DNA of 64,000 nucleotides from Patescibacteria group bacterium (GTDB lineage: Bacteria > Patescibacteriota > Microgenomatia > UBA10105 > UBA927): the NCBI GenBank assembly GCA_035510735.1, contig DATKGN010000013.1:128596-192595 (forward strand), read 5' to 3'. This document shows positions 1 to 64,000 of this stretch, piece by piece. The notes beneath the pieces were generated by a model, which did not search any database, was not told the origin of the DNA, and worked only from the letters and a program-made list of their open reading frames with translations. The translations under genes and the position numbers were made by a program. Positions within the stretch are counted from its first letter, which is position 1, and the number at the start of each line of letters is the position of its first letter.

Positions 1-618
1 GCAACCCCTGGCCCACGTCACCATTGATGGCTCGCAGGTATAGGTCACCATAGTGCCGTCCCACGCGTGGACCCGCGTCGTGCCGAGGCGCCCGCACTTT
101 TCACATACAACCTGAAGCGGCAACCAACCCTTATCGCGTTTTTTACTGCCGCTTACCCGTTGATAAATTTCCTGAATCTCAGATGCATGATCCAGCACCT
201 CACAAATAACGCCGTCAAACTTCCCAGCGTGATACATATCCCACGAATACCGGAACTCTGCCCGGACGCCGAGATCGAGTAAGACCTTTTGAAAATCACG
301 GGTGAAATAATCTGCGAAGCTTTTATATCCGTCAACCGGAGACGGAGCCATCCTGAGTGGAAACCCCAAATACGGACTGCTTTTTGCGACAAGTTCCGGT
401 GGCAACCCGTCAATCGGATCAAAATCATTAAATATGTAGGTAAATGTAGTTTTCTTGCCAGCGTCAATAAGCGACCGATAGACAATATCATGGACAAGCG
501 GCCCCCGGAGCGATCCGATGTGGGCAAATCCGGACGGCGTGAACATATCATCCACCCAATAGGGCGTATGTGCACCCGATTCAATAATCTCTTTTGCTAT
601 TTTATCTGACCAAAACAT
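1..618 (-). CDS. lysK: Lysyl-tRNA synthetase, class I (N-terminal part; the gene continues past the window start)
   Basis: Minus-strand translation from the ATG at 616-618 reads MFWSDKIAKEII...FTPSGFAHIGSLRG...CEKCGRLGTT, i.e. the class I aaRS HIGH-type motif and a zinc-binding CxxC, consistent with archaeal-type class I LysRS. It is missing from the ORF track because it runs off the window edge. Confidence 0.7.
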   Translation of the reverse strand, partial: MFWSDKIAKEIIESGAHTPYWVDDMFTPSGFAHIGSLRGPLVHDIVYRSLIDAGKKTTFTYIFNDFDPIDGLPPELVAKSSPYLGFPLRMAPSPVDGYKSFADYFTRDFQKVLLDLGVRAEFRYSWDMYHAGKFDGVICEVLDHASEIQEIYQRVSGSKKRDKGWLPLQVVCEKCGRLGTTRVHAWDGTMVTYTCEPSMVTWARGC

Positions 619-652
619 ATATAGTGTCTATTGTACCTCTATTTTCAGGTAC

Positions 653-675
653 AAAAAACCCCGCTTGTGGCGGGG
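653..675 (-). terminator. Rho-independent terminator downstream of greA, read on the minus strand
   Basis: CCCCGC-ttgtg-GCGGGG hairpin at 659-675; on the minus strand the preceding A-run becomes a T-run following the hairpin. Confidence 0.5.
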
Positions 676-696
676 TAATTTCTTTATAATCTTTTT

Positions 697-1161
697 TTAT
701 TCGATGTTGAGAATTTTATATTGCACTTTCCCCGCCGGCGCTTCTACCTCAACTTTTTCACCGACTTTTTTACCCATCAGGGCGCTCCCCAACGGCGAAG
801 AGTGGGAAATTTTCTTTTCTGTCGGATCTGCTTCCCATTCGCCAACCAGCATGAATATTTCCTTTTTTCCGTTGATGGTTAAGGTCACTTTGCAGCCGAC
901 ATCGACCTGGCTTTTCGTGTGGTTCGTGACGATTTTAGCGCCGTGGATGATCTCTTCAAGTTCGAGGATCCGTCCGTCAATAAACGCCAGATCCTGCTTT
1001 GCGGCCGCGTATTCGCTGTTTTCTGACAGATCTCCGAGCTCGCGGGCATCCGCGAGGCGCTTAACGCCCTCCGGGCGCTTCACGTTCAATAATGTCTCCA
1101 GCTCAGCCTTGAGGTCTGATAAACCGGTCTTGGTGAGCACTATTCGATTATTTGTATCCAT
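697..1161 (-). CDS. greA: Transcription elongation factor GreA
   Basis: 154 aa with an N-terminal coiled-coil and a C-terminal FKBP-like domain typical of GreA. Confidence 0.9.
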   Translation of the reverse strand: MDTNNRIVLTKTGLSDLKAELETLLNVKRPEGVKRLADARELGDLSENSEYAAAKQDLAFIDGRILELEEIIHGAKIVTNHTKSQVDVGCKVTLTINGKKEIFMLVGEWEADPTEKKISHSSPLGSALMGKKVGEKVEVEAPAGKVQYKILNIE

Positions 1162-1333
1162 ATTTTTAGGCTAAAAAAATCCTCCCCATCAAACCTGTAA
1201 AGTTCATTAGGGAGCAGATATTAGCTCAGTTCAGCTTATTAAGCGTAGCAAACCCGCCTTGCCATGTCAAGAGGATATTGGTACAATTGAAGCTAAATGG
1301 GGCGAAAGATCAAGCTTTTTGCCTCAGTTCCTA

Positions 1334-1407
1334 GCCCCCATCGTCTAGCGGCCTAGGACGACGCCTTCTCAAGGCGTAGATCTCCGGTTCGAATCCGGAT
1401 GGGGGTA
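1334..1407 (+). tRNA. tRNA-Glu (anticodon CTC), no encoded CCA
   Basis: Manual fold: acceptor GCCCCCA/TGGGGGT, D-stem GTCT/GGAC, anticodon stem ACGCC/GGCGT with loop TTCTCAA (U33, anticodon CUC), T-arm CCGGTTCGAATCCGG. This is the typical bacterial tRNA-Glu architecture. Confidence 0.85.
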
Positions 1408-1459
1408 CATATTAATCCTATAGTTTGACTTCCACACTGCCTCTTGCTATACTTTTCAA

Positions 1460-2080
1460 ATGACTTCCACTGAAAACAGAGTATATCCAGTATCGCCAGC
1501 ATATAGGAAAACGGCTTTAATTGAAGCCCGAATGTTACATGGTGCAATGGATGATAGGATTATTGATAAAACTCCTGCCGCTCTTCGTCATATAGTTGCC
1601 GAAAACGTATTACATTCTTTAGAATCAAAATATACGTGGCCAACAACAATACCAAAGGACATTCATTGGATGAATAATCGCTGGGTTAACTACCTTGCAG
1701 CTATGGATGATATTGAGGCTGTGAAAAAAGGGCAAACGACTAAATCGTATCTATCAATAGCTAACGGTTTAATTGAAACCGCAATCGACATTACTGACAG
1801 AGACGAAATGCTTTCACTAAGGGCGAGACGAATGGGAGTCCCAATTCAAAAGTTTTACCGAACGATAACAGATGCGGATTGGTGGCGATACAGAATAGTC
1901 TATTGTTTCAATAAATCTAAAGAGATGGGAAAGCCTATTCCGTTTCGTGAACGTTCACAGATGTGGGCCCGATATGAAGCGTCGTACGCGCGACTTCACT
2001 ATAGATATAAATCTGAGCCGAATGCTGATTCGTTTAATCGAGCCCGTCTCTTTCATGTACTCGCAAAATGGCTTGAGTAA
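1460..2080 (+). CDS. Hypothetical protein (206 aa), immediately downstream of tRNA-Glu
   Basis: Long ORF with no recognisable motif. G+C looks lower than neighbouring housekeeping genes by eye. Lies between 10-bp direct repeats GGGGTACATA at 1402-1411 and 2174-2183. Confidence 0.5.
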   Translation: MTSTENRVYPVSPAYRKTALIEARMLHGAMDDRIIDKTPAALRHIVAENVLHSLESKYTWPTTIPKDIHWMNNRWVNYLAAMDDIEAVKKGQTTKSYLSIANGLIETAIDITDRDEMLSLRARRMGVPIQKFYRTITDADWWRYRIVYCFNKSKEMGKPIPFRERSQMWARYEASYARLHYRYKSEPNADSFNRARLFHVLAKWLE

Positions 2081-2207
2081 CTACAGAAACTCAAATTACG
2101 CGACTTCGAACTAAAATTCGGGTAAAAATAGCCTCATAACCGTTGACCATCTGTTCGTACTCGGCTAGTATCGGGGTACATAAACGGTTGAGGGTGTTCG
2201 CGGAGTA

Positions 2208-3224
2208 TTATTTAAAATCTCTTATTATAGCTTTATAGTTGGCAAACCGGCGTAATTGATCCAAGAACAATGAAATGCCTCCTTGTTTTACCCCTGTTTG
2301 AAAAAGTTGCAGCATCTCGCGTGTATCCAAAAATTCTTCCTCTGATACCGTAACATTGGAACCAGTATCTGGTTCCACATCGGTATAGTAAAAGGCTTTT
2401 TCTATTTTCGTATCGCTTCCGAACGTGATAGTACCTGCATGATCTGCCACAAGCAAAACGCCAATGTCAACTTTTTGCAACTCTACCGCTCCGTCTCCCG
2501 GAGTGATAAATAGCACATCAATACGTGATCTTCCATCGTTATACATGTTTGCATTGGCTTGTAATGAAGAAGTGATGACCAAACCTAAATCAAATGGATC
2601 TTTTATAATAATTTGTTTGCTCACAAGATGATGAATGAACGCGTGAGGCGCGACATCTATATGCTCCGCCATACCTACGAACCCTATTTTATTATGACCA
2701 TCTATTGCCCCTGTGCGGCCCACGACTCGATCTTGCGTGTTCCCATATCCTATATGAACGCCATTTCTACCGTATACCGGAAATGTATAATTTGATTCGG
2801 CTATGACGTCGGATTGGTTTACGTTCTCCGGTTGAACTCCTTGCTCAGTTGCACGTTGTTCCAATATCTCCAAGTGCGGAAGATGTGTTGCGCAATGTTC
2901 ACAGGTTGTCGGCGACAAAACGTGCATAATATCTGGCAATGGAGGCGTATGATCCGGCTTTTCCGCATCAAGCAATTTTTGAATATTGGTGTCGACAAGA
3001 GATGTGGGCGCGCTGCATGTTGGACATTTAGTCGGTAATTTCACAATTTCTTTAAATCCAATCAATCTGAACTGTGCGTCATTAGGAATTAATGCCAATA
3101 ACGCATTTAATTGGATTTCACTACACCTGACATCGCCTGATGAATAAAAAAGGTTTCGAAGTGTATCTGTAACTTGTGTAGCTGAATACGTTGCTGCCTG
3201 GTATGGCTGTTCTAGAGTAGGCAT
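2208..3224 (-). CDS. Hypothetical protein with a central C4 zinc ribbon (CPTC...CEHC) and a His/Asp-rich C-terminal domain of unknown function
   Basis: 338-aa ORF with two CxxC pairs about 30 residues apart. The C-terminal roughly 200 aa contain GHNKIG, AEHID and HHL motifs suggestive of a metal-dependent hydrolase-like fold, but the family is not recognised. Confidence 0.5.
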   Translation of the reverse strand: MPTLEQPYQAATYSATQVTDTLRNLFYSSGDVRCSEIQLNALLALIPNDAQFRLIGFKEIVKLPTKCPTCSAPTSLVDTNIQKLLDAEKPDHTPPLPDIMHVLSPTTCEHCATHLPHLEILEQRATEQGVQPENVNQSDVIAESNYTFPVYGRNGVHIGYGNTQDRVVGRTGAIDGHNKIGFVGMAEHIDVAPHAFIHHLVSKQIIIKDPFDLGLVITSSLQANANMYNDGRSRIDVLFITPGDGAVELQKVDIGVLLVADHAGTITFGSDTKIEKAFYYTDVEPDTGSNVTVSEEEFLDTREMLQLFQTGVKQGGISLFLDQLRRFANYKAIIRDFK

Positions 3225-3347
3225 GGCACATAGTGTATCACCTGGAACCTATAGTAGCAAGTCGTGTCAAATTCAAACTGTAACCTGATTAAGTTTATAC
3301 GTTTGAAGCTAAAATCGCCCAAATTTGGTCCCAACAGGTGTCACGAA

Positions 3348-3704
3348 TTATTGAAGCATATCGACTTTGAGCGCTTTCGCTGCCCTATACCACCCGCCAT
3401 TGAGTTCAAAAATTTGATATTCAATGGTTAAACGTACTTTTTTACCAACTTTTGTATTACACAACACCGTTGTGGTGCCGTGTTTATTCGCCAGTTCTTC
3501 AGCCAATTCTTTTTTATACGCTTCCTGATCGACACTCTTATCGAGAGTATCGAATGTATGCAATTTTGTAAATTCCGAAGAGGTATATCCGGCAATCTGA
3601 AGCACTTTTTCACTCGCCCACACAAAACTCTTATCGTACAAATCGATAACAAAATCTACAGTTTCAAGATATTTCCTAGCCTCAACCACCACAGGATTAT
3701 CCAT
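3348..3704 (-). CDS. Stand-alone PAS domain protein
   Basis: 118 aa with a PAS-like pattern (FVWASEKVLQIAGYTSSEF...), single domain. Confidence 0.55.
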   Translation of the reverse strand: MDNPVVVEARKYLETVDFVIDLYDKSFVWASEKVLQIAGYTSSEFTKLHTFDTLDKSVDQEAYKKELAEELANKHGTTTVLCNTKVGKKVRLTIEYQIFELNGGWYRAAKALKVDMLQ

Positions 3705-3868
3705 ATATTATCCCACCTATGGTGTACACCCTTCGATCAAATAATTCACCCGCTTCCGGCGGTATCGCTTTATGAACGATGGATCAATATGTACTAAAAT
3801 AGCCTCAAACCGGATAATTATCCTCTAAACATGCTATACTGCATAGACTGAAAGGAGACAAACAAACT

Positions 3869-4069
3869 ATGAACGGTACAATTAAGACGAAAACAGATAG
3901 AGGATTTGGTTTTATAGCTCGCGATGGCGAGACGAAAGACCTATTCTTTCATTCTAAAGATTTAGTAGGCGTCACATTTGACGAACTACAAGTCGGTGAA
4001 AAAGTAACATTTGAAGTCGTAGATGGTCCGAAAGGCCCAAGTGCGAAAAATGTAAAACGAGCTGTCTAA
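3869..4069 (+). CDS. cspA: Cold-shock protein (CspA family)
   Basis: 66 aa reading MNGTIKTKTDRGFGFIARDGETKDLFFH with RNP1/RNP2 motifs; preceded by an AGGAGA RBS. Confidence 0.9.
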   Translation: MNGTIKTKTDRGFGFIARDGETKDLFFHSKDLVGVTFDELQVGEKVTFEVVDGPKGPSAKNVKRAV

Positions 4070-4095
4070 GCTCTTTTTTAACTTTAACCACAAGA

Positions 4096-4125
4096 AAAAG
4101 CTCCGCCTATAAGCGGGGCTTTTTC
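4096..4125. terminator. Rho-independent terminator after csp, possibly bidirectional with the convergent gene ending at 4149
   Basis: AAAAAGCTCCGCC-tataa-GCGGGGCTTTTT hairpin with a flanking A-run and T-run. Confidence 0.55.
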
Positions 4126-4148
4126 GTACACACCGTCCAAGATAGTCA

Positions 4149-5009
4149 CTACCCTTTCCAATTATCCAGAACAAACCGGACACTCCGGCTAACATCTACC
4201 GCGTTACCCACTTCAATCGTATAGATTGTTCCTGGGTTACTACGGGAACTTTGCCGTATAAGATCCGCCAATTCGCGGGCATATTTCCCATCCCCGGGCG
4301 CAAGTTTTTCTATTTTCCCGTCGGGATTATAGTCGCCGACTTGTATAACCTTCGGCTGCAATACTTCAAACGCTTCACCGAGACTAAATTGCCCGTTCCG
4401 CAAAACCGTATCGGTGGGCAATATGGAAACCAAGTTCTTATATCCTTTTTTATGCCACACATCAATAAATTCATGAATCGCATGGATATTCCAAGATAAA
4501 ATCTCCGGTCTGTTATCAGCCGGTCCCCAGCCTAATTTTCGACCATAGAGAACGTCGGTCAAAAGCCATTGTTCAAGTTGTCCGTGCTCTTGAAGAAGTC
4601 TCGTCGGTTCTTCGTGCATCGCCAGGTAACTTGCCCCCAGGCCGACAGCAAGTTGCAAGTGAGTACGAAACATACGGGTCCAGAGTGGCTCGGATTGAGC
4701 CCCAATACCCCCAATAATCTTGAGAACTTCCAAAAACACACGCGGATTTGTACGAAAATCCCGTAGGTCTTTCGCAAAGTCTTTGTACGTTGCGGTAGTA
4801 ACCCCGGCGACAGCCACATCGACATCGGTTTCTTGTTTTCGCGCTAACAGGTACTTCTCAGAGTGAAAACGAAGAGGAACAATTTCAACGCCAATACTCG
4901 CCAAACCAAACTTTTCTCTTATATCGTAGGCTGCGTTCATCGCACGGTCAGGCAAAAGGTATGGAATTTGGCTGATATATATGTTTGGCTGTTCCGGTGT
5001 TGCAGACAT
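4149..5009 (-). CDS. Sugar phosphate isomerase/epimerase-like TIM-barrel protein (xylose isomerase-like fold)
   Basis: Pattern VGDYNPDGK...APGDGKY resembles the metal-binding motifs of AP endonuclease 2/xylose-isomerase-like TIM barrels. The start is taken at MSATPEQ so it does not overlap the GNAT gene. Confidence 0.4.
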   Translation of the reverse strand: MSATPEQPNIYISQIPYLLPDRAMNAAYDIREKFGLASIGVEIVPLRFHSEKYLLARKQETDVDVAVAGVTTATYKDFAKDLRDFRTNPRVFLEVLKIIGGIGAQSEPLWTRMFRTHLQLAVGLGASYLAMHEEPTRLLQEHGQLEQWLLTDVLYGRKLGWGPADNRPEILSWNIHAIHEFIDVWHKKGYKNLVSILPTDTVLRNGQFSLGEAFEVLQPKVIQVGDYNPDGKIEKLAPGDGKYARELADLIRQSSRSNPGTIYTIEVGNAVDVSRSVRFVLDNWKG

Positions 5010-5022
5010 TAGGCTTATAGTA

Positions 5023-5511
5023 CTATTTCTGAAGTAAAAATTCAAGTTCTATCTCATCGCGGATCGGAATGCCGTCGTTGCCGAATCTAGGGATGGGTTT
5101 AATTTTTCTCTGTTCATCGATGGCACCTGTCCGCACCGCGGTGATGACAAATCCCCGCTTCTGGTAAAACCGGAGAGCCATGGTGTTATCATTCGTCGTC
5201 ATGAGCCACAGTCTGCTGCACCCATCCTTTTTCGCCGCTACTTTTACGTGTTCAATGAGCGCCGTCCCCAGTCCCTGTTTTTCGTGGGCTGCATACAATG
5301 CCACGATTTCGCACACGCTCCCCTCTTTTGCGTACATAATAAATCCAACCGGCTTGCCATCATGCACACCCACAAAATTCGGAAGCCTCAATATATTATA
5401 TGTATGTTCCTTACTGATAATATCGATCGACCCCCACAACTTCACGGCCACATCCCTGATCCAGGCATTGTCGCTGGTTATTTTCTGTCTGAACTCAAAC
5501 GAAGACTCCAT
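5023..5511 (-). CDS. GNAT family N-acetyltransferase
   Basis: Acetyl-CoA-binding motif QGLGTALIEHV...RFYQKRGF. Confidence 0.8.
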   Translation of the reverse strand: MESSFEFRQKITSDNAWIRDVAVKLWGSIDIISKEHTYNILRLPNFVGVHDGKPVGFIMYAKEGSVCEIVALYAAHEKQGLGTALIEHVKVAAKKDGCSRLWLMTTNDNTMALRFYQKRGFVITAVRTGAIDEQRKIKPIPRFGNDGIPIRDEIELEFLLQK

Positions 5512-5574
5512 GAGGTCATTATATAAGAAACACTCCTATTTGGGTTAATCAATTAATACGCATTCCTTGACACT

Positions 5575-7467
5575 ATGAGCCGCACACTGTATAACACACA
5601 AGCGTCCTATATTATGCCTGATCCCACCAAAACGCCTCCTCTACTCCTAGCTGATCTTCTCGCACAAATAAACGATCTGAGGCTGGATAAACCCGACTCA
5701 GAACGGAACTGGCACGATTGGCTCACAAGCCTTCACAGAACGGATCTGGAAGCGCACCTAACTCCAAAAACCCCCATGAGTTATTCCTCCGCCGAATATA
5801 TGTTGCCTGGGCTCGCAGCGGAAGGCGGCCTGGGAGCGCTATCACGGGATCATTATTTGCAGGCTGTCCTTTTGGGAATCCCTGCCCATTTTTTCGGGTT
5901 ACTGTATAAAGAACAAAAAATCCAAACAATTGAAACCGACGACAGCGGCAATTACTGGCAAAAAATACATATGGAGAATTTGCCCACTCCTGAAGAATTA
6001 CACTTCAAACGCATAAACTCACTGCACGTCGCGATGAACGGAGAATACGGATTAGATACGATTCCCGTGTATCTCCACTCACTCAGTACCACAAAAACGC
6101 CGCTGTATCTCCTTCAGGTTGAGGGCGGCGTCTACCCCAAGGATAATAACAGCAATGATCGGTTATGGAATAATGTCGTTTTAGGATTCGGCCAGCACCA
6201 GATCAATACACAACTCAAAGAACGTAAGGTTATCGACGACATCGCATTTTTCCATACCAACGAATCCGCTATGGTGATTAGTGTTCTTGCCGCTCTTGAC
6301 GATGCAACACTACAAAATGGCGACACGCTAGAAGTATATGATCAGGCTCTTGCGGCAATTCGAGTAAAAGATATACTCACCAACCACACACTCGTCCCAG
6401 CCGCGGAGGCAACATTTTCACGGGACCAGTGCGAGACATTTATTTTGAGCAACCTCAAAAGCCGGCAGATGAAAAAACAACTCACGAAATTTATCGCACA
6501 TCACGACGGACAACTCAAATTGCTGGACCTTGCCCTCTATCTTGCCGGTACAAAGAACGGCGTAAGCGAAGATCATTCACGGATAGCAGCGAGGGTATTT
6601 CATCTTGATTTCCATGCCGTAACGAACGGCATTTATGAAGAAAGCTGGGCCGCCGATATTGTCGACATTTTGAGTCACTATAAAATCATTGACCGTTTCG
6701 GCCTTCCTACTGCCGACTGGGTTAAGCATGTCGAAGAGATACCTACTGAAATTCTTATGAAATCAAAACGCACAAAGGTCGAAGCGTTCCGGCAGTTTCT
6801 TCTGTCGGGAGGGAGACGTGACCAATTCGGAAATATCGTTGTACTTCCCGAAAACCCGCTCATTATCGGCGACGCCCGGCGGTTTGCCGGATATAAGCGA
6901 CGGACGATTGCATTCTCATATTTCGATGTCTTTCAGGATATATTGGAACATTATCCCAATGCACACATATTTATTTCCGGAAAAGCCCACCGCCACGACC
7001 AGCTGCCGATTGCGGATCTCTCCCACATACTCAAAAGTATTGCACATAATGATATCTTCCGGGCTCAGATTCATTTTCTCCCCAACTGGGAGCCGAAATT
7101 CGCCAAAATGCTTATTGGTGCAAGTCATGTGTGGGTTAATAACCCGAGGGTCGGATTTGAAGCATGCGGTACATCAGGGATGAAGGCCGGTTTAAACCTC
7201 GCGCTCCTGGTTTCTACAAAAGACGGTTTTCTGGCAGAAGTTCCCCAGAACGCATTTTATGCAATCAAAGGCGAGTCAGATTCAGCCGAAGAGCTCGCGA
7301 GTTATTATGCCAAACTCACGCAGGCAATCGCCGATGTGCATAGTCCCGAAGCTTGGGCCACAAACGTAAAACGTCTGTGGAAAAGTAATTTCCTCCATAT
7401 CACAAGCGGCGCCCGTATGCTCGCCCAATACCTTAACATGGCGCTACCACAGGAAGAAAATGTTTAA
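5575..7467 (+). CDS. glgP: Alpha-glucan (glycogen/maltodextrin) phosphorylase, GT35, short form
   Basis: N-terminal LPGLAAEGGLGALSRD (the GNGGLGRLA-type motif) and C-terminal EACGTSGMKAGLNLAL (the pyridoxal-phosphate lysine motif EASGTSGMK) of GT35 phosphorylases. Confidence 0.85.
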   Translation: MSRTLYNTQASYIMPDPTKTPPLLLADLLAQINDLRLDKPDSERNWHDWLTSLHRTDLEAHLTPKTPMSYSSAEYMLPGLAAEGGLGALSRDHYLQAVLLGIPAHFFGLLYKEQKIQTIETDDSGNYWQKIHMENLPTPEELHFKRINSLHVAMNGEYGLDTIPVYLHSLSTTKTPLYLLQVEGGVYPKDNNSNDRLWNNVVLGFGQHQINTQLKERKVIDDIAFFHTNESAMVISVLAALDDATLQNGDTLEVYDQALAAIRVKDILTNHTLVPAAEATFSRDQCETFILSNLKSRQMKKQLTKFIAHHDGQLKLLDLALYLAGTKNGVSEDHSRIAARVFHLDFHAVTNGIYEESWAADIVDILSHYKIIDRFGLPTADWVKHVEEIPTEILMKSKRTKVEAFRQFLLSGGRRDQFGNIVVLPENPLIIGDARRFAGYKRRTIAFSYFDVFQDILEHYPNAHIFISGKAHRHDQLPIADLSHILKSIAHNDIFRAQIHFLPNWEPKFAKMLIGASHVWVNNPRVGFEACGTSGMKAGLNLALLVSTKDGFLAEVPQNAFYAIKGESDSAEELASYYAKLTQAIADVHSPEAWATNVKRLWKSNFLHITSGARMLAQYLNMALPQEENV

Positions 7468-7476
7468 GATACTTCA

Positions 7477-7508
7477 GAAATGCTTCACTCGGGCATTTCA
7501 CTTTTTTT
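7477..7508 (+). terminator. Rho-independent terminator after glgP
   Basis: GAAATGC-ttcactcgg-GCATTTC hairpin followed by ACTTTTTTT. Confidence 0.6.
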
Positions 7509-7560
7509 GATTCAATAAATACGTTCCAATCTCGTCCGACAGGCGTATGTAAAGAATGTA

Positions 7561-8061
7561 TTGAGATGCTATAATTCCTCTTGTATGAAAACCGGTATTA
7601 CGATTCGACGTGCCATGATTGATGATTTAGCCTCGATTTGTGCATTAAGTCAATTGTTGTTTGAACATGATGGCCAGTTTACCGAGGAATTTAATATGTC
7701 ATGGTCCCGCAGCAAAGAGGGACAAGAGTTCTTCACAAAACAGCTAAAAAGCAGAAAATCATTCATCCTGCTCGCGCAGGATGGAAATAAATCTGTGGGA
7801 TATACCCATGTTACATTAGATAAGTTTGCCTGGCGCGCATTCAATCCGATCGCTGAAGTGGTAAATTTGAGTATCGCTCCCGAATATCGGGGACAAGGTA
7901 TCGGAACCGCGCTGTTTCATGAGGCAAAAACGTTAGCCAAAAAACGGGGAGCCAAACGGATGAGTGTGTCCGCTGTATCAGCTGATATCAGAGCTCTCAA
8001 CTTCTATAAACGGCACGGGTTTAAGGATTTCAGCGTTGGCATGGTTGTACCGCTTGATTGA
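7561..8061 (+). CDS. GNAT family N-acetyltransferase
   Basis: Motif RGQGIGTALFHEAKTLAKKRGAKRM...NFYKRHGF. Confidence 0.8.
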   Translation: MRCYNSSCMKTGITIRRAMIDDLASICALSQLLFEHDGQFTEEFNMSWSRSKEGQEFFTKQLKSRKSFILLAQDGNKSVGYTHVTLDKFAWRAFNPIAEVVNLSIAPEYRGQGIGTALFHEAKTLAKKRGAKRMSVSAVSADIRALNFYKRHGFKDFSVGMVVPLD

Positions 8062-8082
8062 ATTGAATTTGCGAAAAATGCG

Positions 8083-8376
8083 TTACGACCAGGTTGATTT
8101 AGCAGAGTGATAGAGATTGTTCCCCCAGGTGAGCATACCCTGCGCCCACGCCTTATGATCGATAACACCGTTCCGATATTCTTCTTCCAGTTTGTCATAG
8201 GAATCGCAGAATTGTTTAAAACTTGGCTTAAATGTTGGGGTGGGCGGAAACGTTAAAAGGGCGTTTAAGTTTTTGCGGGTGAGTTTAAGGAAAAGTTCGA
8301 TTCTCCCCTTTTCTTTGGTGAAACTGACGAGCGACCAATTACCAATCTGCGTCAGATTTTCTGCAGTATCAAGCAC
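8083..8376 (-). CDS. Hypothetical small protein (97 aa)
   Basis: ORF only; no recognisable motif. Confidence 0.3.
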   Translation of the reverse strand: MLDTAENLTQIGNWSLVSFTKEKGRIELFLKLTRKNLNALLTFPPTPTFKPSFKQFCDSYDKLEEEYRNGVIDHKAWAQGMLTWGNNLYHSAKSTWS

Positions 8377-8451
8377 TAAATCACGCTGGTTTTGAACTGA
8401 ATAATTACTGAGTGTTGAATGGTGAATTATATAGGGGTATTATACTCGTTT

Positions 8452-9957
8452 TTATAGGATTTTACTAGTCACCAACTTGGGTGGAGTTGCAAGAATCGAT
8501 TGATAGAGCATCATGTATTGTTTAGCCGATTCAGTCCATGAAAAATCACGTTTCATCGCTGATTCTACCATGCGGTAATGTTTTTTCGGATTGGTGGTTT
8601 TCACACGGAGAGCACTTATGATCATATTTTCAAGTTCTATGGAAGATGAGTTGGTAAATATATAGCCGTTCTTGCCATTTATGACCGTGTCATTAAGGCC
8701 GCCCGTCGCCCGTGCAATCGGCAGCGCCCCATAGCGCATCGCATTCATTTGGATAAGGCAACAGGGTTCATAATAAGATGGGATCATCATAAAATCGCTC
8801 GCTGCATAAATGAGTGAAGCGAGTTCATCATCATACACCGTGACAACGGCAATCCTGTCAGGATTAAAAGCGCGCAGGAGATGAAACCGCTCTTCCCACG
8901 ATTCTTCTCCCTGACCCATAATCACAAACTGACACTCCTTAAGGGCCTCCCGCACAATCATTCGGTGAATGAGGTCAATCCCCTTTTGCTTCTGGTCGAA
9001 CCTGCCGATGTACCCGATCACCGGAATTGACGCATTGACGGGCAAACTTAGCCGCTCCTGCAGCTTTTTTTTGTTAATCTGTTTACCACGGGTAATATCG
9101 ACAACTGCCGCATCATTGACGCTGTCTTTTTCCTTGGCAGAATACCGAACACCCAAAAATATATTGGTTGCGGGATTTTTCAATGTATAGTCAATACCGT
9201 TTAATATAGCCGAAGTTTTATACATATTTCCCCTGACGGCAACATCGAGTCCCGCACCGTGTTCTTCCGTCTGGATTTCTTTGAGATACGTCGGCGACAC
9301 CGTATTGATCCAGTCAGCGTTTACGATTCCTTCTAATAACAAATTAAATTGATGCGTTTCTGATTCCCATTTAACCATAGACAATGATTCGCGCGGTATG
9401 TGTAATTTATCGGCAATGACGGCAGCAAACGACCGCTGATGGGATATACAGTGAATCGTAAGAAGAGTCTTAATATTTAAATTATTTACTTTTATTAAAA
9501 GAGGAATTAACCCGCAATGATTATCGTTACAGTGAACGATATCAGGACGCCAGGTACCGAACAATCCAGCTTTGAGAGCCTCGACAACTGCAAGTCCGAA
9601 TATAACGAATGTTTCTGGAATCGGTTTATCAAAATACTCTTTATTTCCGATGAGGTACACAGGAATGTCGGTTGTTAAAAAAAATATTTTATGAATGGTG
9701 ATCGCGACTTTCTGTTTTCCGTAGAAAACGGTAAATTCCGCTACCTTCTTCTTGCGTTGACCCAATACGTTTAATGCTTTGTAATGAGGTATCACCAGGC
9801 GGATATCTACCCCCATGGATTTAAGTGCTCGAGGAAGAGAACGCGCAACTTCACCTAACCCTCCGACTTTTAAGAACGGCTCAACTTCCCATACTGCGAA
9901 TAATACATTTAGAATTGTAGGCTGCTTTGAAGTTTTTTTTATTGGCTTTTGAACCAT
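8452..9957 (-). CDS. glgA: Glycogen synthase (GT5, ADP/UDP-glucose dependent)
   Basis: N-terminal VWEVEPFLKVGGLGEV (the KVGGLGDV signature of GlgA) and overall GT-B architecture. Confidence 0.85.
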   Translation of the reverse strand: MVQKPIKKTSKQPTILNVLFAVWEVEPFLKVGGLGEVARSLPRALKSMGVDIRLVIPHYKALNVLGQRKKKVAEFTVFYGKQKVAITIHKIFFLTTDIPVYLIGNKEYFDKPIPETFVIFGLAVVEALKAGLFGTWRPDIVHCNDNHCGLIPLLIKVNNLNIKTLLTIHCISHQRSFAAVIADKLHIPRESLSMVKWESETHQFNLLLEGIVNADWINTVSPTYLKEIQTEEHGAGLDVAVRGNMYKTSAILNGIDYTLKNPATNIFLGVRYSAKEKDSVNDAAVVDITRGKQINKKKLQERLSLPVNASIPVIGYIGRFDQKQKGIDLIHRMIVREALKECQFVIMGQGEESWEERFHLLRAFNPDRIAVVTVYDDELASLIYAASDFMMIPSYYEPCCLIQMNAMRYGALPIARATGGLNDTVINGKNGYIFTNSSSIELENMIISALRVKTTNPKKHYRMVESAMKRDFSWTESAKQYMMLYQSILATPPKLVTSKIL

Positions 9958-10088
9958 CTATATGAGAGTATAACACAAATAGATTATATTGGCGCGCTAT
10001 TTTGCACCATAACAATATACAATAACACCTTTTGACGGCCTGAACCAACATACTTATGGTATTTTTCTGATGACTGAAGGCCTAAACG

Positions 10089-10658
10089 CTATCGTTCTCC
10101 AATAACAACCCGAACGACCATATCATCATTCGGAATATGGAGGAAAACATATTCCATGAGAAGCTTTCTGCCTTTGGTGATGACGCTATTGCAATCAGCG
10201 GGAGCAGCGGCTGTTAGATTTGTCGAAATGTTATCCATGAGATAACACACGTGATCTTTTGCAAGCGATTTTGAAATGGACCCACCGGGGATAAGATGGA
10301 CAGTCCATAATAGTTCTCGAGCATTAATAACCTCCGCGTCTTCAGATGACCAATACGAAAGAATAAATTGATTTTTTATGGTATCAACTGAAAGTACACT
10401 GCCAATAAGTGAATGGGCAAAATTAAACGACGCGCCCACACTAACAGGCTTTTTGGGGAGCGCGTTTGCCACCATATAGCCGATAAAGATAATAATGATA
10501 AGCGCGGTGCCGATGAGTTGCTGTACGCGGAGTCTTGATTCACTGAGCATTACCGCCGTCCGCGGATTCATCTGCACTTTCGGATTTTTGGGATTATCGG
10601 CAATGAACCGAAATGCCTGTGAGATATAAAATTTTTTGCCGCTGCGGACTTGCTGCAT
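10089..10658 (-). CDS. Hypothetical membrane-anchored protein
   Basis: Single TM helix (LIGTALIIIIFIGYMVANAL) followed by a soluble domain; no family recognised. Confidence 0.45.
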   Translation of the reverse strand: MQQVRSGKKFYISQAFRFIADNPKNPKVQMNPRTAVMLSESRLRVQQLIGTALIIIIFIGYMVANALPKKPVSVGASFNFAHSLIGSVLSVDTIKNQFILSYWSSEDAEVINARELLWTVHLIPGGSISKSLAKDHVCYLMDNISTNLTAAAPADCNSVITKGRKLLMEYVFLHIPNDDMVVRVVIGER

Positions 10659-10715
10659 ACGTTTATCGTATTATCTCACTTATTCAAAAGAAATGAACTA
10701 TTGTACAATAGGTCC

Positions 10716-11081
10716 ATGGATCAGACTGAATTTGAATCGCTCGTCAGAGAATCGCTCGACAGTCTTCCAAAAAAAATTGCCGAGAGATTAAATAATGTTG
10801 AAGTCATGGTCGATGTCTGGCCTGATGAAGAGGAACTACGGGCAGGTAATATAAAACCGGGAATGACACTTTTTGGATTATACCGCGGCGTTCCGCAAAC
10901 ACACCGGATAAACTATAACGCTGCAATCCCTGATAACATCACGATATTCATGGGGCCGTTTCTTTCGATATTCGGTGATAACCGTCTGCTTTTAAAACAA
11001 GAGGTTAAAAAAACCGTTCTTCATGAAATCGGCCATCACTTCGGCATGAGCGATGAGGAGATCAGGGCTGCAGGGAAATAA
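10716..11081 (+). CDS. Putative Zn-dependent metallopeptidase (DUF1025 / zincin-like)
   Basis: C-terminal HEIGHHFG (HExxH) motif; start chosen at MDQTEFES (the ORF track starts it at 10650). Confidence 0.6.
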   Translation: MDQTEFESLVRESLDSLPKKIAERLNNVEVMVDVWPDEEELRAGNIKPGMTLFGLYRGVPQTHRINYNAAIPDNITIFMGPFLSIFGDNRLLLKQEVKKTVLHEIGHHFGMSDEEIRAAGK

Positions 11082-11082
11082 T

Positions 11083-11706
11083 TCAGTATCCATTTGGACG
11101 CTGACCTTGGCTATTTCCGGAATTACTTCCCGGATATCCCTGCGGAGGCGGTGGTACGATCCGATTATAAAAGCGCGGCGTTGGTCCACTTGCACCGGTC
11201 GAAACTCCCGTCGATTCCATAGGTTCACCGAAAAACGCCGTTGAGATGTTATTTGTTTTAAGCCAGTTACGGAAATTCGTTTCCAGCTGAGTCAATTCCT
11301 GTTGTTTCGCCTTGATCGCTGCAAGTTGACTGAGGATTTCCGTTTCCTGTGCTTGAGAGATTTTCCCTTCTTTGACGGCCTGGTCCAACCGTGCCTGAGG
11401 GTCACCCATCTGCCCGATTGAACCCGTTGCACCGGATGGCCCCCACATATATCTGTAACCGGAACCGGTCGCTCCGTATGGAGCTACATTGGGCACATTC
11501 ATCAAACCCGTGCTTGTATTCCCGCCTAATCGTCTTAGGAAATTCTGGACTACACCAATAAATCCGCCTCCGGTTTGAGTTTCTGCTCCTTTAACCTGAC
11601 CCGCCATGCCGTCAAACGGCCAAAATGCCAAGACGCTCGTCGGGAGGATAATAAGAGTGATGAATAATGCAACTGTTACTGATGTACCGAAAACGTTCTT
11701 TTTCAT
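11083..11706 (-). CDS. Secreted Gly/Ser-rich hypothetical protein
   Basis: N-terminal signal peptide (MKKNVFGTSVTVALFITLIILPTSVLA), low-complexity G/S/T/P-rich composition, central coiled-coil. Confidence 0.5.
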   Translation of the reverse strand: MKKNVFGTSVTVALFITLIILPTSVLAFWPFDGMAGQVKGAETQTGGGFIGVVQNFLRRLGGNTSTGLMNVPNVAPYGATGSGYRYMWGPSGATGSIGQMGDPQARLDQAVKEGKISQAQETEILSQLAAIKAKQQELTQLETNFRNWLKTNNISTAFFGEPMESTGVSTGASGPTPRFYNRIVPPPPQGYPGSNSGNSQGQRPNGY

Positions 11707-11795
11707 AGAGCCTCCTTAACACGTAATCTATATAGTATATACACGTTCATTCATTTGGCACAAATATGTAATCTAACGTATAATATCTTCATTGT

Positions 11796-12320
11796 ATGGT
11801 ATCTAACAAAAAGGCTCTACCAATACTCAGCGCGTTCGCTATATTTACGCTTCTTGGACTAACGTCCCCATCTGTGCATGCGGCAACAACTTATCCGACC
11901 AGGCGAACACCACAATATATTTACGTATATGGGACACCAACTCCGTTTGTCCGCTCCCTACTTCGACGGAAAGTAGCACCCAAAAAAACATCACCGTTTA
12001 ACCAGATTATCGGCAAGATTGGTCCGGCGATCCTGGGCAGCGGCGGTGTCATTCTCGGAGCCGTTGTGGCTTGGTATACGTTACGGCGTAAAACAAAGGC
12101 ATTTGACGTATATTTTGAACGTATTTCCCATGCGCAGGAGAAGTATCAGCAAACAATAGCCCTCGGTGTTATGGACAGAGATAAGGCGCTATACATTCTT
12201 AAAACGGAACTCGTGTCCATACAGGAAGAGGTAGAAATGGCTGTAGCGAGGAAAAAACTCGATCAGGAACAGCTTATCGCAGTGAGTAATAAAATCGAAC
12301 GGATTCTCAATAAAAAATAA
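11796..12320 (+). CDS. Hypothetical membrane protein (signal peptide, one TM, C-terminal coiled-coil)
   Basis: ORF plus hydrophobicity pattern. Confidence 0.45.
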   Translation: MVSNKKALPILSAFAIFTLLGLTSPSVHAATTYPTRRTPQYIYVYGTPTPFVRSLLRRKVAPKKTSPFNQIIGKIGPAILGSGGVILGAVVAWYTLRRKTKAFDVYFERISHAQEKYQQTIALGVMDRDKALYILKTELVSIQEEVEMAVARKKLDQEQLIAVSNKIERILNKK

Positions 12321-12338
12321 CTATAGTCTCTTGCGTGG

Positions 12339-12815
12339 TTACTGGATAACACCGTTGGTATCGGTGATGATGCCGTAATCATCACGGTAGTTTATATCGC
12401 GGTCACTACCCGCATTATCATCAACCGGTGTCATTTCGATAAAATAAAGAGTATCCCCCTTCTTAACAACATACCGCTGATACTGATCATCAGAATCCTT
12501 TGGCGTCAAATCAACCTGCGTCGATCCGTCGGGCAACATTGTCGTATTCACACTAAACCCTATGGTCGCTTTTTTTGCATCAACGCTCATGGGACCAGGG
12601 ACAACTTGAAACGCAAATTTCGCAAGCTGTGAACCCGGAAGCTTCATCCCTTTGGATAGCATTTGCGGTCTGCCGCTTGGTGACGGCGGTTTCTTGCTCT
12701 GCGCACTAAGCACCATTGCAGTCGGAACCTGAGACCGGTTTCGTTTCATGACAATATATCCCGTTTCAACAATAACCGCGAGCATTAAACCTGCGATGAG
12801 AATATTTTTATTCAT
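12339..12815 (-). CDS. Hypothetical membrane-anchored protein
   Basis: N-terminal TM helix and a soluble beta-rich domain. The perfect palindrome TTGTAATATATATTACAA lies 5 bp upstream of the start. Confidence 0.45.
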   Translation of the reverse strand: MNKNILIAGLMLAVIVETGYIVMKRNRSQVPTAMVLSAQSKKPPSPSGRPQMLSKGMKLPGSQLAKFAFQVVPGPMSVDAKKATIGFSVNTTMLPDGSTQVDLTPKDSDDQYQRYVVKKGDTLYFIEMTPVDDNAGSDRDINYRDDYGIITDTNGVIQ

Positions 12816-12938
12816 AATATTGTAATATATATTACAAAGAATAAATTACCATTATTTAAACATTTTGTAAAGTAGATCATTACCATACTTAATTACGTAT
12901 ACTCGTAATTTACTTCAACTTATGTATAATACCCTTAC

Positions 12939-13817
12939 GTGAATACACCAGCATCATCTATATCTTTTCAAATTAAACAACGTACAATTTTTATACTATT
13001 GTGTGCAACCGTATTCTTCTTATGTTCTCCTTTATTACTTAAAGGACAATTGAACGTCTATGCTGCTGTTGTTATCAATGAAATTCTCCCAAAACCAAGC
13101 GACCCTGCTAATCAATGGATAGAACTTTATAACACCGGAACGGACACTGTATCTCTCAACCAGTGGAAAATCGAAAATACTTCAAACGGCGGCAAATCCT
13201 ATATTATCGCAGCCAGCGGCTCGATATCAGGACATGGTTTTTATCTCATTAACCGATCTCAATCGGCAATCCCACTAAGTATTGAAGGTGATACCGTAAA
13301 ATTATCCGATCCCAATAACACAGCAGTCGACACTCAAAGCTACCCGGGGACACTGGGGTTTAATACTTCGATGGGCAGGATGCCCGATGGAACCGGCCTC
13401 TGGACAATCTGTGCACCTACTGCACCGGATGGCCCCTACGCTTTTACACCAAATCTGCCGAACAACTGTCCAATTCCAACCCCATCACCCACTCCAACAG
13501 TAACACCAGTACCCACGAGCACACCGATTCCCACCGATACGCCGACAGATGCACCCACTCCGACTGCAATGAGAACGTTCGCACCGATAACATTCGGCAA
13601 TGTTTTGGGAACAACAAATTCTCTTACCCCGACTCTTACGCCCTCCCCGACACCCGGCGATGTATTAAAAATTGTAATACCAAATGCCATAGTGGTCCCT
13701 AAAACACTTGCAATTCAAATCGGTATAATCGTTGCTGCTTGGATACTTATAGCCGTGACGGCAACAATAAGAGGAAGACGAAAACGCCAAAAACGCGCTA
13801 TACCGCCGGTTAGTTAA
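12939..13817 (+). CDS. Lamin tail domain (LTD) surface protein with Pro/Thr-rich linker and C-terminal membrane anchor
   Basis: VVINEILPKPSD...NQWIELYNTG is the LTD signature. It is followed by a PTPSPTPTVTPVPTSTP linker and a C-terminal TM helix plus RGRRKRQKR tail. Confidence 0.65.
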   Translation: MNTPASSISFQIKQRTIFILLCATVFFLCSPLLLKGQLNVYAAVVINEILPKPSDPANQWIELYNTGTDTVSLNQWKIENTSNGGKSYIIAASGSISGHGFYLINRSQSAIPLSIEGDTVKLSDPNNTAVDTQSYPGTLGFNTSMGRMPDGTGLWTICAPTAPDGPYAFTPNLPNNCPIPTPSPTPTVTPVPTSTPIPTDTPTDAPTPTAMRTFAPITFGNVLGTTNSLTPTLTPSPTPGDVLKIVIPNAIVVPKTLAIQIGIIVAAWILIAVTATIRGRRKRQKRAIPPVS

Positions 13818-14319
13818 TAATTTCAACTCCTCCGAATACACCCACTCCCTTCACGTGAAGCCTCGGAGATGCGTCTGTGCCACCCGAAGTTAGGTTGGAA
13901 AATCCGCCCATAACTCCTGCACCCTCTGAACTCACGCGCCAACCCTTGGGGATAATCACTTTAAGACCTCCGAAAACAGCAACGAGCTCTAATTCCATTG
14001 TTTTTGCTTTACTTTTTACCTCTGACAAATCAATTTGCATACCGGAGAACACTGCGACGGCTTTTCCACCCGTGAATGATGACGTAATCACCCGTTTATC
14101 CGATCCACTAAATATTGCAATTTCATTAATCTCATCTTGGTGTAATTCGGACGAACGAACAGCACCCGCACGACTGCACCATTTTCTGAAAAGAAGAATC
14201 CTCAACCCGATAAAGATAAATATAAACGGTATTGCATAATGAAACCAATCAAAATTTGTTAACGCAGAGAGACCGATAAAGACAAACAATATTCCGAAAA
14301 TTAACCGCCGTGTTGTCAT
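13810..14319 (-). CDS. LiaF-like / DUF2154 cell-envelope stress protein
   Basis: Two N-terminal TM helices and a C-terminal beta-rich domain with the repetitive GG(V/L)K(V/I) pattern typical of the LiaF C-terminal domain. Confidence 0.5.
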   Translation of the reverse strand: MTTRRLIFGILFVFIGLSALTNFDWFHYAIPFIFIFIGLRILLFRKWCSRAGAVRSSELHQDEINEIAIFSGSDKRVITSSFTGGKAVAVFSGMQIDLSEVKSKAKTMELELVAVFGGLKVIIPKGWRVSSEGAGVMGGFSNLTSGGTDASPRLHVKGVGVFGGVEIIN

Positions 14320-14717
14320 TTTATATACCTTCTTAACGTTTCTAATATTGTGGTAATTTCTTTAGGCAATACGAACGTGCTTGCAATCGATGACCCAACT
14401 GATTGCAAACTGAAAATAAAGACTATCCCGAATACGAATACAGCCAGGAAAAAGAGAATTGCATCCGCTAAAACGGAACTTCCAAGTAGTATTTGAAGAC
14501 CCATAAAGATAAAGATGACCGGCCAGAACTGCCCAATCGTATGCCAAACCACCCATGGGACGACACCGGCAGTATTTAAGAGAAGTATAATACCGGCAAA
14601 AAGGAACATGACGCCCGCAACGGGCCTCCCTGAATCGCGATGATGGTGGCGTTCGTGATCATACGTATCGCCAAAAATTTCTACATGTGGTTCGTGATTC
14701 GAATCTTTCTCATGCAT
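14316..14717 (-). CDS. Small polytopic membrane protein with His-rich N-terminus (LiaI/DUF5668-like)
   Basis: Overlaps the downstream LiaF-like gene by 4 bp (ATGA), suggesting an operon. Confidence 0.4.
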   Translation of the reverse strand: MHEKDSNHEPHVEIFGDTYDHERHHHRDSGRPVAGVMFLFAGIILLLNTAGVVPWVVWHTIGQFWPVIFIFMGLQILLGSSVLADAILFFLAVFVFGIVFIFSLQSVGSSIASTFVLPKEITTILETLRRYIK

Positions 14718-14777
14718 ATAGAATAATTATAGGCAAAATAATGCCATTTTTATGTAAGGCAACTAACAAAACAATAT

Positions 14778-15053
14778 TTATGGAGCTTTGAGGAGATTTG
14801 CAAATTTAAGCTTGTATAGATTTTCAAGAAGGTCAGCCCCCGCGTAGCCGGCGAGTAGCGACGTCCGCCAATCGGAATTGATAACCACTCCGGCGGCAAG
14901 ACCCGACAGAACAGCGACAATGATTGAAAGGGTAAGATATTTCCATTGAAATGGTTGCGTTGGCGGCAACATCTGCGATTTTGTTATCCCGACCAAGCCT
15001 CGTACCAGGCCCCCAAAGGCCCCGGCTAATACCTGCATCGTTGTTAATGACAT
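14778..15053 (-). CDS. Small membrane protein (2 TM)
   Basis: ORF plus hydrophobic pattern. Confidence 0.35.
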   Translation of the reverse strand: MSLTTMQVLAGAFGGLVRGLVGITKSQMLPPTQPFQWKYLTLSIIVAVLSGLAAGVVINSDWRTSLLAGYAGADLLENLYKLKFANLLKAP

Positions 15054-15068
15054 GCGGTGACCCCTTCT

Positions 15069-15401
15069 TTAAAATCCCTGCATTGAGTTAAACTGGCCCA
15101 TCTGTTTATTTACTGCATTGACAATATCGACGGTCCACTTAACAGCTAAAAGCAGTACGATGACGGTAATGACCATTGCGACTGTGCCCACGATTTTTGA
15201 TTTCTGATCATCCCGCTTCAGATATCGCCACCCCCATATAACACCCATCGGTGGAAGAAAAATGCTGCCGAGATAGAGCATCGCCTGACTCTCGGGGGTA
15301 ACGGAGGGCGGTTTTTCATGGAGATTTTTACCGCAATTGAAACAAAAATAATCGCTCAGGCGCACCTCTGTATGGCACACCGGGCAAAAGCTTTTATCCA
15401 T
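15069..15401 (-). CDS. Zinc-ribbon membrane protein
   Basis: Start chosen at MDKSFCPVCH...CFNCGKNL (C4 ribbon) followed by two TM helices. The longer track ORF would overlap the beta-lactamase gene. Confidence 0.45.
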   Translation of the reverse strand: MDKSFCPVCHTEVRLSDYFCFNCGKNLHEKPPSVTPESQAMLYLGSIFLPPMGVIWGWRYLKRDDQKSKIVGTVAMVITVIVLLLAVKWTVDIVNAVNKQMGQFNSMQGF

Positions 15402-15475
15402 ACTCTTATTGTACACAATTACGCTCTGATACGTCATATAAGAGACACATAAACCGTCTATGATACAATCGCTAC

Positions 15476-16411
15476 ATGGTCGCGCGACACCAAAGAAACC
15501 ATCATGGAAACAGGGGTACAATGCTTCTTTTTTTCATAGCGCTTCTTGGCATCGGCATATATGGAGGAACCAGTTTTTACAATTCGCGTAAAATAATATC
15601 TCCTATCAGTGAAGTAAAAAAGAAGCAATCGTCAATTTTCAACCTGCTACACCCACAAAAAAACCCCGACACCCTTAAAACGGCAATCAAAAATCAAATT
15701 GGAGACGCGTGGGAAAATTATTCTGTTTATGTCGTTGATTTCAATTCTCCGTTTGTCATGGCGATTAACGAATCAACGATCTTTACTGCTGCTTCAGTCA
15801 ACAAAGTACCAATCCTCGCCGCCCTTTATGCGGAAGCACAAAGCGGCACTATCAACTTTGACACCGTTATAACGCTCCAGGAAGACGACATACAGGATTA
15901 CGGCACGGGCAGCATCCGATATGATCCGCCGGGCACAACGTATACCATTAAGACCCTTGCCAGACTTATGATGCAAAAAAGCGATAATACGGCGGCCTAT
16001 CTGTTGGCCAACTATACTATCGGATTGGATGTGGTTCAAAAATATGTAAATGGCTGGGGTATGACACAAACCGATATGGCAAACAACAAAACGTCAAATA
16101 CCGACATGGCAATTCTATTCAAAAAGATCATGGATAAAAAGATAACGAGCCCAGCACTATCGGTAGAAATGTTGGGATTTCTCAAAGACAGTGATTTCGA
16201 GGATCGCCTGCCGGCGCTTCTGCCTAAGGATGCCATCGTTTATCACAAAATCGGTACGGGAACTGGAACCGTCCATGATGTTGGGGTCGTTGTCCACGGG
16301 GACACGGAATATTACATCGGAATATTCACAAGCGATATCACTGATGAAGAACAGGCGTCAACATTAGCAGCCGAGGTGTCAAAAACAGTCTACGATTTTA
16401 TGGTGAGGTAA
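15476..16411 (+). CDS. Class A beta-lactamase-like serine hydrolase
   Basis: S-x-x-K (SVNK), SDN and KTG-like (KIGTGTG) motifs in the correct order. An alternative start at 15521 (MLLFFIAL...) gives a signal-anchor. Confidence 0.75.
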   Translation: MVARHQRNHHGNRGTMLLFFIALLGIGIYGGTSFYNSRKIISPISEVKKKQSSIFNLLHPQKNPDTLKTAIKNQIGDAWENYSVYVVDFNSPFVMAINESTIFTAASVNKVPILAALYAEAQSGTINFDTVITLQEDDIQDYGTGSIRYDPPGTTYTIKTLARLMMQKSDNTAAYLLANYTIGLDVVQKYVNGWGMTQTDMANNKTSNTDMAILFKKIMDKKITSPALSVEMLGFLKDSDFEDRLPALLPKDAIVYHKIGTGTGTVHDVGVVVHGDTEYYIGIFTSDITDEEQASTLAAEVSKTVYDFMVR

Positions 16412-18820
16412 CTATTTCTTGGCAAGGGCAATCTTGAGTACTTCATCCATGTGCTCAACAAAGTGAAAGGTCAGTTCATCCTGAACTATCTTCGGAATAT
16501 CCTCAAGATCCTTCTTGTTATTCTTGGGTAGTATAAGCGTCTTAATACCAGACCTGTGTGCCGCAATAACTTTTTCTTTCACTCCTCCGATCTCAAGTAC
16601 CCGTCCGCGTAGCGTAATTTCCCCTGTCATGGCAACCGTCCGCCTTACCGGAGTTTTTGTAAGGGCAGATACAAGTGCTGTGCCGATTGCAGCACCGGCA
16701 GACGGTCCATCCTTGGGAACAGCCCCCTCTGGCACGTGAACATGAATATCTATTTTCTGGAAAAATTTTTCCGCAAGACCCAACTCTTTCCAACGGCTCC
16801 TGACATAGGAAAGCGCCGCCTGAGCCGACTCCTTCATCACATCTCCGAGCTGACCGGTCAGAGTTATTGTCCCCCGTCCGGGCATGAGTGCGGCTTCGAT
16901 AAATAAAATTTCTCCTCCTGCCTCGGTCCACGCAAGACCCGTCGACATGCCGATCTCGTCCTGTTTTTCCGCTAGATACGAGGTAAATTTATACGGCCCC
17001 AGATAGTCGTGAAGCGATTTCGGAGCGATCGTGTATATTTCACTCTTCTTTTCGTCGTCAGCTATTTTTTTGGCAACCTTCCGAAATATGGTCGCAATTT
17101 CTCGCTCTAAACTTCTGACTCCGGCTTCCCGTGTATATCTTCTTATTATTTCGTAAATAGATTCATCCGTTAATTTCACAACGTTCGTCGGTATCGCATG
17201 CACCTCACGCTGTTTTTCATAAAGAAAATCTTTAGCGATATGGAATTTTTCTTCCTCCGTATATCCTGCAAAACGAATAATCTCCAGGCGGTCGCGTAGA
17301 GCGGGTGGGATGGTGTCAAGCACGTTACATGTCGTGATAAAAAAGACATCAGAAAGATCAAATGGGACTTCAAGATAATGATCGGAGAACGCATAGTTTT
17401 GCTCCGGATCCAACGCCTCAAGAAGCGCGCTTGATGGGTCGCCGCGGAAATCCGTTCCGACTTTGTCAATTTCATCAAGCATGTAAACCGGATTTTTAGT
17501 TCCTGCCTGTTTAATACCCTGAATGATGCGCCCCGGAAGCGCTCCGACGTACGTCCGCCTATGCCCCCTTATCTCCGCTTCATCACGGATTCCTCCTAGC
17601 GACATTTTCACAAATTTACGGCCAAGGGCTTTCGCAATCGACTTACCGATGGACGTTTTTCCGACTCCAGGCGGTCCCACGAAACATAATATGGTCGGGG
17701 AAGATTTACCCTGGCGTTTATTCACTTCCGTATCTTTCAGTTTTTTCTCATCCTTCTTTTCTTCTAACGATTCAGACGGCTGGACATTATTCCGAAGTTT
17801 CATGACAGCCAGATATTCCAGAATCCGTTCTTTAATTTTCTTTAAACCATAGTGATCTTTATCGAGCACGACCTCGGCATCATGGATGTTCACAGTATTA
17901 GGGCTTGAGATGCTCCATGGTAATTCAACAAGCATATCAAGATACGTCCGTACATACGAGGACTCAGGATTATACGCGGACATTTGGGCCAGGCGTGATA
18001 ACTCTTTTTCCGCTTTCGCCCTTACATCTGACGGCATCCCTGCTTTTTTAATCTTGTCTGCCAGTTCTTTGATCTCTTTATTATCGTCATTTTCCCCAAG
18101 CTCCTTTTCGATAGTCTTCATGCGCTCCCGCAAGACCTGTTCACGGACATTTTTATCGAATTTTTCCTGCGTCTTGTTTGCAATCTTACGCTCCAAATCC
18201 AAAATCTTCGTTTCTTTTGAAAGGTAATTTATCTCTTTTTCAAGCCGTTCCTTCACTGACTGGATTTCAAGGAGCTCCTGACGCTCACTTGGTTTAATAT
18301 CCAAAACGCCTGCCACATGATAGGAAAGCGCAAGCGGAGAAATACCGGACATAATATTCATGAACGTAAGAAAATCCATTGTTTTTCCCATTTTGACGGC
18401 GCTCCGGAGCTCCTGTGTCAGATGATTAAAAAGCGCTTTTGTTTCGTCGGTATCTTCGGTAACATCCTGGACATCAGTCACCCGTGCAATGAAATACGGC
18501 TCAACAGTTTCATATGACTGGATCTGAACTTTAGAGGTTCCGCGAACGAGAGCATTGATTTCCCCTTCATTTTTCATCATCTGCACAATCTCACCGACGG
18601 TCGCAATCCCATAGAGGTCTGAGGGAGTCGGATCATTAATATTGGGATTCCGCTGCATCACAAGGACTACTTTTTTGCCAGTTGTCTGTGCGGCTTCAAT
18701 AGATGAAACAGAGCGCTGCCGACCGAACGTGAGGATCATTTCAGTACCAGGAAAAACGATTCCGTCACGGATAGGAACTACCGGAAGTAATTGACCTGTT
18801 GGTTGTTCTACATCATTCAT
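16412..18820 (-). CDS. lon: ATP-dependent Lon protease
   Basis: 802 aa with LON N-domain, AAA+ Walker A (GPPGVGKTS) and a C-terminal Ser-Lys protease domain (DGPSAG...). Confidence 0.95.
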
Positions 18821-18907
18821 AAAAATTTATATAAAATGATATTTAGCACTCAATTATAACAACTGCTAAAATCGACGTCAACCCCCCAAAAAATTCATAC
18901 CCTTCTG

Positions 18908-19768
18908 TTATACAAACTCCTGGAGAACGCTGTCGAAGTGCTCCGAAGCCACCGGCACACGAATGAGCGGATCACCGGTAAGCGCAGGTTCGTGATCTTC
19001 GCTTGTCGGACGGATTTCCTTATAAAATAAACCGATCGGAATCCGGTCTCCCCATTCCATAGCCCGTTCTATCGCTTTCATCTTATTATCTGGTACATAT
19101 TTTTCATCTTCAAGACGATAGACACGCTGTCTATACCATTGATACGTATTTACTTTATTAAATGTCACGCAGGGCTGCAGAACATCGACAACCGCGAAAC
19201 CCTTGTGTTCCACAGCGTCACTCATAAGCTTGATAAGACCGGGAGTATCTCCGGCAAATCCGCGTGCCACGTAGGTTGCACCCGCTGCAATAGCAAGAAG
19301 AAGCGGATTAATCGGTGCATCAACTGCGCCATCGGGTGTCGATTTCGTCACAAAACCAATCTTTGCTGTAGGAGAAGCCTGGCCCGTCGTAAGCCCATAC
19401 ACCTGATTGTCATGTAAAATAACGGTAATATCCGGATTCCGCTTGGCGGCATGGAGAAAATGATTTCCGCCTTCACCCAGACAATCCCCGTCTCCTGACA
19501 CCACAACCACGGGAAGTTTGTGATTGGCAAGCTTCACGCCCTGGGCAACAGGCAGCGTCCTCCCATGGAGGCCTGCAAACCCGTAGATATTCATCCAGTT
19601 ATACATGTTGCCGTGACACCCGACGCCGTAGACGACTAACCCATCATCTGAGCCTATCCCTTGCTTCACCAACGCCTCTTTGAGAGCTGTCCAGATGCCA
19701 TAATCTCCGCACCCTGGGCACCACGTCGGTAAATGATTTGCTGCAAATACACTACTATTGAGCGTCAT
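18908..19768 (-). CDS. korB: 2-oxoacid:ferredoxin oxidoreductase, beta (TPP-binding) subunit
   Basis: CPGCGD motif and TPP-binding GDG(D/G) region; overlaps korA by 4 bp. Confidence 0.85.
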   Translation of the reverse strand: MTLNSSVFAANHLPTWCPGCGDYGIWTALKEALVKQGIGSDDGLVVYGVGCHGNMYNWMNIYGFAGLHGRTLPVAQGVKLANHKLPVVVVSGDGDCLGEGGNHFLHAAKRNPDITVILHDNQVYGLTTGQASPTAKIGFVTKSTPDGAVDAPINPLLLAIAAGATYVARGFAGDTPGLIKLMSDAVEHKGFAVVDVLQPCVTFNKVNTYQWYRQRVYRLEDEKYVPDNKMKAIERAMEWGDRIPIGLFYKEIRPTSEDHEPALTGDPLIRVPVASEHFDSVLQEFV

Positions 19769-21507
19769 AGGCTTTTTTCCACTCCTTCCACAATTTCTTC
19801 AGGATAAAACGGTCGTCCGTCATATTTCAGTATTTTTTCGCCGATTTTTAACCCGGTGTGTTCCCTTATAAGTGCTGCAAGCTGACCGGAGGCGTTTTGT
19901 TCCACATCAATAACACGCTTGGCTGTTGATAAAAGTTTTGCTACCTCATCTTCCGGAAACGGATAGAGCCAGGTAAAGTGGACAAGGTTTGCCGTCCTTC
20001 CTTTGGCACGAAGCATTTCCATAGCGTCAATTACCGGCCCACGGGATGATCCCCAACTCACGAAGGTGATATCCGCGTTTTTATCACCATACACGTGCGG
20101 AGCAGGGACATCTTTTTTCATTGCATTAAATTTCTTGAGGCGTTTATTTGCCATCGCGACGCGCTCGGAGGCTAATTCCGTGACATATCCTTTTTCATTG
20201 TGTTCATAAGAATTTGAAAAGAATACGCCGTTTTTCATCCCAGGAATACTTCGGGGTGACACTCCGTCATCCACATCAAGTCGGTACCGCTTATAAGATC
20301 TGTCTGCCGGTAAGTCACTTTCATTTACCATCTTACCCCGCTCAACCGTATACTCTTTCTTAAAGTGTGACATCGGGACGCACCAATGACTCTCCGCGAG
20401 ATACTTATCGGTTAATACAAAAACCGGAGTCTGATACCGATCCGCGAGATTAAACGCATTCGCCGTCAACTCAAAGGCCTCCGCGGCATCGCTGGGGGCA
20501 AGTACAATTCTGGGGAATTCTCCGTGGCCCGCATGAATCACAAACTGTAATTCGCCCTGTTCTGTCCACGTCGGCATCCCTGTTGCTGGTCCCACCCGCA
20601 TACCGAGATTGATAACGATCGGAACCTCCATGATGCCGGCAAGCGAGAGCCCCTCCACCATAAGCGCGAAACCGCCACCGGATGAAGCAACCATACTTCG
20701 GACACCGGCAAAAGAAGCCCCTAAAGCCATATTAATCCCTGAAATCTCATCTTCAGGTTGCTTATACACTATTTTTAACTGCTTCGCGTGATCTGCAAAA
20801 AATGAGATCACGGAGTTAATCGGAGTCATGGGGTAAATAGCTGCAAACTTCACGCCTCCGCGGTACGCACCAAGCCCTACGGCTTCGCTGGCATTAAGAA
20901 TAAGCTGCGGCTCCTTCTTCTCTGCCTTCGAAAGATACATGGAGGTTTCATCGGGAAAATGCTTTTTGACGTAATCATATCCGGACTTGGCTAGAGCGAT
21001 ATTACTGTCGATCACCGGCTGTTTTTTCTTCTTAAACTGATCGCGTATGATGGATTCCAGTATGGAAAAATCTGCACCGACTAACGCAAGTGTCACACCG
21101 AGTGTAACGGTATTTCGCATCACAGGAGAGCCATTTAGAGTGTTCACAAGCTCCATAAGCGGCACCGGCAACAGATGAACAGGTTTCGGAAAATCCGAGG
21201 CCTGCCATTCATGATCCTTCGGATCGTATACAACGAGGGCATTCTCATTTAATTCATCCTTGTGGAGCTCAATACAGGGATTGTGAAGTGCCACCAAGAT
21301 GTGCACTTCCCGGTTCATTGATTCAAAATATTTTGGTGAAATCCGTACGGTAATAAGATTATGCCCGCCGCGAATAAGTGAAGGATATTCATTGGTGACC
21401 ATTGTGTGATATCCAACCCTCGCAAACGCCCGAGCCATCATAGTGCCCGCGGACATGATGCCAAAGCCTGCTTCACCACCAATTTTCCAAATGATACTGT
21501 CTCTCAT
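19765..21507 (-). CDS. korA: 2-oxoacid:ferredoxin oxidoreductase, alpha subunit (fused gamma-alpha type)
   Basis: 580 aa; N-terminal gamma-like domain plus alpha pyrimidine-binding domain, organised as in two-subunit OFORs. Confidence 0.85.
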   Translation of the reverse strand: MRDSIIWKIGGEAGFGIMSAGTMMARAFARVGYHTMVTNEYPSLIRGGHNLITVRISPKYFESMNREVHILVALHNPCIELHKDELNENALVVYDPKDHEWQASDFPKPVHLLPVPLMELVNTLNGSPVMRNTVTLGVTLALVGADFSILESIIRDQFKKKKQPVIDSNIALAKSGYDYVKKHFPDETSMYLSKAEKKEPQLILNASEAVGLGAYRGGVKFAAIYPMTPINSVISFFADHAKQLKIVYKQPEDEISGINMALGASFAGVRSMVASSGGGFALMVEGLSLAGIMEVPIVINLGMRVGPATGMPTWTEQGELQFVIHAGHGEFPRIVLAPSDAAEAFELTANAFNLADRYQTPVFVLTDKYLAESHWCVPMSHFKKEYTVERGKMVNESDLPADRSYKRYRLDVDDGVSPRSIPGMKNGVFFSNSYEHNEKGYVTELASERVAMANKRLKKFNAMKKDVPAPHVYGDKNADITFVSWGSSRGPVIDAMEMLRAKGRTANLVHFTWLYPFPEDEVAKLLSTAKRVIDVEQNASGQLAALIREHTGLKIGEKILKYDGRPFYPEEIVEGVEKSL

Positions 21508-21602
21508 ACCTATTCTTAGCGTAGCACAAATATAAACAAATTGGGAGATACAATAGGACTATATTAATTCGTCGGGGTCGAATCGCTTAATCATTCGCCC
21601 TT

Positions 21603-21791
21603 TCAATCACTACAACAGGGATCTTTGTATCCGCAGTAAGTGCATGACGCGTCTCTGCCGCCCGGCATCCCGTAAATCGTAAATTCACCGCAGGAGGGAC
21701 ACGCTCTCTTATTATATAGATGGGGATACTCCTCTATATATCCGTCGTCAGTATCAGCGGGAACGGTATCAGGGGAAAATTTGTTTTCCAT
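21603..21791 (-). CDS. Small Cys-rich zinc-ribbon-like protein (62 aa), tentative
   Basis: CPSCGEF...CTYCGYKDPCC. The ORF overlaps the ferredoxin 3' end by 23 bp in the same operon orientation. Confidence 0.3.
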   Translation of the reverse strand: MENKFSPDTVPADTDDGYIEEYPHLYNKRACPSCGEFTIYGMPGGRDASCTYCGYKDPCCSD

Positions 21792-22020
21792 GTTCGTCAG
21801 TAATTATGATCGCCATAACAGGACAACCCTTAGCGGCCTCAAGTAGTGCCTCATCGGTTTCTTCTTCTACTGTATCGAGAATAATCGCTTTTGCTTCATC
21901 GTCAAGCGCCCAGGCCTTGGGTGCTATAGCAATGCATGTGGCCGCTCCGATGCACAGGCTTTGATCAATCCGCATCGTGAGCTTCCGGATTTTTCGTTCA
22001 ATCTTCGGGTTATCCGCCAT
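21769..22020 (-). CDS. 4Fe-4S (single-cluster) ferredoxin
   Basis: CIGAATC...CP motif typical of small [3Fe/4Fe-4S] ferredoxins; directly upstream of korAB on the same strand. Confidence 0.7.
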   Translation of the reverse strand: MADNPKIERKIRKLTMRIDQSLCIGAATCIAIAPKAWALDDEAKAIILDTVEEETDEALLEAAKGCPVMAIIITDEHGKQIFP

Positions 22021-22049
22021 AGGTTTAGTTTATACAGTAAAGAGACAAA

Positions 22050-22436
22050 CTATTTCAATGCTAAAATCGCTTTATGCAGAACTTCAAGAGACAGAGTTGC
22101 GCAGCGCATCCGCGACGGAGTCAGTGTCGTCCCCAGCATTTCCGTAATATCCTCTGACGTTAATGAAAGTGCAGTTTTAACGTTCATACTCCTCACTTTA
22201 TCAGTAAGCATAGATGCGGAAGCCTGGCTTATCGCACATCCCTCTCCCGAAAACCGAATATCGGTAATTTCCTTTTTTTTATTTACGTTTATTTCCATAC
22301 TAATGCGGTCCCCGCACGTCACGTTGCCTTCTTCAATACTACTGTCCGGTTTTTGAAGATGACCGAAGTTATGAGGGTTTTTATAATGATCAAGGATTAT
22401 TTCGCGATATATATCCATAATGTTCTTCCCTGTCAT
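22050..22436 (-). CDS. sufU: Fe-S cluster assembly scaffold SufU/IscU (NifU N-terminal family)
   Basis: Conserved GDRISMEI, GCAIS and C-terminal Cys (MRCATLS) ligand positions of IscU/SufU. Confidence 0.8.
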   Translation of the reverse strand: MTGKNIMDIYREIILDHYKNPHNFGHLQKPDSSIEEGNVTCGDRISMEINVNKKKEITDIRFSGEGCAISQASASMLTDKVRSMNVKTALSLTSEDITEMLGTTLTPSRMRCATLSLEVLHKAILALK

Positions 22437-22569
22437 CCCCGACCTGCTTCGCCCATCGTAGCCTTGGCGAAGTTGGGATCGGGGATTGGTTTTTAGATTT
22501 AATCAAAATACATATCGATTCCTACCTGCCTACCTGCGCAGGCAGGAGCGGGAATGACAACGGATAGAT

Positions 22570-23799
22570 TTACTTAAATACTCTAATTACTTTTTCAAGT
22601 CCTTTTACAAAAATATCGACATCGGCTTTCGTCGTGTACACATAGAACGACGCGCGAGCGGTAGCAGCGATTCCCATAGAAATGTGGAGCGGCATAGCAC
22701 AATGATTGCCTGACCTAATACATATATTATCCTCGTCCAGAATCTGCGCCACATCATGGGCGTGTGCTTGTTTCAGGGTAAATGCGATAACCCCGCTCTT
22801 TTGCTTGACATCCGAAGGACCATAGAGCGTTAATCCTGAAATCGTTTTCATTTGGGTAAGTGCATAGGAAAGAATTTCTTTTTCATGGTCTCTTACGTTG
22901 TCCATCCCCAAAGCCGAAAGGTAGTCAATAGCTGCGCCAAACCCGATGACGCCGGCAATGTGTGGAGTTCCTGCTTCAAACTTGTGTGGTGTTTTTTTAA
23001 ATAATGTTTTATCTATTCTCACCTCTTCAATCATTTCTCCTCCGAATTGATACGGCGACATCTGTTCAAGTAACTCGTATTTTCCCCACAAAACTCCAAC
23101 ACCTGTCGGGCCCAACATCTTATGCGACGAGAAAGCGACAAAATCAGCGCCCCACTCGCCAACATTAACAGGCATATGAGGAACCGCCTGAGCCGCATCC
23201 ACAAGCACTAAGCAACCAGGATTCAATTTTTTAACGATTTTAACTATTTGCCCTATTGGGTTGATTGTGCCTAAAACATTGGATACAGCTGTAATTGCGA
23301 GTAATTTTGTTCTTCGAGTAATTAATTTATCCAAATCCTTTAAATTAAGCAATCCTTGTTGATTATTTTTCCAAAAATCGAGTTTCCATCCGTTAATCAA
23401 TCCAAGCTGCTGCCATGGAACGAAGTTTGAATGATGTTCCATAATCGAAACAACGATATGATCTCTTTTTTTCATTTCGTGTTTCGACAAACTTGAGGCA
23501 ACGAGATTAATTGATTCCGTTGTGTTCCTTGTAAAAATTATCTCATCGGATGTTGAGGCTCCGATGAATCGGGCTACTTTTCCACGAACGGATTCATACT
23601 CGAGAGTTGCTTTCTCCGATATCTGATAAATTCCGCGGAATATATTTGCTGAATATTTTTCATAATACTCATTTTCCTTGTTAATAACCGACTGCGGTTT
23701 TAATGAAGTTGCTGTCGAATCCAGGTAAACAATAGGTTTGCCGTTAATTTTTTTATCAAGTAAAGGAAAATCTTTTCGAATCGAGCCGATATCCAACAT
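22570..23799 (-). CDS. sufS: Cysteine desulfurase (SufS/NifS, class V aminotransferase)
   Basis: PLP-lysine region SSHKMLGPTGVG and the active-site Cys loop RSGNHCA. Confidence 0.9.
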   Translation of the reverse strand: MLDIGSIRKDFPLLDKKINGKPIVYLDSTATSLKPQSVINKENEYYEKYSANIFRGIYQISEKATLEYESVRGKVARFIGASTSDEIIFTRNTTESINLVASSLSKHEMKKRDHIVVSIMEHHSNFVPWQQLGLINGWKLDFWKNNQQGLLNLKDLDKLITRRTKLLAITAVSNVLGTINPIGQIVKIVKKLNPGCLVLVDAAQAVPHMPVNVGEWGADFVAFSSHKMLGPTGVGVLWGKYELLEQMSPYQFGGEMIEEVRIDKTLFKKTPHKFEAGTPHIAGVIGFGAAIDYLSALGMDNVRDHEKEILSYALTQMKTISGLTLYGPSDVKQKSGVIAFTLKQAHAHDVAQILDEDNICIRSGNHCAMPLHISMGIAATARASFYVYTTKADVDIFVKGLEKVIRVFK

Positions 23800-23821
23800 A
23801 AGAAATTAGAGAGAAAGTGCC

Positions 23822-24130
23822 TTATATATCGATGAACACTTCGCCATTTTCTACCTTAACCTTGTATGAGGCAACATCTGTGGGTGCGGGAAGAGAAAGA
23901 ACTTTACCGCTTGTCATATCAAACTGTGCACCGTGGCATCCGCAGGTTACGACATTACCGTCCAAAAAACCATCAGTACCCAGCGAACACTGTTCATGAG
24001 AACACGTATCGTCAATCGCAAAAAATTCGTCGTCAATATTGGCTAGGGCTATTTTTTTTCCACCAAGAACGACGGTCTTTTTCATACCGCTCGGGAGATC
24101 CCTTACGTTTAGTGCTTTAGTAAATGCCAT
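23822..24130 (-). CDS. Rieske [2Fe-2S] ferredoxin
   Basis: CSH-x16-CGCHG Rieske ligand motifs. Confidence 0.8.
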   Translation of the reverse strand: MAFTKALNVRDLPSGMKKTVVLGGKKIALANIDDEFFAIDDTCSHEQCSLGTDGFLDGNVVTCGCHGAQFDMTSGKVLSLPAPTDVASYKVKVENGEVFIDI

Positions 24131-24137
24131 ACGATGA

Positions 24138-24779
24138 TTATATCGCCCTTTCGATTGTTTGCCAAAGGTCCTCTCTGAATTTTTGGTTATCTACCCGATC
24201 CAACGCGCTTTTCAAAAATCCGGAAACAATAAGCCGGGCTCCTTGAGCCTCGGATATTCCCCGGGTTTTAAGATACCATAACTCTTCGTCAGATACCGGC
24301 CCGACTGTTGCCCCGTGCGTACAACGGACATCGTTTGCAAGAATCTCAAGCGAAGGCTTACTTTCTGCATGTGCGTGCTCTGAGAGTAGAATGTTTTCAT
24401 TCCTCTGATATGCGTCGGTCTTTTGGGCATCTTTTTCTACTCGGATCCCGCCGTCGACAACACACTGTGCTTCATCATCAAGAACAGTTTTAATAAGAAG
24501 GTTGCTCGTGCCGCTTGGCCCCCCATGAATTTGCATCGTGTGAATATGTACTTGAGACTTCCCCGAGGCCACAATAATGCCGATAATCGTCGCGACCGCA
24601 TTACGCCCGGTTAACCTTACGGTAACGTCTGTATTAACAGATTTTGTATGAAGCGCCAATAATACCAGGGTTAAGTCTGAGTCTGCTGAAACGGTAAAAT
24701 TGTGCGTACTTTCACCGTCAGTAATATGTTTAATGACTATTTTCTTATCCGGTAGTGTTGACTCTTTTTTTGCTTTCAT
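24138..24779 (-). CDS. sufD: Fe-S cluster assembly protein SufD (short form)
   Basis: SufB/SufD beta-helix family; sits between sufB and the Rieske gene and lacks the SufB-specific N-terminus. Confidence 0.65.
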   Translation of the reverse strand: MKAKKESTLPDKKIVIKHITDGESTHNFTVSADSDLTLVLLALHTKSVNTDVTVRLTGRNAVATIIGIIVASGKSQVHIHTMQIHGGPSGTSNLLIKTVLDDEAQCVVDGGIRVEKDAQKTDAYQRNENILLSEHAHAESKPSLEILANDVRCTHGATVGPVSDEELWYLKTRGISEAQGARLIVSGFLKSALDRVDNQKFREDLWQTIERAI

Positions 24780-24859
24780 ACATCATTTTTTACCTATCCG
24801 ACTGAACCTTCTCCCTCGATAAATCTCGGGATTTCGTCCCGCACTGCGGGACTCAACAT

Positions 24860-26275
24860 TCATCCAACTGAACCCTCCATCTGTAACTGTATTAATCTGT
24901 TCATTTCGACGGCGTATTCTAGCGGCAGTTCTTTAACGATCGGCTCAATAAATCCGTTCACGATCATCGATTCTGCCTGTGCTTTGGCAATCCCCCGGCT
25001 CTGTAAATAAAACAGTTGCTCGTCACCGATTTTTGATACCGTCGCCTCGTGTTCAATCTGAACACTTTGCTCATCAATTTTCATGGTCGGGTACGTATCG
25101 GATCTTGATGTCTCATCAAGGAGAAGCGCATCACACACGACTTTACTTTTCACATGTTTTGCGCCCGGATACACCTGCACTAGCCCCCGGTATGAAGTCC
25201 TTCCGCCCGATTTACTAATGGACTTTGAAATAATCTGAGAAGTCGTCTCTGAAGCCGCATGAATCATCTTCCCGCCCGCATCCTGATGCTGTCCACGACC
25301 TGCATAGGCAATGGATAATACTTCTCCATGTGCTTTACGGCCCATGAGATAGACGCTCGGATATTTCATTGTCAGTTTACTGCCGAGGTTGCCGTCAACC
25401 CACTCCATTATCCCTTCTTCCTCAACACGTGCGCGTTTCGTCACAAGATTGTAAACATTCGTACTCCAATTCTGAATAGTCGTATACCGAACACGCGCGC
25501 CCTTCTTAACAATAATTTCAACAACCGCACTATGAAGAGAATCAGTGGTATAAATAGGCGCCGTACAACCTTCAACATAATGAACGAAGCTTCCTTCGTC
25601 CGCGATAATAAGCGTCCGCTCGAATTGTCCCATATTTGCAGCATTAATGCGGAAGTATGCCTGAAGCGGTAAATCGACATGAACGCCCTTCGGTATATAT
25701 ACAAACGACCCGCCTGACCAGACACTGCTGTTTAACGCTGCAAATTTATTATCCGCCGGCGGGATAACGGAGCCGAAATATTGTTTTACAATCTCAGGAT
25801 ATTCCCGAAGTCCCGAATCCATATCGAGAAAAATAACGCCCTTTTTATGCAGAAGCGCATTTATACTCTTATAGACTACTTCTGATTCGTACTGAGCGCT
25901 TACTCCAGACAAAAACTTTTTTTCGGCCTCAGGGATGCCGATGCGGTCATAGGTATCTTTAATTTCAGCGGGCAGATCACTCCAAGATTTTGCTCTATCC
26001 ATTATCGGCTTGATGTAATAATAAATGTTATCAAATTGAATGCCAGAGAGATCTCCTCCCCACGTCGGAAGCTTTTTTGCAAGATAATATTGGTAGCTTT
26101 TCTCACGGAACGCAGTCATCCAAGCAGGCTCGCTCTTATGCCAGCTTATGTTCCGAACCACATCATTATCCAGACCCCGCTTCGACTTAAAGACGTAGTT
26201 CTCCTTCTTATGAAATCCGTATTTATACGTATCATCGATTATTGTCTTCATAATAATGCGCGAGGAGGCATACAA
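24860..26275 (-). CDS. sufB: Fe-S cluster assembly protein SufB
   Basis: About 465 aa in the SufB family. An alternative start at 26251 (MKTIIDD) is possible. The repeat element abuts the start codon. Confidence 0.9.
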
Positions 26276-26533
26276 TTTGCAGCACCGTCACGCGCCGGGA
26301 AATATCCCCTGTTCACGCGCTTTTGGTCGCCATAAAATTTAGATCCGGTCTTCTGTTCGCTCACGAAATAATGATAACTTGGTCCATTCTGTTCATCTCG
26401 TTCGCAAGTGAATCCGGACTAAATTTTATAGACTCCCCGCGCGACAATTCGCTCTATTCAATCAATATAACGCTAGCTTTGACGGATATCCCTGATCCTG
26501 AGATCCGGGATCTAAGGACGCACAAATTGCATG
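26276..26533 (+). repeat. Copy 1 of a roughly 260-280 nt structured intergenic repeat (candidate ncRNA or MITE-like element), inserted between sufC and sufB
   Basis: Near-identical flanks shared with 37267-37546 (AGCACCGTCACGCGC...TTTAGATCCGGTCTTC...GTGAATCCGGACTAAATTT...TAGACTCCCCGCGC...GACGGAT.TCCCTGATCCTGAGATCCGGGATCTAAGGACGCACAAATTGC) and a divergent central segment. Internal complementary segments sit at 26335-26348, 26414-26426 and 26505-26515. No intact ORF is shared by the two copies. Confidence 0.6.
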
Positions 26534-26537
26534 CCGA

Positions 26538-27356
26538 CTAAAGCGCAGGCAAATATTTTTCGTACCCCTCATCCTCAATCTCTTTTGCTAAATTTGCTTT
26601 CCCGCTTTTTACAATTTTCCCTTTAACGAGAATATGAACAACGTCGGGCCGCAGGTATTTCAGTATCCTCTGATAATGCGTAATGATAATGACGCCGGTT
26701 CCCCTTTTGGAAAGTAGCGAAATACCCCTTGCCACAACTTTCAGGGCGTCAACATCAAGCCCCGTATCGATCTCATCGAAAATCGCAAATTTCGGAGATA
26801 AGGTAAGTGCCTGCAGCATTTCTACCTTTTTCTTTTCCCCTCCTGAAAATCCGTCATGAATCCCGCGCGAAAGAAAACTCTCGTCAAGATTGAGTTCTGC
26901 AGCGTTCTTCTTTATAACGTTCATAAAATCCAGAATGGATATGCTTCCGCCGTTCCAACGTCGCGCCAAAAGCGGATTCTGAACATTTTTCTCTTTTGCG
27001 GCCGGCTTACTGCCGAATAATTCTTGATACGAAGTCCGGAGCAAATTTATGACGCTCACACCCGGAACGGCTATCGGGGACTGCAAGGCCAAAAATAGTC
27101 CCGCTTTCGCCCGCTCTTCTGTCGGAAGCAATAAAATATTTTTTGCATTAATAAGCACTTTGGAAAGCTTCTTATCGATTTCGTAGGCGGGGTGACCCAT
27201 GAGTGCATAAGCGAGCGTCGACTTACCGCTTCCGTTTGGCCCCATCACCGCATGAATTTCGCCGGAGGCAACCGAAAAGGATATACCGCTTAATATCTCT
27301 TTATGGTTTATGCTGGTATGAAGGTCTTTAACCGATAAAACGTCGTGACTCTGCAT
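26538..27356 (-). CDS. sufC: Fe-S cluster assembly ATPase SufC
   Basis: ABC ATPase with Walker A GPNGSGKST, signature FSGGEKK and Walker B. Confidence 0.9.
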   Translation of the reverse strand: MQSHDVLSVKDLHTSINHKEILSGISFSVASGEIHAVMGPNGSGKSTLAYALMGHPAYEIDKKLSKVLINAKNILLLPTEERAKAGLFLALQSPIAVPGVSVINLLRTSYQELFGSKPAAKEKNVQNPLLARRWNGGSISILDFMNVIKKNAAELNLDESFLSRGIHDGFSGGEKKKVEMLQALTLSPKFAIFDEIDTGLDVDALKVVARGISLLSKRGTGVIIITHYQRILKYLRPDVVHILVKGKIVKSGKANLAKEIEDEGYEKYLPAL

Positions 27357-27410
27357 ATATATAATAAAGAAGGTGTAATAACCATCTATTATACAGTTTT
27401 GTAATATATA

Positions 27411-28223
27411 TTACAGTTTTGAACTTACAATATCATTTTTCCCCATAAAAACTTCCGTGAGGCCATGCATTCGGAGGATAAAATATTCATTCAATAAAAG
27501 TGGATTATTTTTGATACTCAAAAACTGTTTTATTTCGGCCTCCTGACTAATATGAGATAAGAGCGCTTTCTTTTTTACGCCCCCAAGCGTTTTAATTGAA
27601 ATAACAGTCGTAATAAATTTATCCTCCGTTCCCCGCCACGGCATTCCATATGATTCGGCGGGTATGATTTTCTTCTTCAACAGATATTGAGCCACGGTCT
27701 TTGGCATACATGCGTAATACAGTTTGGGCTCAGATTCCTCATCAAAGTCTTTCAGATTTTTCAATTGATTATGGACCCATAGGGCATATTTTTGAAATGC
27801 AAATGTCGTTGCATAACAAATTTTCACATGATCTGGATGATTGCTTATTCCCGTCGTATCGTACGTAATAATGCAGTCTGGAATGAGTTCTTCCAATTTC
27901 TCGTAAATTTTATCTTCAAGCTCTCCCGGTTGTTCTTCCGCAAGTTTTCCGTCCTTATAACCCAAAAACGTAAGACTCGATATACCGAGTAACGTTGCGG
28001 CAGCTTCCAGTTCCTTCTGCCGTATCATCCCCAGATGTTCGTCGCCTGCCTTCTCATACGGTCCTGAATGCCCTGCTTCCCCACGGGTAGCACAGAGTAA
28101 ATCCACCTGCCAGCCTGCTTTCACGTATTTCGCTACAGTTCCTGCCGCCGAATATGATTCATCATCGGGATGTGCAAACACCAAAAGCATCTTTTTCATA
28201 CAACGTATAGTATCATTCACCAT
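27411..28223 (-). CDS. PIG-L family (LmbE-like) N-acetylglucosaminyl deacetylase
   Basis: N-terminal AHPDDE motif and overall LmbE fold pattern. Confidence 0.75.
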   Translation of the reverse strand: MVNDTIRCMKKMLLVFAHPDDESYSAAGTVAKYVKAGWQVDLLCATRGEAGHSGPYEKAGDEHLGMIRQKELEAAATLLGISSLTFLGYKDGKLAEEQPGELEDKIYEKLEELIPDCIITYDTTGISNHPDHVKICYATTFAFQKYALWVHNQLKNLKDFDEESEPKLYYACMPKTVAQYLLKKKIIPAESYGMPWRGTEDKFITTVISIKTLGGVKKKALLSHISQEAEIKQFLSIKNNPLLLNEYFILRMHGLTEVFMGKNDIVSSKL

Positions 28224-28264
28224 AAAACAAAGAAAGTGACTATGATTAATGATACAATCTACTC

Positions 28265-29152
28265 ATGAAAACGATCCCCATCGAATATCCGACTGATTGG
28301 ACTGATTATGAGCTTCTGGATTCGGGCGGCGGAGAAAAATTGGAGCGATTCGGTGATTATATGCTTGTTAGGCCCGATCCAAGAGCACTTTGGCAAAAAA
28401 ATCTAGAAGAGAAAATTTGGAATAATGCTGACGCCACCTATCACCGGACCGACCCGAAAACTGGCATGTGGACAACCAAAAAAACTGCTCCGAATTCCTG
28501 GAAAGTCATTTATCATGATATGACCTTCGGCCTACGCCCGACCGAATTTAAGCACGTCGGAGTATTTCCGGAACAAGCGGTCAACTGGAATTGGATTCAA
28601 CAACAAATTAATGGAAAACCTTTAAATGTTCTTAACCTCTTCGCCTATACTGGTGGAGCGACAATGGCCGCGGCCTCTGCCGGCGCCAAAGTTACTCACC
28701 TTGACGCAGTCAAAAGCACGATCACCTGGGCGCATGAAAACATCAGAGAATCGGGACTTGATAATAAACCAATCCGCTGGATAGAAGACGACGCCTATAA
28801 GTTTGTTAGCCGCGAAGCCAAGCGCGGAAATACCTATGACGGAATAATTATGGATCCGCCCAAATTCGGACGGGGCTTAAAAGGCGAGGTTTGGAAACTG
28901 GAAGATGACTTACCCAAGCTCCTTAACCTTTGTATACAAATTCTATCCACTAAACCGGTATTCGTCCTCGTTAATGCCTATACTGCTGATATTTCCTCAG
29001 TCGTCCTTTTCAACATGCTTAGCGGCTTAATGAAGGACGCTAATGGGAACACGACACACGGTGAATTGGCTTTGAAGGAATCAAAAACCGACAGACTCCT
29101 CCCGAACGGTATCTTCGTCCGCTGGTCCTCTACTTCTGCGCAACCACAATAA
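28265..29152 (+). CDS. Class I SAM-dependent RNA methyltransferase (RlmI/RlmK-like)
   Basis: LNLFAYTGG (SAM motif I) and DPPKF (motif IV) typical of rRNA m5C/m2G methyltransferases. Confidence 0.6.
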   Translation: MKTIPIEYPTDWTDYELLDSGGGEKLERFGDYMLVRPDPRALWQKNLEEKIWNNADATYHRTDPKTGMWTTKKTAPNSWKVIYHDMTFGLRPTEFKHVGVFPEQAVNWNWIQQQINGKPLNVLNLFAYTGGATMAAASAGAKVTHLDAVKSTITWAHENIRESGLDNKPIRWIEDDAYKFVSREAKRGNTYDGIIMDPPKFGRGLKGEVWKLEDDLPKLLNLCIQILSTKPVFVLVNAYTADISSVVLFNMLSGLMKDANGNTTHGELALKESKTDRLLPNGIFVRWSSTSAQPQ

Positions 29153-29894
29153 GCTTCGTGCTGAGCTGTTTAGAATACGGGCTAAAATCATAATCCCCGT
29201 AATAAAAAACGTTGCGGAATAACGTCTGCCCGAAGCAGCGCTCAAGAACAGCTTTTCGCATGGCGTTATATGTCACGGATGTAAATGTATGTTCCATTGA
29301 ATCTTCCGTCTTCTTCACATATAAGATGTGAAAAGTAAACTCCTTTTCATTCGGGTATTCGACGACGAAATAAAACCCCTCATTCTCAAGCGTCCTGGCT
29401 GGGATAAATTTCGGCTTCGAGTCGAGGAGCGCGTCGGTTATCCCGTTCGTTATAACCAAAATTCCGTTATCGCTTAACCGGTCATATATGGAGCTTAGCG
29501 CCCGGACGACATCTTCATCGGTCTTCATGTGAGGCAGGCTGGTCGTCAGACATCCGATCATGTCAAATGTATCACCCCAACTATGATCAAGAGTACGGAA
29601 ATCTTCCACCTTGAGGGGTATATACTTTCCTTCCAGATTTTTCTTTGCCATTGCAAGCATCTCCGGTGATATATCCGATCCGAAAGAGGTAAGCCCCATA
29701 TCATGAAACATCGAAAGGTGCCATCCAGTACCACATGCGCAATCTAAAACCCGGCTTACTGAATAATCTCCGACAAGTTTTTCGAAGAAGGATTTTTGGG
29801 CAAAAATTTCCTCTTTGGGATTGAGGATATCGTACACGTCAGCAAGAATTTTATATTCGTCCATAGGGGCAGAACGTTTTTTACTCAACGTCAC
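29130..29894 (-). CDS. Class I SAM-dependent methyltransferase
   Basis: VLDCACGTG motif I and acidic motif II (SDIS). Confidence 0.7.
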   Translation of the reverse strand: MTLSKKRSAPMDEYKILADVYDILNPKEEIFAQKSFFEKLVGDYSVSRVLDCACGTGWHLSMFHDMGLTSFGSDISPEMLAMAKKNLEGKYIPLKVEDFRTLDHSWGDTFDMIGCLTTSLPHMKTDEDVVRALSSIYDRLSDNGILVITNGITDALLDSKPKFIPARTLENEGFYFVVEYPNEKEFTFHILYVKKTEDSMEHTFTSVTYNAMRKAVLERCFGQTLFRNVFYYGDYDFSPYSKQLSTKLIVVAQK

Positions 29895-30147
29895 CGTTCT
29901 CTTTAATTTTTTCGTCTTCGTACGGCCCGACTACGTGCCTGTATAATTCCTGTGTTACCGCTGATAATACGCCCAACGCGCGGTTCAGGTGGCGGTATCT
30001 TTTGGGGTATATGTGTTTTATCATCCGCGTTATCGTATAGTTTAGGGCTCCGTCCTGTTCCTCAAACGGGAGGCTGGCCAAATGTTTGATGACGGGGTCC
30101 ATTTCGCGGTCAAGAACGGGTCTTTGATCTTTGGGTATGTACGGCAT
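29881..30147 (-). CDS. Hypothetical protein (88 aa)
   Basis: Overlaps the downstream methyltransferase gene by 14 bp, so likely co-transcribed. A 13-bp-arm palindrome lies just upstream. Confidence 0.45.
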   Translation of the reverse strand: MPYIPKDQRPVLDREMDPVIKHLASLPFEEQDGALNYTITRMIKHIYPKRYRHLNRALGVLSAVTQELYRHVVGPYEDEKIKENGDVE

Positions 30148-30174
30148 ATATATCCATCTTACTCAGATTTGTCC

Positions 30175-30211
30175 TATATGTCATGCTACATACTTACGTA
30201 GCATAGACATA
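30175..30211. promoter_or_regulatory. Near-perfect inverted repeat (candidate operator) upstream of the 88-aa gene
   Basis: TATGTCATGCTAC-atacttac-GTAGCATaGACATA at 30-65 bp upstream of the start codon at 30147. Confidence 0.4.
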
Positions 30212-30327
30212 AGGATCCTACATATTATTTATACGGACAACTTTCAGTGAAAAATCTGATTAGATGGGTTTATACTCAAAAACTATCGCTCAAACCTGAG
30301 TTTTTGTAGTATATCTCTACTTTAACA

Positions 30328-31206
30328 CTATTTCGTGCCTTTTCCCATAATCTTGATGACCTCGGAAAAGTCGGCGTCAGCTAATCCTTGATCCATAGCG
30401 GTATCATAAAATTTCCGTACACGGTCAAATATCGGTAAAGTAACTAATTGTTTCTTTAACTCAACGGCCGCTAAATTTACATCTTTATCCATATTGCTCA
30501 TAGAAAATAAGAGCGGATAGGTATCGGAAACAAAATTCGGCGCCTTCAAGGTCATCATAGGTGACATAGCCGGAACCGATCTCAATGTTTCTTCAACTTT
30601 CTTCCTCGGCAGTCCCACCGCGTCCGCAAGGAACATCCCCTCAGCAAGGGACGCGATGGTTGCGGCGATAAGGTAATTATTGATAAGTTTTACTGCCTGG
30701 CCGCTGCCCATAGCTCCAACATAATTCAAATTTGTGCCCATTGCTTCAAATACTTCGCGAACGCGCTCGTAATCTCGCTTTTTTCCACCGATGAATATAG
30801 TCAATTCGCCGGTAATTGCCTTCGGAGTACTACCGGTAACCGGTGCATCTAAAAATGAAACTTTGCTAACGGCGAGTTTCTTACTAATTAGTCTTGCCGC
30901 CGAAGGCCCGATAGTTTCCATATCAATAACCGTTAATCCCTCGTGTTTACCTTCAACGACTCCGTCTTTACCAAATAACACGCTGTTCACATCTTTCGGG
31001 CCGGTTACCATAGTAATAACGACATCGCTCATCCCGGCAAGTTCTTTCGGCGTTTTGGTAACATTTGCTCCTAGTTTTTTTAATTCCTTAGTTTTTGAAA
31101 ATGTCCTGTTATAGATAGTCAATGGGAATCCCCTTTTTAGGATATTTTTTGCCATCGGATTACCCATGAGACCAAGTCCGATAAATCCGACACGTAATTT
31201 TTTCAT
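30328..31206 (-). CDS. NAD(P)-dependent oxidoreductase, 3-hydroxyisobutyrate/6-phosphogluconate dehydrogenase family
   Basis: N-terminal GFIGLGLMG Rossmann motif and HIBADH-type catalytic region. Confidence 0.8.
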   Translation of the reverse strand: MKKLRVGFIGLGLMGNPMAKNILKRGFPLTIYNRTFSKTKELKKLGANVTKTPKELAGMSDVVITMVTGPKDVNSVLFGKDGVVEGKHEGLTVIDMETIGPSAARLISKKLAVSKVSFLDAPVTGSTPKAITGELTIFIGGKKRDYERVREVFEAMGTNLNYVGAMGSGQAVKLINNYLIAATIASLAEGMFLADAVGLPRKKVEETLRSVPAMSPMMTLKAPNFVSDTYPLLFSMSNMDKDVNLAAVELKKQLVTLPIFDRVRKFYDTAMDQGLADADFSEVIKIMGKGTK

Positions 31207-32033
31207 ATGATAAATTTTTCCCTGTTTCGTATTTCCCCGATTATGTGCTTAATGATAGAACGATATGAGTATGTTGGCAAATGGAACGATGTAAGAATTG
31301 ACATATCTCCAGTCTGCGGTTTCGTCGTATCGTGGAGATCCGCAGGAGTCGCGGTAATACCGAACGGATTAAGAATATCCGCCGCCACGTCATACCGGGA
31401 TTTCAACTCGGGCACTGCAACAGGTATTGTTTGATTCCAAATTCCCAGCTTTATGACCTGAAGGATGACTTCACTTATGTGACCAATATATGTCGGCTGA
31501 AATTTCCATGACGTATCGTAAACTGCAGGCGTTCGAGCATCGAGATTCTTGAGTATCCGGTTAAACGGCCGGTCATTCGTAGCATTCGGACTGAATCCCA
31601 AAACAAGAGATGATCGAAGAATCACAAAGTTTTTGGAACTTTGTTTGACGATTCGTTCCGACTCATATTTTGTTTTACCATACACATTTGACCGGTCCAG
31701 CGCCGATAAGGAGGAGATATATATTACTTTAGCGCCAATTCTATTGGCTTCGCGGACTATACGTTCCGTTGATCTTTGGTTTAGAGTAACTGCCTCAACA
31801 GGATGCGCATCACACCATTTTGCGCTTGCGTTATTTGCCGCGTGGATAATAATGTCGGCAGCATTTTGTTTAACAACATTTACGATTTCCTCAGGATCAG
31901 TTACATCGAGATGTATAAATTTCCCGGAAAGCCAGGTCGATGAGTAGGTACCAATGACATCAAACCGTTTTGACAAATCAAAAAATAGTCTAGCTCCGAG
32001 ATAACTGCTGGCTCCGGTTAATAATAGCTTCAT
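31203..32033 (-). CDS. NAD-dependent epimerase/dehydratase family protein (RmlD-like reductase)
   Basis: TGASSYLG Rossmann motif and YGKTK (YxxxK) catalytic motif; overlaps the previous gene by 4 bp. Confidence 0.65.
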   Translation of the reverse strand: MKLLLTGASSYLGARLFFDLSKRFDVIGTYSSTWLSGKFIHLDVTDPEEIVNVVKQNAADIIIHAANNASAKWCDAHPVEAVTLNQRSTERIVREANRIGAKVIYISSLSALDRSNVYGKTKYESERIVKQSSKNFVILRSSLVLGFSPNATNDRPFNRILKNLDARTPAVYDTSWKFQPTYIGHISEVILQVIKLGIWNQTIPVAVPELKSRYDVAADILNPFGITATPADLHDTTKPQTGDMSILTSFHLPTYSYRSIIKHIIGEIRNREKFII

Positions 32034-32086
32034 ATACTATATGTAACTGAATTATTAAGAAGAAATAATTCCGACTGTAAGCAATA

Positions 32087-32473
32087 TCAACGTGACTTTT
32101 CCAATAACTCCTTTAACGGTCCAAGATAATATCGCTTCCAACCATCATCGATATTATCCAATTCATCATCAGGAATATCAGTTTGAATGAGTTCTAATTG
32201 CGTCGTATCTGGGGAAACTTCTTTTAATACGAATTTTAATTTCGACGGACTCGCCCACTTTCCGCCGAACCAGTCCTGCTGAAGGATCTTATTCTTTATG
32301 ACCTTCGTATTTGTTCCGCGGATATCACCTCTCCATAACGAAAATTTCGTTCCGACTTTTTCATCCATAGTCGCCGGTCCTCCACCCCATTTCGTAATTA
32401 TTTTCGGGTCAACTAAGGCATTCCATACTTTTTCTGCGGATGCGCGGATTTTATATATTTGCGTTAGTGATTT
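32087..32473 (-). CDS. SRPBCC / AHSA1 (activator of Hsp90 ATPase homolog-like) domain protein
   Basis: Start chosen at MKSLTQIYKIRASAEKVWNAL, a typical AHSA1/START N-terminus. Confidence 0.6.
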   Translation of the reverse strand, partial: KSLTQIYKIRASAEKVWNALVDPKIITKWGGGPATMDEKVGTKFSLWRGDIRGTNTKVIKNKILQQDWFGGKWASPSKLKFVLKEVSPDTTQLELIQTDIPDDELDNIDDGWKRYYLGPLKELLEKSR

Positions 32474-32490
32474 CATAACAACAGTATATC

Positions 32491-33123
32491 CTATGAGCGA
32501 TTGACAATCTTTCCGAGTTTGTTTAATACGCGGATCCACCTTGTTTTCATTTCTTCCCTCTCATTTTCTCCAGGTAATCCTTCTTGATGGAATGCGATAG
32601 TTACAGAATCGCCCTGCGGAATAATCCGTATCTGAATAGTTGAGGGTTTTTTCCATCCCTTTGGCTGCCACGTGAGACGGATGTGGCTCCCTTTCTCCAT
32701 GACACGAACCTCTCCCGTTGTCCCATCATCCGTAATATAAGATTCCTTAACACATAAGACGGGTTTCGATGTATGACCAAGCCAAATTTGACTAGCCTCC
32801 TTTGAAGTTATTAAGCTCCACGCTATATTTGGGCTTATATCAAAAATCCCTTGAACGCCTACCTGAAAATCAGTCCCGGCCGTTTGGCCAACGACGCGTC
32901 TGCCGCTCATCTTTTCATACGAGTTTGTGACCATTTGATCCCACCATGAGCCTAAATGATATTTGGCATGTAGATACGCGACAATTTCCTTATGGGTTTT
33001 TCCGGTCATTCCTGCTTTATCCAGATATATTTTCCAATCTTCCCAGGTTTTACCGGTTTTTGCCTTAACTGCGTCGCTGGAAATGGTAACAGAAGTGCTA
33101 TCCATATCTACATCATAAAACAT
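32491..33123 (-). CDS. DUF4287 plus SRPBCC-like two-domain protein
   Basis: N-terminal KTGKTWEDW...HKEIVAYLHAKY...GSWW matches the DUF4287 pattern; the C-terminal half resembles an AHSA1-like fold. Confidence 0.5.
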   Translation of the reverse strand: MFYDVDMDSTSVTISSDAVKAKTGKTWEDWKIYLDKAGMTGKTHKEIVAYLHAKYHLGSWWDQMVTNSYEKMSGRRVVGQTAGTDFQVGVQGIFDISPNIAWSLITSKEASQIWLGHTSKPVLCVKESYITDDGTTGEVRVMEKGSHIRLTWQPKGWKKPSTIQIRIIPQGDSVTIAFHQEGLPGENEREEMKTRWIRVLNKLGKIVNRS

Positions 33124-33191
33124 TACGAACTATTTGTTAAATAAATTACGAATAATAAATTTATGCGCTCGTAGGTGTATAATTTTAAATC

Positions 33192-33743
33192 ATGTTGTCT
33201 CCAAGGAGTACTATGTTTGTTTTAGGCGGCATATGTACCGCACTCGTTCTCATTATCTTATATCATTCATTATCAGTAAAAGGTACGGTTCTGGGTGATC
33301 AGACTGTGCCACTCACTGATGCAAAAGGCAATTCTATCGTTCTTGATTTTAACTCTCCAACACCCACGTTCACACCTACCCCTACGCCGACGCCGACAAA
33401 TACTCCCACACCCACGCCCAAGCCGACTCCCACCCCTACACCATATCCCGCTTCATCAGCGGATCTCGATCGATGGTTTACTGAATCCGCCAATCACTAC
33501 AGCGTCGACAGGTCACTGCTCTTTAAAATTGCTGCGTGCGAGACTGGTTTGCGCTCCAATGCAGTTAACTGGATTTACGGAGGGATGTTCCAATTTTCGC
33601 CGAATACATGGGTCGCAAACCGCAGACTTATGAACATGGATCCGAACCCCGACCTACGATTTAACCCCGAAGAAGCGATAAGGACAGCAGCATTTGTTCT
33701 CTCAACCCGCGGCGCTAACGCGTGGCCGCACTGTAGCCATTAA
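33192..33743 (+). CDS. Secreted transglycosylase-like (Rpf/IsaA-type) domain protein with Pro/Thr linker
   Basis: TM anchor, a (TP)n linker, then IAACETG...YGGMFQFSPNTW resembling the transglycosylase-like domain catalytic region. Confidence 0.55.
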   Translation: MLSPRSTMFVLGGICTALVLIILYHSLSVKGTVLGDQTVPLTDAKGNSIVLDFNSPTPTFTPTPTPTPTNTPTPTPKPTPTPTPYPASSADLDRWFTESANHYSVDRSLLFKIAACETGLRSNAVNWIYGGMFQFSPNTWVANRRLMNMDPNPDLRFNPEEAIRTAAFVLSTRGANAWPHCSH

Positions 33744-34462
33744 ACTTTTTTTCCCATCCAATCATGGGCAAAAATTTCTGCTTTTCCTGTTTCTATGGCT
33801 TCAACGATACACTCAGCTATCAGTTCAGGCGGATCAATTTTCGGCATGTCGCCGCCACCTTCCCACTCCATTGCTGGCCCACTTTGCATGGTATTTTTTT
33901 CAAAATCGGTTGCAGTCATTGTCGGATAAACCACACTCACGCGAATAGTATCTTTTGATAATTCTTCTCGGGCTGTTAACGAAATTCCGACGAGCGCCCG
34001 CTTCAGCGAAGAATATGCTCCCATATGCGGGAACGCCATAAGAGCAGTTCCGCTACTTATATTTACAATCGCGCCCTCTTTTTGTTTCCGCATAATCGGA
34101 ATCACTTCCTGCATTGCGATAACAGGGCCCACGAGATTCAAATCAAATATCTCATGGAATTTATCTATTTCTATAGACTCTATGGCCGCGTCATACCCGC
34201 GACCGGCATTATTGACAATAATATCAATTCTACTGAAGTGTTTGTATGCACTTGCCACCATTTTTCTTACCTCTTTCTCTTTTGCCATGTCAGTAACAAT
34301 GACGAAAGATCCCGAAAGTTTTTTGGATAACGCATCAAGTTTCACTTTAGATCGTGCTACCAAAACCACCTTCGCGCCTTTTTGAGTAAGAAGGGTCGCC
34401 GCCGCCAGACCAATACCTGAAGATGCACCCGTTACAATTGCAACTTTGTTTTGTATATTCAT
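33740..34462 (-). CDS. SDR family short-chain dehydrogenase/reductase
   Basis: TGASSGIG cofactor motif, NNAG and YxxxK (YSSLK). Confidence 0.85.
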   Translation of the reverse strand: MNIQNKVAIVTGASSGIGLAAATLLTQKGAKVVLVARSKVKLDALSKKLSGSFVIVTDMAKEKEVRKMVASAYKHFSRIDIIVNNAGRGYDAAIESIEIDKFHEIFDLNLVGPVIAMQEVIPIMRKQKEGAIVNISSGTALMAFPHMGAYSSLKRALVGISLTAREELSKDTIRVSVVYPTMTATDFEKNTMQSGPAMEWEGGGDMPKIDPPELIAECIVEAIETGKAEIFAHDWMGKKV

Positions 34463-34610
34463 ACAAACCATTATATCAAAAAGACTGAAATATACCTGAA
34501 GTCGTATATATATATACTCTTCTTACTGATTCGTCAGTTAGCGAATCAGTCTAGAAGAAGTTATACCCGTAACAATTCCGATTATGGAAGGTATAATATA
34601 AGGGATATCC

Positions 34611-35273
34611 ATGAAACGTGCTATTTTCATAGGTTTGTTTATTTTTCTCGGAACACTCCTCGGGATTGCGACAAAAAATCCAACGGTTATGCAGATGAAT
34701 CTTGCCATTACGAAGAACCTCCAATCAATTCAACCCCGCTGGTTTATTGATTTAAATATTTTAGTCACACTATTTGAATACAGTATGGTTATATTGATCG
34801 CCCCATTATGTTGTTATTTATGGATAACGAAACGCCGTCGGGAAGCGTTTTTTATCGCTCTTGCGGGTCTCTCATGGTTTGTCACACGCATACTCAAGAC
34901 GACATTCGGAATTCCATGCCCGACTCCTCAGGAAGTCCACTATCTCTATCCGTTTCATCTACTCTCTTCTCTCCTCCATAGAGCTACAAACGGAATCGCG
35001 GTTCTTGATGCATCTGTCTGTTATCCCTCCGGTCATGTATATGATTACATATCTCTGTGGGGCATAATTTACATTTTAAGAGATAAAATATGGAAAACGC
35101 GGTGGTGGAGAAATTTTGTCGCTGCACTTTGTATAATCCTTATTTCTCTTATAGGGATCGCGAGGATTTCGCTCGGTGACCACTGGTTCACGGATGTCGT
35201 CGGCGGCTATCTTTTTGGCTTTGCGTGGTTGATGTCACTGGCATATTTCTATTCACACAGACAAAAGGTATAA
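34611..35273 (+). CDS. PAP2 family (type 2 phosphatidic acid phosphatase-like) membrane phosphatase
   Basis: PSGH and SLGDHWFTDVVGG motifs (PAP2 motifs II and III) plus several TM helices. Confidence 0.7.
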   Translation: MKRAIFIGLFIFLGTLLGIATKNPTVMQMNLAITKNLQSIQPRWFIDLNILVTLFEYSMVILIAPLCCYLWITKRRREAFFIALAGLSWFVTRILKTTFGIPCPTPQEVHYLYPFHLLSSLLHRATNGIAVLDASVCYPSGHVYDYISLWGIIYILRDKIWKTRWWRNFVAALCIILISLIGIARISLGDHWFTDVVGGYLFGFAWLMSLAYFYSHRQKV

Positions 35274-35309
35274 TGCGACGATTGTTAGATATGGTACAAT
35301 CCTAACCAT

Positions 35310-35963
35310 ATGTTCGCCGTAAAAAAATTCGACCTGTTGATTTCCTTTTATATCGTCTGTATTGCCATTTCGGAACTGATGGGAGGAAAAACATTTCCCC
35401 TGCCAGCTCTATTTGGCTACCAACTCAACGCGAGCGTCGCAATTCTCGTCGTCCCGCTTGTCTATGCTATAAATGATGTTATCACTGAGGTGTACGGAAA
35501 ATCCCGCGCAAGAAGTGTTGTCCGGTCTGGGTTATGTATTGTCTTTTTTATTTTGCTTTTCTCACTTATCGCAACAAAGCTTCCACCGTCAACAAGGTTT
35601 AAAAGTACAGAATCCGCGTATGAAACAATTTTCGGATTGTCGGCACGCATTTCCGCAGCAAGTCTCACAGCATTCGCTCTAGGAGAATTTTTGGATGTGC
35701 TCCTGTTTGCGAAACTTCGGCAATCGTTCGGCAAAAAATATTTGTGGCTTCGGACGAACGTTTCTAATTTCATCTCCCAGTTTATTGATACGTTTGTATT
35801 TATGACACTCGCATTTTACGCGTTTGATAAACCGCTCAATAATAATGCCATGTTTCTCTGGAGTATCATACTGCCCTATTGGCTTCTTAAGTGCTTTATG
35901 TCTATAATCGAAACGCCTTTCGTCTATGTAGGCGTCAGGTGGTTAAAAAACGAAAAGGAATAA
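35310..35963 (+). CDS. yhhQ: Queuosine precursor transporter (YhhQ / Vut family, DUF165)
   Basis: VUT-family signature region PLVYAINDVITEVYG and 6 TM helices. Confidence 0.7.
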   Translation: MFAVKKFDLLISFYIVCIAISELMGGKTFPLPALFGYQLNASVAILVVPLVYAINDVITEVYGKSRARSVVRSGLCIVFFILLFSLIATKLPPSTRFKSTESAYETIFGLSARISAASLTAFALGEFLDVLLFAKLRQSFGKKYLWLRTNVSNFISQFIDTFVFMTLAFYAFDKPLNNNAMFLWSIILPYWLLKCFMSIIETPFVYVGVRWLKNEKE

Positions 35964-36515
35964 ATGAAAGTAGTGCTCATAATGGTTTCTTCTGTTAACG
36001 GTAAGATTACCCGTGGTGATGATCCGGTTGTGCGGAAGTGGACATCGAAAGAAGATAATGAACTCTTTGATTCTCTTAAGAAGAAATATAATCTCATCGT
36101 GATGGGAAGAAAAACATTTGAAGCGGCGAAAAAGAATATCCCTGGAAAAGATAACACTCTGCGGGTCGTCTTAACGAGAAATCCTAAAAAATACCGTAAA
36201 CTATCCGTCCGAGGCAAATTGGAGTTTACAAGCTCAACTCCCAAAAGACTCGTGAGATCACTGGAATCCCGTGGATACTCGAACATGCTTCTGGTCGGCG
36301 GCGGGAAAATAAATTCCTTATTTTTAAAAGCGGGTCTCATTGATGAATTACATCTCACAATAGAACCCGTGCTATTCGGAGAAGGAAATAATCTCCTGGA
36401 CAACGACATGTCACATATACGGTTGAAGCTTGTATCTGTCGACATGTTAAATAATTCTGGTACCCAACACAATATCTACAGAATTCTGAAAAAACATGAA
36501 CATAAGAGCAATTAA
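35964..36515 (+). CDS. Dihydrofolate reductase family protein (RibD C-terminal domain-like)
   Basis: MVSSVNGKIT...LIVMGRKTFE...LLVGGG pattern of the RibD_C/DHFR fold. Confidence 0.7.
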   Translation: MKVVLIMVSSVNGKITRGDDPVVRKWTSKEDNELFDSLKKKYNLIVMGRKTFEAAKKNIPGKDNTLRVVLTRNPKKYRKLSVRGKLEFTSSTPKRLVRSLESRGYSNMLLVGGGKINSLFLKAGLIDELHLTIEPVLFGEGNNLLDNDMSHIRLKLVSVDMLNNSGTQHNIYRILKKHEHKSN

Positions 36516-37236
36516 AACAGGAAAAATAGTTCCGAATCACGAAAAACTCACAACTATTTTAGACAAATACATCTCCGATTTCAATGAACGATCGGTTCTC
36601 GTTATTACATCCAAAATTGTATCCATATGTGAGGGCAGAGTGATAAAAAAAGATAATAAGAAGAAAAACGATTTAATTCCTCAAGAAGCGGATTATTATG
36701 TTCCTCCATCGAAGAGTAAATACGATGTTACGCTTACGATAAAAAATAACCTGCTCATTCCCTCTGCGGGTATTGATGAGTCAAACGGTAACGGATATTT
36801 TATTCTCTGGCCCAAAAATCCACAGCGGACGGTTAACGAAATTCGTTCATACCTGGTAAAACGATTTAAATTAACCAAAGTAGGAGTTATTATTTCTGAT
36901 AGTAAAACGACACCGCTTCGCTGGGGTACGACAGGTACAGCACTGGTACATAGTGGATTTAGTGCACTCAATGACTATATCGGAAAACCTGATATTTTCG
37001 GAAGATTGCTAACGATGACGAAGGTAAATGTTATGGACGCGCTCGCAGGAGCTGCCGTTTTGGTAATGGGCGAAAGCAACGAACAGACACCTCTTGCCAT
37101 TATTACCGATACTCCGTTTGTTCAATTTCAAAAACGAAACCCGACGAAAAAGGAATTGAATAATCTTCATATCGATATGTCAGACGACGTGTATGCTCCT
37201 CTTCTGACTTCGGTAAAATGGGAAAAGAAAAGGTAA
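36496..37236 (+). CDS. CofE-like protein (F420-0:gamma-glutamyl ligase family)
   Basis: ITSKIVSICEGR...SAGIDESN pattern of CofE/FbiB N-domain; overlaps the DHFR-like gene by 20 bp. Confidence 0.65.
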   Translation: MNIRAIKTGKIVPNHEKLTTILDKYISDFNERSVLVITSKIVSICEGRVIKKDNKKKNDLIPQEADYYVPPSKSKYDVTLTIKNNLLIPSAGIDESNGNGYFILWPKNPQRTVNEIRSYLVKRFKLTKVGVIISDSKTTPLRWGTTGTALVHSGFSALNDYIGKPDIFGRLLTMTKVNVMDALAGAAVLVMGESNEQTPLAIITDTPFVQFQKRNPTKKELNNLHIDMSDDVYAPLLTSVKWEKKR

Positions 37237-37266
37237 ATTAATCGAATTTCGCGGAGAGGTGTATGT

Positions 37267-37546
37267 TTTGCCAGCACCGTCACGCGCAGGGAAAGATCCC
37301 ACTGTTCACGCGCTTTTGGTCGCTATAAAATTTAGATCCGGTCTTCAGTTCGCTCCCTTCGACTTCGCTCAGGGCAGGCACGGAATAGTTCGTTTACCCC
37401 GAGTTTATCGAGGGGCAAGTGAATCCGGACTAAATTTATAGACTCCCCGCGCAACGATTCCACCCCTGTTCAATCAACACCACCTCAAGCTTTGACGGAT
37501 GTCCCTGATCCTGAGATCCGGGATCTAAGGACGCACAAATTGCGCG
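37267..37546 (+). repeat. Copy 2 of the roughly 260-280 nt structured intergenic repeat
   Basis: Same conserved flanks as 26276-26533 in the same orientation, with a longer divergent core. Sits between convergent genes (CofE-like, and DsbD-thioredoxin). Confidence 0.6.
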
Positions 37547-37561
37547 CGAACAATGTATCAA

Positions 37562-39286
37562 TTATCCGAATGTAAATGCGTACAACTCCATATTACCGTC
37601 AAGAAATTCCAACTTTAACTCATGAGAGCCCGGATTGTTCAGTTTTATCAGACGATAAAGTCTATCTTCAACAACGGTAACAATTCCGTTTTGCACATCA
37701 TCTCCCGCATCATCTGCCGTTATCACATTCCCATCCAGATAAATGCGGAAATGCCCCGGCTGGCCGTTATTTGTTCTCATCACTAAAAATAACTGCCCCG
37801 CCGCGAATCGAAATGTAAGAAAAGAACCGGCTTTTGGCGTTGCATTTTCTCCCGACACATTCCAAGGGCCGGCAAGAGCAAAATAATCCTGGCCGATTGT
37901 CGATGGTGTTGTATACGTTATCTCCTTATCAGGAGTCACAACTTCAGGTGAAGCAAATCGTTCTAACCGGTTATACCCAATGTATGTCTCAGGCGTTTGA
38001 GCGTTTATATCATAGGTAGTATTGTGAACAGGCATGTTCGCGACGTTTACTCCCGTCTCAGCCAGCAGTTGCTGAATCATTTTCTCCGATTCATCGTAAT
38101 TACCCTCACCGAAGTGTGTTGAGCGGATTTTACCGTCTTTGTCAATGAAATATTTCGCCGGCCAATACTGATTGCTATACGCATTCCATGTGGCGTAATC
38201 GTTATCCTGCATAACGGGATATGTTATACCGAAATCGCTGATCGCTTTTGTCACATTATCGGCGTTTTTTTCAAATTCAAATTCCGGTGTATGTACACCG
38301 ATAATAACGAGTCCTTTATCGACGTATTTTTTGTACCACGATTCAATATACGGGAGCGTTCGGATACAGTTAATGCATGTGTAGGTCCAGAAGTCGACAA
38401 GAACCACTTTTCCGCGGAGTGATGCCATCGTAAGCGGCTTTGTATTAAACCATTTTCCGCCGGGAACGAGTTCCGGCGCCTGTGGATACATATTGAGCCC
38501 TTTCATGAGCTGGGCAATTGCGTTTGTACCGGTCGACTGTTGTTTCCGTTTGGCAAGAGCATCTTCAACTGGCGCAATATTCTCGAGGGCCGTGAGCCCT
38601 GATCCGTAGTTCGGAAATGTTGTAAGAATGTAATTTTGAAACGTCCGGTCCGCGTTAAAATATAATCCGACGGCGAGGAGAATCATCACAACACCGAAAA
38701 ACCGTTGAATAGTTGAAGAATTACTGATGAGCCACGGTACGCGATTGAGAAGACTTCGTCCTGCTATAAGAAGAAGAAACATCGGAATTGCCGTTCCTAT
38801 TGCATAAGACAACGTTATAAAAACAGAGCTTAAATCCACATTGTTGGTCGCGGCAAGTGCGATGACGGAAGCCAATATTGGACCGACACACGGCGTCCAA
38901 AGCAGTCCGAGGCTTAAACCCAATAGAATACCACCCCAAAACCCCGATTTCTGCGGACGGCTTGAGACGGTAGATGACAATTTTCCGAAAAGCCTTTCCG
39001 TCAGCTTTTGCACCTGTGGAACTAACAGGGCTACACCGAAGACGGCGACGATAATGATGGAAATAATCCTGAGCGCGTCGGGAGGAATGTTAAGTAATTT
39101 TACAATTGCCGACAACGCGAGAGTAAAAAATGTAAAACTCGCGATAAACCCGACGACTATTCCGGTCGGTCGTCTCTTACCCCCGCCGATACTACCCGAT
39201 AAAACAATCGGCAATACCGGTAAAATGCAGGGGGAAAGTATCGTAACGATTCCGGCTAGAAATGCGAAAATGATAAGAAGTATCAT
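37562..39286 (-). CDS. Thiol:disulfide interchange fusion protein: CcdA/DsbD transmembrane domain plus thioredoxin-like (TlpA/ResA) domain plus C-terminal beta domain
   Basis: N-terminal ILSPCILPVLP (DsbD/CcdA Cys motif), second TM Cys (WTPCVGP), then WTYTCINC thioredoxin CxxC. Confidence 0.75.
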   Translation of the reverse strand: MILLIIFAFLAGIVTILSPCILPVLPIVLSGSIGGGKRRPTGIVVGFIASFTFFTLALSAIVKLLNIPPDALRIISIIIVAVFGVALLVPQVQKLTERLFGKLSSTVSSRPQKSGFWGGILLGLSLGLLWTPCVGPILASVIALAATNNVDLSSVFITLSYAIGTAIPMFLLLIAGRSLLNRVPWLISNSSTIQRFFGVVMILLAVGLYFNADRTFQNYILTTFPNYGSGLTALENIAPVEDALAKRKQQSTGTNAIAQLMKGLNMYPQAPELVPGGKWFNTKPLTMASLRGKVVLVDFWTYTCINCIRTLPYIESWYKKYVDKGLVIIGVHTPEFEFEKNADNVTKAISDFGITYPVMQDNDYATWNAYSNQYWPAKYFIDKDGKIRSTHFGEGNYDESEKMIQQLLAETGVNVANMPVHNTTYDINAQTPETYIGYNRLERFASPEVVTPDKEITYTTPSTIGQDYFALAGPWNVSGENATPKAGSFLTFRFAAGQLFLVMRTNNGQPGHFRIYLDGNVITADDAGDDVQNGIVTVVEDRLYRLIKLNNPGSHELKLEFLDGNMELYAFTFG

Positions 39287-39376
39287 AAATTGTAATCTAC
39301 ATTACCATTTTACACTCATACACACACGAGTACAAACAAAATTTTATATATGTAATCTACATTATCGCGCAAAAAA

Positions 39377-39802
39377 TTGAAACGTAGTAGGATTAGATTT
39401 ATGACGACATACGCTTGGTATAAGAAACTCAAAAAACCGTCATTTGCCCCACCACCCTGGGTTTTTACACCTGTTTGGAGCGTCCTCTACATCATGATTT
39501 TTTTCACCTTTGGGTATGTGATGCTTCAATGGATAAGCGGAACACTGCCATTTCTTCTCATCCTGCCGTTTGTCGTAAATTTGATAAGCAATCTTGCCTA
39601 TACACCGATTCAGTTCGGACTGAAAAATAATGAAGCCGCACTTGTTGATATTTTTGTTATTGACGTGACTCTTCTGTGGGCTATGATCGGTATTTACCAA
39701 TATTATCCGTTCGTAACATATATCCTGATCCCCTATCTCCTGTGGATATTGTTTGCAACGATTCTTCAATCGACTATTACCTACCTCAATCGGAAAAAAT
39801 AA
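39377..39802 (+). CDS. tspO: TspO/MBR (tryptophan-rich sensory protein) family
   Basis: KPSFAPPPWVFTPVWSVLY signature and 5 TM helices. Confidence 0.8.
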   Translation: MKRSRIRFMTTYAWYKKLKKPSFAPPPWVFTPVWSVLYIMIFFTFGYVMLQWISGTLPFLLILPFVVNLISNLAYTPIQFGLKNNEAALVDIFVIDVTLLWAMIGIYQYYPFVTYILIPYLLWILFATILQSTITYLNRKK

Positions 39803-39805
39803 CAC

Positions 39806-40282
39806 TCACTTTCCGATCACCTTCACAATCGTGAGCGATGTCACCAGAAGAATGATAAATGAACTGACAAACCAACTCGCAAGTAGTCCGTACGGTACAT
39901 TAAATAATAATATCGATGGTAACGTAAAAAATATGAATGACGTTGCAACCATCAGATCAGCAAAAAAGAATGACCGCTTCATATAGCCTTTGGGTAAATA
40001 GTCCTTAAGATAGTAATAAATAATCGCAAGCGACATCCCGGTCATAAACGTTATAATCGCCGACACAATATAGAACTCAGATAGAGGCGGACCTGCCGTC
40101 GGCCCACCCGCCGGCGAGGCAGACATCATGAGTGGACTCCACAAACCGAAATATTTCGGATCCATATAATAATGAAACGTCCATATCATTTCCAGTTGTC
40201 GTACAACGATGCTCGTAACGGAATATAAGAAGCCAACCAGTAATACGCGGCCCCATTGAATTGAACCAATCCATTTGATCAT
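39806..40282 (-). CDS. Hypothetical polytopic membrane protein
   Basis: ORF plus 4 predicted TM helices. Confidence 0.4.
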   Translation of the reverse strand: MIKWIGSIQWGRVLLVGFLYSVTSIVVRQLEMIWTFHYYMDPKYFGLWSPLMMSASPAGGPTAGPPLSEFYIVSAIITFMTGMSLAIIYYYLKDYLPKGYMKRSFFFADLMVATSFIFFTLPSILLFNVPYGLLASWFVSSFIILLVTSLTIVKVIGK

Positions 40283-40321
40283 AAATCCTCCTTACAAATA
40301 CCAACGACTACCTTTATGGTA

Positions 40322-40960
40322 TTACTGATGATATGTGCCGGTCAATGTTGCCTCCGAAATAATATGGTTCTTCATACTCTGTTCTAAGCCCGAAGCCGTT
40401 GTCGTGGCCAGAAGATTAATCATAGTGTCAAGTGCATAGAGGGTAAACACATACCGATGCGTTCCGGTCGGCGGACATGGAGGAGTGTATCCTACCTTTC
40501 CGGAACTGTTCGTTCCTTCAATAAATGCAGGAAGAGTAATACCTGCAGGAATTTCCTGGATTTGCGCAGGTATATTCCACAGAATCCAATGATGAAATAT
40601 ACCTCCTGGTGCATCCGGGTCATACAAAATTAATGCCAAAGAATTTACGCCGGACGGAACACCGGTGATAGTGAGCGGTGGATTAATGCCTTGCCCTAAA
40701 CACGAGTATTGCCGCGGAATTGCCTGCGAATCGGTAAATGCACTGCTCGTTAGTTTCATTGAACTTGCTCGTAACTTCGCACCCATACAGAGTTTCGTCG
40801 GTTTTGGTGCACTTGGTTTACCGTGCCTAACCCACGAGCCATTTTGACAAATCCAGTTATCTTCACCAGTGAACCCTCTGAGAACTACGAATGACAAACT
40901 CATCCCGACAATAACAGCTACGCTAAACCAAACCCACTTCATACTGTCATTATATCCCAA
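40322..40960 (-). CDS. YbhB/YbcL family Raf-kinase-inhibitor-like (PEBP) protein, membrane-anchored
   Basis: LILYDPDAP...HHW...PPCPP...HRYVFTLYAL PEBP motifs. Confidence 0.8.
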   Translation of the reverse strand: MGYNDSMKWVWFSVAVIVGMSLSFVVLRGFTGEDNWICQNGSWVRHGKPSAPKPTKLCMGAKLRASSMKLTSSAFTDSQAIPRQYSCLGQGINPPLTITGVPSGVNSLALILYDPDAPGGIFHHWILWNIPAQIQEIPAGITLPAFIEGTNSSGKVGYTPPCPPTGTHRYVFTLYALDTMINLLATTTASGLEQSMKNHIISEATLTGTYHQ

Positions 40961-40968
40961 TCAACTAA

Positions 40969-41463
40969 CTATCTTGCCACACTTTTATTTAGCGTTGCAT
41001 CCCAACACTCAGGAATCAGACTGGCAGGGAAATCCGGATATTGGGAAAGACTTTCACATTGGATTACCCCGTTCCCATCCCAAACGAGTTTCCAGGCGCC
41101 TGCAGTTTTTGCCGCGAACCATAATCCGCCGCCTGCCGAGGCCGAAGCCATTCCCTTCGCGAAGTTTCCCGAAATCGTACTGACCGTAATTGTCAATTCG
41201 TTGGCGCTGGTCCCGTGCTCGGCAATGAGCCCCTGCTTAACGACGCTTTTCAATGCTTCTGTTTCATCGACTGTTGCTTGCGGCGTTACTTGTACAGTTG
41301 GCGTAACTTGCGATGTTGATGTTGCGACAGGCTGCTGTTGAGTAATCACCGGGATAACATTATTAGATTGAGAAACCGGTGCCGTTTTGGTTCCCAAGTA
41401 ATATGCTCCGACCCCTACAACAACTAAACCGAATAGAAATATACCAATTGTTTTACCGTTCAT
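40969..41463 (-). CDS. Secreted/anchored hypothetical protein
   Basis: N-terminal TM helix and a Thr/Val/Gln-rich linker. Confidence 0.45.
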   Translation of the reverse strand: MNGKTIGIFLFGLVVVGVGAYYLGTKTAPVSQSNNVIPVITQQQPVATSTSQVTPTVQVTPQATVDETEALKSVVKQGLIAEHGTSANELTITVSTISGNFAKGMASASAGGGLWFAAKTAGAWKLVWDGNGVIQCESLSQYPDFPASLIPECWDATLNKSVAR

Positions 41464-41648
41464 ATTTCCTCCTTATCAATTCGTATAATAGTCCGAATAT
41501 AAATAAAATATGTACGATATCATATATTCTCTTTCACGATCTGATCTCCCTGAATCGGATTGATGGCAAAAGCCGCAAACAAAAGTTTCCTCAATTGCAA
41601 TACAATTATATATAGTAGCAACGTATATAATAATACGATTAGGAAAAC

Positions 41649-42668
41649 ATGAAGCAAAATTTACCTCTTGGAAAACTGGACTTCCCCGTACTCGAGCGTC
41701 TCCTGAGTAAATATAAAACGCAGTCAGATGCTCGTATAGTACAGGGACCCGCGCTTGGTGAGGACTGCGCAGTCCTGGAGTATTCAGATCATTACCTCAT
41801 CGTTAAAACCGATCCCATTACGTTCACCGCACAGGATATTGGTTGGTATACAGTTCAAATTAACGCAAACGATATAGCGACAACCGGCGCTACGCCTAAA
41901 TATTTTCTATCTACAATACTGCTCCCGTATACAAAAACCGATGAGGAAGATGCAGATCGAATCTTTGGGCAAATATCCGCTGCTAGTAAAGATCTGGGTA
42001 TATCAGTCATCGGAGGTCACACGGAAGTTACTCATGGGATAGACCGGCCGATAATAGCAGGAACCATGTTGGGCGAAGTGAAAAAAGACAAGCTTGTACT
42101 CACTTCCGGCGCTAAGCCTGGAGATGTCGTCATCCTCACTAAGGGCATCGCGATTGAAGGTACGTCGATAATCGCACGGGAAAAAGAGCATGAACTGCTT
42201 AAAAAAAATTACGACAAATCGTTTATTGAAACGTGTAAAAACTACATTCATACCCCCGGAATATCGGTCGTCAAAGACGCGCTAATAGCCAACCGTGAGG
42301 AAGTCCATGCAATGCATGATCCGACGGAGGGCGGCTTGTCCGCAGGGTTATATGAAATTGCTCATGCCTCAAAGGTTGGGCTGCTTGTGAACCGGAAAGC
42401 TATCCCAATTCTCCCTGAGTCGGAAGCTCTTTGCCGTGAATATGGTTTAGACCCTCTAAAAACAATTTCCTCAGGTGCCCTTTTAATTGCCGCACCAGTT
42501 CATAACGCAAACAAAATTATTGACGCGCTTCATAAAAATAATATCCACGCATCCATTATCGGTGAAGTAAAGGATCAATCATTCGGATTAAAAATATCCG
42601 ACGGAAAAACGATTAAAGCGTTAAATTATAGCGCCAAAGATGAAATTACCAAGATTTTTAACGAATAA
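41649..42668 (+). CDS. AIR synthase-related protein (PurM/ThiL/HypE superfamily)
   Basis: N-terminal GEDCAVL...LIVKTDP and C-terminal PTEGGL motifs of the PurM-like fold. Confidence 0.6.
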   Translation: MKQNLPLGKLDFPVLERLLSKYKTQSDARIVQGPALGEDCAVLEYSDHYLIVKTDPITFTAQDIGWYTVQINANDIATTGATPKYFLSTILLPYTKTDEEDADRIFGQISAASKDLGISVIGGHTEVTHGIDRPIIAGTMLGEVKKDKLVLTSGAKPGDVVILTKGIAIEGTSIIAREKEHELLKKNYDKSFIETCKNYIHTPGISVVKDALIANREEVHAMHDPTEGGLSAGLYEIAHASKVGLLVNRKAIPILPESEALCREYGLDPLKTISSGALLIAAPVHNANKIIDALHKNNIHASIIGEVKDQSFGLKISDGKTIKALNYSAKDEITKIFNE

Positions 42669-42740
42669 TCATCAAGATTTACGCTCGAAACGACTAGCCG
42701 AAATCCCCATAGTTAACATAGCAGGAATAGCCCTGGCCTG

Positions 42741-42783
42741 TTGACAAACGCAATTCAGTTGCATATAATAAATGCAACTGAAT
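42741..42783 (+). promoter_or_regulatory. Sigma70-type promoter (TTGACA-N17-TATAAT) overlapped by a perfect 12-bp inverted-repeat Zur/Fur-type operator
   Basis: -35 TTGACA at 42741-46 and -10 TATAAT at 42764-69. ATTCAGTTGCAT (42753-64) and ATGCAACTGAAT (42772-83) form a perfect inverted repeat with a 7-bp AT spacer, directly upstream of the Fur-family gene and znuABC. Confidence 0.65.
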
Positions 42784-42792
42784 AACATTTAT

Positions 42793-43221
42793 ATGACGTT
42801 TCCGCAAAAACACGACTGCACGAATGAACTACATGACGCAGACCTTAAAGTGACCCCTGCGCGCATCGGAATTCTCAGTGCGCTTGAAACAACGAAGCTG
42901 CCTCTCGATATATCAGATCTTGTCCGATACCTGAGTGATCATAAAATACAAGCGGACCGTGTTACCGTATTCCGTAGTATGAATGTCCTGTCGGAAAAAG
43001 GATTGGTTAAACAAATCCAATTTAATGAGGGAAAATTGCGCTATGAATATGCGGCAAAACCTGACCATCATCATTTCGTCTGCGAAAAATGCGGGATGGT
43101 TGAAGATATTTCCCAGTGCAATGTTGAGAAAATAGAAAAAGATTTACAAAAAACGAAAGGACTGCTCATCAGACACCATAGTCTCGAATTTTTCGGACTA
43201 TGTGCGAAGTGTCAGCAATAA
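42793..43221 (+). CDS. zur: Fur family metalloregulator, likely zinc uptake regulator Zur
   Basis: Fur-family DNA-binding helix and HHHFVCEKCG...CAKC metal sites. First gene of the Zn ABC operon. Start chosen at 42793 because the track ATG at 42772 lies inside the operator. Confidence 0.75.
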   Translation: MTFPQKHDCTNELHDADLKVTPARIGILSALETTKLPLDISDLVRYLSDHKIQADRVTVFRSMNVLSEKGLVKQIQFNEGKLRYEYAAKPDHHHFVCEKCGMVEDISQCNVEKIEKDLQKTKGLLIRHHSLEFFGLCAKCQQ

Positions 43222-43227
43222 TAGTTT

Positions 43228-44163
43228 ATGAGAAAAATGACGCTCGTTATTACTTCTCTATTTACCCTCACCGTTCTGGGAATTTTCATATATAAAACTC
43301 ATAGGAGGGCGTTTGATAACAGCAAAACAATGAATATGAATCGAAACAAAATTTCGGTCGTCACCTCATTTTATCCTTTGTACTTTTTCGCCGCAAAAAT
43401 CGGCGGAGATAAAGTAGCGGTTAAGAACATTACGCCTTCGGGGGCGGAACCGCATGACTATGATCCATCCACCCGGGATATTGCCGACATTGAAAAAAGT
43501 AACATTCTTGTTCTCAACGGCGGTGTTGAATCATGGGGAAACAAAATCAGAGATAACGTTAAAGGAACGGGTGTTATAGTCATAACCGCAGGAGATGGAC
43601 TTCTCACGCAGCAGGTAAATGAAGACGGACAAAATCAAACAGATCCTCATGTCTGGCTTGATCCGATTCTCGCAAAGAAGGAAGCGCACAAAATCGCGGA
43701 TGGCCTTATGAAAGCAGATTCAGTAAACGCAAAGTACTATCTGGAAAATGAAACAGCATTGGATAATCAGCTCGATTCACTCGACATTTCATACAAAAAT
43801 GGCTTGTCCTCGTGTAAAGAAAAGGACATAATTACTTCTCACGCGGCATTTGGATATTTAGCGACACGATATCACCTGACACAAGTGCCCATTGCAGGGC
43901 TTTCTCCTGACGCAGAACCTTCAGCGAAACAACTAGCGGATATTGCAACATTCGCGAGAGTGCATAATATTAACTATATTTTTTTTGAGAGTCTCGTAAG
44001 CCCAAAACTTTCTCAAACCATTGCTACCGAAATTGGGGCGAAAACCCTCGTACTTGACCCTATTGAAGGAGTAAGCGATGCTGATATGAAAATCGGGAAA
44101 AATTATCTGACGATTATGGAAAACAATTTAACAAACCTTCAAACTGCTCTTGATTGCAAATGA
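43228..44163 (+). CDS. znuA: Metal (Zn/Mn) ABC transporter substrate-binding protein, ZnuA/TroA family
   Basis: Cluster 9 SBP pattern (GAEPHDYDPS, DPHVWLDP). Confidence 0.8.
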   Translation: MRKMTLVITSLFTLTVLGIFIYKTHRRAFDNSKTMNMNRNKISVVTSFYPLYFFAAKIGGDKVAVKNITPSGAEPHDYDPSTRDIADIEKSNILVLNGGVESWGNKIRDNVKGTGVIVITAGDGLLTQQVNEDGQNQTDPHVWLDPILAKKEAHKIADGLMKADSVNAKYYLENETALDNQLDSLDISYKNGLSSCKEKDIITSHAAFGYLATRYHLTQVPIAGLSPDAEPSAKQLADIATFARVHNINYIFFESLVSPKLSQTIATEIGAKTLVLDPIEGVSDADMKIGKNYLTIMENNLTNLQTALDCK

Positions 44164-44936
44164 TAGATCATACAAAAAATATCATCGAACTCCGCAATGT
44201 TTCATATTCGTATAATGGAAAAGAAAAAATTGTGGATGACGTCACACTTGCAATTCACGAGGGTGATTATCTCGGAATCATCGGCCCGAACGGTGGAGGA
44301 AAAACCACCGTTTTGAAAATCATGCTCGGTCTACTTCGCCCGACAGTGGGGTCAGTGTACTTGTTTAATCAGACTATTTCTTCATTCCATGATTGGCATA
44401 AAATCGGATATGTCCCGCAAAAGGCAACGTCTATCGATATTAATTTTCCTGCAACAGTTGAAGAGGTTGTTTCCATGGGTACATACGCTAGACGCGGCGT
44501 ATTGCATTTCACTAATTCTGACGATGGTAAAAAAGTCGAAAAAGCTTTGTCTCAGGTTGAGATGCTTCCGTATAAAGACAGGCGAATCGGTGATCTTTCC
44601 GGAGGACAACAACAGCGAGTTTTTATTGCAAGAGCGCTGGCTGCGGAACCGGAAGTTATTTTTTTGGATGAACCCACCGTAGGCGTCGACTTAAAAACGC
44701 AGGAAAGCTTTTATTTACTTCTGCGGAAACTTAATAGAGATTTTCACTTAACGCTCGTTCTGGTTTCCCATGAAATCGATATCATCGCACGGGAAACGAC
44801 TGAAGTTGCATATATCAACGGTCGTTTGGTCAGTTATTGTACACCTGACGAACTCGCTAAAAAAGGCGGTCTCGAACACTTATACGGAAAGGGGTTGAAA
44901 TATATTTTGCATGATCACGGCAGTGTTATTAAATAA
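44154..44936 (+). CDS. znuC: Metal ABC transporter ATP-binding protein
   Basis: Walker A GPNGGGKTT, signature LSGGQQQR and Walker B. Confidence 0.85.
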   Translation: MQMIDHTKNIIELRNVSYSYNGKEKIVDDVTLAIHEGDYLGIIGPNGGGKTTVLKIMLGLLRPTVGSVYLFNQTISSFHDWHKIGYVPQKATSIDINFPATVEEVVSMGTYARRGVLHFTNSDDGKKVEKALSQVEMLPYKDRRIGDLSGGQQQRVFIARALAAEPEVIFLDEPTVGVDLKTQESFYLLLRKLNRDFHLTLVLVSHEIDIIARETTEVAYINGRLVSYCTPDELAKKGGLEHLYGKGLKYILHDHGSVIK

Positions 44937-44938
44937 CT

Positions 44939-45736
44939 ATGTTTGAAATGTTTCAGTACAGTTTTATCGTCCGCGGGTTTGAAGCCGGGCTCATTATTGC
45001 CTTCATAGCTCCCCTTATCGGAATGTTTTTGGTTTTACGAAGATATTCACTTATCGCAGATACGCTTTCTCACGTGTCTTTAGCTGGTGTTGCAATTGGC
45101 CTCTTATTGAGAATTAACCCTCTGGTTACGGCAATTACCACAGCCGTCGTATCGTCCGTTGCGATAGAACGCCTCAGAATTTCCAAAAAAATTTACGGAG
45201 AATCTGCTTTAGCAATTTTTTTATCAGGAAGCTTGGCTCTTGCGATCGTACTTATCAGCCTCGCCCATGGATTTAACGTCGACCTATTCAATTATCTTTT
45301 CGGAAGTATAGTAACCGTAAAACAATCGGATGTGTATATTATCGGAGGATTAGGAGTTTTTGTTTTAGTAACTATTATCGCATTATATAAAGAACTCGTT
45401 TACATAACTTTCGATGAAGAATCAGCGCAAGTCAGCGGTATCCCGACTAAAATAATTAATATATTTCTCATCGCTTTAACAGCGCTGACCGTCTCCGTAG
45501 CTATACCAATCGTCGGTGTACTCCTTATCGCGGCACTCATTGTTATCCCAATTGTTACTGCGTTGCAATTCAGACAAAGTTTTAAAAGTACAATAGTTAT
45601 AGCTGAAGTTATATCAGTATTTTCCGTTGTATCGGGTATAATCAGTTCTTATTATCTCAACCTATCATCGGGCGGGTGTATTGTGCTTATCTCTATATTC
45701 ATATTCGTTATCGTGGAGTTACTGACAAATTCCTGA
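44939..45736 (+). CDS. znuB: Metal ABC transporter permease
   Basis: ABC-3 family polytopic permease. Confidence 0.85.
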   Translation: MFEMFQYSFIVRGFEAGLIIAFIAPLIGMFLVLRRYSLIADTLSHVSLAGVAIGLLLRINPLVTAITTAVVSSVAIERLRISKKIYGESALAIFLSGSLALAIVLISLAHGFNVDLFNYLFGSIVTVKQSDVYIIGGLGVFVLVTIIALYKELVYITFDEESAQVSGIPTKIINIFLIALTALTVSVAIPIVGVLLIAALIVIPIVTALQFRQSFKSTIVIAEVISVFSVVSGIISSYYLNLSSGGCIVLISIFIFVIVELLTNS

Positions 45737-45751
45737 TATTATAACGCGTAC

Positions 45752-46891
45752 ATGCGAAGAATTTCCCGGCTACTTTTTATACTTGTTTCGGCATTTGTTA
45801 TCTTCTCTAATCTTCCGGTTGTCCATGCGAAGGACACAGCCGGCCAGGCGCCTGAGACGTTCTACAAAGCGGAGGTAGAGGCCATTTTGGATCAGGGAGA
45901 AATCCGCGCCTATGGATTTGTAAATCCTTATCAGAAGGTCAAGGTTAAAATCGAAAACGGTGATATTGAAAATAAAGAGATTGTCATAGTCCAGGGACAG
46001 GATATTCACATCGACCCAAGCCAATTGGTACAGGCAGGACAGACGATCGTCGTTACAAAAATTAAAGGGCCCGACGGTCAGGACTCATATCAGATCGCCG
46101 ATACCTACAGACTCGATAAATTAACGACGATCATTATCATTTTCTTTATTGCAATCATCGTATTGAGCGGATGGCAGGGGTTGGGTTCAATTTTCGGGAT
46201 GATCGTAAGTTTGGTTGTTATTGCAAAATTCGTCATCCCTCAAATATTAGCGGGTCACGATCCCCTATTTATCAGTATCGTCGGTTGTCTGGTTATTATG
46301 TTCATAACGATTTATCTGGCCCACGGATTTTCCAAAAAAACAACCATCGCCCTTATTTCAACATTCTTAACGCTTATTCTGACCGGCGCGCTTTCAACCC
46401 TCTTCGTCCACATGACTTTTTTATCAGGTCTCGGAAGTGATGATGCATACGCATTGCAAATCGGTCCGGAAGCAAAAATAAATTTCCGGGGTTTACTCTT
46501 AGGAGGCATCCTTATAGGGACCTTAGGTGTGCTGGATGACGTAACGACAGGCCTCTCGGCTTCTGTGTTTGAACTCTATAAAGCAAACCCGAAAATAAGC
46601 TTTGGGCAGTTATTAAAATCAGGCCTCGCCATCGGCCGGGAACATATCTCTTCCCTCGTTAACACGTTGGTTTTGGCGTACGCCGGCGCATCGCTTCCGA
46701 TTTTTCTCACACTTGTACTGAATCCGAACAATTATCCGCTCTGGTCGATCCTTAATAGTGAACTCATCGTCGAGGAAATTGTGAGAACCTTGGCAGGAAG
46801 TATCGGACTGGTTGCTGCAGTGCCTTTGACAACGTTCCTCGCGACGATATATATAACCGAGTTTTATTCAAAATCTAAAAAAACGAATTAA
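45752..46891 (+). CDS. YibE/F-like family membrane protein
   Basis: Signal peptide, a soluble N-domain, then about 8 TM helices; architecture typical of YibE/F. Confidence 0.55.
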   Translation: MRRISRLLFILVSAFVIFSNLPVVHAKDTAGQAPETFYKAEVEAILDQGEIRAYGFVNPYQKVKVKIENGDIENKEIVIVQGQDIHIDPSQLVQAGQTIVVTKIKGPDGQDSYQIADTYRLDKLTTIIIIFFIAIIVLSGWQGLGSIFGMIVSLVVIAKFVIPQILAGHDPLFISIVGCLVIMFITIYLAHGFSKKTTIALISTFLTLILTGALSTLFVHMTFLSGLGSDDAYALQIGPEAKINFRGLLLGGILIGTLGVLDDVTTGLSASVFELYKANPKISFGQLLKSGLAIGREHISSLVNTLVLAYAGASLPIFLTLVLNPNNYPLWSILNSELIVEEIVRTLAGSIGLVAAVPLTTFLATIYITEFYSKSKKTN

Positions 46892-46895
46892 TCCG

Positions 46896-47918
46896 ATGAA
46901 AACCAAGGAACGGTATATTCATATAGATATCCTCCGCGCGATCGCAATTCTCGGCGTCATGCTGACCCACTCCTTAGCGGTATTTTTGGGTCCCGACAAA
47001 ATAAATATCTTCTGGAACTATCTGCATTTCGTTGTTGTCGCGTTCGTCGGATGTTCGGGGTACGTTACCGCGTTTTCATATAAAAGATTAGGTGATATGA
47101 ATCTGCTCTCATGGTACGGAAAGCGATTCATTCGGCTCTACATACCCTACGCTCTATACGTCGTATCATTCGCGCTTCTTGGCCTTCTGTTACCAGTATT
47201 TTTTCATTATACCGGCATTTCCTATACCGGGAAGTTTTTCCTGTCTTCATTTTTACTCACCGGAGGCGTTGATGTCGGATGGCTTACGCTATTATTTATC
47301 CAGCTTGCTCTGATTACCCCGTTACTTGTTGGGTTACTGAATAATAAGCGGGCGCTTATACTTTTCCTGACGGCGATCGGCCTATTCACACTTGTAACCG
47401 CATTTTTCAGAATTCCCACAATGTACTCCCGAGCAATCGCCTGGCTCCCCTGGGCCGGCATCTTTCTCCTTGGGGGGATACTTGCACAAAGGGACTCCGC
47501 AAAAACCCCAAAGTCCTCAAACGGTATTCTCTTGTTTGCGGTCCTGTCTTTCGGCACGTGGTTACTATTACGCTTCCTGCTTAGTAACTTACATTCACCG
47601 CTGACGTTCACGCTTCATAAATATCCGCCTGACTTATTTTACCTGTCTTACGGAATAGCTATTGCCGGTGTCATGTATTGGGTAGCATCAAGGTATCAAA
47701 ATCGCCTGCAATCCGCCAATTCCCCGATTGCATTTTTAAGCAAACACTCCTACGGTATGTTTTTTCTTCATCTCATCATTCTTAACGGAATAACAACGGT
47801 AACGAAACATGGTTCGGCGCTGTTCGTGAGTTTTATATCAATCACTCTGACGATCCTGATGACATGGATTTGGATGAAAATAACAGAACGGATTGTGTCC
47901 GGGGGTCAGGGCGCGTAA
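46896..47918 (+). CDS. Acyltransferase family 3 (OafA-like) membrane protein
   Basis: N-terminal HIDILRAIAILGVML motif of Acyl_transf_3. Confidence 0.75.
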   Translation: MKTKERYIHIDILRAIAILGVMLTHSLAVFLGPDKINIFWNYLHFVVVAFVGCSGYVTAFSYKRLGDMNLLSWYGKRFIRLYIPYALYVVSFALLGLLLPVFFHYTGISYTGKFFLSSFLLTGGVDVGWLTLLFIQLALITPLLVGLLNNKRALILFLTAIGLFTLVTAFFRIPTMYSRAIAWLPWAGIFLLGGILAQRDSAKTPKSSNGILLFAVLSFGTWLLLRFLLSNLHSPLTFTLHKYPPDLFYLSYGIAIAGVMYWVASRYQNRLQSANSPIAFLSKHSYGMFFLHLIILNGITTVTKHGSALFVSFISITLTILMTWIWMKITERIVSGGQGA

Positions 47919-48854
47919 TTATTTCACTATCTCAGCAATTGGATAAGCTACCGGGTCGTGCCGTTTATGCACAATTAACTCTCCTATAAGCCCTGTCGAA
48001 ACCATCTGCATTCCGAAAAGAACAAACATCATACCTGCGAATAACAGAGGCCTGCGAATGATCGATTGCCCCATGAAATGAAGTACGGTTAAATAGGTAA
48101 GGATTCCAATACCTATTAAAATACTGACCCCTCCTGCCGTACCAAAAACCTGCATCGGCTGATGTTCAAATGATGTAATAAATAGTGTACTCGTCAGGTC
48201 AAAAAATGCGTGAATGATCCGCCCGTTATTAAACTTCGACTTGCCGTATCGACGCGCGTGATGAGTGACGGGAACTTCGCTGACCCGGAATCCGCGTGCA
48301 GCCGCAAGAACAGGAAAATATCTATGCAGTTCGCCGTACAGATGAATTTCATTAGCGACGTCGCGGGTACAAACCTTCAAACCCGAATTCATATCATGAA
48401 GTTTCACGCCATAGGCCCGTGACACAACTGAGTTAAATAAACGTGAGGATAACCGTTTAATAAAACTATCACGACGGTTCGTTCTCCAACCAATCACCAG
48501 ATCGCTTTCCGCTTTCAATCGCTCAAGTAGTTGCGGGATCTCTGCCGGTTCATCCTGCAGATCCGCGTCCAGTGTTACAAGATACTCTCCTTTTGCGTGG
48601 GAAAATCCAATAGATAATGCGGCGGACTTCCCCAAATTTTTCCTGAATCGGAGAAGGACCATGTTGCGTTTTGCCTGAGTCCTCAGGGATTTAAGTTCTT
48701 CAAAACCGTGGTCGGTGCTCCCGTCATCAATAAAAACATACTCGATAATATCCCATCCTACCGGTTTTACCCGGTCAAGTTGCGCGATGAGTTCGCCCAA
48801 ACTTTCCCGCTCATTGTAAAACGGGATAACGATGCTTACCGTCCGTTGTTTCAT
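47919..48854 (-). CDS. GT2 polyprenol-phosphate glycosyltransferase (DPM1/ArnC-like)
   Basis: VSIVIPFYNE...DDGSTD...DADLQD motifs and C-terminal TM helices. Confidence 0.85.
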   Translation of the reverse strand: MKQRTVSIVIPFYNERESLGELIAQLDRVKPVGWDIIEYVFIDDGSTDHGFEELKSLRTQAKRNMVLLRFRKNLGKSAALSIGFSHAKGEYLVTLDADLQDEPAEIPQLLERLKAESDLVIGWRTNRRDSFIKRLSSRLFNSVVSRAYGVKLHDMNSGLKVCTRDVANEIHLYGELHRYFPVLAAARGFRVSEVPVTHHARRYGKSKFNNGRIIHAFFDLTSTLFITSFEHQPMQVFGTAGGVSILIGIGILTYLTVLHFMGQSIIRRPLLFAGMMFVLFGMQMVSTGLIGELIVHKRHDPVAYPIAEIVK

Positions 48855-50347
48855 AATGTTTGTCGTTTAAATGCGAAAAATAAACCACTTTGGGCGACCA
48901 ACTGGTAATTCTTATCAAACAGTAATGATTGTAATACACGCTGCTGTTCGTCGCCACTCGGCCATGCATATTGGTCACCCAATAATACTACGACATAGTC
49001 AGCATTGGTAGCGTTAATAGGATAATTATATAAAAATTCTCTTTCGGAAAAATGAGCGCCGATATTATTAGTGACTGAAACACTGTATCGTGAAGGAATG
49101 TTAACTGCCACTTGTTTCATCGCCGCCTTTTCTGGCTGAACGGTATGAAAAAACCAAAACCGGGAACGGGCTCCGTACGGCAACTCTCCCCAATAATATA
49201 CTGACCCTAAAATACATACACCCGCAATGACCGAAAGGATTTTCCAACTATTTTTCTTCACGAAAGTTTTTGTCCGGAGCGTAGATTCTGCGACGGCAAA
49301 ACCGTAAATTGATGATACAAACACCCAGGGGGTGATCCCGCTTGTATATTGATAATCGATCATGCGCATGAGTTGATTGTTGCTCAGTGCATTGATACCA
49401 AGATTCGGCAGAGCAAATATCATCGTCCACGGAGATAATAATGATAAAAATGCGGTTGGAACTAATAATTGGTAATAATAGTGGAGTCTGTCTGGAGCAA
49501 ATGCGGATACAAAGGCTTGCCACGGGTGTTTAAGAATATTCTTCAGAATTTCATTGATGCTTCCCCCGTAATCAGAGAGATACTCAAGGGCCCAATATTG
49601 TTTTGACGGAGTCACGGCGGGTATAAATTTCCAAAATAATAAATAAAACATAACCGAACTGACGGCAAAAACGGCTGCTCCAAACGCTTTGAATTTCGGT
49701 TTGAAAAACCAACAGATGCCTAGCATCGCTGATATTACCCAGAACTGCTCTTTCCCAAGCGCGGCAAGCACGATGAATATACTAAATGCAACAGGATTTT
49801 CAACGACAAAGTACCAATAGGCGAATAATAAAAATGTTGTCGTGAGTGAGGTAGCATGGAAATCATGAAGCGTATTCATCTGTATCGTCGGATATAACAA
49901 ATATGCCGTACTGAAGAGTAATGCTATCCAGTTTCTTTTGAGAACTTTCTTCGCCAGCCAATAAATGGGGACAGCGCCGCATGCAAGCGCAACTGCCTGG
50001 ATAATGAGAAGCATCTTCGGGTTTGACCAGATGAGATAAAACGGTGCAAGTAATATGAGAAGGAAATCAGCGTGGACAGCGAGACGTGATTCCTGTGCGG
50101 TACCCATGGGATCAGTGAGCGTAAATCCGTTCCCGTGAAGTACGTTCCAAACCGTCTGATCCATATTACCCAAATCCAATCGGAGCGAAAAAAAATTGTC
50201 GTGCCGGAGGAAAGAATCATACGTAAAGTATCCGATGAAGAGAACAATCAGGAATAGCAACAACAACTTGACGGTTCTTTCCGATGCCAATATTTGTCGT
50301 AATTTATTAAACCAATCCGGGGAACGCGAATTCTTTTTTTTCTGCAT
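48851..50347 (-). CDS. DUF2079 family polytopic membrane protein (GT-C-like putative glycosyltransferase)
   Basis: About 12 TM helices. Overlaps the GT2 gene by 4 bp and is co-oriented with it. Confidence 0.55.
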   Translation of the reverse strand: MQKKKNSRSPDWFNKLRQILASERTVKLLLLFLIVLFIGYFTYDSFLRHDNFFSLRLDLGNMDQTVWNVLHGNGFTLTDPMGTAQESRLAVHADFLLILLAPFYLIWSNPKMLLIIQAVALACGAVPIYWLAKKVLKRNWIALLFSTAYLLYPTIQMNTLHDFHATSLTTTFLLFAYWYFVVENPVAFSIFIVLAALGKEQFWVISAMLGICWFFKPKFKAFGAAVFAVSSVMFYLLFWKFIPAVTPSKQYWALEYLSDYGGSINEILKNILKHPWQAFVSAFAPDRLHYYYQLLVPTAFLSLLSPWTMIFALPNLGINALSNNQLMRMIDYQYTSGITPWVFVSSIYGFAVAESTLRTKTFVKKNSWKILSVIAGVCILGSVYYWGELPYGARSRFWFFHTVQPEKAAMKQVAVNIPSRYSVSVTNNIGAHFSEREFLYNYPINATNADYVVVLLGDQYAWPSGDEQQRVLQSLLFDKNYQLVAQSGLFFAFKRQTL

Positions 50348-50508
50348 CGAAATATTTGTAATAATAATTTATAAAATTATCTCACGCTTATCTGAAGGTG
50401 AGCTGAATATTGGCCTATGACGACTATTAATAGCAGCTATTGTGCCATCTTACGCTATTTGATGCAAGCAGGCTCATTCATCCGTGAGCTGGCATAGTAC
50501 CATACAGT

Positions 50509-51087
50509 TCACCGGGTGACATAGCGGGTTATAAATTCAAGAAATTTGCCATAGTGCATGTAGATAAGATAGCCATTAACCAACAGTAAACCGGGGAAAA
50601 CACCGAGCGTCTCGACGAAACTGCCCGTTGTAACCCGAAGCAGTTTAAAAGGAGGTAATCCCATTCTCACGGGAATCGGAAACAACCAAGGGACGCCTTC
50701 TTTTGTAATCGTATCCATGACAAGGTGCGACGCATAGCCAAACATAAACGCCCACCAAACGAGGTGCATATCAACAAGTAGAAATTTATGCACATAGCCC
50801 AGTATGAATGACAGTCCCCACCCGGCAAGACCCATCCCGACTAACGAATGGGATATCATGCGGTGGTGCCCTAAAAGTGGCGAGACAATATGTCCGAGTA
50901 CGGACCCTGCTGGGATCTTCCGCCACAGATCCGCTGTTGGTTGATCTAAATCCGGAGTCACTCCACCGATTGCACACATGACCCCCACCACTACTGCTGT
51001 GGCTAAACTCATCCGTATAAGCGGTTCGTACGTGAGGAATACTGTCAGGGTTGTTAAAGCAGCCAGATCATGCGTTCTTCCGGTCAT
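50509..51087 (-). CDS. Membrane-bound metal-dependent hydrolase (DUF457/YdjM-like)
   Basis: His-rich TM protein (GHHRMISHSL...SHLVMD). Confidence 0.55.
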   Translation of the reverse strand: MTGRTHDLAALTTLTVFLTYEPLIRMSLATAVVVGVMCAIGGVTPDLDQPTADLWRKIPAGSVLGHIVSPLLGHHRMISHSLVGMGLAGWGLSFILGYVHKFLLVDMHLVWWAFMFGYASHLVMDTITKEGVPWLFPIPVRMGLPPFKLLRVTTGSFVETLGVFPGLLLVNGYLIYMHYGKFLEFITRYVTR

Positions 51088-51105
51088 GGGATAATAATAC
51101 CTTAT

Positions 51106-52449
51106 CTATTCAATCCACGTAACATATCTCCCTGTGACCATAAAAGGAAGTACTTTATGTGTACCGAGATTGAGGATCTGAATCGTGGTGAATTGGCGCA
51201 TGTCGGGATTCTGATCATATGGACTGATAATATGCTGATCAATCGGATATTTTTCGAACGATAGATAGTTATCATCAGGGGAAATTTTACTTCTCTCCAG
51301 ACTATACGCGTTATCGGTCATATTCAGGATTATTTTTTTGGAATCCAACTCAATGAGTTTCAAACCCAGCTTCTGATCTCTTGAATACAGCGGCTGAAAA
51401 CTGTAACTTACCATAGTTCCGTCATAGCTTATATTCGGAAATAATGCACTCTCATTATCGGAGCTTATCTTCTTGCTTTGACCGTTATAAAGGATAACAG
51501 ACGGATTCCCGCTTGCGAATGCACCTGATAGGACGATCTTATCTCCTAACGCATCCGATCCCCCGTAATCGGTAAATTTTCCAAGCAACACATCCTCTTC
51601 ATTCCTTATCGTGTGGAGAAAAAATATTTCATCCGTTTCACCGACTAGAGAAAGTAACATCGTATTATTGTCAGGCAATAGCCAAATACTTACCAACTGC
51701 CCCATCACAGGACTCAGCGCTATATTTTTCGTAAGTTGTGTAAATAAATTTGCCGAAATAAACGTATTACCGTAGTTTCCCTGATCGGGAGACATGCGGG
51801 GCAGCACATAAATCGTTTGACCATCCTTACTTAACTGAATCTGTGTGTAATATGCCCTCTCGTTTTGCAAAATATTTGTGGTTTTCTTCGTCGCCATGTC
51901 ATAAAGAAACACATCGTTCGTATCCCGACCGCTATCCTTGATATAGGCTATAGTTCCGCTTGCTACTTTGTAATCAATGATATTAAAAGTATTCGGTATC
52001 GTTTCACTACGGCCATTCAAATCCATGAGATGGAGCTCTGTATCGGAGCTGATATAGACAAAATAGCCATTTTGAGTACGAAATGACTCTTCAAACGAAC
52101 CTGGTAAACGCTTATGATAAATATCCGTCGCTGATTTATCGATCCGCACCCGGTATTCCTGGTTATATCGCAATGGTTTTATCGGAGTGAAATACAGTGT
52201 GTTATTGACCCAACTGACATTGCCGGTAACGTTCGGCTGAATCGAAAAAGCATGACCGGCCGTCCGTTGATTCATCGGCCTCGTAAAACCAATCTTTATT
52301 TGTTGATCTAAAACGCCCACGGAATTATCCTTCATGGTTTTAAAAGAAACACCAACGACCCGTGGTGAAGTAAAATTGGAAATAATTATTACAAGAACCG
52401 TTACGAAAAAAATACATATATTAATGACGATAAATGGCTCTCTTTTCAT
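51106..52449 (-). CDS. Secreted/anchored hypothetical protein, probable beta-propeller
   Basis: N-terminal TM anchor and repetitive beta-strand-rich sequence (TolB/WD40-like periodicity). Confidence 0.4.
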   Translation of the reverse strand: MKREPFIVINICIFFVTVLVIIISNFTSPRVVGVSFKTMKDNSVGVLDQQIKIGFTRPMNQRTAGHAFSIQPNVTGNVSWVNNTLYFTPIKPLRYNQEYRVRIDKSATDIYHKRLPGSFEESFRTQNGYFVYISSDTELHLMDLNGRSETIPNTFNIIDYKVASGTIAYIKDSGRDTNDVFLYDMATKKTTNILQNERAYYTQIQLSKDGQTIYVLPRMSPDQGNYGNTFISANLFTQLTKNIALSPVMGQLVSIWLLPDNNTMLLSLVGETDEIFFLHTIRNEEDVLLGKFTDYGGSDALGDKIVLSGAFASGNPSVILYNGQSKKISSDNESALFPNISYDGTMVSYSFQPLYSRDQKLGLKLIELDSKKIILNMTDNAYSLERSKISPDDNYLSFEKYPIDQHIISPYDQNPDMRQFTTIQILNLGTHKVLPFMVTGRYVTWIE

Positions 52450-52458
52450 GATTGTTCG

Positions 52459-53226
52459 TTAATATAAATATGGATCGCCGGGTGCACTGGTCAATTCGAT
52501 TGAATCGGGTTTAATGACATCCTGTCGGCTGCCGTTTATAGTTTTCACCTCAAATACGCCTTTAACGATTACCCAGTCATCCGCCTTCAGATGCTCTAAT
52601 TTCCGGTCAACAAGAAGACCGATAGGGGTGGCATCCGCAATACAGCAGGAAATCACGAACCTCGTTACCATAAACGTTCCGTCCCTTTGCGGCTGAACAA
52701 AGCCTTCAACGTTTACCGTTTTACCTTTATACGTTTCAGGTTCGGGATCAATTTGAAATAAACCAATCCAATCGGAAATATTATACGTATTGGTAATTGA
52801 TTTCCCCGTTAAAGAGCTGGAGCTTAAATAATTGACAAGTTCCGCTGAACTTTTAAATGTATTGTTAACTGCGGAATTCTGGTTCGATCCCCGTCGAAGC
52901 GCGGTAGCCGACGAAAGGGCACGCTTTGGAATAACGATACCGATAATAAGAGCGGCGGAAATGCATATAAGTACCAGCAATTTTTTAAAGGAAACATCCC
53001 ACACCAGTTTCCGTGGTTTTGGCACATTGAAAATAAGAATAATACTTACCGAGCCGGCTACAAATAACGCGATACCCATTAAAAACGTAAAAAGATCATA
53101 GTCGGGCCTAATATAATACAGTAACCCTCCCGTCAGTCTTAAATACATAAGATATGCTCCTGAAAGCAGCAAAAATGCACTTTCCAGGAGGTCCGAAATG
53201 TGAATGGTATTTCGTTGGATCTTCAT
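52459..53226 (-). CDS. TIGR03943/DUF1980 family protein (partner of the DUF318 permease)
   Basis: Two N-terminal TM helices and a C-terminal soluble domain with CC motif (VISCCIADA). Overlaps the upstream permease gene by 4 bp. Confidence 0.5.
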   Translation of the reverse strand: MKIQRNTIHISDLLESAFLLLSGAYLMYLRLTGGLLYYIRPDYDLFTFLMGIALFVAGSVSIILIFNVPKPRKLVWDVSFKKLLVLICISAALIIGIVIPKRALSSATALRRGSNQNSAVNNTFKSSAELVNYLSSSSLTGKSITNTYNISDWIGLFQIDPEPETYKGKTVNVEGFVQPQRDGTFMVTRFVISCCIADATPIGLLVDRKLEHLKADDWVIVKGVFEVKTINGSRQDVIKPDSIELTSAPGDPYLY

Positions 53227-54122
53227 ATGCCGTATATATTCATAACTACGCTCGAAATAAGTACCATCTGAATTACTAACAAACTGATAATGAGTACGAA
53301 CCTCGGTTTAAATGTCGTAAGCATGAGGCTGACTGACCGGATATTAATCATCGGCCCGAAAACCATAAATGAGATCACGGAACTTAATGGAAACCTCCCG
53401 ACATATCCTAGCGCGACAAATGCGTCAACAGTGGAACAAATCGTCATAATAAAAGCCAATATCATCATGGCGATGGTCGCAAGAATCGGAGTGCTTGCGA
53501 TGGAAGCGACGGAATTTCTCGACAGCGTAGTCACAAATGCGGCGACAGCAGCGCCGACAACCAATGCTCCCATTGCATTTATCGTCTCCGTTCTGAATAT
53601 CCGGGAAATTTGATTAAGCTTATCCTGAACAGTCAGCCCATGATGGTCGTAAATGTCACATTCTTGTAAAACACTTTTGGTGAGCACGTCGGAAATATTT
53701 CCGTACATCGATACAATTAATCCGACAAGGACAGCAATAAGGAGGGTAATGAACGCCCGCAATATAACCACTTCAGGTGAAAATCGAAAAGCGGTGAAGG
53801 TCGCAAGAAGGACGATGGGGTTTATGGCAGCCGCCAACAGGAACGAAACGGTTTGTGAGACAGGTACACCTTTTGCAATAAGCCGCCTCGCAACGGGAAT
53901 GTTACCGCATTCGCACACCGGAAAAAAAAATCCCAAAAGCGCAATACACACATGGCTGAGAATTCTGTTTTTCGGTATGAATTTTACCAGTGCTTCGTCG
54001 GATACGAACGTACTTAACAGACTCGATACGATTACCCCCAACGTTATGAACGGAAGTGCCTCGATGATAATCGAGAAAAAAACGTTTATCGAATCGAGAA
54101 ATACTGTTGGATAACCGGACAT
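53223..54122 (-). CDS. Permease, DUF318 (YraQ-like)
   Basis: Polytopic protein with the conserved CECGNIP motif of DUF318 permeases. Confidence 0.6.
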   Translation of the reverse strand: MSGYPTVFLDSINVFFSIIIEALPFITLGVIVSSLLSTFVSDEALVKFIPKNRILSHVCIALLGFFFPVCECGNIPVARRLIAKGVPVSQTVSFLLAAAINPIVLLATFTAFRFSPEVVILRAFITLLIAVLVGLIVSMYGNISDVLTKSVLQECDIYDHHGLTVQDKLNQISRIFRTETINAMGALVVGAAVAAFVTTLSRNSVASIASTPILATIAMMILAFIMTICSTVDAFVALGYVGRFPLSSVISFMVFGPMINIRSVSLMLTTFKPRFVLIISLLVIQMVLISSVVMNIYGI

Positions 54123-54159
54123 AAAAATCCATTATATACCCAGTTACTTTGGAATGGGG

Positions 54160-54747
54160 TCACTGTATTTGTTTGTAGATATCATACCAATTTTTCGCAA
54201 TAGCCTGTTGTACCTGGACTAGGGTCATATTTCCGTCACACACTTCTTTATGCAAATAATTTTCGACCAGGTCTTTTTCATTTGTCGACGGGTGCGGTTC
54301 CGGCCAGAGATTTTTAGCGTCCGTCGGACTCCCCCCGAGTTCAAGCGATATAAAATGATCCTCCTCAAAGTCGCTCATATTCGTATCTGAGTAGCCATAA
54401 TCCTTCATCTGCTGTTTCTTGAGATCATTAGTGTAAGTCACTGAAGGGCGGACCGTTTGTGTGTACCCTGATTTGCAAATTGTCGTTTCGAGATTTTCCT
54501 GGATAACTGCGGGATCAATGACACCGGGCGTACAATTGGGATCAGGAAGATATGCCTGCGGATCGGACTCGTTAACGTGAATTGCATGACATGTGCCCCC
54601 GGTCGTCTCCGAGAGTACATTACCCGCTGTCGGCGTTACCGTAAGAGGCGTTATCAATGTTTGCTTTGTCCCCTGATTCGTCGACAAAAACCATGCAACA
54701 ACGATCAGTAATGTTATAAGTGAAAATAATTGTTTTGATTTTCTCAT
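54160..54747 (-). CDS. Secreted Cys-containing protein with HNH/His-Me-finger-like motif (putative nuclease), tentative
   Basis: Signal-anchor; C-terminal EEDHFISLELGG...NLWPEPH resembles DH...N HNH-type motifs. Confidence 0.35.
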   Translation of the reverse strand: MRKSKQLFSLITLLIVVAWFLSTNQGTKQTLITPLTVTPTAGNVLSETTGGTCHAIHVNESDPQAYLPDPNCTPGVIDPAVIQENLETTICKSGYTQTVRPSVTYTNDLKKQQMKDYGYSDTNMSDFEEDHFISLELGGSPTDAKNLWPEPHPSTNEKDLVENYLHKEVCDGNMTLVQVQQAIAKNWYDIYKQIQ

Positions 54748-54953
54748 TTTGACCCGCGGACCTTTCGCCTGGCGTCGCTTTCATGATCAGCAATGAAGAA
54801 ACAAATAAAAAACAGGATGACTTCTGCCCCGATAATCCATACGTACGGATGATCAAGCGTCAATTTATACCGATTCCAAACCGTTATCATCAGGACGCTT
54901 ATAAATATGAACGCAACCCCTGACTTCGGTACAAAGTACCAAAAATTTATCAT
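54744..54953 (-). CDS. Small membrane protein (2 TM), tentative
   Basis: ORF only, overlapping the downstream gene by 4 bp. Confidence 0.25.
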   Translation of the reverse strand: MINFWYFVPKSGVAFIFISVLMITVWNRYKLTLDHPYVWIIGAEVILFFICFFIADHESDARRKVRGSK

Positions 54954-55144
54954 AAAGCTCAGCCCCTCTTATTATCATCCGATCCGGAGAAAATTCAAGA
55001 AAGAATATCCCACGTTGTTGTATACTATATGAGGGAATGTATTAAATTCGGGCGTTATGCGGGCCCAAAGGGGTCGATCTCCGGTGCTCCGCTTTTCATA
55101 CGGGTTATACCCGATCAATAAATAATAATCCTTACATTGGACCA

Positions 55145-56446
55145 ATGGTTTATATGAACATATTTCAAAAATTCGGGGATAAAACATTTTCATCACTCAA
55201 AATCCGGAACTATCGTCTGTATTTTATCGGACAGGGGATATCGCTTGCCGGCACCTGGATGCAGACCGTTGCACAGGCATGGCTCGTCCTCCAGATTTCG
55301 CATTCCGGTACTACGCTCGGCATAGTATCGGCATTACAATTTTTGCCGATTTTACTGTTCGGCCCGATGGCGGGCGTACTCGTGGACCGGTTTTCTAAAA
55401 AAACCATCCTCTACTATACTCAGGCAGTCTCTGCCGTTCTTGCATTAGCGCTCGGAATTCTCGTTGCCATGGGACACATCCAATTGTGGGAGGTCTATGT
55501 GTTGGCGCTTTTACTCGGACTTGTCGGTGCGCTTGATAACCCGGCACGTCAGACATTTATTCTTGAAATGGTCGGAGAAAATGAACTTTCAAACGCCGTC
55601 ACGCTCAGTACGGCAGAACTTAATCTTGCCCGTGTTGCAGGACCGGCACTCGCGGGCGCCCTCATCGCAACGGTCGGGTTGTCGGTTTGTTTCATACTGA
55701 ATGCCGTATCGTACATCGCAGTCATCTTCGTATTCTTTAAGATGCATGATAAGGAAATTCACGCGTTCGCGGCGACTAAAAAACTGAAAGGCCAGCTGTC
55801 GGAAGGATTCCGTTACGTCCTCTCCACCCCCTACCTCCGTGATGCGCTTATCATCATGGCCATCATAGGAACCTTCACCTATGAATTTGCGGTAAACCTC
55901 CCACTTTTTACCCAATTCACCCTCCATGGTGATGCCGGCACGTACGCAATTCTCACGGCGTTTATGGGGATGGGCGCGGTCATAGGAGGATTATATACCG
56001 CCCACCGCGCGCAGGCGACCGAGCGGATGTTAGTGAACACTGCATTCTTTTTAGGTTTGAGTACGCTTCTCACTTCACTTATGCCGACCGCATTGTTTGC
56101 ATTTGCATCTCTTGCAATTGTCGGGTACTGTTCGGTAAATTTTATATCACAAAGCAATATCCTCCTTCAGCTTAAATCAATCCCCGAGATGCGCGGACGC
56201 GTAATGGCGCTCTGGACCGTGGCATTTTTAGGATCGACGGTGATCGGCGCTCCCATCATCGGATGGATCGGAGAAACATTTAGTCCCCGCTGGGGGTTGG
56301 GAGTGAGCGGGCTTGCGGCGATCATCGCGGCGGGTTACGGGATGCTCAAAATGCGCGGGACGACACAGCAACAAATCCCGAAGCAAATCATGATCGAAAG
56401 TGAAGAAGCACAGCTAACGGAAGAGAAAGAGACACGTGCTATATAG
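55145..56446 (+). CDS. MFS transporter (EntS/DUF894-like)
   Basis: 12 TM helices and an MFS signature between TM2 and TM3 (GPMAGVLVDRFSKK). Confidence 0.8.
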   Translation: MVYMNIFQKFGDKTFSSLKIRNYRLYFIGQGISLAGTWMQTVAQAWLVLQISHSGTTLGIVSALQFLPILLFGPMAGVLVDRFSKKTILYYTQAVSAVLALALGILVAMGHIQLWEVYVLALLLGLVGALDNPARQTFILEMVGENELSNAVTLSTAELNLARVAGPALAGALIATVGLSVCFILNAVSYIAVIFVFFKMHDKEIHAFAATKKLKGQLSEGFRYVLSTPYLRDALIIMAIIGTFTYEFAVNLPLFTQFTLHGDAGTYAILTAFMGMGAVIGGLYTAHRAQATERMLVNTAFFLGLSTLLTSLMPTALFAFASLAIVGYCSVNFISQSNILLQLKSIPEMRGRVMALWTVAFLGSTVIGAPIIGWIGETFSPRWGLGVSGLAAIIAAGYGMLKMRGTTQQQIPKQIMIESEEAQLTEEKETRAI

Positions 56447-56593
56447 ACCTAACGCCCCAGGCTAGAATTCTTTGAAATTGTAAAGCGGAATAAAAGCTCT
56501 ATCATAAAAATATGCTCGCACAAAACGTCACCCTCTCCTACGAGAGGTGGTAATATCCTAGGTCTCTTGCAGAATTAGAAACTCCAATGCAGC

Positions 56594-57211
56594 TTATTTA
56601 TTTACTACTTTTATTCTGTTATTCGGAATCGGCTCAAATATCAGCACTTCCGGTATTTCGAAATCACCGAAGTCGTTTTCGGCTCCATGATGGCTTTCAC
56701 TCATATATTCCTGTAAGGTCTTCGCCTTTTCCCAATATTCCTGTGCAAAATCAAACGCATTTTGACGTTCATCCCTCGCTAACCTGGCTGCAACTTCGTC
56801 AAATCTAGCAGAATCAACAACTATCGCGTTAATGCCAGGATCAACCGTTATTTCTACTAACGCTACGTTGAGTTTCGTAGCTTGATTTATATCTTGAGAC
56901 TTTAGCTGAGATGGATGGCGGGGGTAGGCAAATATCGCATTTCTTCTGTCAAATCCGATTCCAAGTGATTTTGCAGCATCTGAAAAAATATTTTCTACTT
57001 CGGGATTGCCTAAAGGAGTATCCTCATCATGAATCCCCTGACTTGTAACTTGTGGTAGAGTTTCAATAGAAACATACCTATACAGTGTATAAGGTTGTCC
57101 CAATATTTCGTGAGCGCCTGGTACAATAATCTTCGCCTGCGTTGATGTATCAGCAGTAGCACCGATACCTTGAGATGGGTTTTCTGTGCTTCCGGTTAGT
57201 CCGTCTGGCAT
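56594..57211 (-). CDS. Hypothetical protein (205 aa), downstream partner of the APH-like kinase
   Basis: ORF 22 bp downstream of the kinase gene on the same strand; no motif recognised. Confidence 0.45.
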   Translation of the reverse strand: MPDGLTGSTENPSQGIGATADTSTQAKIIVPGAHEILGQPYTLYRYVSIETLPQVTSQGIHDEDTPLGNPEVENIFSDAAKSLGIGFDRRNAIFAYPRHPSQLKSQDINQATKLNVALVEITVDPGINAIVVDSARFDEVAARLARDERQNAFDFAQEYWEKAKTLQEYMSESHHGAENDFGDFEIPEVLIFEPIPNNRIKVVNK

Positions 57212-57232
57212 ACAACAATTTTACTACTGAAT

Positions 57233-58222
57233 CTATATTAGTAAAAGGTGAGTGTTATTAGACATATTCAACCCCTCTTCTCCCATCAATTTATAATAAA
57301 TTGTTTGCCCGGGGTTTTCGTCTTTACCGGTTTTTTGGAGATATTCAGGAATCATGAGATTTGAAGCAAACGTCGCTTTAATGAGAAGCGGGAGAATCTC
57401 TTTCTCATACGCGTTTAATGACCCGCTTTGAAGATATTTACTAATAATTTGTTTATATATCAAGATATTCTCCTCCAATGATTGTCGAAATTCCGTGCAG
57501 AAAAGTGCCATGAATGTCGCAAGGTCAAAAATTTTATAATTATAGTCAGTGCTCGCTAAATCGAGAATGCAATACTTACCATTTCGGTCCTTCATGACAT
57601 TTTCCCTGTGTAGATCAAAATGAACAATGGATTTCGTTAATTTTGAATAATCTATTTTATGGAATTCCTTAACGACAGGTTCGATGAGTTTTAAGTTGGA
57701 ATCTGTCAGAAATGTACGCTTTTTCTCAAATTCCCCCGCCAAATGAACGGTCAACCACATGTCGTAATTAGCAGATGTCGCAAAGTTCAGCGAATGAATT
57801 TTGGACAGGATATTCGTGATGTTTTTCTTATCCCCCGATGTCGGCTTCACATCTGTAAACCTGCTTCCATCAAAGTAGTCCATGACAATGAGATACGTTG
57901 CCGACTCTCCGATAATTTTATACAGGTAATCGCCTTGGGCAGTTTTATATAATTTCGGGACCGGGATACCGCCTTTGTAGTACTCCAGAAGCGCGGTAAC
58001 GTTTGATTGAATTGTTTTGCGGTCCTTGTCTTTTGAAAAAATCTTGACGATATACTTGCCTTTTGACGTTATAAGTAAGGAATTAACCTCCTCATACCCG
58101 ACAAGCAGAGATTCAAATGAAATGATCGATCCCAAACCAAAACTCTCCGTGACACTCGTTGCCACTTCATCTAATGAGATCGGTAAATATATTCTTTCAA
58201 GTAGTTTCCTTGTTGTGAGCAT
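57233..58222 (-). CDS. Phosphotransferase enzyme family (APH/choline-kinase-like) protein
   Basis: HFDLHRENV (Brenner HGDxxxxN) and ILDLASTDYN (DFG-equivalent) motifs. Confidence 0.7.
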   Translation of the reverse strand: MLTTRKLLERIYLPISLDEVATSVTESFGLGSIISFESLLVGYEEVNSLLITSKGKYIVKIFSKDKDRKTIQSNVTALLEYYKGGIPVPKLYKTAQGDYLYKIIGESATYLIVMDYFDGSRFTDVKPTSGDKKNITNILSKIHSLNFATSANYDMWLTVHLAGEFEKKRTFLTDSNLKLIEPVVKEFHKIDYSKLTKSIVHFDLHRENVMKDRNGKYCILDLASTDYNYKIFDLATFMALFCTEFRQSLEENILIYKQIISKYLQSGSLNAYEKEILPLLIKATFASNLMIPEYLQKTGKDENPGQTIYYKLMGEEGLNMSNNTHLLLI

Positions 58223-58439
58223 GATTTAACAATCGGTATCTGATAACTCCCTTAGTGTATCATCCCGAAGCCATGTTGATATAAGAATACCGGTCCGGTA
58301 TATCTATTATATTAATATCACTCACCGGGTGTGAGAGTGCGTGATCTGTAATAAATGTTTTATCCCGTCCTGTCGATCTAATTTGACTATTAACCCCCTC
58401 AGGAGTACGATCTGTGTGACGTTCTAAAAAGGAAAATTT

Positions 58440-59123
58440 ATGACCAATGATGGCCAATTCAAGCCTACCCCAAAAGACGTTGCCTTAGGGCAGGAACAAA
58501 CTCCCGAAATTTCAAAATATGGGCAAATCGCCCTTTCTATAATTGATGGGGCGCAAATAGGGATGCAGCGCGTTATTGAGCTAGATCATGCCTTAGATAC
58601 ACGTGATCTGAATTTCTTACATCATAATTATACTTCTCTCAATATTGAGTATCCTTTTTCGCCTGTACTGAATTTCGGCGACTTGGACGATCCAGAAAGG
58701 CCCTGTGAGATTACCTTACTCGTCATATCTCAAAACGCGGGCGCTGGAGATCGTGTACCGCTATCGTATGGAGAGCGGATCATTTTTGGAAAAGGCATGG
58801 CTCTCGATTTATTGTCAAAGGTGAAGCCGGGTGAAACAGCTAAAATAGAAGGAAAAGGTACATATCGGGTACATTCACAGACACGTACTCCGGACAGTGA
58901 AATATCTCATGATCCGAGGGTGAATTTCAATAGAAAAAATACGGTGGGATTAACCTTAGAACTGGAATTAACAAACGATGCGAAAAAAGTTGTTTTCCGT
59001 TTTAGTACAAGAAAAACGGACAGGATATTTGTCGCCCAGGAACTTACGTTTGAAAAGGGCGTAATTCCGAAAATTTCAAGAGCACTTTCATCAATAAGCA
59101 GGTTTGGGAGAAACAGGAAGTAA
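58440..59123 (+). CDS. Hypothetical protein (227 aa)
   Basis: ORF only; transcribed divergently from the kinase gene. Confidence 0.45.
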   Translation: MTNDGQFKPTPKDVALGQEQTPEISKYGQIALSIIDGAQIGMQRVIELDHALDTRDLNFLHHNYTSLNIEYPFSPVLNFGDLDDPERPCEITLLVISQNAGAGDRVPLSYGERIIFGKGMALDLLSKVKPGETAKIEGKGTYRVHSQTRTPDSEISHDPRVNFNRKNTVGLTLELELTNDAKKVVFRFSTRKTDRIFVAQELTFEKGVIPKISRALSSISRFGRNRK

Positions 59124-59157
59124 ATTTTCAAATCGACACCCATCGACTCCTATTCGA

Positions 59158-59466
59158 CTACGCAAGGCTAGGCTCAGGATGATACTTTTTTAGATGAATT
59201 GTGTTTCCTGCAACAAGTGCTTCTTTCTTTGCCCGTGGCCATGTTTTGAGTTGGGTTTCCCTGTGCATTGCTGCTTTGCGAGAAGCGAAATGCTCCTCAT
59301 GTATTAATTCAACGGAATCAAAATACCGTACATATCGGGCTGATTTACTCCCCTTACTCTTATGTTCTTTGAGCCGTCGGGTCATGTTATTCGTCTGACC
59401 GGTGTAGAGCGTGTTTGCGGACGTGCGCAGGATATAGACGGTAAACGGTTTCTTCGTTCGTTTCAT
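59158..59466 (-). CDS. GIY-YIG nuclease domain protein (stand-alone, UPF0213-like)
   Basis: VYILRT...LYTGQTNNMTRRLKEH...R GIY-YIG signature. Confidence 0.75.
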   Translation of the reverse strand: MKRTKKPFTVYILRTSANTLYTGQTNNMTRRLKEHKSKGSKSARYVRYFDSVELIHEEHFASRKAAMHRETQLKTWPRAKKEALVAGNTIHLKKYHPEPSLA

Positions 59467-59481
59467 GATATTAACTTCGTA

Positions 59482-60585
59482 TTATCGTCCATATTTTTGA
59501 ATTCCTGATTTTACAAGCTGGTACGATGTTTCGGAATTGTCTATATTTTCCGCATCCATAAAACTGAAGGCGAACAGGCCGTTATGAATAAGTTTTCGCA
59601 TCACATCATCAGTGAAAAGCATCCGCATGTCGGCATTGAATACATCCTCCGATCCGCTTGACGGTTTATAGTGTGAAAGCATCACCGGTTTGCCGTACGC
59701 CCCAAGAATACTGGTCATATCGAGCATCTCCTGGATGTTCGTGTCCGATTCCATCGTCTGGAAATCCGTAAAGTCAGAATCCCGCAGGACATCCGCAAAA
59801 TACGGAAATAGCGACAGCCCTCCTTTATTCACCTGGTCATCATATCTGCTTTGCCACCCGCCCCATGAGAGCGCAACCTTCGAGTGCGGCGCATACTGGT
59901 GGAAAATATCCTTAATTTTTCGGAAATTATCCTTGAGCGTATTGAAATAATTTTCATTGCCTATCCAATTATTATCGGTACAGGTGAATGATTGAAATTC
60001 CGTAAACAGCGACACATAGAGAGGACCGCTTCCGTTATAAATCTGCGCTAATTGCTTCATATCGTCGAGGATTTGAGTTGAAACCGGATACGGCCGGCCA
60101 CATGCAGTGCCGTAGGGAGTCTGTATCGTCTCCTCCGGAAGGTCAGTCCAGGTGATGAGATGGACGACAAACCCAGCGGCATATAGTCTTGGAATCAGGT
60201 CGTTTTGTTGGACCCGCATCCACTCAAGATCTTTAGGGCCGTTATACCAACTGGTGAGCATATGGACCGGCGCTTCTTTAACAAGCCGGAAATCCATGGC
60301 GGGCCCTGCCTGTGAACCGATGCCAAAAAGAATTTTTAGCGGCGGCGCTGGAACGGGAGTATTTGTCGGGGTAACCGTCGCCGTCGGAGTCATGGTGTTT
60401 GTCGGAATAGGAGTATTAGTAACTGTGGGCTGAGTTGTTACTATTGGCTGTTTGACAGAAAGTATATTGATGTTCCGCCCTGATCGTAGTAATAAAATAG
60501 AAGAGTATATCAATACTACACAGAGTAATCCGACGCCAATACCTATTTGTACATTTCTACCTACCCGCAATCTCATCCATTTCAT
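59482..60585 (-). CDS. Secreted Pro/Thr-linker protein with putative glycoside-hydrolase-like (TIM-barrel) domain
   Basis: TM anchor, a TPxPT repeat linker, then a roughly 280-aa domain with W/Y/E-rich pattern suggestive of GH26/GH5-like enzymes (weak). Confidence 0.35.
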   Translation of the reverse strand: MKWMRLRVGRNVQIGIGVGLLCVVLIYSSILLLRSGRNINILSVKQPIVTTQPTVTNTPIPTNTMTPTATVTPTNTPVPAPPLKILFGIGSQAGPAMDFRLVKEAPVHMLTSWYNGPKDLEWMRVQQNDLIPRLYAAGFVVHLITWTDLPEETIQTPYGTACGRPYPVSTQILDDMKQLAQIYNGSGPLYVSLFTEFQSFTCTDNNWIGNENYFNTLKDNFRKIKDIFHQYAPHSKVALSWGGWQSRYDDQVNKGGLSLFPYFADVLRDSDFTDFQTMESDTNIQEMLDMTSILGAYGKPVMLSHYKPSSGSEDVFNADMRMLFTDDVMRKLIHNGLFAFSFMDAENIDNSETSYQLVKSGIQKYGR

Positions 60586-60638
60586 GAGATTAAATCATAA
60601 CAAAGGTGTGGGTGTTTAGCCAATCCTATGAATACGTG

Positions 60639-61337
60639 TTACTTAATTCCGAAGAGCGAGCCGACTCCGGCGGTGAGCGCCATAGCAAATATACCCCAGA
60701 ATGCAACACGAAGAGCCCCTCTCCACATGCTCGCGCCGCCGGTATATGCTGCAACCGCTCCCAACAGTATGAGAAACAAAATTGATGCACCGGAAACGAA
60801 GGGGATTAACAGATGAGCGGGCACAATAAGAGCGATAACGAGAGGCAGTGCTCCACCGACAGAGAAGGTGCTAGCGGATGCGACCGCAGCCTGAACTGGC
60901 TGGGCTTTCACCCGTTCCGAAATGCCGAGTTCATCGCGGGCGTGAGCCGCGAGGGCATCATGACGCATGAGCTGATCAGCGACTTTGCGGGCGAGCGGAA
61001 GGTCAAGGCCGCGCTTGGTGTAGATTGACGCCAGTTCTTCCCGCTCATACGTTTTATTCTCGGCGAGCTCTTTTTTCTCCCGTGCGATATCCGCGTCTTC
61101 GGTATCCGTCTGAGAACTCACCGATACATACTCCCCCGCCGCCATGGACATGGCGCCCGCGATCAGTCCCGCGATTCCGGCAATCACTATATTGCTGTGA
61201 CTGGTATTTGCCGCCGCAACACCGACCATAAGACTCGATGTCGAGACGATGCCGTCATTGGCGCCCAGAACGGCAGCCCGGAGCCATCCGACACGATGAA
61301 TAAAATGCCGTTCGGTAATATATTCCGTATTTTTCAT
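60639..61337 (-). CDS. VIT1/CCC1 family iron/manganese transporter
   Basis: GANDGIVSTSSLMVGV and SMAAGEYVSVSSQ VIT-family motifs. Confidence 0.8.
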   Translation of the reverse strand: MKNTEYITERHFIHRVGWLRAAVLGANDGIVSTSSLMVGVAAANTSHSNIVIAGIAGLIAGAMSMAAGEYVSVSSQTDTEDADIAREKKELAENKTYEREELASIYTKRGLDLPLARKVADQLMRHDALAAHARDELGISERVKAQPVQAAVASASTFSVGGALPLVIALIVPAHLLIPFVSGASILFLILLGAVAAYTGGASMWRGALRVAFWGIFAMALTAGVGSLFGIK

Positions 61338-61486
61338 AAGGTCTTTAGCGCTATTGTACCACCTTTAGTCAGAGTCTTATAAACTCAAAAACGCTTTTTG
61401 GGGTATAATAGAGCTTACTTGCGGGTGCATCATCCGCAAAATCTAATAGTTTATTGCGGGATCGAAATTAAAATAGTGAGCAACGG

Positions 61487-61557
61487 TGCGGGATCGTATA
61501 ATGGTAGTACGCATCCCTCTGGAGGATGTTATCTAGGTTCGAATCCTAGTCCCGCAG
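61487..61557 (+). tRNA. tRNA-Gln (anticodon CTG), no encoded CCA
   Basis: Manual fold: acceptor TGCGGGA/TCCCGCA (U1-A72 and G73, as in bacterial tRNA-Gln), D-stem GTAT/GTAC, anticodon stem CATCC/GGATG with loop CTCTGGA (U33, CUG), T-arm CTAGGTTCGAATCCTAG. Confidence 0.8.
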
Positions 61558-61634
61558 CACTGTTCACTATACAAAACATAGACCAATTCTCCTTTAATGG
61601 ATTACGTTTACTCTTAATAAGAGTAAACCATTTT

Positions 61635-62393
61635 ATGGATTTTGATATTGCAACATATAACGCACAGAAATACCCTTGGTATTCCCCTCATTTTGTTATT
61701 AGAGCAATGAGTTTACTTACAAAGTTGTATGGAGCAAACGTTGAAGATAAGCGTGAATTTCAACTAGCTAGAGAAATGTTTGATTCAGCAGCAGCCTTGT
61801 TAGGAGTGTATGAGCTGCACAATGATAATAAATACTTTTTGCAGCCAAATTTACAAAGCGCGTCACCAGATGTAGTAGCTGCAAAAAATACAGAGATGGT
61901 TGACGCTCCTGTTGTGTTGGAAGAAACAAATTTAGAATTAGTAAGAATGAACGAATATGCGGGTACAGATGACGTTGTAGAGTTTCTAAAAAGAACAAAA
62001 CTTTCTAGTAAAAAAAGCTATGACAATAAAACCCTCATTTTATGCGTCATAAGTAAAAAAATACAAATTAACATACAAAAAATTGCTGATAGTTTGAGAG
62101 AAATTAACCCTAAACCTAAATCGACAATTTATATTTTAGGAATACTTCAAGGAGATAAGGATAGATGGACTATATTTTCTCCTTATCCCGATCTTGTTCC
62201 CCCAGTAATTTATAGTTTGGCAGAAACAATTAAAAAATATCAGCTACCTGGTTCTGTAACTATGCATAGAGGGTCAGTAAAGAAAATAACATATGAAAAA
62301 ATGGATAAACAATTAACAACCACTGTATATGAAGTGTTCAATATTGATGAGTATCAAGTACAGAAATATAAGATCGTACGAGGTACGAGATGA
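61635..62393 (+). CDS. Hypothetical protein (252 aa) in a distinctly AT-rich segment downstream of tRNA-Gln
   Basis: The ORF track gives 61398-62393, but that frame reads through the tRNA. Start taken at MDFDIATYN (61635), just after the palindrome GTTTACTCTTAaTAAGAGTAAAC. Lys/Ile/Asn-rich composition. Confidence 0.5.
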   Translation: MDFDIATYNAQKYPWYSPHFVIRAMSLLTKLYGANVEDKREFQLAREMFDSAAALLGVYELHNDNKYFLQPNLQSASPDVVAAKNTEMVDAPVVLEETNLELVRMNEYAGTDDVVEFLKRTKLSSKKSYDNKTLILCVISKKIQINIQKIADSLREINPKPKSTIYILGILQGDKDRWTIFSPYPDLVPPVIYSLAETIKKYQLPGSVTMHRGSVKKITYEKMDKQLTTTVYEVFNIDEYQVQKYKIVRGTR

Positions 62394-62547
62394 TACTCCA
62401 TAGGAGTTACGTTATAACGATAGTAAAATCCGTGACCGGCACACTCAAGCACTGCTCAGTATATAAACCGTGAAGCGATAACGAAGTAAAGACCCCTGCG
62501 CTTAATGCAGCTCCTGCATATACACTTAAAAATGTGAGAGATGAAGA

Positions 62548-63762
62548 CTACTCGTACCGTAGCGCGTCAATCGGGGAAAGCTGTGCAGCCTTTCGGGCCG
62601 GATACAATCCAAAGATGATTCCAATGAGAGTGGATACACCAACCGCCAGCAATATAGACTTAATCTGAAAGACAAATGGAACGCCAATAATTTTAGATAC
62701 GATAAGTGCAAGCAATTCGCCTAGGACGATTCCGACGACCCCACCAGTAAATGTTAACACTATTGATTCAATGAGAAACTGAATTAATATATCCTTTTGT
62801 TCCGCACCTATTGCCTGAAGTAATCCGATTTCTTTTGTACGTTCCGTAACAGTAACCATCATGATGTTCATAATGCCTATTCCTCCCACAATGAGTGAGA
62901 TACTAGCTATACCGGCGAGCATTGCCGTAAGAGTGCTCGTTACACTGCTGAGTGTAGATTGCGTATCTTTTGACGTACTGATATTAAAATCAGCCGTCCC
63001 GTTCTCTGCTATCTGGTGTCTATCCATTAGAGCACTCTTTATATTTTCGCTAACCGCATCGACTTTATTAGGATCATCTGTGACGACCTGAATTGAATCC
63101 ACGTTATTTTGACCACTGAGGATTTGCATCATGGTGGTAACAGGAATATAGACTGCTTCATCAGGATTTGAAAATCCGCTACTTCCTTTGGATTTTGCAA
63201 CACCGATTACTCGAAAGACTTTTCCGTCTATCGTAATATTTTGATTTAGTGCTTCTGCTGTCGCGTCTTCTCCGAATAAATCAGTTACAACATCGGGACC
63301 TAACACTGCAACCTTTGCCGTGCCTTGCTCATCTTCTTCTTCAAAAAATGACCCTTGATCGATAGTTATTGATTGCACGGTTGGATACCCATAGGATACA
63401 CCCTGCACTGATAGATTTTTATTCTCACCATTACCCACAATTTGGTAGTTTTTTTGCACGACCGCCGAAACTGCTGCAACATTTGGCAAGACGGCCAAAG
63501 CGGATGCGTCATCACGCGTCAGCGTCGTAACATTTCCGCTTTGCACGGGACCACGCTGTTCTGCACCAGGTCTAATGGTAATCAAATTAGATCCAAGTGC
63601 GGAAATAGACGATGTTATTGACGAAGTCGATCCTTGTGCTAGCGCGATGATGAGAATCACTGAAGCAATACCGATAACTATACCAAGCATGGTAAGCAAG
63701 GTCCGAAAAATATTTCCCCGTAAGGCTTGAATAGCGGTAAGAAATAATTCTGAATAATTCAT
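62548..63762 (-). CDS. ABC transporter permease, MacB/FtsX-like
   Basis: N-terminal TM, large periplasmic MacB_PCD-like domain and C-terminal FtsX 3-TM bundle. Confidence 0.85.
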   Translation of the reverse strand: MNYSELFLTAIQALRGNIFRTLLTMLGIVIGIASVILIIALAQGSTSSITSSISALGSNLITIRPGAEQRGPVQSGNVTTLTRDDASALAVLPNVAAVSAVVQKNYQIVGNGENKNLSVQGVSYGYPTVQSITIDQGSFFEEEDEQGTAKVAVLGPDVVTDLFGEDATAEALNQNITIDGKVFRVIGVAKSKGSSGFSNPDEAVYIPVTTMMQILSGQNNVDSIQVVTDDPNKVDAVSENIKSALMDRHQIAENGTADFNISTSKDTQSTLSSVTSTLTAMLAGIASISLIVGGIGIMNIMMVTVTERTKEIGLLQAIGAEQKDILIQFLIESIVLTFTGGVVGIVLGELLALIVSKIIGVPFVFQIKSILLAVGVSTLIGIIFGLYPARKAAQLSPIDALRYE

Positions 63763-64000
63763 GATTCTATAGTGCTCCGTACTTGTTTATTTGATTTATC
63801 AGTCAAGACTAAACCATCTTTAAGCATAATTATTCGCTTGGCATACGCAGCGATGTCCGGTTCGTGCGTTATAACGACAACCGTTTTTCCCTGATCATTC
63901 ATTTTTTGTAAAAAGGACATAACTTCATGAGAAGTCTTACTGTCTAAATTACCCGTTGGTTCATCGGCAAGTATCATCGTAGGGTTCATAACAAGCGCCC
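63759..64000 (-). CDS. ABC transporter ATP-binding protein (MacB-type partner; C-terminal part, the gene continues beyond the window end)
   Basis: ILADEPTGNLDS (Walker B/D-loop) and ITHEP (H-loop). The ORF is open to the window edge. Confidence 0.8.
   Translation of the reverse strand, partial: ALVMNPTMILADEPTGNLDSKTSHEVMSFLQKMNDQGKTVVVITHEPDIAAYAKRIIMLKDGLVLTDKSNKQVRSTIES

Follow-up and report, generated by a model that had tools for sequence, protein, structure and literature searches.

Gene content of the tRNA-Glu locus

The window, by which we mean the whole 64,000-nucleotide stretch analysed, belongs to an uncultured Gottesmanbacteria genome. Related loci and contigs compared with it are designated by L-numbers, and the homologue proteins from the orf338 searches by P-numbers. 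An intact tRNA-Glu gene (anticodon CTC) was located on the forward strand at 1334–1408 by ARAGORN, with its end placed at 1407 by Rfam RF00005 (1334–1407, 58.9 bits). Divergent from it lies greA (697–1161, reverse strand). The first open reading frame 3′ of the tRNA is orf206 (206 aa; 1460–2080, forward strand), followed by the convergent orf338 (338 aa; 2208–3224, reverse strand), by the 118-aa PAS-like ORF pas118 (3348–3704, reverse strand) and, beyond this, by a cspA-like cold-shock-domain gene (3869–4069, forward strand). ARAGORN, Rfam and the ORF calls bear out the arrangement of the tRNA and its two adjacent ORFs as described in an earlier sequence-only reading of this DNA.

Pfam scans and locus comparison delimit a variable interval between tRNA-Glu and the backbone (1409–15475). 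It is a mixture of orphan, shell and metabolic genes, including two GNATs, a phosphorylase-like gene, a starch-synthase-like gene, a zincin and an LTD gene, and several of its further ORFs also lack a Pfam match. The backbone resumes at 15476–21507 with a β-lactamase-like gene (c0, forward strand), Lon (c1, reverse strand) and the β and α subunits of a 2-oxoacid:ferredoxin oxidoreductase (c2 and c3, both on the reverse strand).

The description of pas118 as a stand-alone PAS protein stands as far as the ORF is concerned, while the PAS label depends on sub-threshold matches: 16.7 bits to Pfam PAS_3/PAS_9 against cut-offs of 25.6 and 27 (E ~0.009), 18.8 bits for the orthologue in L015, and LOV domains at E ~0.5 in a profile search of the PDB. 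From these matches a PAS-like fold is plausible. Homologues that are 64–75% identical occur in L008 (two copies) and in L015, where the gene adjoins the same tRNA, and we therefore regard pas118 as a shell gene and not as orphan cargo. The cspA-like gene lies directly 3′ of tRNA-Glu in L010 and so marks the right-hand limit of a 2.4-kb insertion relative to that locus (1409 to ~3790). The island limits proposed from the sequence, 1334–3704, are close to those of this insertion but fall short of the variable segment, which runs to 15475.

The G+C content of the region is modestly below the window mean, as had been suspected (41.0% versus 43.7%, the 6th percentile; GC3 is also low, at 0.34 and 0.35). 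As the conserved cspA-like gene (39.8%) and the PAS-like gene (38.9%) have equally low values, low G+C is no marker of foreign DNA here.

The orf206 and orf338 proteins

Both proteins are predicted to be soluble and cytoplasmic, and each gene has a separate promoter; no terminator separates the two convergent genes. The orf206 product is basic (pI 9.6), rich in tryptophan (seven residues) and devoid of transmembrane segments. A σ70-like promoter with an extended TG (TTGACT-17-TATACT, 1425–1453, forward strand) ends 6 nt upstream of its ATG and overlaps a trailer motif, CCTATAGTTTGA, that is common to L009 and L094. A search of 5.8 billion proteins returned orf206 itself only, and no relatives were found in scans of metagenome and viral contigs or by tblastn against phages and plasmids. 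It is probably a real gene. A PDB sequence match to acetylglutamate kinase (E=1.2 only) was rejected.

For orf338 the 5.8-billion-protein search likewise returned only the query. An exhaustive phmmer search of 1.84 billion representatives gave one true match, P0005; a second match, P0006, is a surface protein with Cna-B repeats and was discarded as spurious. A profile search added P0007, so that among ~15 billion proteins orf338 has only two homologues (44% identity) and the family has three known members. The protein is acidic and comprises an N-terminal helical part, a four-cysteine zinc ribbon and a β-rich C-terminal domain. Both CxxC knuckles noticed in the sequence-only reading, CPTC (Cys67, Cys70) and CEHC (Cys108, Cys111), are kept in all three members despite an overall identity of 44%. 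Residues of the β-rich domain that are invariant in the family are Asn162, Gln164, Asp165, His199, Arg232, Ser233, Asp253, His262, Glu284, Thr287 and Ser289. Most likely orf338 binds zinc through its four cysteines and has a conserved polar site in the β-rich domain; an accessory role related to nucleic acids or mobile elements is a guess on our part. In its CPxC...CxxC pattern and four invariant cysteines it resembles stand-alone zinc-ribbon proteins (Zn_ribbon_ZPR1, rubredoxin-like knuckles). It differs from them in that its Pfam zinc-ribbon matches are sub-threshold and cover the first knuckle alone (E 0.06–0.2), its knuckles are 37 residues apart and its flanking domains match nothing known.

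Conservation in the family extends to the DNA upstream of the genes. The motif CTTGCTACTATAGG (3248–3261, reverse strand) is invariant upstream of all three; it is either an operator or the putative −35 element of a promoter of the form TTGCTA-17-TA(C/T)A(C/A)T. The P0007 gene lies 194 nt from the 3′ end of a 5′-truncated tRNA, convergent to it, with no orf206 in between. Neither homologue was found with orf206 or a PAS-like gene, and the partial ORFs beside them in L006 and L087 are unlike pas118 and orf206.

Attempts at a wider assignment of the two proteins were negative, in keeping with the earlier impression that they belong to no recognizable family. Nothing above threshold was found for orf206, orf338 or orf298 in Pfam, NCBIfam, PHROGs or PADLOC, no phage or plasmid homologues in PHROGs, INPHARED, IMG/VR or PLSDB, no relatives in the metagenome and viral contigs that were scanned, and no remote homologues of orf206 or orf338 among the 10,691 ORFs of the fetched loci. 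GYxNxQD and GM motifs raised the idea of a PP2C/SpoIIE phosphatase for the C-terminal domain of orf338; none of the three members gave such a Pfam match even at E≤10, and the Asp of the metal-binding DGxGG motif is missing (F-V/L-G-M occurs there). The PDB entry 6jsa_A was rejected as a relative of orf338, being a sequence match at E=0.8 only. AlphaFold2 modelled orf338 with a pLDDT of 39.6 when given the single sequence and of 40.5 when given the three-sequence alignment, and at values of about 40 the models are unusable.

The tRNA-end repeat and the related loci

The 10-mer GGGGTACATA, which overlaps the tRNA 3′ end at 1402–1411, does recur beyond orf206, one position earlier than had been reported (2173–2182, not 2174–2183); these are its only two copies in the 64 kb. 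The repeat grows to 13 nt at 12/13 identity (1399–1411 versus 2170–2182). Copy 1, ATGGGGGTACATA on the forward strand, is made up of the 9 terminal nucleotides of the tRNA followed by CATA. Copy 2 is part of a longer fragment resembling the tRNA-Glu 3′ end (GTTCGTACTCGG-CTAGT-ATCGGGGTACATA, 2153–2182, forward strand), in which, with a 5-nt gap, 21 of 25 positions match the terminal 25 nt of tRNA plus trailer. This fragment lies 25 nt from the orf338 stop codon and may be a degenerate displaced tRNA fragment.

The repeat exceeds chance only marginally. A 10-mer direct repeat was found near 2.8% of random anchors of the window within 1 kb and near 8% within 3 kb, and the window holds 108 comparable 10-mer direct-repeat pairs. 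The gapped match at 2153–2182 is the best on the forward strand of the window, where two other sites score at least 12; its chance probability is ~0.02–0.05, and that of the repeat overall ~0.02–0.08. As had been noticed, the repeat brackets a single gene, orf206, and with it the promoter; its reading as an att duplication is statistically borderline. The 10-mer is also shorter than the 18–19-nt duplicates of the tRNA end that are genuine in relatives. Eight related loci have 18-nt fragments of the tRNA-Glu 3′ end, with at most two mismatches, on the downstream side of the intact tRNA (two in L012, and one each in L024, L028, L029, L030, L035, L038 and L046); none is present in the window. The trailer just 3′ of copy 1 resembles those of L009, L094 and L087, a likeness that a simple attL/attR model does not predict and that counts against it.

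We note several other short repeats. A 27-nt repeat occurs on the forward strand at 2125–2151 (AAAATAGCCTCATAACCGTTGACCATC), where it is similar to the sequence that precedes the cspA-like gene both here and in L030, and at 3796–3822 (AAAATAGCCTCAAACCGG...), just upstream of the cspA-like promoter. The second copy is preceded by GTAC, at the spacing that separates the tRNA end from TAGCCTCAA in L098, L103, L109 and L110. An inverted 14-mer is found at 1405–1418 and 3781–3794. The links offered by this 14-mer and by the shared motifs TAGCCTCA and CCTATAGTTTGA are suggestive, but matches of such short length deserve little weight and were kept out of our explanation.

Comparison with related genomes shows that the 3′ flank of this tRNA is variable and prone to insertion in the lineage, which agrees with its proposed role as a landing site. 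The backbone of GreA, tRNA-Glu, β-lactamase-like protein and Lon is kept in Gottesmanbacteria, the GreA/tRNA-Glu pair in ~34 loci. Only 1–31 nt separate the tRNA from c0 in L026, L031 and L032; the distance is 0.5–6.4 kb in ten more relatives and reaches 14.07 kb in the window. Both orf206 and orf338 are missing from all 34 related GreA/tRNA-Glu loci, and another 16 loci that have this tRNA lack them as well. Collinearity with the closest relative, L007 (CAYLQG01; GreA 97% identical), extends to 1411, the end of repeat copy 1; exactly there homology stops, and L007 diverges into a recombinase gene. Synteny on the other side of GreA (GreA–LysRS) is also patchy among relatives, and the absence of the two genes therefore partly reflects ordinary divergence. 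Both genes occur in every population contig (L001–L005), so that no polymorphism in their presence was seen. Breaks at 1380–1382 are found in three independent assemblies and correspond to a k-mer branch at about 1411.

Large serine recombinases adjoin the tRNA 3′ end in seven relatives. The Resolvase, Recombinase and Zn_ribbon_recom architecture was confirmed by domain matches in L017 and L096 and assigned by homology in L007, L014, L033, L040 and L089. Other genes at the same site in relatives encode Fic, PIF1-helicase and PD-(D/E)XK proteins. The window itself has no recombinase, as the sequence-only reading had it: Pfam scans of the ORFs in 1409–21507, a recombinase HMM applied to the six-frame translation and a tblastn search of the whole window revealed neither a recombinase nor a remnant of one. 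A tblastx match from L007 to ~24.6 kb proved spurious, lying in a sulfur-cluster assembly gene. The recombinases of the relatives resemble those of large-serine-recombinase elements of the phiC31, Bxb1 and Tn4451 type (PMC5704250) in size (~500 aa), domain order (Resolvase–Recombinase–zinc ribbon) and position at the edge of the insert. They differ in adjoining an intact tRNA-Glu gene, since the class is reported not to target tRNA genes. Serine recombinases leave identities of only ~2 bp (PMC5704250) and would thus not create a repeat of 10–13 nt.

Origin of the tRNA-proximal genes

In our view, orf206 and orf338 are probably integrase-less cargo accreted at a tRNA-seeded hotspot, 1409 to ~3790 being the proximal end of a 14-kb flexible region that has lost its mobility genes. 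This reading follows from the combination of genes almost without relatives and a site that holds different inserts in related genomes, the tRNA-Glu(CTC) gene being the seed of the variable region. Integrative elements of the lineage would recognize the 3′ end of this tRNA and integrate there or immediately beyond, so that the tRNA stays intact. The agent would be the large serine recombinase in the seven relatives that carry one, and elsewhere some agent that leaves 18–19-nt duplicates of the tRNA end. Each arrival would displace older DNA away from the tRNA, and decayed elements would leave cargo without a recombinase. The number of homologues rises with distance from the tRNA, from none for orf206 through two for orf338 to several for the PAS-like and cold-shock genes. 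On this model orf206, the most tRNA-proximal gene, without relatives and flanked by the imperfect 13-nt copy of the tRNA end, is probably the most recent acquisition. The rare zinc-ribbon protein orf338, found in another organism directly against a tRNA, would be older, and the PAS-like and cold-shock genes would be older still, or native. If the far end of the L007 element ran into TTAATCCTATAGTTTGAC and orf206, the junction 1411/1412 of the window would instead be an unoccupied attB, with orf206 and orf338 as older residents. Against accretion, the metabolic genes of the 14-kb interval need not be foreign.

The tRNA islands of Prochlorococcus have been explained in print by the same accretion model (10.1101/2020.12.28.424599). 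Those tycheposon islands resemble the present site in their intact proximal tRNA, downstream content that is hypervariable among relatives, scattered partial tRNA copies, cargo that outlasts the element and newcomers that push older material distally. They differ in that the host here is a CPR bacterium, the recombinases of its relatives are large serine and not tyrosine enzymes, and the window lacks an element and shows no tRNA copy beyond the imperfect one of 13 nt. Islander tDNA islands (PMC4383910) likewise lie at the 3′ end of a tRNA gene and have lower G+C; they are bounded distally by a direct repeat of that end, for which the present repeat is a candidate. By the features that define them, our locus has an intact tRNA and variable presence among relatives. 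It has no integrase on board, its bracketed segment is a single gene, and its candidate displaced fragment (an exact 10-mer, 12/13 when lengthened, 21/25 when gapped; chance ~0.02–0.08) is, at 10–13 nt, far below the typical size, the relatives having 18–19 nt.

CPR genomes are rich in orphan genes, and we consider it possible, though unlikely, that orf206 and orf338 are native, fast-evolving examples of these beside a tRNA, the 10-mer being fortuitous and the relatives differing because gene order generally erodes at genus-to-family distances. Chance accounts for such a repeat at the 3–8% level, the window holds 108 comparable pairs, mobility genes are absent from it, GreA–LysRS synteny is patchy too, other ORFs of the interval also lack Pfam matches, the conserved cspA-like gene is equally low in G+C and the trailer beside the tRNA looks native. 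However, integrative elements demonstrably use the site in relatives, L007 homology breaks exactly at the repeat end, an orf338 homologue again lies at a tRNA 3′ end and only three family members exist among ~15 billion proteins. An empty site in the same species, the tRNA being followed by AACGGTTGAGG... or by the cspA-like promoter, would tell against native origin. Going beyond leftover cargo, it may tentatively be proposed that Gottesmanbacteria have a large serine recombinase family specialized on the tRNA-Glu(CTC) 3′ end, with orf206 and the three-member orf338 family as its delivered cargo or accessory functions and the 13-nt repeat and tRNA-adjacent P0007 as footprints.

Two narrower proposals carry much less probability. 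That orf206 and orf338, perhaps with the PAS-like protein as sensor, form a new anti-phage or anti-plasmid module would suit the Fic, PIF1-helicase and PD-(D/E)XK cargo of the hotspot in relatives, the rarity and fast evolution of the family, and a zinc ribbon with conserved polar residues of the kind that a nuclease or sensor could have. We nevertheless judge it highly improbable. The suggestion of defence cargo found no backing in PADLOC-DB 2.0 (zero matches at E≤1 for orf206, orf338, pas118 and orf298) or in PHROGs, no nuclease, NTPase or other effector motif is recognizable in orf206 or orf338, the genes are convergent with their own promoters, and orf338 homologues occur without either partner. 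About as improbable is that the 771 bp enclosed by the repeat copies form an integrase-less mini-cassette that is mobile to this day, moved in trans by a recombinase from elsewhere in the genome or community. As a discrete unit it would imply an empty site ATGGGGGTACATA/AACGGTTGAGGGTG and a circle junction GGCTAGTATCGGGGTACATA/TTAATCCTATAGTTTG. Its exact bracketing of one gene and promoter and the three assembly breaks are compatible with this, but the breaks are equally explained by co-occurring species with an identical tRNA (L007, L009 and L014 types), no contig lacks orf206, orf206 occurs nowhere else and the repeat is short.

What the two proteins contribute is one very small family and one singleton, a curiosity and not a discovery until a structure or phenotype is at hand. 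The side observation of serine recombinases repeatedly beside an intact tRNA gene may outweigh the orphan genes in usefulness and, if confirmed, would widen the target range of this integrase class. More broadly, the locus places a textbook process, the tRNA-seeded accretion of accessory DNA, in a small-genome CPR bacterium, where mobile elements are poorly charted, and the GreA/tRNA-Glu/β-lactamase-like/Lon arrangement offers a comparable site where occupancy can be followed in dozens of Gottesmanbacteria.

The flank of tRNA-Glu(CTC) in Gottesmanbacteria

The window stems from the genome of an uncultured member of Candidatus Gottesmanbacteria (Patescibacteria), and its best GreA matches are all Gottesmanbacteria MAGs. 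The genes for class I LysRS (up to position 618) and GreA (697-1161), both on the minus strand, are followed by tRNA-Glu(CTC) on the plus strand (1334-1408; Rfam end 1407). A GreA scan taking one genome per species gave 80 loci. About 34 loci of Gottesmanbacteria type have greA next to tRNA-Glu(CTC) in divergent orientation, so that the tRNA 3' flank can be compared directly between them. Clustering of flanking ORFs defined a conserved backbone consisting of a beta-lactamase-like gene (c0), Lon (c1) and, from Pfam, the beta and alpha subunits of 2-oxoacid:ferredoxin oxidoreductase (c2 and c3). The c0 gene starts 1-31 nt past the tRNA in loci L026, L031 and L032 and 0.5-6.4 kb past it in L018, L034, L039, L011, L067, L009, L036, L046, L017 and L016. 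In the window the backbone lies at 15476-21507 (Lon is 82% identical to that of L009), which makes the tRNA-to-c0 gap 14.07 kb, the largest seen.

The content of the gap differs in nearly every genome. Genes proximal to the tRNA elsewhere encode Fic (L028, L021), a PIF1-like helicase (L029, L046), a PD-(D/E)XK nuclease (L013), DUF2207, an acyltransferase and a glutamine amidotransferase. In seven independent loci (L007, L014, L017, L033 and L040, plus the metagenome contigs L089 and L096, whose tRNA end is identical to that of the window) a large serine recombinase of ~500 aa with Resolvase, Recombinase and Zn_ribbon_recom domains abuts the 3' end of the tRNA, toward which it is transcribed (for example, L007 1-696, L017 8293-9798 and L096 802-2283). 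These proteins are down to 33% identical to one another, and the L007 ORF extends 13 codons into the tRNA. Extra 18-nt tRNA-Glu 3' fragments are found downstream of the intact gene in eight relatives, several of them representing a tRNA-Glu allele other than the resident one. Taken together, the variable gap, the recombinases, the diverse tRNA-proximal genes and the extra fragments identify the tRNA-Glu(CTC) 3' site as a genuine integration hotspot. The mini-island suggested by the sequence-only reading was partly right in its idea, but the flexible region has six times the extent first suggested.

We note several further features of these regions. In L008 (about 3718-3850), L024 (about 468-600), L012 (9435-9560), L110, L030 and L038, some second copies of tRNA-Glu are interrupted after position 11 by ~50 nt, and some pieces resembling the tRNA 3' half contain a 27-32-nt hairpin insertion in the T loop (CCGGTTCG-insert-GAATCCGG...TAC) and have a terminator behind them. 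They may represent scars of integration, landing pads, or tRNAs that are split or contain an intron. Within the variable interval of the window, glycogen-type metabolism genes (5575-9957) comprise a phosphorylase-like gene (5575-7467, plus strand) and a starch-synthase-like gene (8452-9957), neither of which has a counterpart at this locus in relatives. The second tRNA of the window, tRNA-Gln CTG (61487-61558), is directly followed by a 252-aa ORF (61635-62393, ~35% G+C) which lacks a Pfam match and may be another tRNA-proximal orphan gene.

Two orphan genes and their neighbours

Downstream of the tRNA lie orf206 (1460-2080, plus strand), followed on the minus strand by orf338 (2208-3224) and the 118-aa PAS-like ORF pas118 (3348-3704), then a cold-shock-domain gene (3869-4069, plus strand) and, on the minus strand, orf298 (4149-5045) and a GNAT gene (5023-5511). 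The cspA thermoregulator RNA family weakly matches the cold-shock gene and its leader (3809-4126; 26.3 bits against a gathering threshold of 78, E = 4e-4). By tblastn and HMM searches, orf206 and orf338 are absent from every related locus. The cold-shock gene of L010 lies 57 nt past the tRNA, and in L015 an orthologue of pas118 (75% identity) ends 5 nt from it; the insertion spans 1409 to about 3790 relative to the former and 1409 to about 3345 relative to the latter. Homologues of pas118 (for which PAS and LOV matches are sub-threshold only), the cold-shock gene and two more distal ORFs of 189 aa and 150 aa are scattered in the variable regions of relatives. These are shell genes, and pas118, with its copy against the tRNA of L015, does not belong to the orphan cargo; only orf206 and orf338 are orphans (HUD20239.1 and HUD20240.1 at NCBI, both annotated 'hypothetical').

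The orf338 protein has no family match in Pfam, NCBIfam, PHROGs or PADLOC. When 1.84 billion cluster representatives were searched exhaustively with phmmer, a single true relative emerged, P0005 (341 aa, 44% identity), and a profile search added P0007 (342 aa); each is encoded on a 1.4-kb Logan contig, and both homologues are ~44% identical to the window protein. Residues C34, C67, C70, C108, C111 and H117 are kept in all three, as are polar residues of the C-terminal half, so that orf338 is a real gene under selection, with a predicted zinc ribbon of four cysteines. All three loci share, without a single change, a 14-nt block, CTTGCTACTATAGG, upstream of a TATAAT-like box (window 3248-3261, minus strand; L006 about 258-271; L087 about 163-176), although the proteins are only 44% identical. 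The block may serve as an operator, or it may be a -35 region under unusual constraint. Both AlphaFold2 models of orf338 were too poor to use (pLDDT 39.6 and 40.5). For orf206 no relative was found in any search made. Its protein is basic and Trp-rich, a good sigma-70-like promoter lies 6 nt upstream, and, at 218 codons, its stop-to-stop frame greatly exceeds the length expected by chance at 41% G+C (about 1e-6 per frame segment by our own estimate).

The repeat at the tRNA end

The sequence-only reading had described a 10-mer at the tRNA end that recurs downstream of orf206, as expected for att duplication. Two copies of GGGGTACATA, and no more, are indeed present in the 64 kb: one at 1402-1411 and the other, one base from the position first given, at 2173-2182. 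The match lengthens to ATGGGGGTACATA / ATCGGGGTACATA, and if a 5-nt gap is allowed, 21 of the 25 final positions of tRNA plus trailer agree. When every seventh window position was used as a mock tRNA end, a 10-mer direct repeat lay no more than 1 kb away for 2.8% of them and no more than 3 kb away for 8%; 108 comparable pairs occur in the window. The gapped match is the top plus-strand match, but two further sites score at least 12, giving p of roughly 0.02-0.05. The repeat is therefore only marginally beyond chance. The genuine displaced tRNA-Glu fragments of relatives measure 18-19 nt and reach from the T loop (GAATCC...) to the end of the tRNA; none of that stringency is found in the window. 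The att argument is weak. A 17/18 likeness to the tRNA-Glu 3' end with a 2-nt gap, AATCCATGGGGGTAGATA (9804-9821, minus strand), is probably due to chance, being inverted and within the starch-synthase-like gene.

The tRNA-end-like fragment (2153-2182) sits 25 nt from the orf338 stop. In L087, P0007 is convergent to a tRNA 3' end 194 nt away with no orf206 between; the contig end cuts this tRNA (Rfam 17.9 bits, model positions 43-71). In its T arm and its G1-U72/A73/C ending it agrees with the tRNA-Glu(CTC) genes of L017, L024 and L033. The simplest reading is that orf338 would first have abutted the tRNA and that orf206 would later have been inserted between the two, an event that would have restored the tRNA end and moved the now degenerate copy away from it. 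We hold this reading, which follows the earlier proposal for orf206, somewhat doubtfully. The trailer after the first copy, ATATTAATCCTATAGTTTGAC, resembles those in L009, L094 and L087, which counts against it, as does the report that serine recombinases do not produce repeats of this kind (PMC5704250).

Other short repeats occur in the region. An imperfect 27-nt repeat, AAAATAGCCTCA(T)AACCG..., at 2125 and 3796 brackets orf338 and pas118; its core, ATAGCCTCA, has no further copy in the window, and a similar sequence sits upstream of the cold-shock gene in L030. TAGCCTCAATTTAGCCTCAAA lies directly 3' of the tRNA in L098, L103, L109 and L110. These matches are short and are leads only, compatible with layered insertions. 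A 14-nt inverted repeat (13/14), GTACATATTAATCC / GGATCAATATGTAC (1405-1418 and 3781-3794), joins the tRNA end and trailer to the spot immediately before the cold-shock promoter; its statistics resemble those of other chance inverted repeats in the region.

Nature of the locus

The segment has a G+C content of 41.0% compared with 43.7% for the window (6th percentile), with GC3 of 0.34-0.35; the conserved cold-shock gene has a similarly low value. Other samples yielded five identical contigs of the same population, every one with both genes. Three of these (L002, L004 and L005), from different sequencing runs, start within the tRNA at 1380-1382. A k = 31 graph branch at about 1411 would give just such starts, which indicates that some co-occurring genome shares the sequence to the tRNA end and differs beyond it. 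Co-occurring species with an identical tRNA explain this branch as well as strain polymorphism does. In the closest relative, L007 (GreA 97%, intergenic DNA about 97% identical), the alignment runs through GGGGTACATA and splits at 1411|1412 into the C-terminal part of the serine recombinase, within which the contig ends.

The searches made demonstrate no defence, phage or plasmid affiliation; for the zinc-ribbon protein we tentatively lean toward a nucleic-acid- or mobile-element-related accessory role. In our view, the locus is real but of an ordinary type: accessory genes that lack an integrase and occupy the tRNA-proximal end of a flexible region seeded by that tRNA, which matches the accretion model of Prochlorococcus islands (10.1101/2020.12.28.424599). 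The most interesting by-product concerns the relatives and not the window: large serine recombinases repeatedly adjoin an intact tRNA-Glu gene, and tRNA genes are not among the known targets of serine integrases (PMC4383910).

Follow-up and report, generated by a model that had tools for sequence, protein, structure and literature searches.

Patescibacteria have small, tightly packed genomes, and in the member of the group considered here an element of ~300 nt has colonised an essential operon, filling the space between sufC and sufB. What kind of sequence this is, how it came to lie where it does, and what has kept it recognizable are the questions raised by the locus. A first-pass annotation of the 64-kb stretch of DNA that was analyzed (hereafter, the window) had suggested two alternatives, namely a small structured non-coding RNA family or a non-autonomous, MITE-like mobile repeat. 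The reading favored below, with a confidence that is about evenly balanced, is of a previously undescribed, lineage-restricted, non-coding and non-autonomous structured repeat that is passively co-transcribed with its neighbors and whose fold matters for its spread.

The window is compact, with a G+C content of 43.7%, and both of the spacers that bear the element are among its largest gaps. The two copies are as follows:

26252..26552, minus strand: element copy 1 (family A), complete; fills the entire sufC-sufB spacer, with the minus strand being the sense of the suf operon
37237..37561, minus strand: element copy 2; fills the spacer between the convergent stops of an F420-0:gamma-glutamyl ligase-like gene (plus strand) and a DsbD/thioredoxin fusion gene (minus strand)

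Direct reading, alignment and a repeat finder all place these copies in the same orientation and 11 kb apart. Their kinship, as first annotated, is borne out by BLAST (copy 2 against copy 1, E 5e-59) and by a family HMM (E 1e-92 to 6e-100 against the copies). Alignment of the two also upholds the description of near-identical blocks around a differing core. For instance, a 5′ block of ~85 nt (26280-26362 versus 37272-37355) shows 93-95% identity, an internal segment (26422-26450 versus 37432-37460) shows 90%, and a 3′ block of 56 nt (26475-26530 versus 37488-37543) shows 98%, while the central 50-70 nt are dissimilar and of unequal length. Blocks common to the two copies include GTGAATCCGGACTAAAT and TAGACTCCCCGCGC. 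The extents originally given (26276-26533 and 37267-37546) were correct as to location but too short. Similarity among the copies runs from ~26252 to 26552 and from ~37237 to 37561, so that each copy fills its whole intergenic space, and the similarity of both to a third copy, described below, likewise spans the full spacers. No further repeat of such size was located in the 64-kb window by the repeat finder or the family HMM.

The absence of a conserved reading frame, noted at the outset, is confirmed by one-base indels between the copies, which shift every frame and leave short ORFs that differ from copy to copy. No conserved short ORF (as of a small protein or a type I toxin-antitoxin repeat) exists in the three copies, among which the start codon differs or is missing, and the translated open frames of the core block gave no match in a protein search for spurious ORF calls over other copies.

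The suf neighborhood consists of sufC (an ABC ATPase), sufB, a short SufD-like gene, a Rieske gene and sufS. Copy 1 gives sufC its final three codons plus stop (…EKYL-PAL*, where relatives have …EKYL or …EKYIR), the stop codon at 26538-26540 being located inside the element, and it ends immediately before the ATG of sufB at 26251-26249. This ATG replaces the TTG at 26275 that had been taken from the ORF list as the beginning of sufB and that is probably not the start. Both suf genes are left intact, as was originally stated. Similarity of the flanking genes between the window and a sister genome breaks off at 26553 and returns at 26245. A promoter scan detected no promoter-like site facing sufB inside copy 1, and it follows that expression of sufB would, barring an atypical promoter, require read-through of the element.

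A search for further copies, as the first-pass annotation had recommended, was conducted with an exact 20-mer from the best-conserved block in 185,579 species-representative genomes. It returned one true match (L007), a full third copy at a non-orthologous locus of the MAG GCA_964385705.1, with an overall identity to the window copies of 62-67%. The SufC of that genome is 92% identical to the SufC of the window, which identifies its source as a sister species. Its deposited label is “uncultured Gammaproteobacteria”; the SufC of the window is identical to HUD20269.1 (annotated as Patescibacteria), other close SufC homologues bear Patescibacteria or Gottesmanbacteria names, and the host lineage of the element family is probably Patescibacteria (CPR).

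The three full copies occupy three non-orthologous loci in two genomes, and each of these sites looks different in relatives. At sufC-sufB, where the window has copy 1, the sister genome has an unrelated, near-perfect hairpin of 153 nt, and distant relatives have overlapping genes or plain AT-rich spacers of ~100 nt. At the 3′ end of the F420-ligase gene, followed in the window by copy 2 and then by the DsbD fusion gene, the ligase of the sister abuts msrAB, with neither the element nor the DsbD-thioredoxin gene. The third copy lies in the sister between a His_Phos_1 gene and an adenosine deaminase gene, after the stop codon of the former and before the deaminase promoter; in a relative with a 71% homologue, the site is an empty 39-nt spacer that leads from stop codon straight to promoter. 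Copies of the element are dispersed, with orthologous sites empty or otherwise filled in relatives, in the manner of MITEs. As far as sequences compared between species can tell, this shows that the element has moved, or has been gained and lost repeatedly.

Within the window species itself, the element is 100% identical in 14 of 14 strain contigs, and there is no presence/absence polymorphism among them. Several independent metagenome contigs end within the blocks common to both copies, as assemblers do at repeats. An nhmmer search of ~260 kb of fetched related DNA with the family HMM yielded no further copy. Phage and plasmid collections gave no BLAST match to the element, and viral contigs gave zero matches at first and three chance matches thereafter.

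The hairpin at sufC-sufB in the sister genome belongs to a second family (B), whose other member occupies the His_Phos-Ada spacer of a third relative, L044 (local alignment z = 11.3); L045 holds a weaker, inverted relative. When A and B were compared by shuffle tests, the local z was at most 3.3, with no consistent orientation, and end segments gave p = 0.04-0.96. A kinship of the two families, suggested by a by-eye likeness of their closing stems (CAAATTT…AAATTTG) and of the outer flanks at sufC-sufB, failed these tests. Insertion of the core of A into a local family-B hairpin was rejected as well, since the outer parts of A are common to copies at different loci. Two spacers are left that hold A in one genome, B in another, and nothing in more remote genomes. 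Long structured insertions of other kinds are uncommon in the window, which makes it unlikely that A and B co-occur at two spacers by chance. The co-occupancy could mean that A and B prefer the same targets, that one element has replaced the other, or that only a few sites are permissive. Simple random insertion is insufficient to explain it, and it counts against a mobile repeat.

A further property of the element is its fold. A consensus structure of 90 base pairs in nine helices was built on the minus-strand sense, and as only three copies entered into it, the absolute covariation numbers are small. Standard pairs are formed by 91.4% of cells, versus 32-45% when partners are slid by 1-3 columns, and 18 pairs are changed on both sides, versus 1-5 in the slid controls; none of 500 shuffles reached the observed values. 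The double-sided changes are distributed over helices 1, 4, 5, 6, 7, 8 and 9. The main parts of the fold are listed here:

26520..26534, minus strand: 5′ arm of the closing helix P1, copy 1, GCAUGCAAUUUGUGC; candidate terminal inverted repeat
26268..26283, minus strand: 3′ arm of the closing helix P1, copy 1, GCUGCAAAUUGUAUGC; consensus helix
26475..26526, minus strand: near-invariant 52-nt core block, copy 1, with the P2 hairpin at 26488-26519 (GUCC-UUA-GAUCC[CGGAUCUCA]GGAUC-AG-GGAU on the minus strand)
37488..37539, minus strand: 52-nt core block, copy 2, with the P2 hairpin at 37501-37532
26480..26485, minus strand: 5′ arm of helix P3, copy 1, CCGUCA, which pairs with UGACGG at 26285-26290
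26285..26290, minus strand: 3′ arm of helix P3, copy 1, UGACGG, inside the invariant GUGACGGUGCU
26316..26443, minus strand: long hairpin domain (helices 6-9), copy 1, with a conserved base, internal loops and bulges; the tip at ~26358-26408 is copy-specific and still pairs
37309..37453, minus strand: long hairpin domain, copy 2; the tip at ~37351-37419 is copy-specific and pairs

The interrupted P2 hairpin (consensus GUCC-UUA-GAUCC[CGGAUCUCA]GGAUC-AG-GGAC) stacks directly on P1, and P3, with 6/6 base pairs invariant in the three copies, closes the inner junction. The remaining parts of the consensus are a small variable hairpin and the long hairpin with its conserved base, a bulged U and internal loops. 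Three pairs of P1 (helix 1) are changed on both sides in the third copy, and copy 2 lacks ~14 nt of the P1 5′ arm relative to copy 1. The variable core of the element is, in all three copies, the tip of one long hairpin, with each tip extending the same hairpin. The copy-specific tips have no match elsewhere in the fetched DNA.

Three mutually complementary segments had been described from the sequence of the window. One of the proposed pairings, AAATTTAGATCCGG with CCGGACTAAATTT, proves to be a real helix at the base of the long hairpin, and its two arms bear the compensatory changes AACATTGAGATCCGG/CCGGACTCAATGTT in the third copy. The alternative, in which 26335-48 would pair with 26505-15 (CCGGGATCTAA), is unsupported, as the single informative substitution in the third copy is compensated in the main helix but produces a mismatch in the alternative. 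Similarly, one of two proposed local hairpins, GATCC…GGATC, is conserved in all copies, whereas the other, GGGAaataTCCC, is absent from the third. Secondary structure is conserved with covariation across the three copies, which answers the first-pass suggestion to look for compensatory changes. The third copy retains standard pairing at 81 of the 90 consensus pairs despite a divergence of 33-38%, which is unlike the behavior of neutrally decaying copies. Selection has acted on the fold of a single strand and on one internal block of sequence.

This block is 52 nt long, and 49-51 of its positions are identical in every pairwise comparison (94-98%), against ~62-67% for the rest of the element between species. 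A stretch of 38 nt is the longest without any change among the three copies, the pairs of P2 never vary, and the 3′ arm of P3 with its adjacent bases (10 nt) is conserved at 10/10 positions. Identity between species is ~78% in the arms of the long hairpin and 27-33% in the segment that follows the 52-nt block, with a conservation of 36-70% at the outer ends. On these comparisons, the sequence-constrained part of the element is internal, and its ends are not so constrained.

A collection of metagenomes was also scanned with an exact 18-mer from the P2 hairpin. No full copy was found there, an absence that says little given that the window's own copies are themselves absent from the collection. 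The 32-nt hairpin was detected, with one mismatch, in two metagenome contigs of overlapping sequence (L008 and L011), and two other matches of the scan (L009 and L010) were due to chance. In L011, the hairpin is inside an alpha/beta-hydrolase ORF, in mRNA sense, and alignment places it in an insertion of 22-25 residues relative to solved homologues. This single case is the only evidence that P2 can occur as a separate module.

The ends of the element are less distinctive than its interior. Target-site duplications, which the first-pass annotation had proposed as a check along with terminal inverted repeats, are lacking at the flanks of the three copies when these are read directly. A possible degenerate TAYGAARA at copy 1 matches at 8 of 12 positions, overlaps homologous coding sequence and is unconvincing. 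An inverted repeat does exist in the form of the imperfect, 13-15 bp closing helix P1, but it is set back ~20 nt from the ends of the element, and part of it is deleted in copy 2. The repeat carries subfamily-specific compensatory changes, and similarity among the copies continues for ~20 nt beyond it on both sides.

Several properties of the element bear on the strand from which it might act. Single-sequence folding of the two window copies gave z-scores of -4.4 and -4.1 on the minus strand versus -2.5 and -3.0 on the plus strand, and the alifold consensus energy is -67.3 on the minus strand versus -61.3 kcal/mol. The minus-strand structure contains 12, 7 and 6 G-U pairs in the three copies versus 1, 7 and 0 A-C pairs, a count that is biased by the structure having been predicted on that strand. 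Both strands of the third copy fold equally well, and the predictions as a whole only weakly favor the minus strand. This strand is the mRNA sense of both neighbors for copy 1 and the third copy, and of the host gene for the hairpin in L011. Promoter and terminator scans revealed no conserved promoter or terminator across the three copies. Specifically, copies 1 and 2 have no terminator, either internally or at their end, the only candidate in the third copy is a weak 6-bp site where the element begins, and no G+C-rich hairpin is followed by the U-tract of an intrinsic terminator.

Comparisons with known families were mostly negative. At gathering thresholds, Rfam recognizes only two tRNAs in the window, and at E<10 the searches with the two copies gave nothing beyond two matches to eukaryotic families, which fall far short of threshold and are due to chance. 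Among window ORFs with a Pfam result or annotated via overlapping contigs, none encodes a transposase, integrase, reverse transcriptase, TnpB or IscB (for about a dozen window ORFs Pfam gave no hit, and a few were unscanned). An autonomous insertion sequence with the same termini is likewise lacking among the ORFs with a Pfam result in the 64-kb window, no TnpA or RAYT gene occurs in the window, and no partner gene adjoins any of the copies. Full-text literature searches yielded no description of interspersed structured repeats in Patescibacteria.

Other classes of element were considered and set aside. A cis-regulatory leader was rejected since the downstream genes differ, being sufB for copy 1, none for copy 2 (where the neighbors are convergent) and adenosine deaminase for the third copy, so that a constant position upstream of homologous genes is not seen. 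A group I or II intron is contradicted by the absence of an Rfam hit, by the location of copy 2 between convergent genes and by a size too small for group II. On reading the sequence, the core motifs of hammerhead and twister ribozymes are absent, and there is no array as for CRISPR repeats. TIGR arrays consist of tandem units, with two spacers each, beside a Nop-domain Tas gene (PMC12045711); the present copies are single rather than tandem, and have no neighboring Tas gene.

In the favored reading, of a non-autonomous structured repeat, the element would insert copies of itself into further intergenic spaces, immediately 3′ of stop codons, by means of a protein supplied in trans. This protein would recognize a folded single strand (either ssDNA or RNA), and most likely the invariant hairpin block, rather than merely double-stranded terminal repeats. 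Once inserted, the element would be transcribed passively within the host mRNA, with copy 1 being read through for the expression of sufB. It would be tolerated in such places because it lacks a terminator and because the reading frames on either side, like the start codon of sufB, can still be used. The absence of an ORF, Rfam family, promoter and terminator fits a passive, non-coding repeat of this kind. Points against a mobile repeat are that only three copies have been reached, that no duplication is evident, that the inverted repeat is imperfect and non-terminal, and that neither a transposase among the scanned window ORFs nor polymorphism among the strain contigs was found.

Two other ideas accommodate fewer of the facts. 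A classical, double-strand MITE agrees with the dispersal of the element but not with its conserved interior, covarying internal helices and missing duplications. A housekeeping RNA gene agrees with the structure but not with the changing positions, the missing transcription signals and the damaged P1 of copy 2. As for the alternatives originally proposed, the existence of a family, its dispersal and its covarying fold have been substantiated, but target-site duplications, a separate transcription unit and the alternative pairings have not, and the choice between a structured RNA and a mobile repeat is undecided.

The foremost rival is a functional structured RNA, which seems unlikely on balance but deserves serious consideration. 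A read-through transcript of the minus strand would be processed to a stable RNA of ~290 nt, a protein would bind its invariant hairpin block, and each copy would be one of a set of paralogous RNA genes. The RNA might, for example, act as the scaffold of an RNP, as a guide-RNA-like scaffold (omega-RNA being one such case) or in regulation. Covariation together with conserved bulges and internal loops speaks for such an RNA, as does a 52-nt block that stayed at 94-98% while the rest of the element fell to 62-67%. Indeed, a core that is better conserved than the ends is the opposite of what a classical, transposase-driven MITE displays, and it fits a functional RNA at least as well as a repeat. 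The same is true of the orientation, which is that of the mRNA in each of the three informative cases (copy 1, the third copy and the L011 hairpin). Further support comes from the better folding of the minus strand in both window copies and in consensus energy, from the excess of G-U over A-C pairs (again, in a structure predicted on that strand), and from an upstream stop codon within ~25 nt of the start of every copy. Such an RNA would nonetheless have to do without promoter, terminator and defined ends, all of which are missing, as well as without an Rfam match or a partner gene beside any copy. In copy 2 one arm of the closing helix is gone, the preference for one strand is weak, given that the two strands of the third copy fold equally well, and the position differs between sister genomes, something uncommon among housekeeping RNAs.

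More doubtful is the notion that the element is a relic or non-autonomous derivative of a single-stranded DNA mover (an IS200/IS605-type PATE or a REP/RAYT-type element) or of an RNA-guided insertion sequence. On this view, a transposase would recognize the invariant hairpin, or the element would encode a guide-RNA scaffold. The lack of target-site duplications and of true terminal inverted repeats is as expected for IS200/IS605, and the interrupted subterminal hairpin kept in sequence, the conservation at the level of structure, the consistent orientation and the solitary hairpin elsewhere can all be read in this way. A PATE or omega-RNA origin is made improbable by the presence of one conserved hairpin only (P2), with no matching hairpin at the other end, where GGGAaataTCCC is not conserved in the third copy. 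In addition, the flanks share no motif, the left flanks having no conserved 4-5-nt target motif, the genes for TnpA, TnpB and RAYT are absent from the window, and there is no match to the Rfam HEARO or IS605-orfB RNA motifs. A REP or REPIN would suit P2 in that the hairpin is 32 nt long and interrupted, but it starts with GUCC and has no GTAG head, and the known copy number is low, with two loci beyond chance in the metagenome collection.

There is also a slim chance that the element is the RNA component of an undescribed CPR mobile system, in which the 52-nt block would serve as a handle for a trans-encoded protein and the hairpin tip or flanks would hold locus-specific information. Such an RNA could act as a scaffold resembling a guide RNA or a template RNA, either spreading together with the protein or being used by it, and the hairpin within the hydrolase gene could be a footprint of the same machinery.

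It is very unlikely that the element is a cis-acting signal for its neighbors, such as an intercistronic processing or stabilizing structure, an attenuator or a terminator, that has been duplicated as something useful at gene ends. It invariably follows immediately on a stop codon, the suf mRNA must include copy 1, and other relatives possess other hairpins in the same two spacers. Moreover, the predicted helix of ~27 bp formed by P1 stacked on P2 could be a substrate for RNase III. However, the flanking genes are functionally unrelated (suf; F420 ligase and DsbD; phosphatase and adenosine deaminase), no U-tract is present, close relatives manage without the element at the same junctions, and a 300-nt, multi-helix fold with an invariant block far exceeds the needs of such a signal.

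Finally, a neutral segmental duplication with neither function nor a mechanism of mobility would suit a window with just two copies that share an orientation and lie 11 kb apart, and is hardly credible in view of a third copy at another locus in another genome, of copies that bring no flanking gene sequence, of a hairpin core that differs wholly between copies and is not the product of simple duplication, and of the compensatory changes and conserved core block, the first-pass annotation having tied such an origin to an absence of both further copies and covariation.

A branched fold kept by compensatory change, combined with a near-invariant block of 52 nt, points to an unknown trans-acting partner, for which a transposase reading folded single strands and an RNA-binding protein are candidates. 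If the structured repeat is abundant in complete genomes, it could serve as a strain-typing marker, explain assembly breaks in MAGs, and lead on to a novel mobility or RNA-protein system. If limited to three copies, it would be a curiosity.

Among well-known repeats, the Correia elements of Neisseria, ERIC, the pneumococcal BOX and RUP elements, and bcr1 of the Bacillus cereus group are 100-170 nt long and number from tens to hundreds of copies; terminal repeats are defined in most of them, and target duplications are frequent. Like the element described here, they are non-coding, dispersed and intergenic, often situated in operons or between convergent genes and co-transcribed, and their stable hairpin folds are closed by inverted repeats. 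They are also present or absent at orthologous sites of related genomes, and BOX and ERIC share with the element a modular construction with variable internal segments. Unlike these repeats, the element is ~300 nt long and branched, is known from three copies, shows no visible duplication, and is best conserved in an internal 52-nt block instead of at its ends, with internal helices that covary.

Two other comparisons involve elements that are carried in genes or that function as RNA. Rickettsia palindromic elements (RPEs) are small palindromic modules found in frame in protein genes, to which the 32-nt hairpin in the L011 hydrolase offers a parallel, but a single in-gene case is known here and the full 300-nt element is intergenic. 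HEARO and omega-RNAs (of IscB, IsrB and TnpB), along with the PATEs of IS200/IS605, resemble the element in being multicopy and mobile, with ornate RNA folds of ~150-300 nt that occur with or without a protein gene, and in being strand-specific and devoid of terminal inverted repeats or target duplications. In contrast to these, the element has no hit to the Rfam models of HEARO or related motifs even at E<10, no IscB, TnpB or TnpA in the window, and no conserved flank motif. REPs and REPINs, which are mobilized by RAYT, differ from the element in their GTAG head, high copy number and RAYT gene, none of which is seen here, and a REPIN is far smaller than the element. It is P2 that resembles them, as an interrupted palindrome of 20-40 nt at gene 3′ ends that occurs singly or within larger hairpin composites.

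Synteny between the window and the sister genome ends exactly at copy 2 of the studied element, a folded non-coding repeat of ~300 nt (window 37562-39802 compared with positions 1-40 of L012, the sister-genome contig with the suf and F420-ligase loci). In the sister genome, msrAB is convergent on the F420-ligase gene, while the same place in the window is occupied by the element, a gene for a 574-residue DsbD-thioredoxin fusion, and a TspO/MBR gene. The element therefore borders an indel or a rearrangement. Contigs of the window strain from independent metagenome assemblies (L002, L006, L031, L032, L034, L035, and L036) stop inside blocks common to copies 1 and 2, with ends at window positions 26501, 37531, 37513, and 37294. 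Since these breaks lie within the shared blocks, the element in practice fragments the contigs assembled for this MAG lineage.

A second set of long intergenic hairpins, unrelated to the studied element, is referred to as family B and has the following members:

L012 10814-10966, taking up the sufC|sufB spacer of the sister genome
L044 1124-1236, in the His_Phos|adenosine deaminase spacer of a relative
L045 849-947, in the same spacer of another relative

Both spacers are the same two that carry the studied element in another genome. Motifs GCTGCTCGC and CTAAGCTCGGRAAGCGATCT are common to family B, and its closing inverted repeat is exemplified by GTCGTAACAAATTTTC/GAAAATTTGTTACGAC. In L044, the -35 box of the deaminase promoter (CTTGACG) falls within the outer arm of the hairpin. 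The start of SufB as called in the sister MAG (L012 10893-12344, MVIINLLELKL…) falls within that genome's intergenic hairpin; by homology, translation really begins at the ATG near position 10967.

The suf operon of the window has an unusual composition (sufC, sufB, short SufBD-core gene, Rieske gene, sufS), and its gene order recurs in the relative L029. Three segments of this region are:

24138-24779, gene for a 213-residue SufBD-core protein that replaces full SufD
23822-24130, gene for a 102-residue Rieske [2Fe-2S] protein, between the SufBD-core gene and sufS
22357-22569, spacer of 213 nt that follows sufS and closes the operon

In the "-" sense, this spacer folds strongly (-68.6 kcal/mol, z -4.1) and forms a pair of G+C-rich hairpins, the palindrome CCTGCCTGCGCAGGTAGGCAGG among them. 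The spacer may be a terminator region, or else a structured element of another kind.

Two other features of the window are:

42746-42790, near-perfect 22-nt palindrome (AAACGCAATTCAGTTGCATATA / TAAATGCAACTGAATAACATTT) lying across the 5' end of a gene for a Fur-family regulator (42772-43221)
59158-59466, gene for a free-standing, small GIY-YIG domain protein of 102 residues (annotated via the overlapping contig L017)

Genes of a znuA-like ABC transporter lie downstream of the regulator gene, and the palindrome is probably the regulator's operator. About 2 kb separate the GIY-YIG gene from a gene for a tRNA (61487-61557), and no connection to the studied element was found.

P2, the 32-nt interrupted hairpin of the element's near-invariant 52-nt block, also occurs, with one mismatch, inside an alpha/beta-hydrolase gene and in its mRNA sense on two overlapping metagenome contigs:

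L011 13590-13690
L008 1062-1135

The L011 genome is compact and low in G+C. Compared with solved homologues, its hydrolase has a G+C-rich insertion of 22-25 residues that contains the P2 hairpin and is among the two strongest-folding stretches at the locus.

Follow-up and report, generated by a model that had tools for sequence, protein, structure and literature searches.

Two copies of a structured intergenic repeat with variable hairpin tips in a Patescibacteria genome

Genomic setting of the two copies

The sequence considered here is a 64-kb stretch of DNA, referred to throughout as the window, in which a unit of about 280 nt is present in two copies, lying 11 kb apart and in the same (direct) orientation. 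Copy 1 (272 nt, 26259-26530) and copy 2 (294 nt, 37250-37543) were delimited by alignment together with predicted folds, and in each of them the minus strand is the one that folds better. The two copies match each other by blastn with E = 4e-56, and a repeat search of the window recovered two blocks common to both, one of 56 nt at 98% and one of 57 nt at 95% identity.

Copy 1 is situated in the suf operon, with the sufC-like ABC ATPase gene (26538-27356, minus strand; Pfam ABC_tran and synteny with relatives) upstream of it and sufB (24860-26251, minus strand; Pfam SUFBD_core) downstream. With its start placed at 26251, the SufB protein is identical to one recorded at NCBI for a Patescibacteria group bacterium. 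The spacer between the two genes measures 286 nt (26252-26537) and is filled by copy 1, which leaves 7 nt to the sufC stop codon and 7 nt to the sufB ATG. Copy 2 lies between two convergent genes, as had been stated in a preliminary description of this locus, and the nature of both neighbours was confirmed by Pfam. The left neighbour is a CofE/F420-ligase-like gene (36496-37236, plus strand; PF01996, E = 1.2e-35), and the right neighbour is a DsbD_TM-thioredoxin fusion gene (37562-39286, minus strand; PF02683, PF08534, PF13905 and PF17991), whose product consists of DsbD_TM, Redoxin/Thioredoxin_8 and Thioredoxin_10 domains. The better-folding strand of copy 2 corresponds to the 3' side of the DsbD-thioredoxin transcript, and the start of both copies is located no more than 20 nt from the stop codon of a minus-strand gene.

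The claim that both copies share the same flanks also held. The conserved left block of copy 2 (37271-37355) is identical to copy 1 (26280-26362) at 79 of 85 positions (93%), and the right flanks agree at 115 of 130 positions (88%), including a stretch free of differences, the 42-nt block at 37502-37543 of copy 2 and 26489-26530 of copy 1, which holds the hairpin CCUGAUCCUG/CGGGAUC..AGG. Beyond the left block the similarity is weaker, about 68% identity, and can be followed to about 37250, where copy 2 begins with CGCGGAGAGG (37250-37259; CCUCUCCGCG on the minus strand), a weakly conserved end whose predicted pairing partner is GCGCGGGGAG of the inner block. The extent given previously for copy 2, 37267-37546, was therefore right in substance and needed adjustment at its limits, as the similarity really begins some 17 nt further left and stops at 37543.

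At least six sequencing runs have yielded Logan contigs of the same organism, and these contigs all end inside the 42-nt identical block, as is expected at k = 31 from two or more identical copies. Among the Logan and ENA contigs of this organism, the sequence of the element is invariant for either copy.

Predicted fold and strand preference

Both copies are predicted to adopt a closed fold with several helices. On the minus strand, the layout starts from the 5' end with a small hairpin, followed by a 12-bp hairpin inside the invariant 42-nt block and then by a 7-bp hairpin with a 14-nt loop, which holds the second of two variable patches (V2, see below). The next part is a domain closed by a predicted 9-bp helix formed by GCGCGGGGAG with CCUCYYCGCG (helix 5 of the RNAalifold consensus), which is retained in both copies through reciprocal G-C/G-U changes. 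This closed domain encloses a 16-bp interrupted hairpin (AAAAUUUAG-UCCGG-...-UUC), tipped by the variable centre (V1), together with one more nested hairpin. The arms of the long interrupted hairpin in copy 2, ATAAAATTTAGATCCGG on the left (37325-37341) and CCGGACTAAATTTAT on the right (37425-37439), pair with each other in all folds. In copy 1, the whole sufC-sufB spacer is closed by a predicted terminal helix of 14-15 bp.

The two strands differ considerably in predicted stability. For copy 1, the minus strand gave -106.7 kcal/mol (z -5.39) and the plus strand -81.8 kcal/mol (z -2.49); for copy 2, the corresponding values were -115.0 kcal/mol (z -3.49) and -99.1 kcal/mol (z -2.54). The minus-strand folds contain 13-14 G-U pairs, against 4-7 in the plus-strand folds, and on the minus strand all four one-sided substitutions in the core helices keep their pairing as G-U. 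This strand assignment is at odds with the terminal helix of copy 2, which survives on the plus strand only, through two G-U pairs. As to covariation, 22 of 500 shuffles scored as high, a value that comes from two sequences only and from a structure derived from the same two.

The minus strand is the sense strand of both sufC-sufB and the DsbD-thioredoxin gene, so that the unit would be transcribed within those mRNAs without a promoter of its own. Scans for promoter-like and terminator-like signals returned values at or below chance.

Variable centre and second variable patch

Sharp differences between the copies are confined to the apical loops of two hairpins. The variable centre V1 measures 59 nt in copy 2 (37356-37414, GC 0.56) and 41 nt in copy 1 (26363-26403, GC 0.37, more exactly 0.366), so the longer and GC-richer insert reported earlier for copy 2 is real; the string then quoted spans 37355-37415 (61 nt, GC 0.574). 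The second patch, V2, comprises 11 nt in copy 2 (37478-37488), in the 14-nt loop of the 7-bp hairpin, and 10 nt in copy 1 (26466-26475). Neither V1 nor V2 has a complementary or matching sequence of at least 12 nt elsewhere in the window.

The centres of the two copies resemble each other no more than expected by chance, as 487 of 1000 shuffles scored as well when the comparison was restricted to the centre. On this ground, the V1 difference is a replacement and not decay by point mutation. An alignment can be drawn in which a 24-nt motif appears as a clean insertion between homologous centres, yet this interpretation was rejected because the centre-restricted similarity is at chance.

The insert of copy 2 had been described as containing its own stem, CCCCGAG...CGAGGGG. 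The insert is indeed predicted to fold as a hairpin of its own, but that particular pairing appears in neither the minimum free energy nor the centroid structure; both pair CCCTTCGA with TCGAGGGG and CTCAGGG with CCCCGAG instead. With these pairings, V1 of copy 2 would form a two-tier hairpin stacked on the scaffold hairpin. The suggestion that the variable module folds independently while the flanks maintain the long-range pairing thus agrees with the predicted folds, in which it is a separate hairpin on the tip of the long-range stem. In the same way, the picture of a conserved scaffold with a variable internal module is accurate as anatomy, with conserved flanks and apical variable parts. 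The tips may vary as they do since apical positions would leave the rest of the fold undisturbed.

A short widespread motif in the centre of copy 2

Part of the copy 2 centre, CCCTTCGACTTCGCTCAGGGCAGGCAC (37355-37381, plus strand), is an instance of a widespread motif of about 26 nt with the consensus cccTTCGgCTTCGCTCAGGGCAGGC, and it occurs once in the window. Among viral contigs, 3 contain the exact 22-mer and 17 the 17-mer, and the sequences around it are unrelated throughout; several of these contigs have mutually complementary flanks, so that the motif lies in a hairpin loop. On a Sphingomonas plasmid, a small GIY-YIG nuclease gene has the motif as its 3' end (the protein terminates in ...ALRLRSGRTRE), and in Trichlorobacter a transposase gene contains it. 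None of the relatives' loci has the motif, it matches no Rfam family, and literature searches on its peptide translations and on Patescibacteria repeats returned nothing relevant.

Since unrelated sequences, namely 17 viral contigs and a GIY-YIG nuclease gene, carry the same motif, it looks foreign to this genome, and copy 2 appears to have acquired its GC-rich centre rather than evolved it in place. The tip of copy 2 may have been remodelled by the gain of this short GC-rich motif, which elsewhere is linked to small GIY-YIG nuclease genes. Its near-exact recurrence in unrelated viruses, in plasmids and in the genome of the window, often in a hairpin loop and at the end of a small GIY-YIG nuclease gene, may deserve more attention than the repeat.

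The sufC-sufB junction in relatives

The closest further SufB relatives share 81-90% identity with the protein of the window, and Candidatus Gottesmanbacteria are among them. In 29 related loci that contain both genes, sufC and sufB overlap or are separated by no more than about 100 nt (106 nt in the locus L022), and in two further relatives with 88-89% sufB identity they overlap. The L022 spacer occupies 9895-10000 of its locus. In the locus L067, which has 90% sufB identity, the spacer is 185 nt long (66-250), unrelated in sequence and structured (z -2.8). Since more than 25 relatives have either a closed junction or a short spacer of unrelated sequence, copy 1 is a lineage-specific insertion at the sufC-sufB junction.

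Considered by itself, the junction carries different structured spacers of 185, 106 and 286 nt in three close lineages and is closed in most relatives. Unrelated structured inserts at sufC-sufB of close relatives may matter more than the repeat. It was also observed that sufB has no purine-rich ribosome-binding site; CCUCCU is found 9-15 nt upstream of its ATG (26252-26268, minus strand), and L022 has CCUCCC.

Gene order around copy 2 departs from that of relatives, in which the gene after DsbD is msrB (L022) and the one after cofE encodes a CAP-domain protein (contig P0008).

When 381 kb of relatives and the window itself were searched for further copies with blastn, with nhmmer and with a covariance model of the 3' block and the V2 hairpin, only the known two were recovered. 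An exact 19-mer gave 5 hits in GTDB genomes, where about four are expected by chance on a rough estimate, and none of these was accompanied by the rest of the element. No match was obtained for an exact 28-mer in JGI metagenomes, for two patterns in viral contigs, or for blastn against phages; against plasmids, for which the centre of copy 2 (37340-37430) was the only query, just the short motif was matched.

One short similarity was noticed in L022. In copy 1, V2 lies within the 14-mer CTAGCGTTATATTG (26463-26476, minus strand), and the L022 spacer has this 14-mer in the same orientation (9937-9950). The corresponding alignment scored 28, against 15.5 +/- 2.2 for shuffled sequences (0 of 300 as high); similarity in the surrounding sequence is marginal (p about 0.06), copy 2 has no such match, and the L022 spacer gave no match to the covariance model. 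The shared 14-mer may be what is left of the unit in L022, ancestral spacer sequence kept in copy 1, or a constrained site.

Searches for a known family, an enzyme and a coding sequence

Rfam gave no match for either copy at the gathering threshold, and relaxing the cutoff to E <= 10 brought up nothing but chance hits to lncRNA and scaRNA models of eukaryotes. No transposase, integrase, recombinase, reverse transcriptase or nuclease was found by Pfam in the 46 ORFs of the window that were scanned. The unit had been likened to a modular RNA or a cassette-carrying element. The latter comparison found no support, as the centre is a non-coding segment of 41-59 nt and the Pfam-scanned window ORFs include no integrase or recombinase. 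Nor was there support for a conserved functional RNA family, in view of the missing Rfam match and the absence of the unit from orthologous junctions and from 381 kb of relatives.

Several specific candidates were rejected. Attachment sites of an island do not fit, because they would place sufC inside the island and sufB outside it, whereas the two genes are neighbours in all relatives. An integron attC site or gene cassette was dismissed on account of the lack of an integrase among the findings, the length of the unit (272-294 nt, compared with 57-141 bp for attC) and the non-coding centre. An IS200/IS605-derived PATE would have one short target sequence directly 5' of the left end of every copy, but here the flanks differ between the copies on either strand (AATG vs ATTT, and GCAT vs GCGC). 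As for an IS110 bridge RNA or other guide scaffolds, the neighbours of the two copies are sufB, sufC, the cofE-like gene and the DsbD-thioredoxin gene, with no recombinase or nuclease adjacent.

No reading frame is conserved between the copies, and indels break the frames differently. It is highly improbable that a small protein is encoded on the plus strand at the left end of both copies. Such a protein would account for the Shine-Dalgarno-like AGGAGG/GGAGAGG found in both copies 5-7 nt before a TTG or ATG that opens an ORF of 21-22 codons (26262-26342 and 37252-37330, plus strand), and for the peptide QHRHA(P/Q)G(N/K)IP common to the two ORFs. However, the frame shifts after codon 11-13, so that the C-termini differ, and the purine-rich run is equally explicable as one strand of a predicted helix. 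A six-frame query returned no similar protein from a database of 5.8 billion clusters; this search missed the known copies as well, which indicates that gene callers predict no ORFs in the element, and the negative result is thus uninformative.

Comparison with known repeats and scaffolds

ERIC/IRU elements of Enterobacteria are imperfect palindromes of 127 bp in transcribed intergenic regions. The unit resembles them as a non-coding imperfect palindrome located inside operons or after stop codons and co-transcribed there, with size variants that arise by insertion at a fixed internal site and with no obvious target-site duplication. Copy 1 in particular lies inside the sufC-sufB operon and forms an imperfect palindrome with a long hairpin whose tip is variable. 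The window unit differs from ERIC in being about twice as long, in having several helices and not one, in being known from two copies, and in its Patescibacteria host. By this comparison, the unit behaves most like ERIC-type repeats; the likeness is one of behaviour, and a sequence relationship is not expected.

BOX elements of Streptococcus pneumoniae are modular (boxA-boxB-boxC), and their variation consists in the copy number of a defined module. Compared by description, they share with the unit conserved terminal modules, a variable internal module and a stable stem-loop when transcribed, whereas the centres of the unit are unrelated sequences. Guide scaffolds, including the IS110 bridge RNA, TnpB/IscB omega RNA and TIGR arrays, also combine a conserved scaffold with short variable looped segments. 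Unlike them, the unit has no adjacent recombinase or nuclease, is not in a tandem array, has a V1 far longer than a guide, and showed no target complementarity of at least 12 nt in the window.

With MITEs, Correia and NEMIS elements the unit shares small size, the lack of coding sequence, structure, a dispersed intergenic location, conserved ends and a variable centre. Its copies, two in the 64-kb window, are 272 and 294 nt long with no conserved reading frame, and the orthologous site at the sufC-sufB junction is empty in relatives, as is the case for MITEs. A terminal inverted repeat of 13 nt with 1 mismatch can be recognised in copy 1 (GGCATACAATTTG / CAAATTGCATGCC), and the match is lost in copy 2, whose left end reads GGTGTATGTTTTG. 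There is no target-site duplication directly abutting the two copies, as the ATG found on either side of copy 1 has no counterpart at copy 2. Since target-site duplications and consistent terminal inverted repeats are both lacking, the unit should not be classed as a strict MITE.

A different, classical MITE was identified in the suf/PIG-L cluster of a more distant relative (locus L039), in two copies of about 143 nt (10770-10912 and 15827-15969). It has terminal inverted repeats of about 20 bp (CCGGGTAGTAGAATTTCGA), 4-bp target-site duplications (ATGA, TATG), a variable centre and a strong fold (z = -5.0), whereas the window unit has neither such repeats nor such duplications consistently. 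Together with the L067 insert, this element shows that, in this clade, small structured non-coding DNA has settled more than once at junctions of the cluster.

Origin and possible function of the unit

Taken together, a unit of about 280 nt with a closed multi-helix fold and no conserved frame was added at two unrelated gene junctions. The explanation we favour, at roughly even confidence, regards it as a dispersed intergenic repeat, non-coding, about 270-295 nt long and specific to its lineage, in a Gottesmanbacteria-related Patescibacteria genome; such a repeat would be comparable to ERIC, Correia elements or MITEs and would ride on neighbouring transcripts. The classical MITE of L039 speaks for such a repeat, because it demonstrates that small palindromic intergenic elements do colonise the clade. 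The unit may have spread by copy-and-paste, either through an enzyme acting in trans and encoded elsewhere or through palindrome-aided recombination or template switching. It would then be carried passively on minus-strand transcripts, for copy 1 the mRNA of sufC-sufB and for copy 2 that of the DsbD-thioredoxin gene, at its 3' end. ERIC, REP and Correia elements are known to affect mRNA processing or stability, and a large stable stem-loop such as this one could do so too. Against a dispersed repeat, only two copies are known, there is no consistent target-site duplication or terminal inverted repeat, and the scanned ORFs of the window contain no transposase, integrase or nuclease gene.

Two of these points would be natural if the unit had arisen as a one-off segmental duplication or gene conversion of a spacer, possibly born at sufC-sufB, with tips later remodelled by indels and with neither mobility nor function. 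We consider this unlikely, though deserving of attention. The two known copies are 11 kb apart in direct orientation and lack both a target-site duplication and a usable terminal inverted repeat, and the tips of long palindromes are prone to deletion and replacement. The orthologous L022 spacer, moreover, shares its 14-mer with copy 1 and not with copy 2, which hints that part of copy 1 may be ancestral to the locus and not inserted. A single duplication of this kind is difficult to reconcile with the sharp, matching unit ends at two unrelated junctions, or with a unit that is closed and highly structured and not arbitrary DNA; the independent, unrelated structured inserts at similar junctions of relatives suggest recurrent insertion instead. 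The strand preference raises another question, as the folding asymmetry and the four substitutions kept as G-U pairs would fit selection at the RNA level better than a purely selfish DNA palindrome. A structured minus-strand RNA acting in cis or in trans, with a scaffold that presents V1 and V2 as exchangeable loops and thereby gains copy-specific specificity, is accordingly a doubtful but serious candidate; the loops could be, for example, base-pairing or protein-binding modules, or the whole could be an intercistronic processing or stability element. Besides the far better minus-strand folds in both copies (z -5.39 and -3.49, compared with -2.49 and -2.54), their richness in G-U pairs (13-14 vs 4-7) and the preserved pairing at all one-sided core-helix substitutions, this candidate draws on the apical position of both V1 and V2 and on the start of both copies less than 20 nt from a minus-strand stop codon. 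It is weakened by the lack of conservation in relatives, whether at orthologous sites or elsewhere in 381 kb, by promoter- and terminator-like signals not above chance, and by the terminal helix of copy 2, kept on the plus strand only by way of G-U pairs. In addition, the covariation is weak (22 of 500 shuffles as high) for a structure derived from the only two sequences, and V1 and V2 have no complementarity of 12 nt or more elsewhere in the window. A bolder version, in which the minus strand represents an undescribed RNA scaffold of the candidate phyla radiation, with V1 and V2 as specificity modules for an effector encoded elsewhere and with a dedicated mechanism that generates copies and loops, appears very improbable, and no evidence shows the unit to be a new kind of modular RNA.

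If the dispersed-repeat explanation is correct, the unit would be another case in which small palindromic intergenic repeats have colonised Patescibacteria, whose genomes are very compact, and the colonisation would reach inside an essential Fe-S cluster operon. It would also illustrate that short-read assemblies of Patescibacteria break at such repeats.

Other structured spacers in the window

Three other long spacers of the window are structured. The spacers at 22357-22569 (z -5.6 on the minus strand) and 3705-4148 (z -4.2 on the plus strand) have strand-biased folds, with z-scores from mononucleotide shuffles, and carry no Rfam annotation. The third, an AT-rich spacer of 180 nt (30148-30327), has a strong fold on either strand (z about -5 to -6) and includes a palindrome of about 40 nt that is nearly perfect; one Logan contig of the same organism starts within it, at about 30255.
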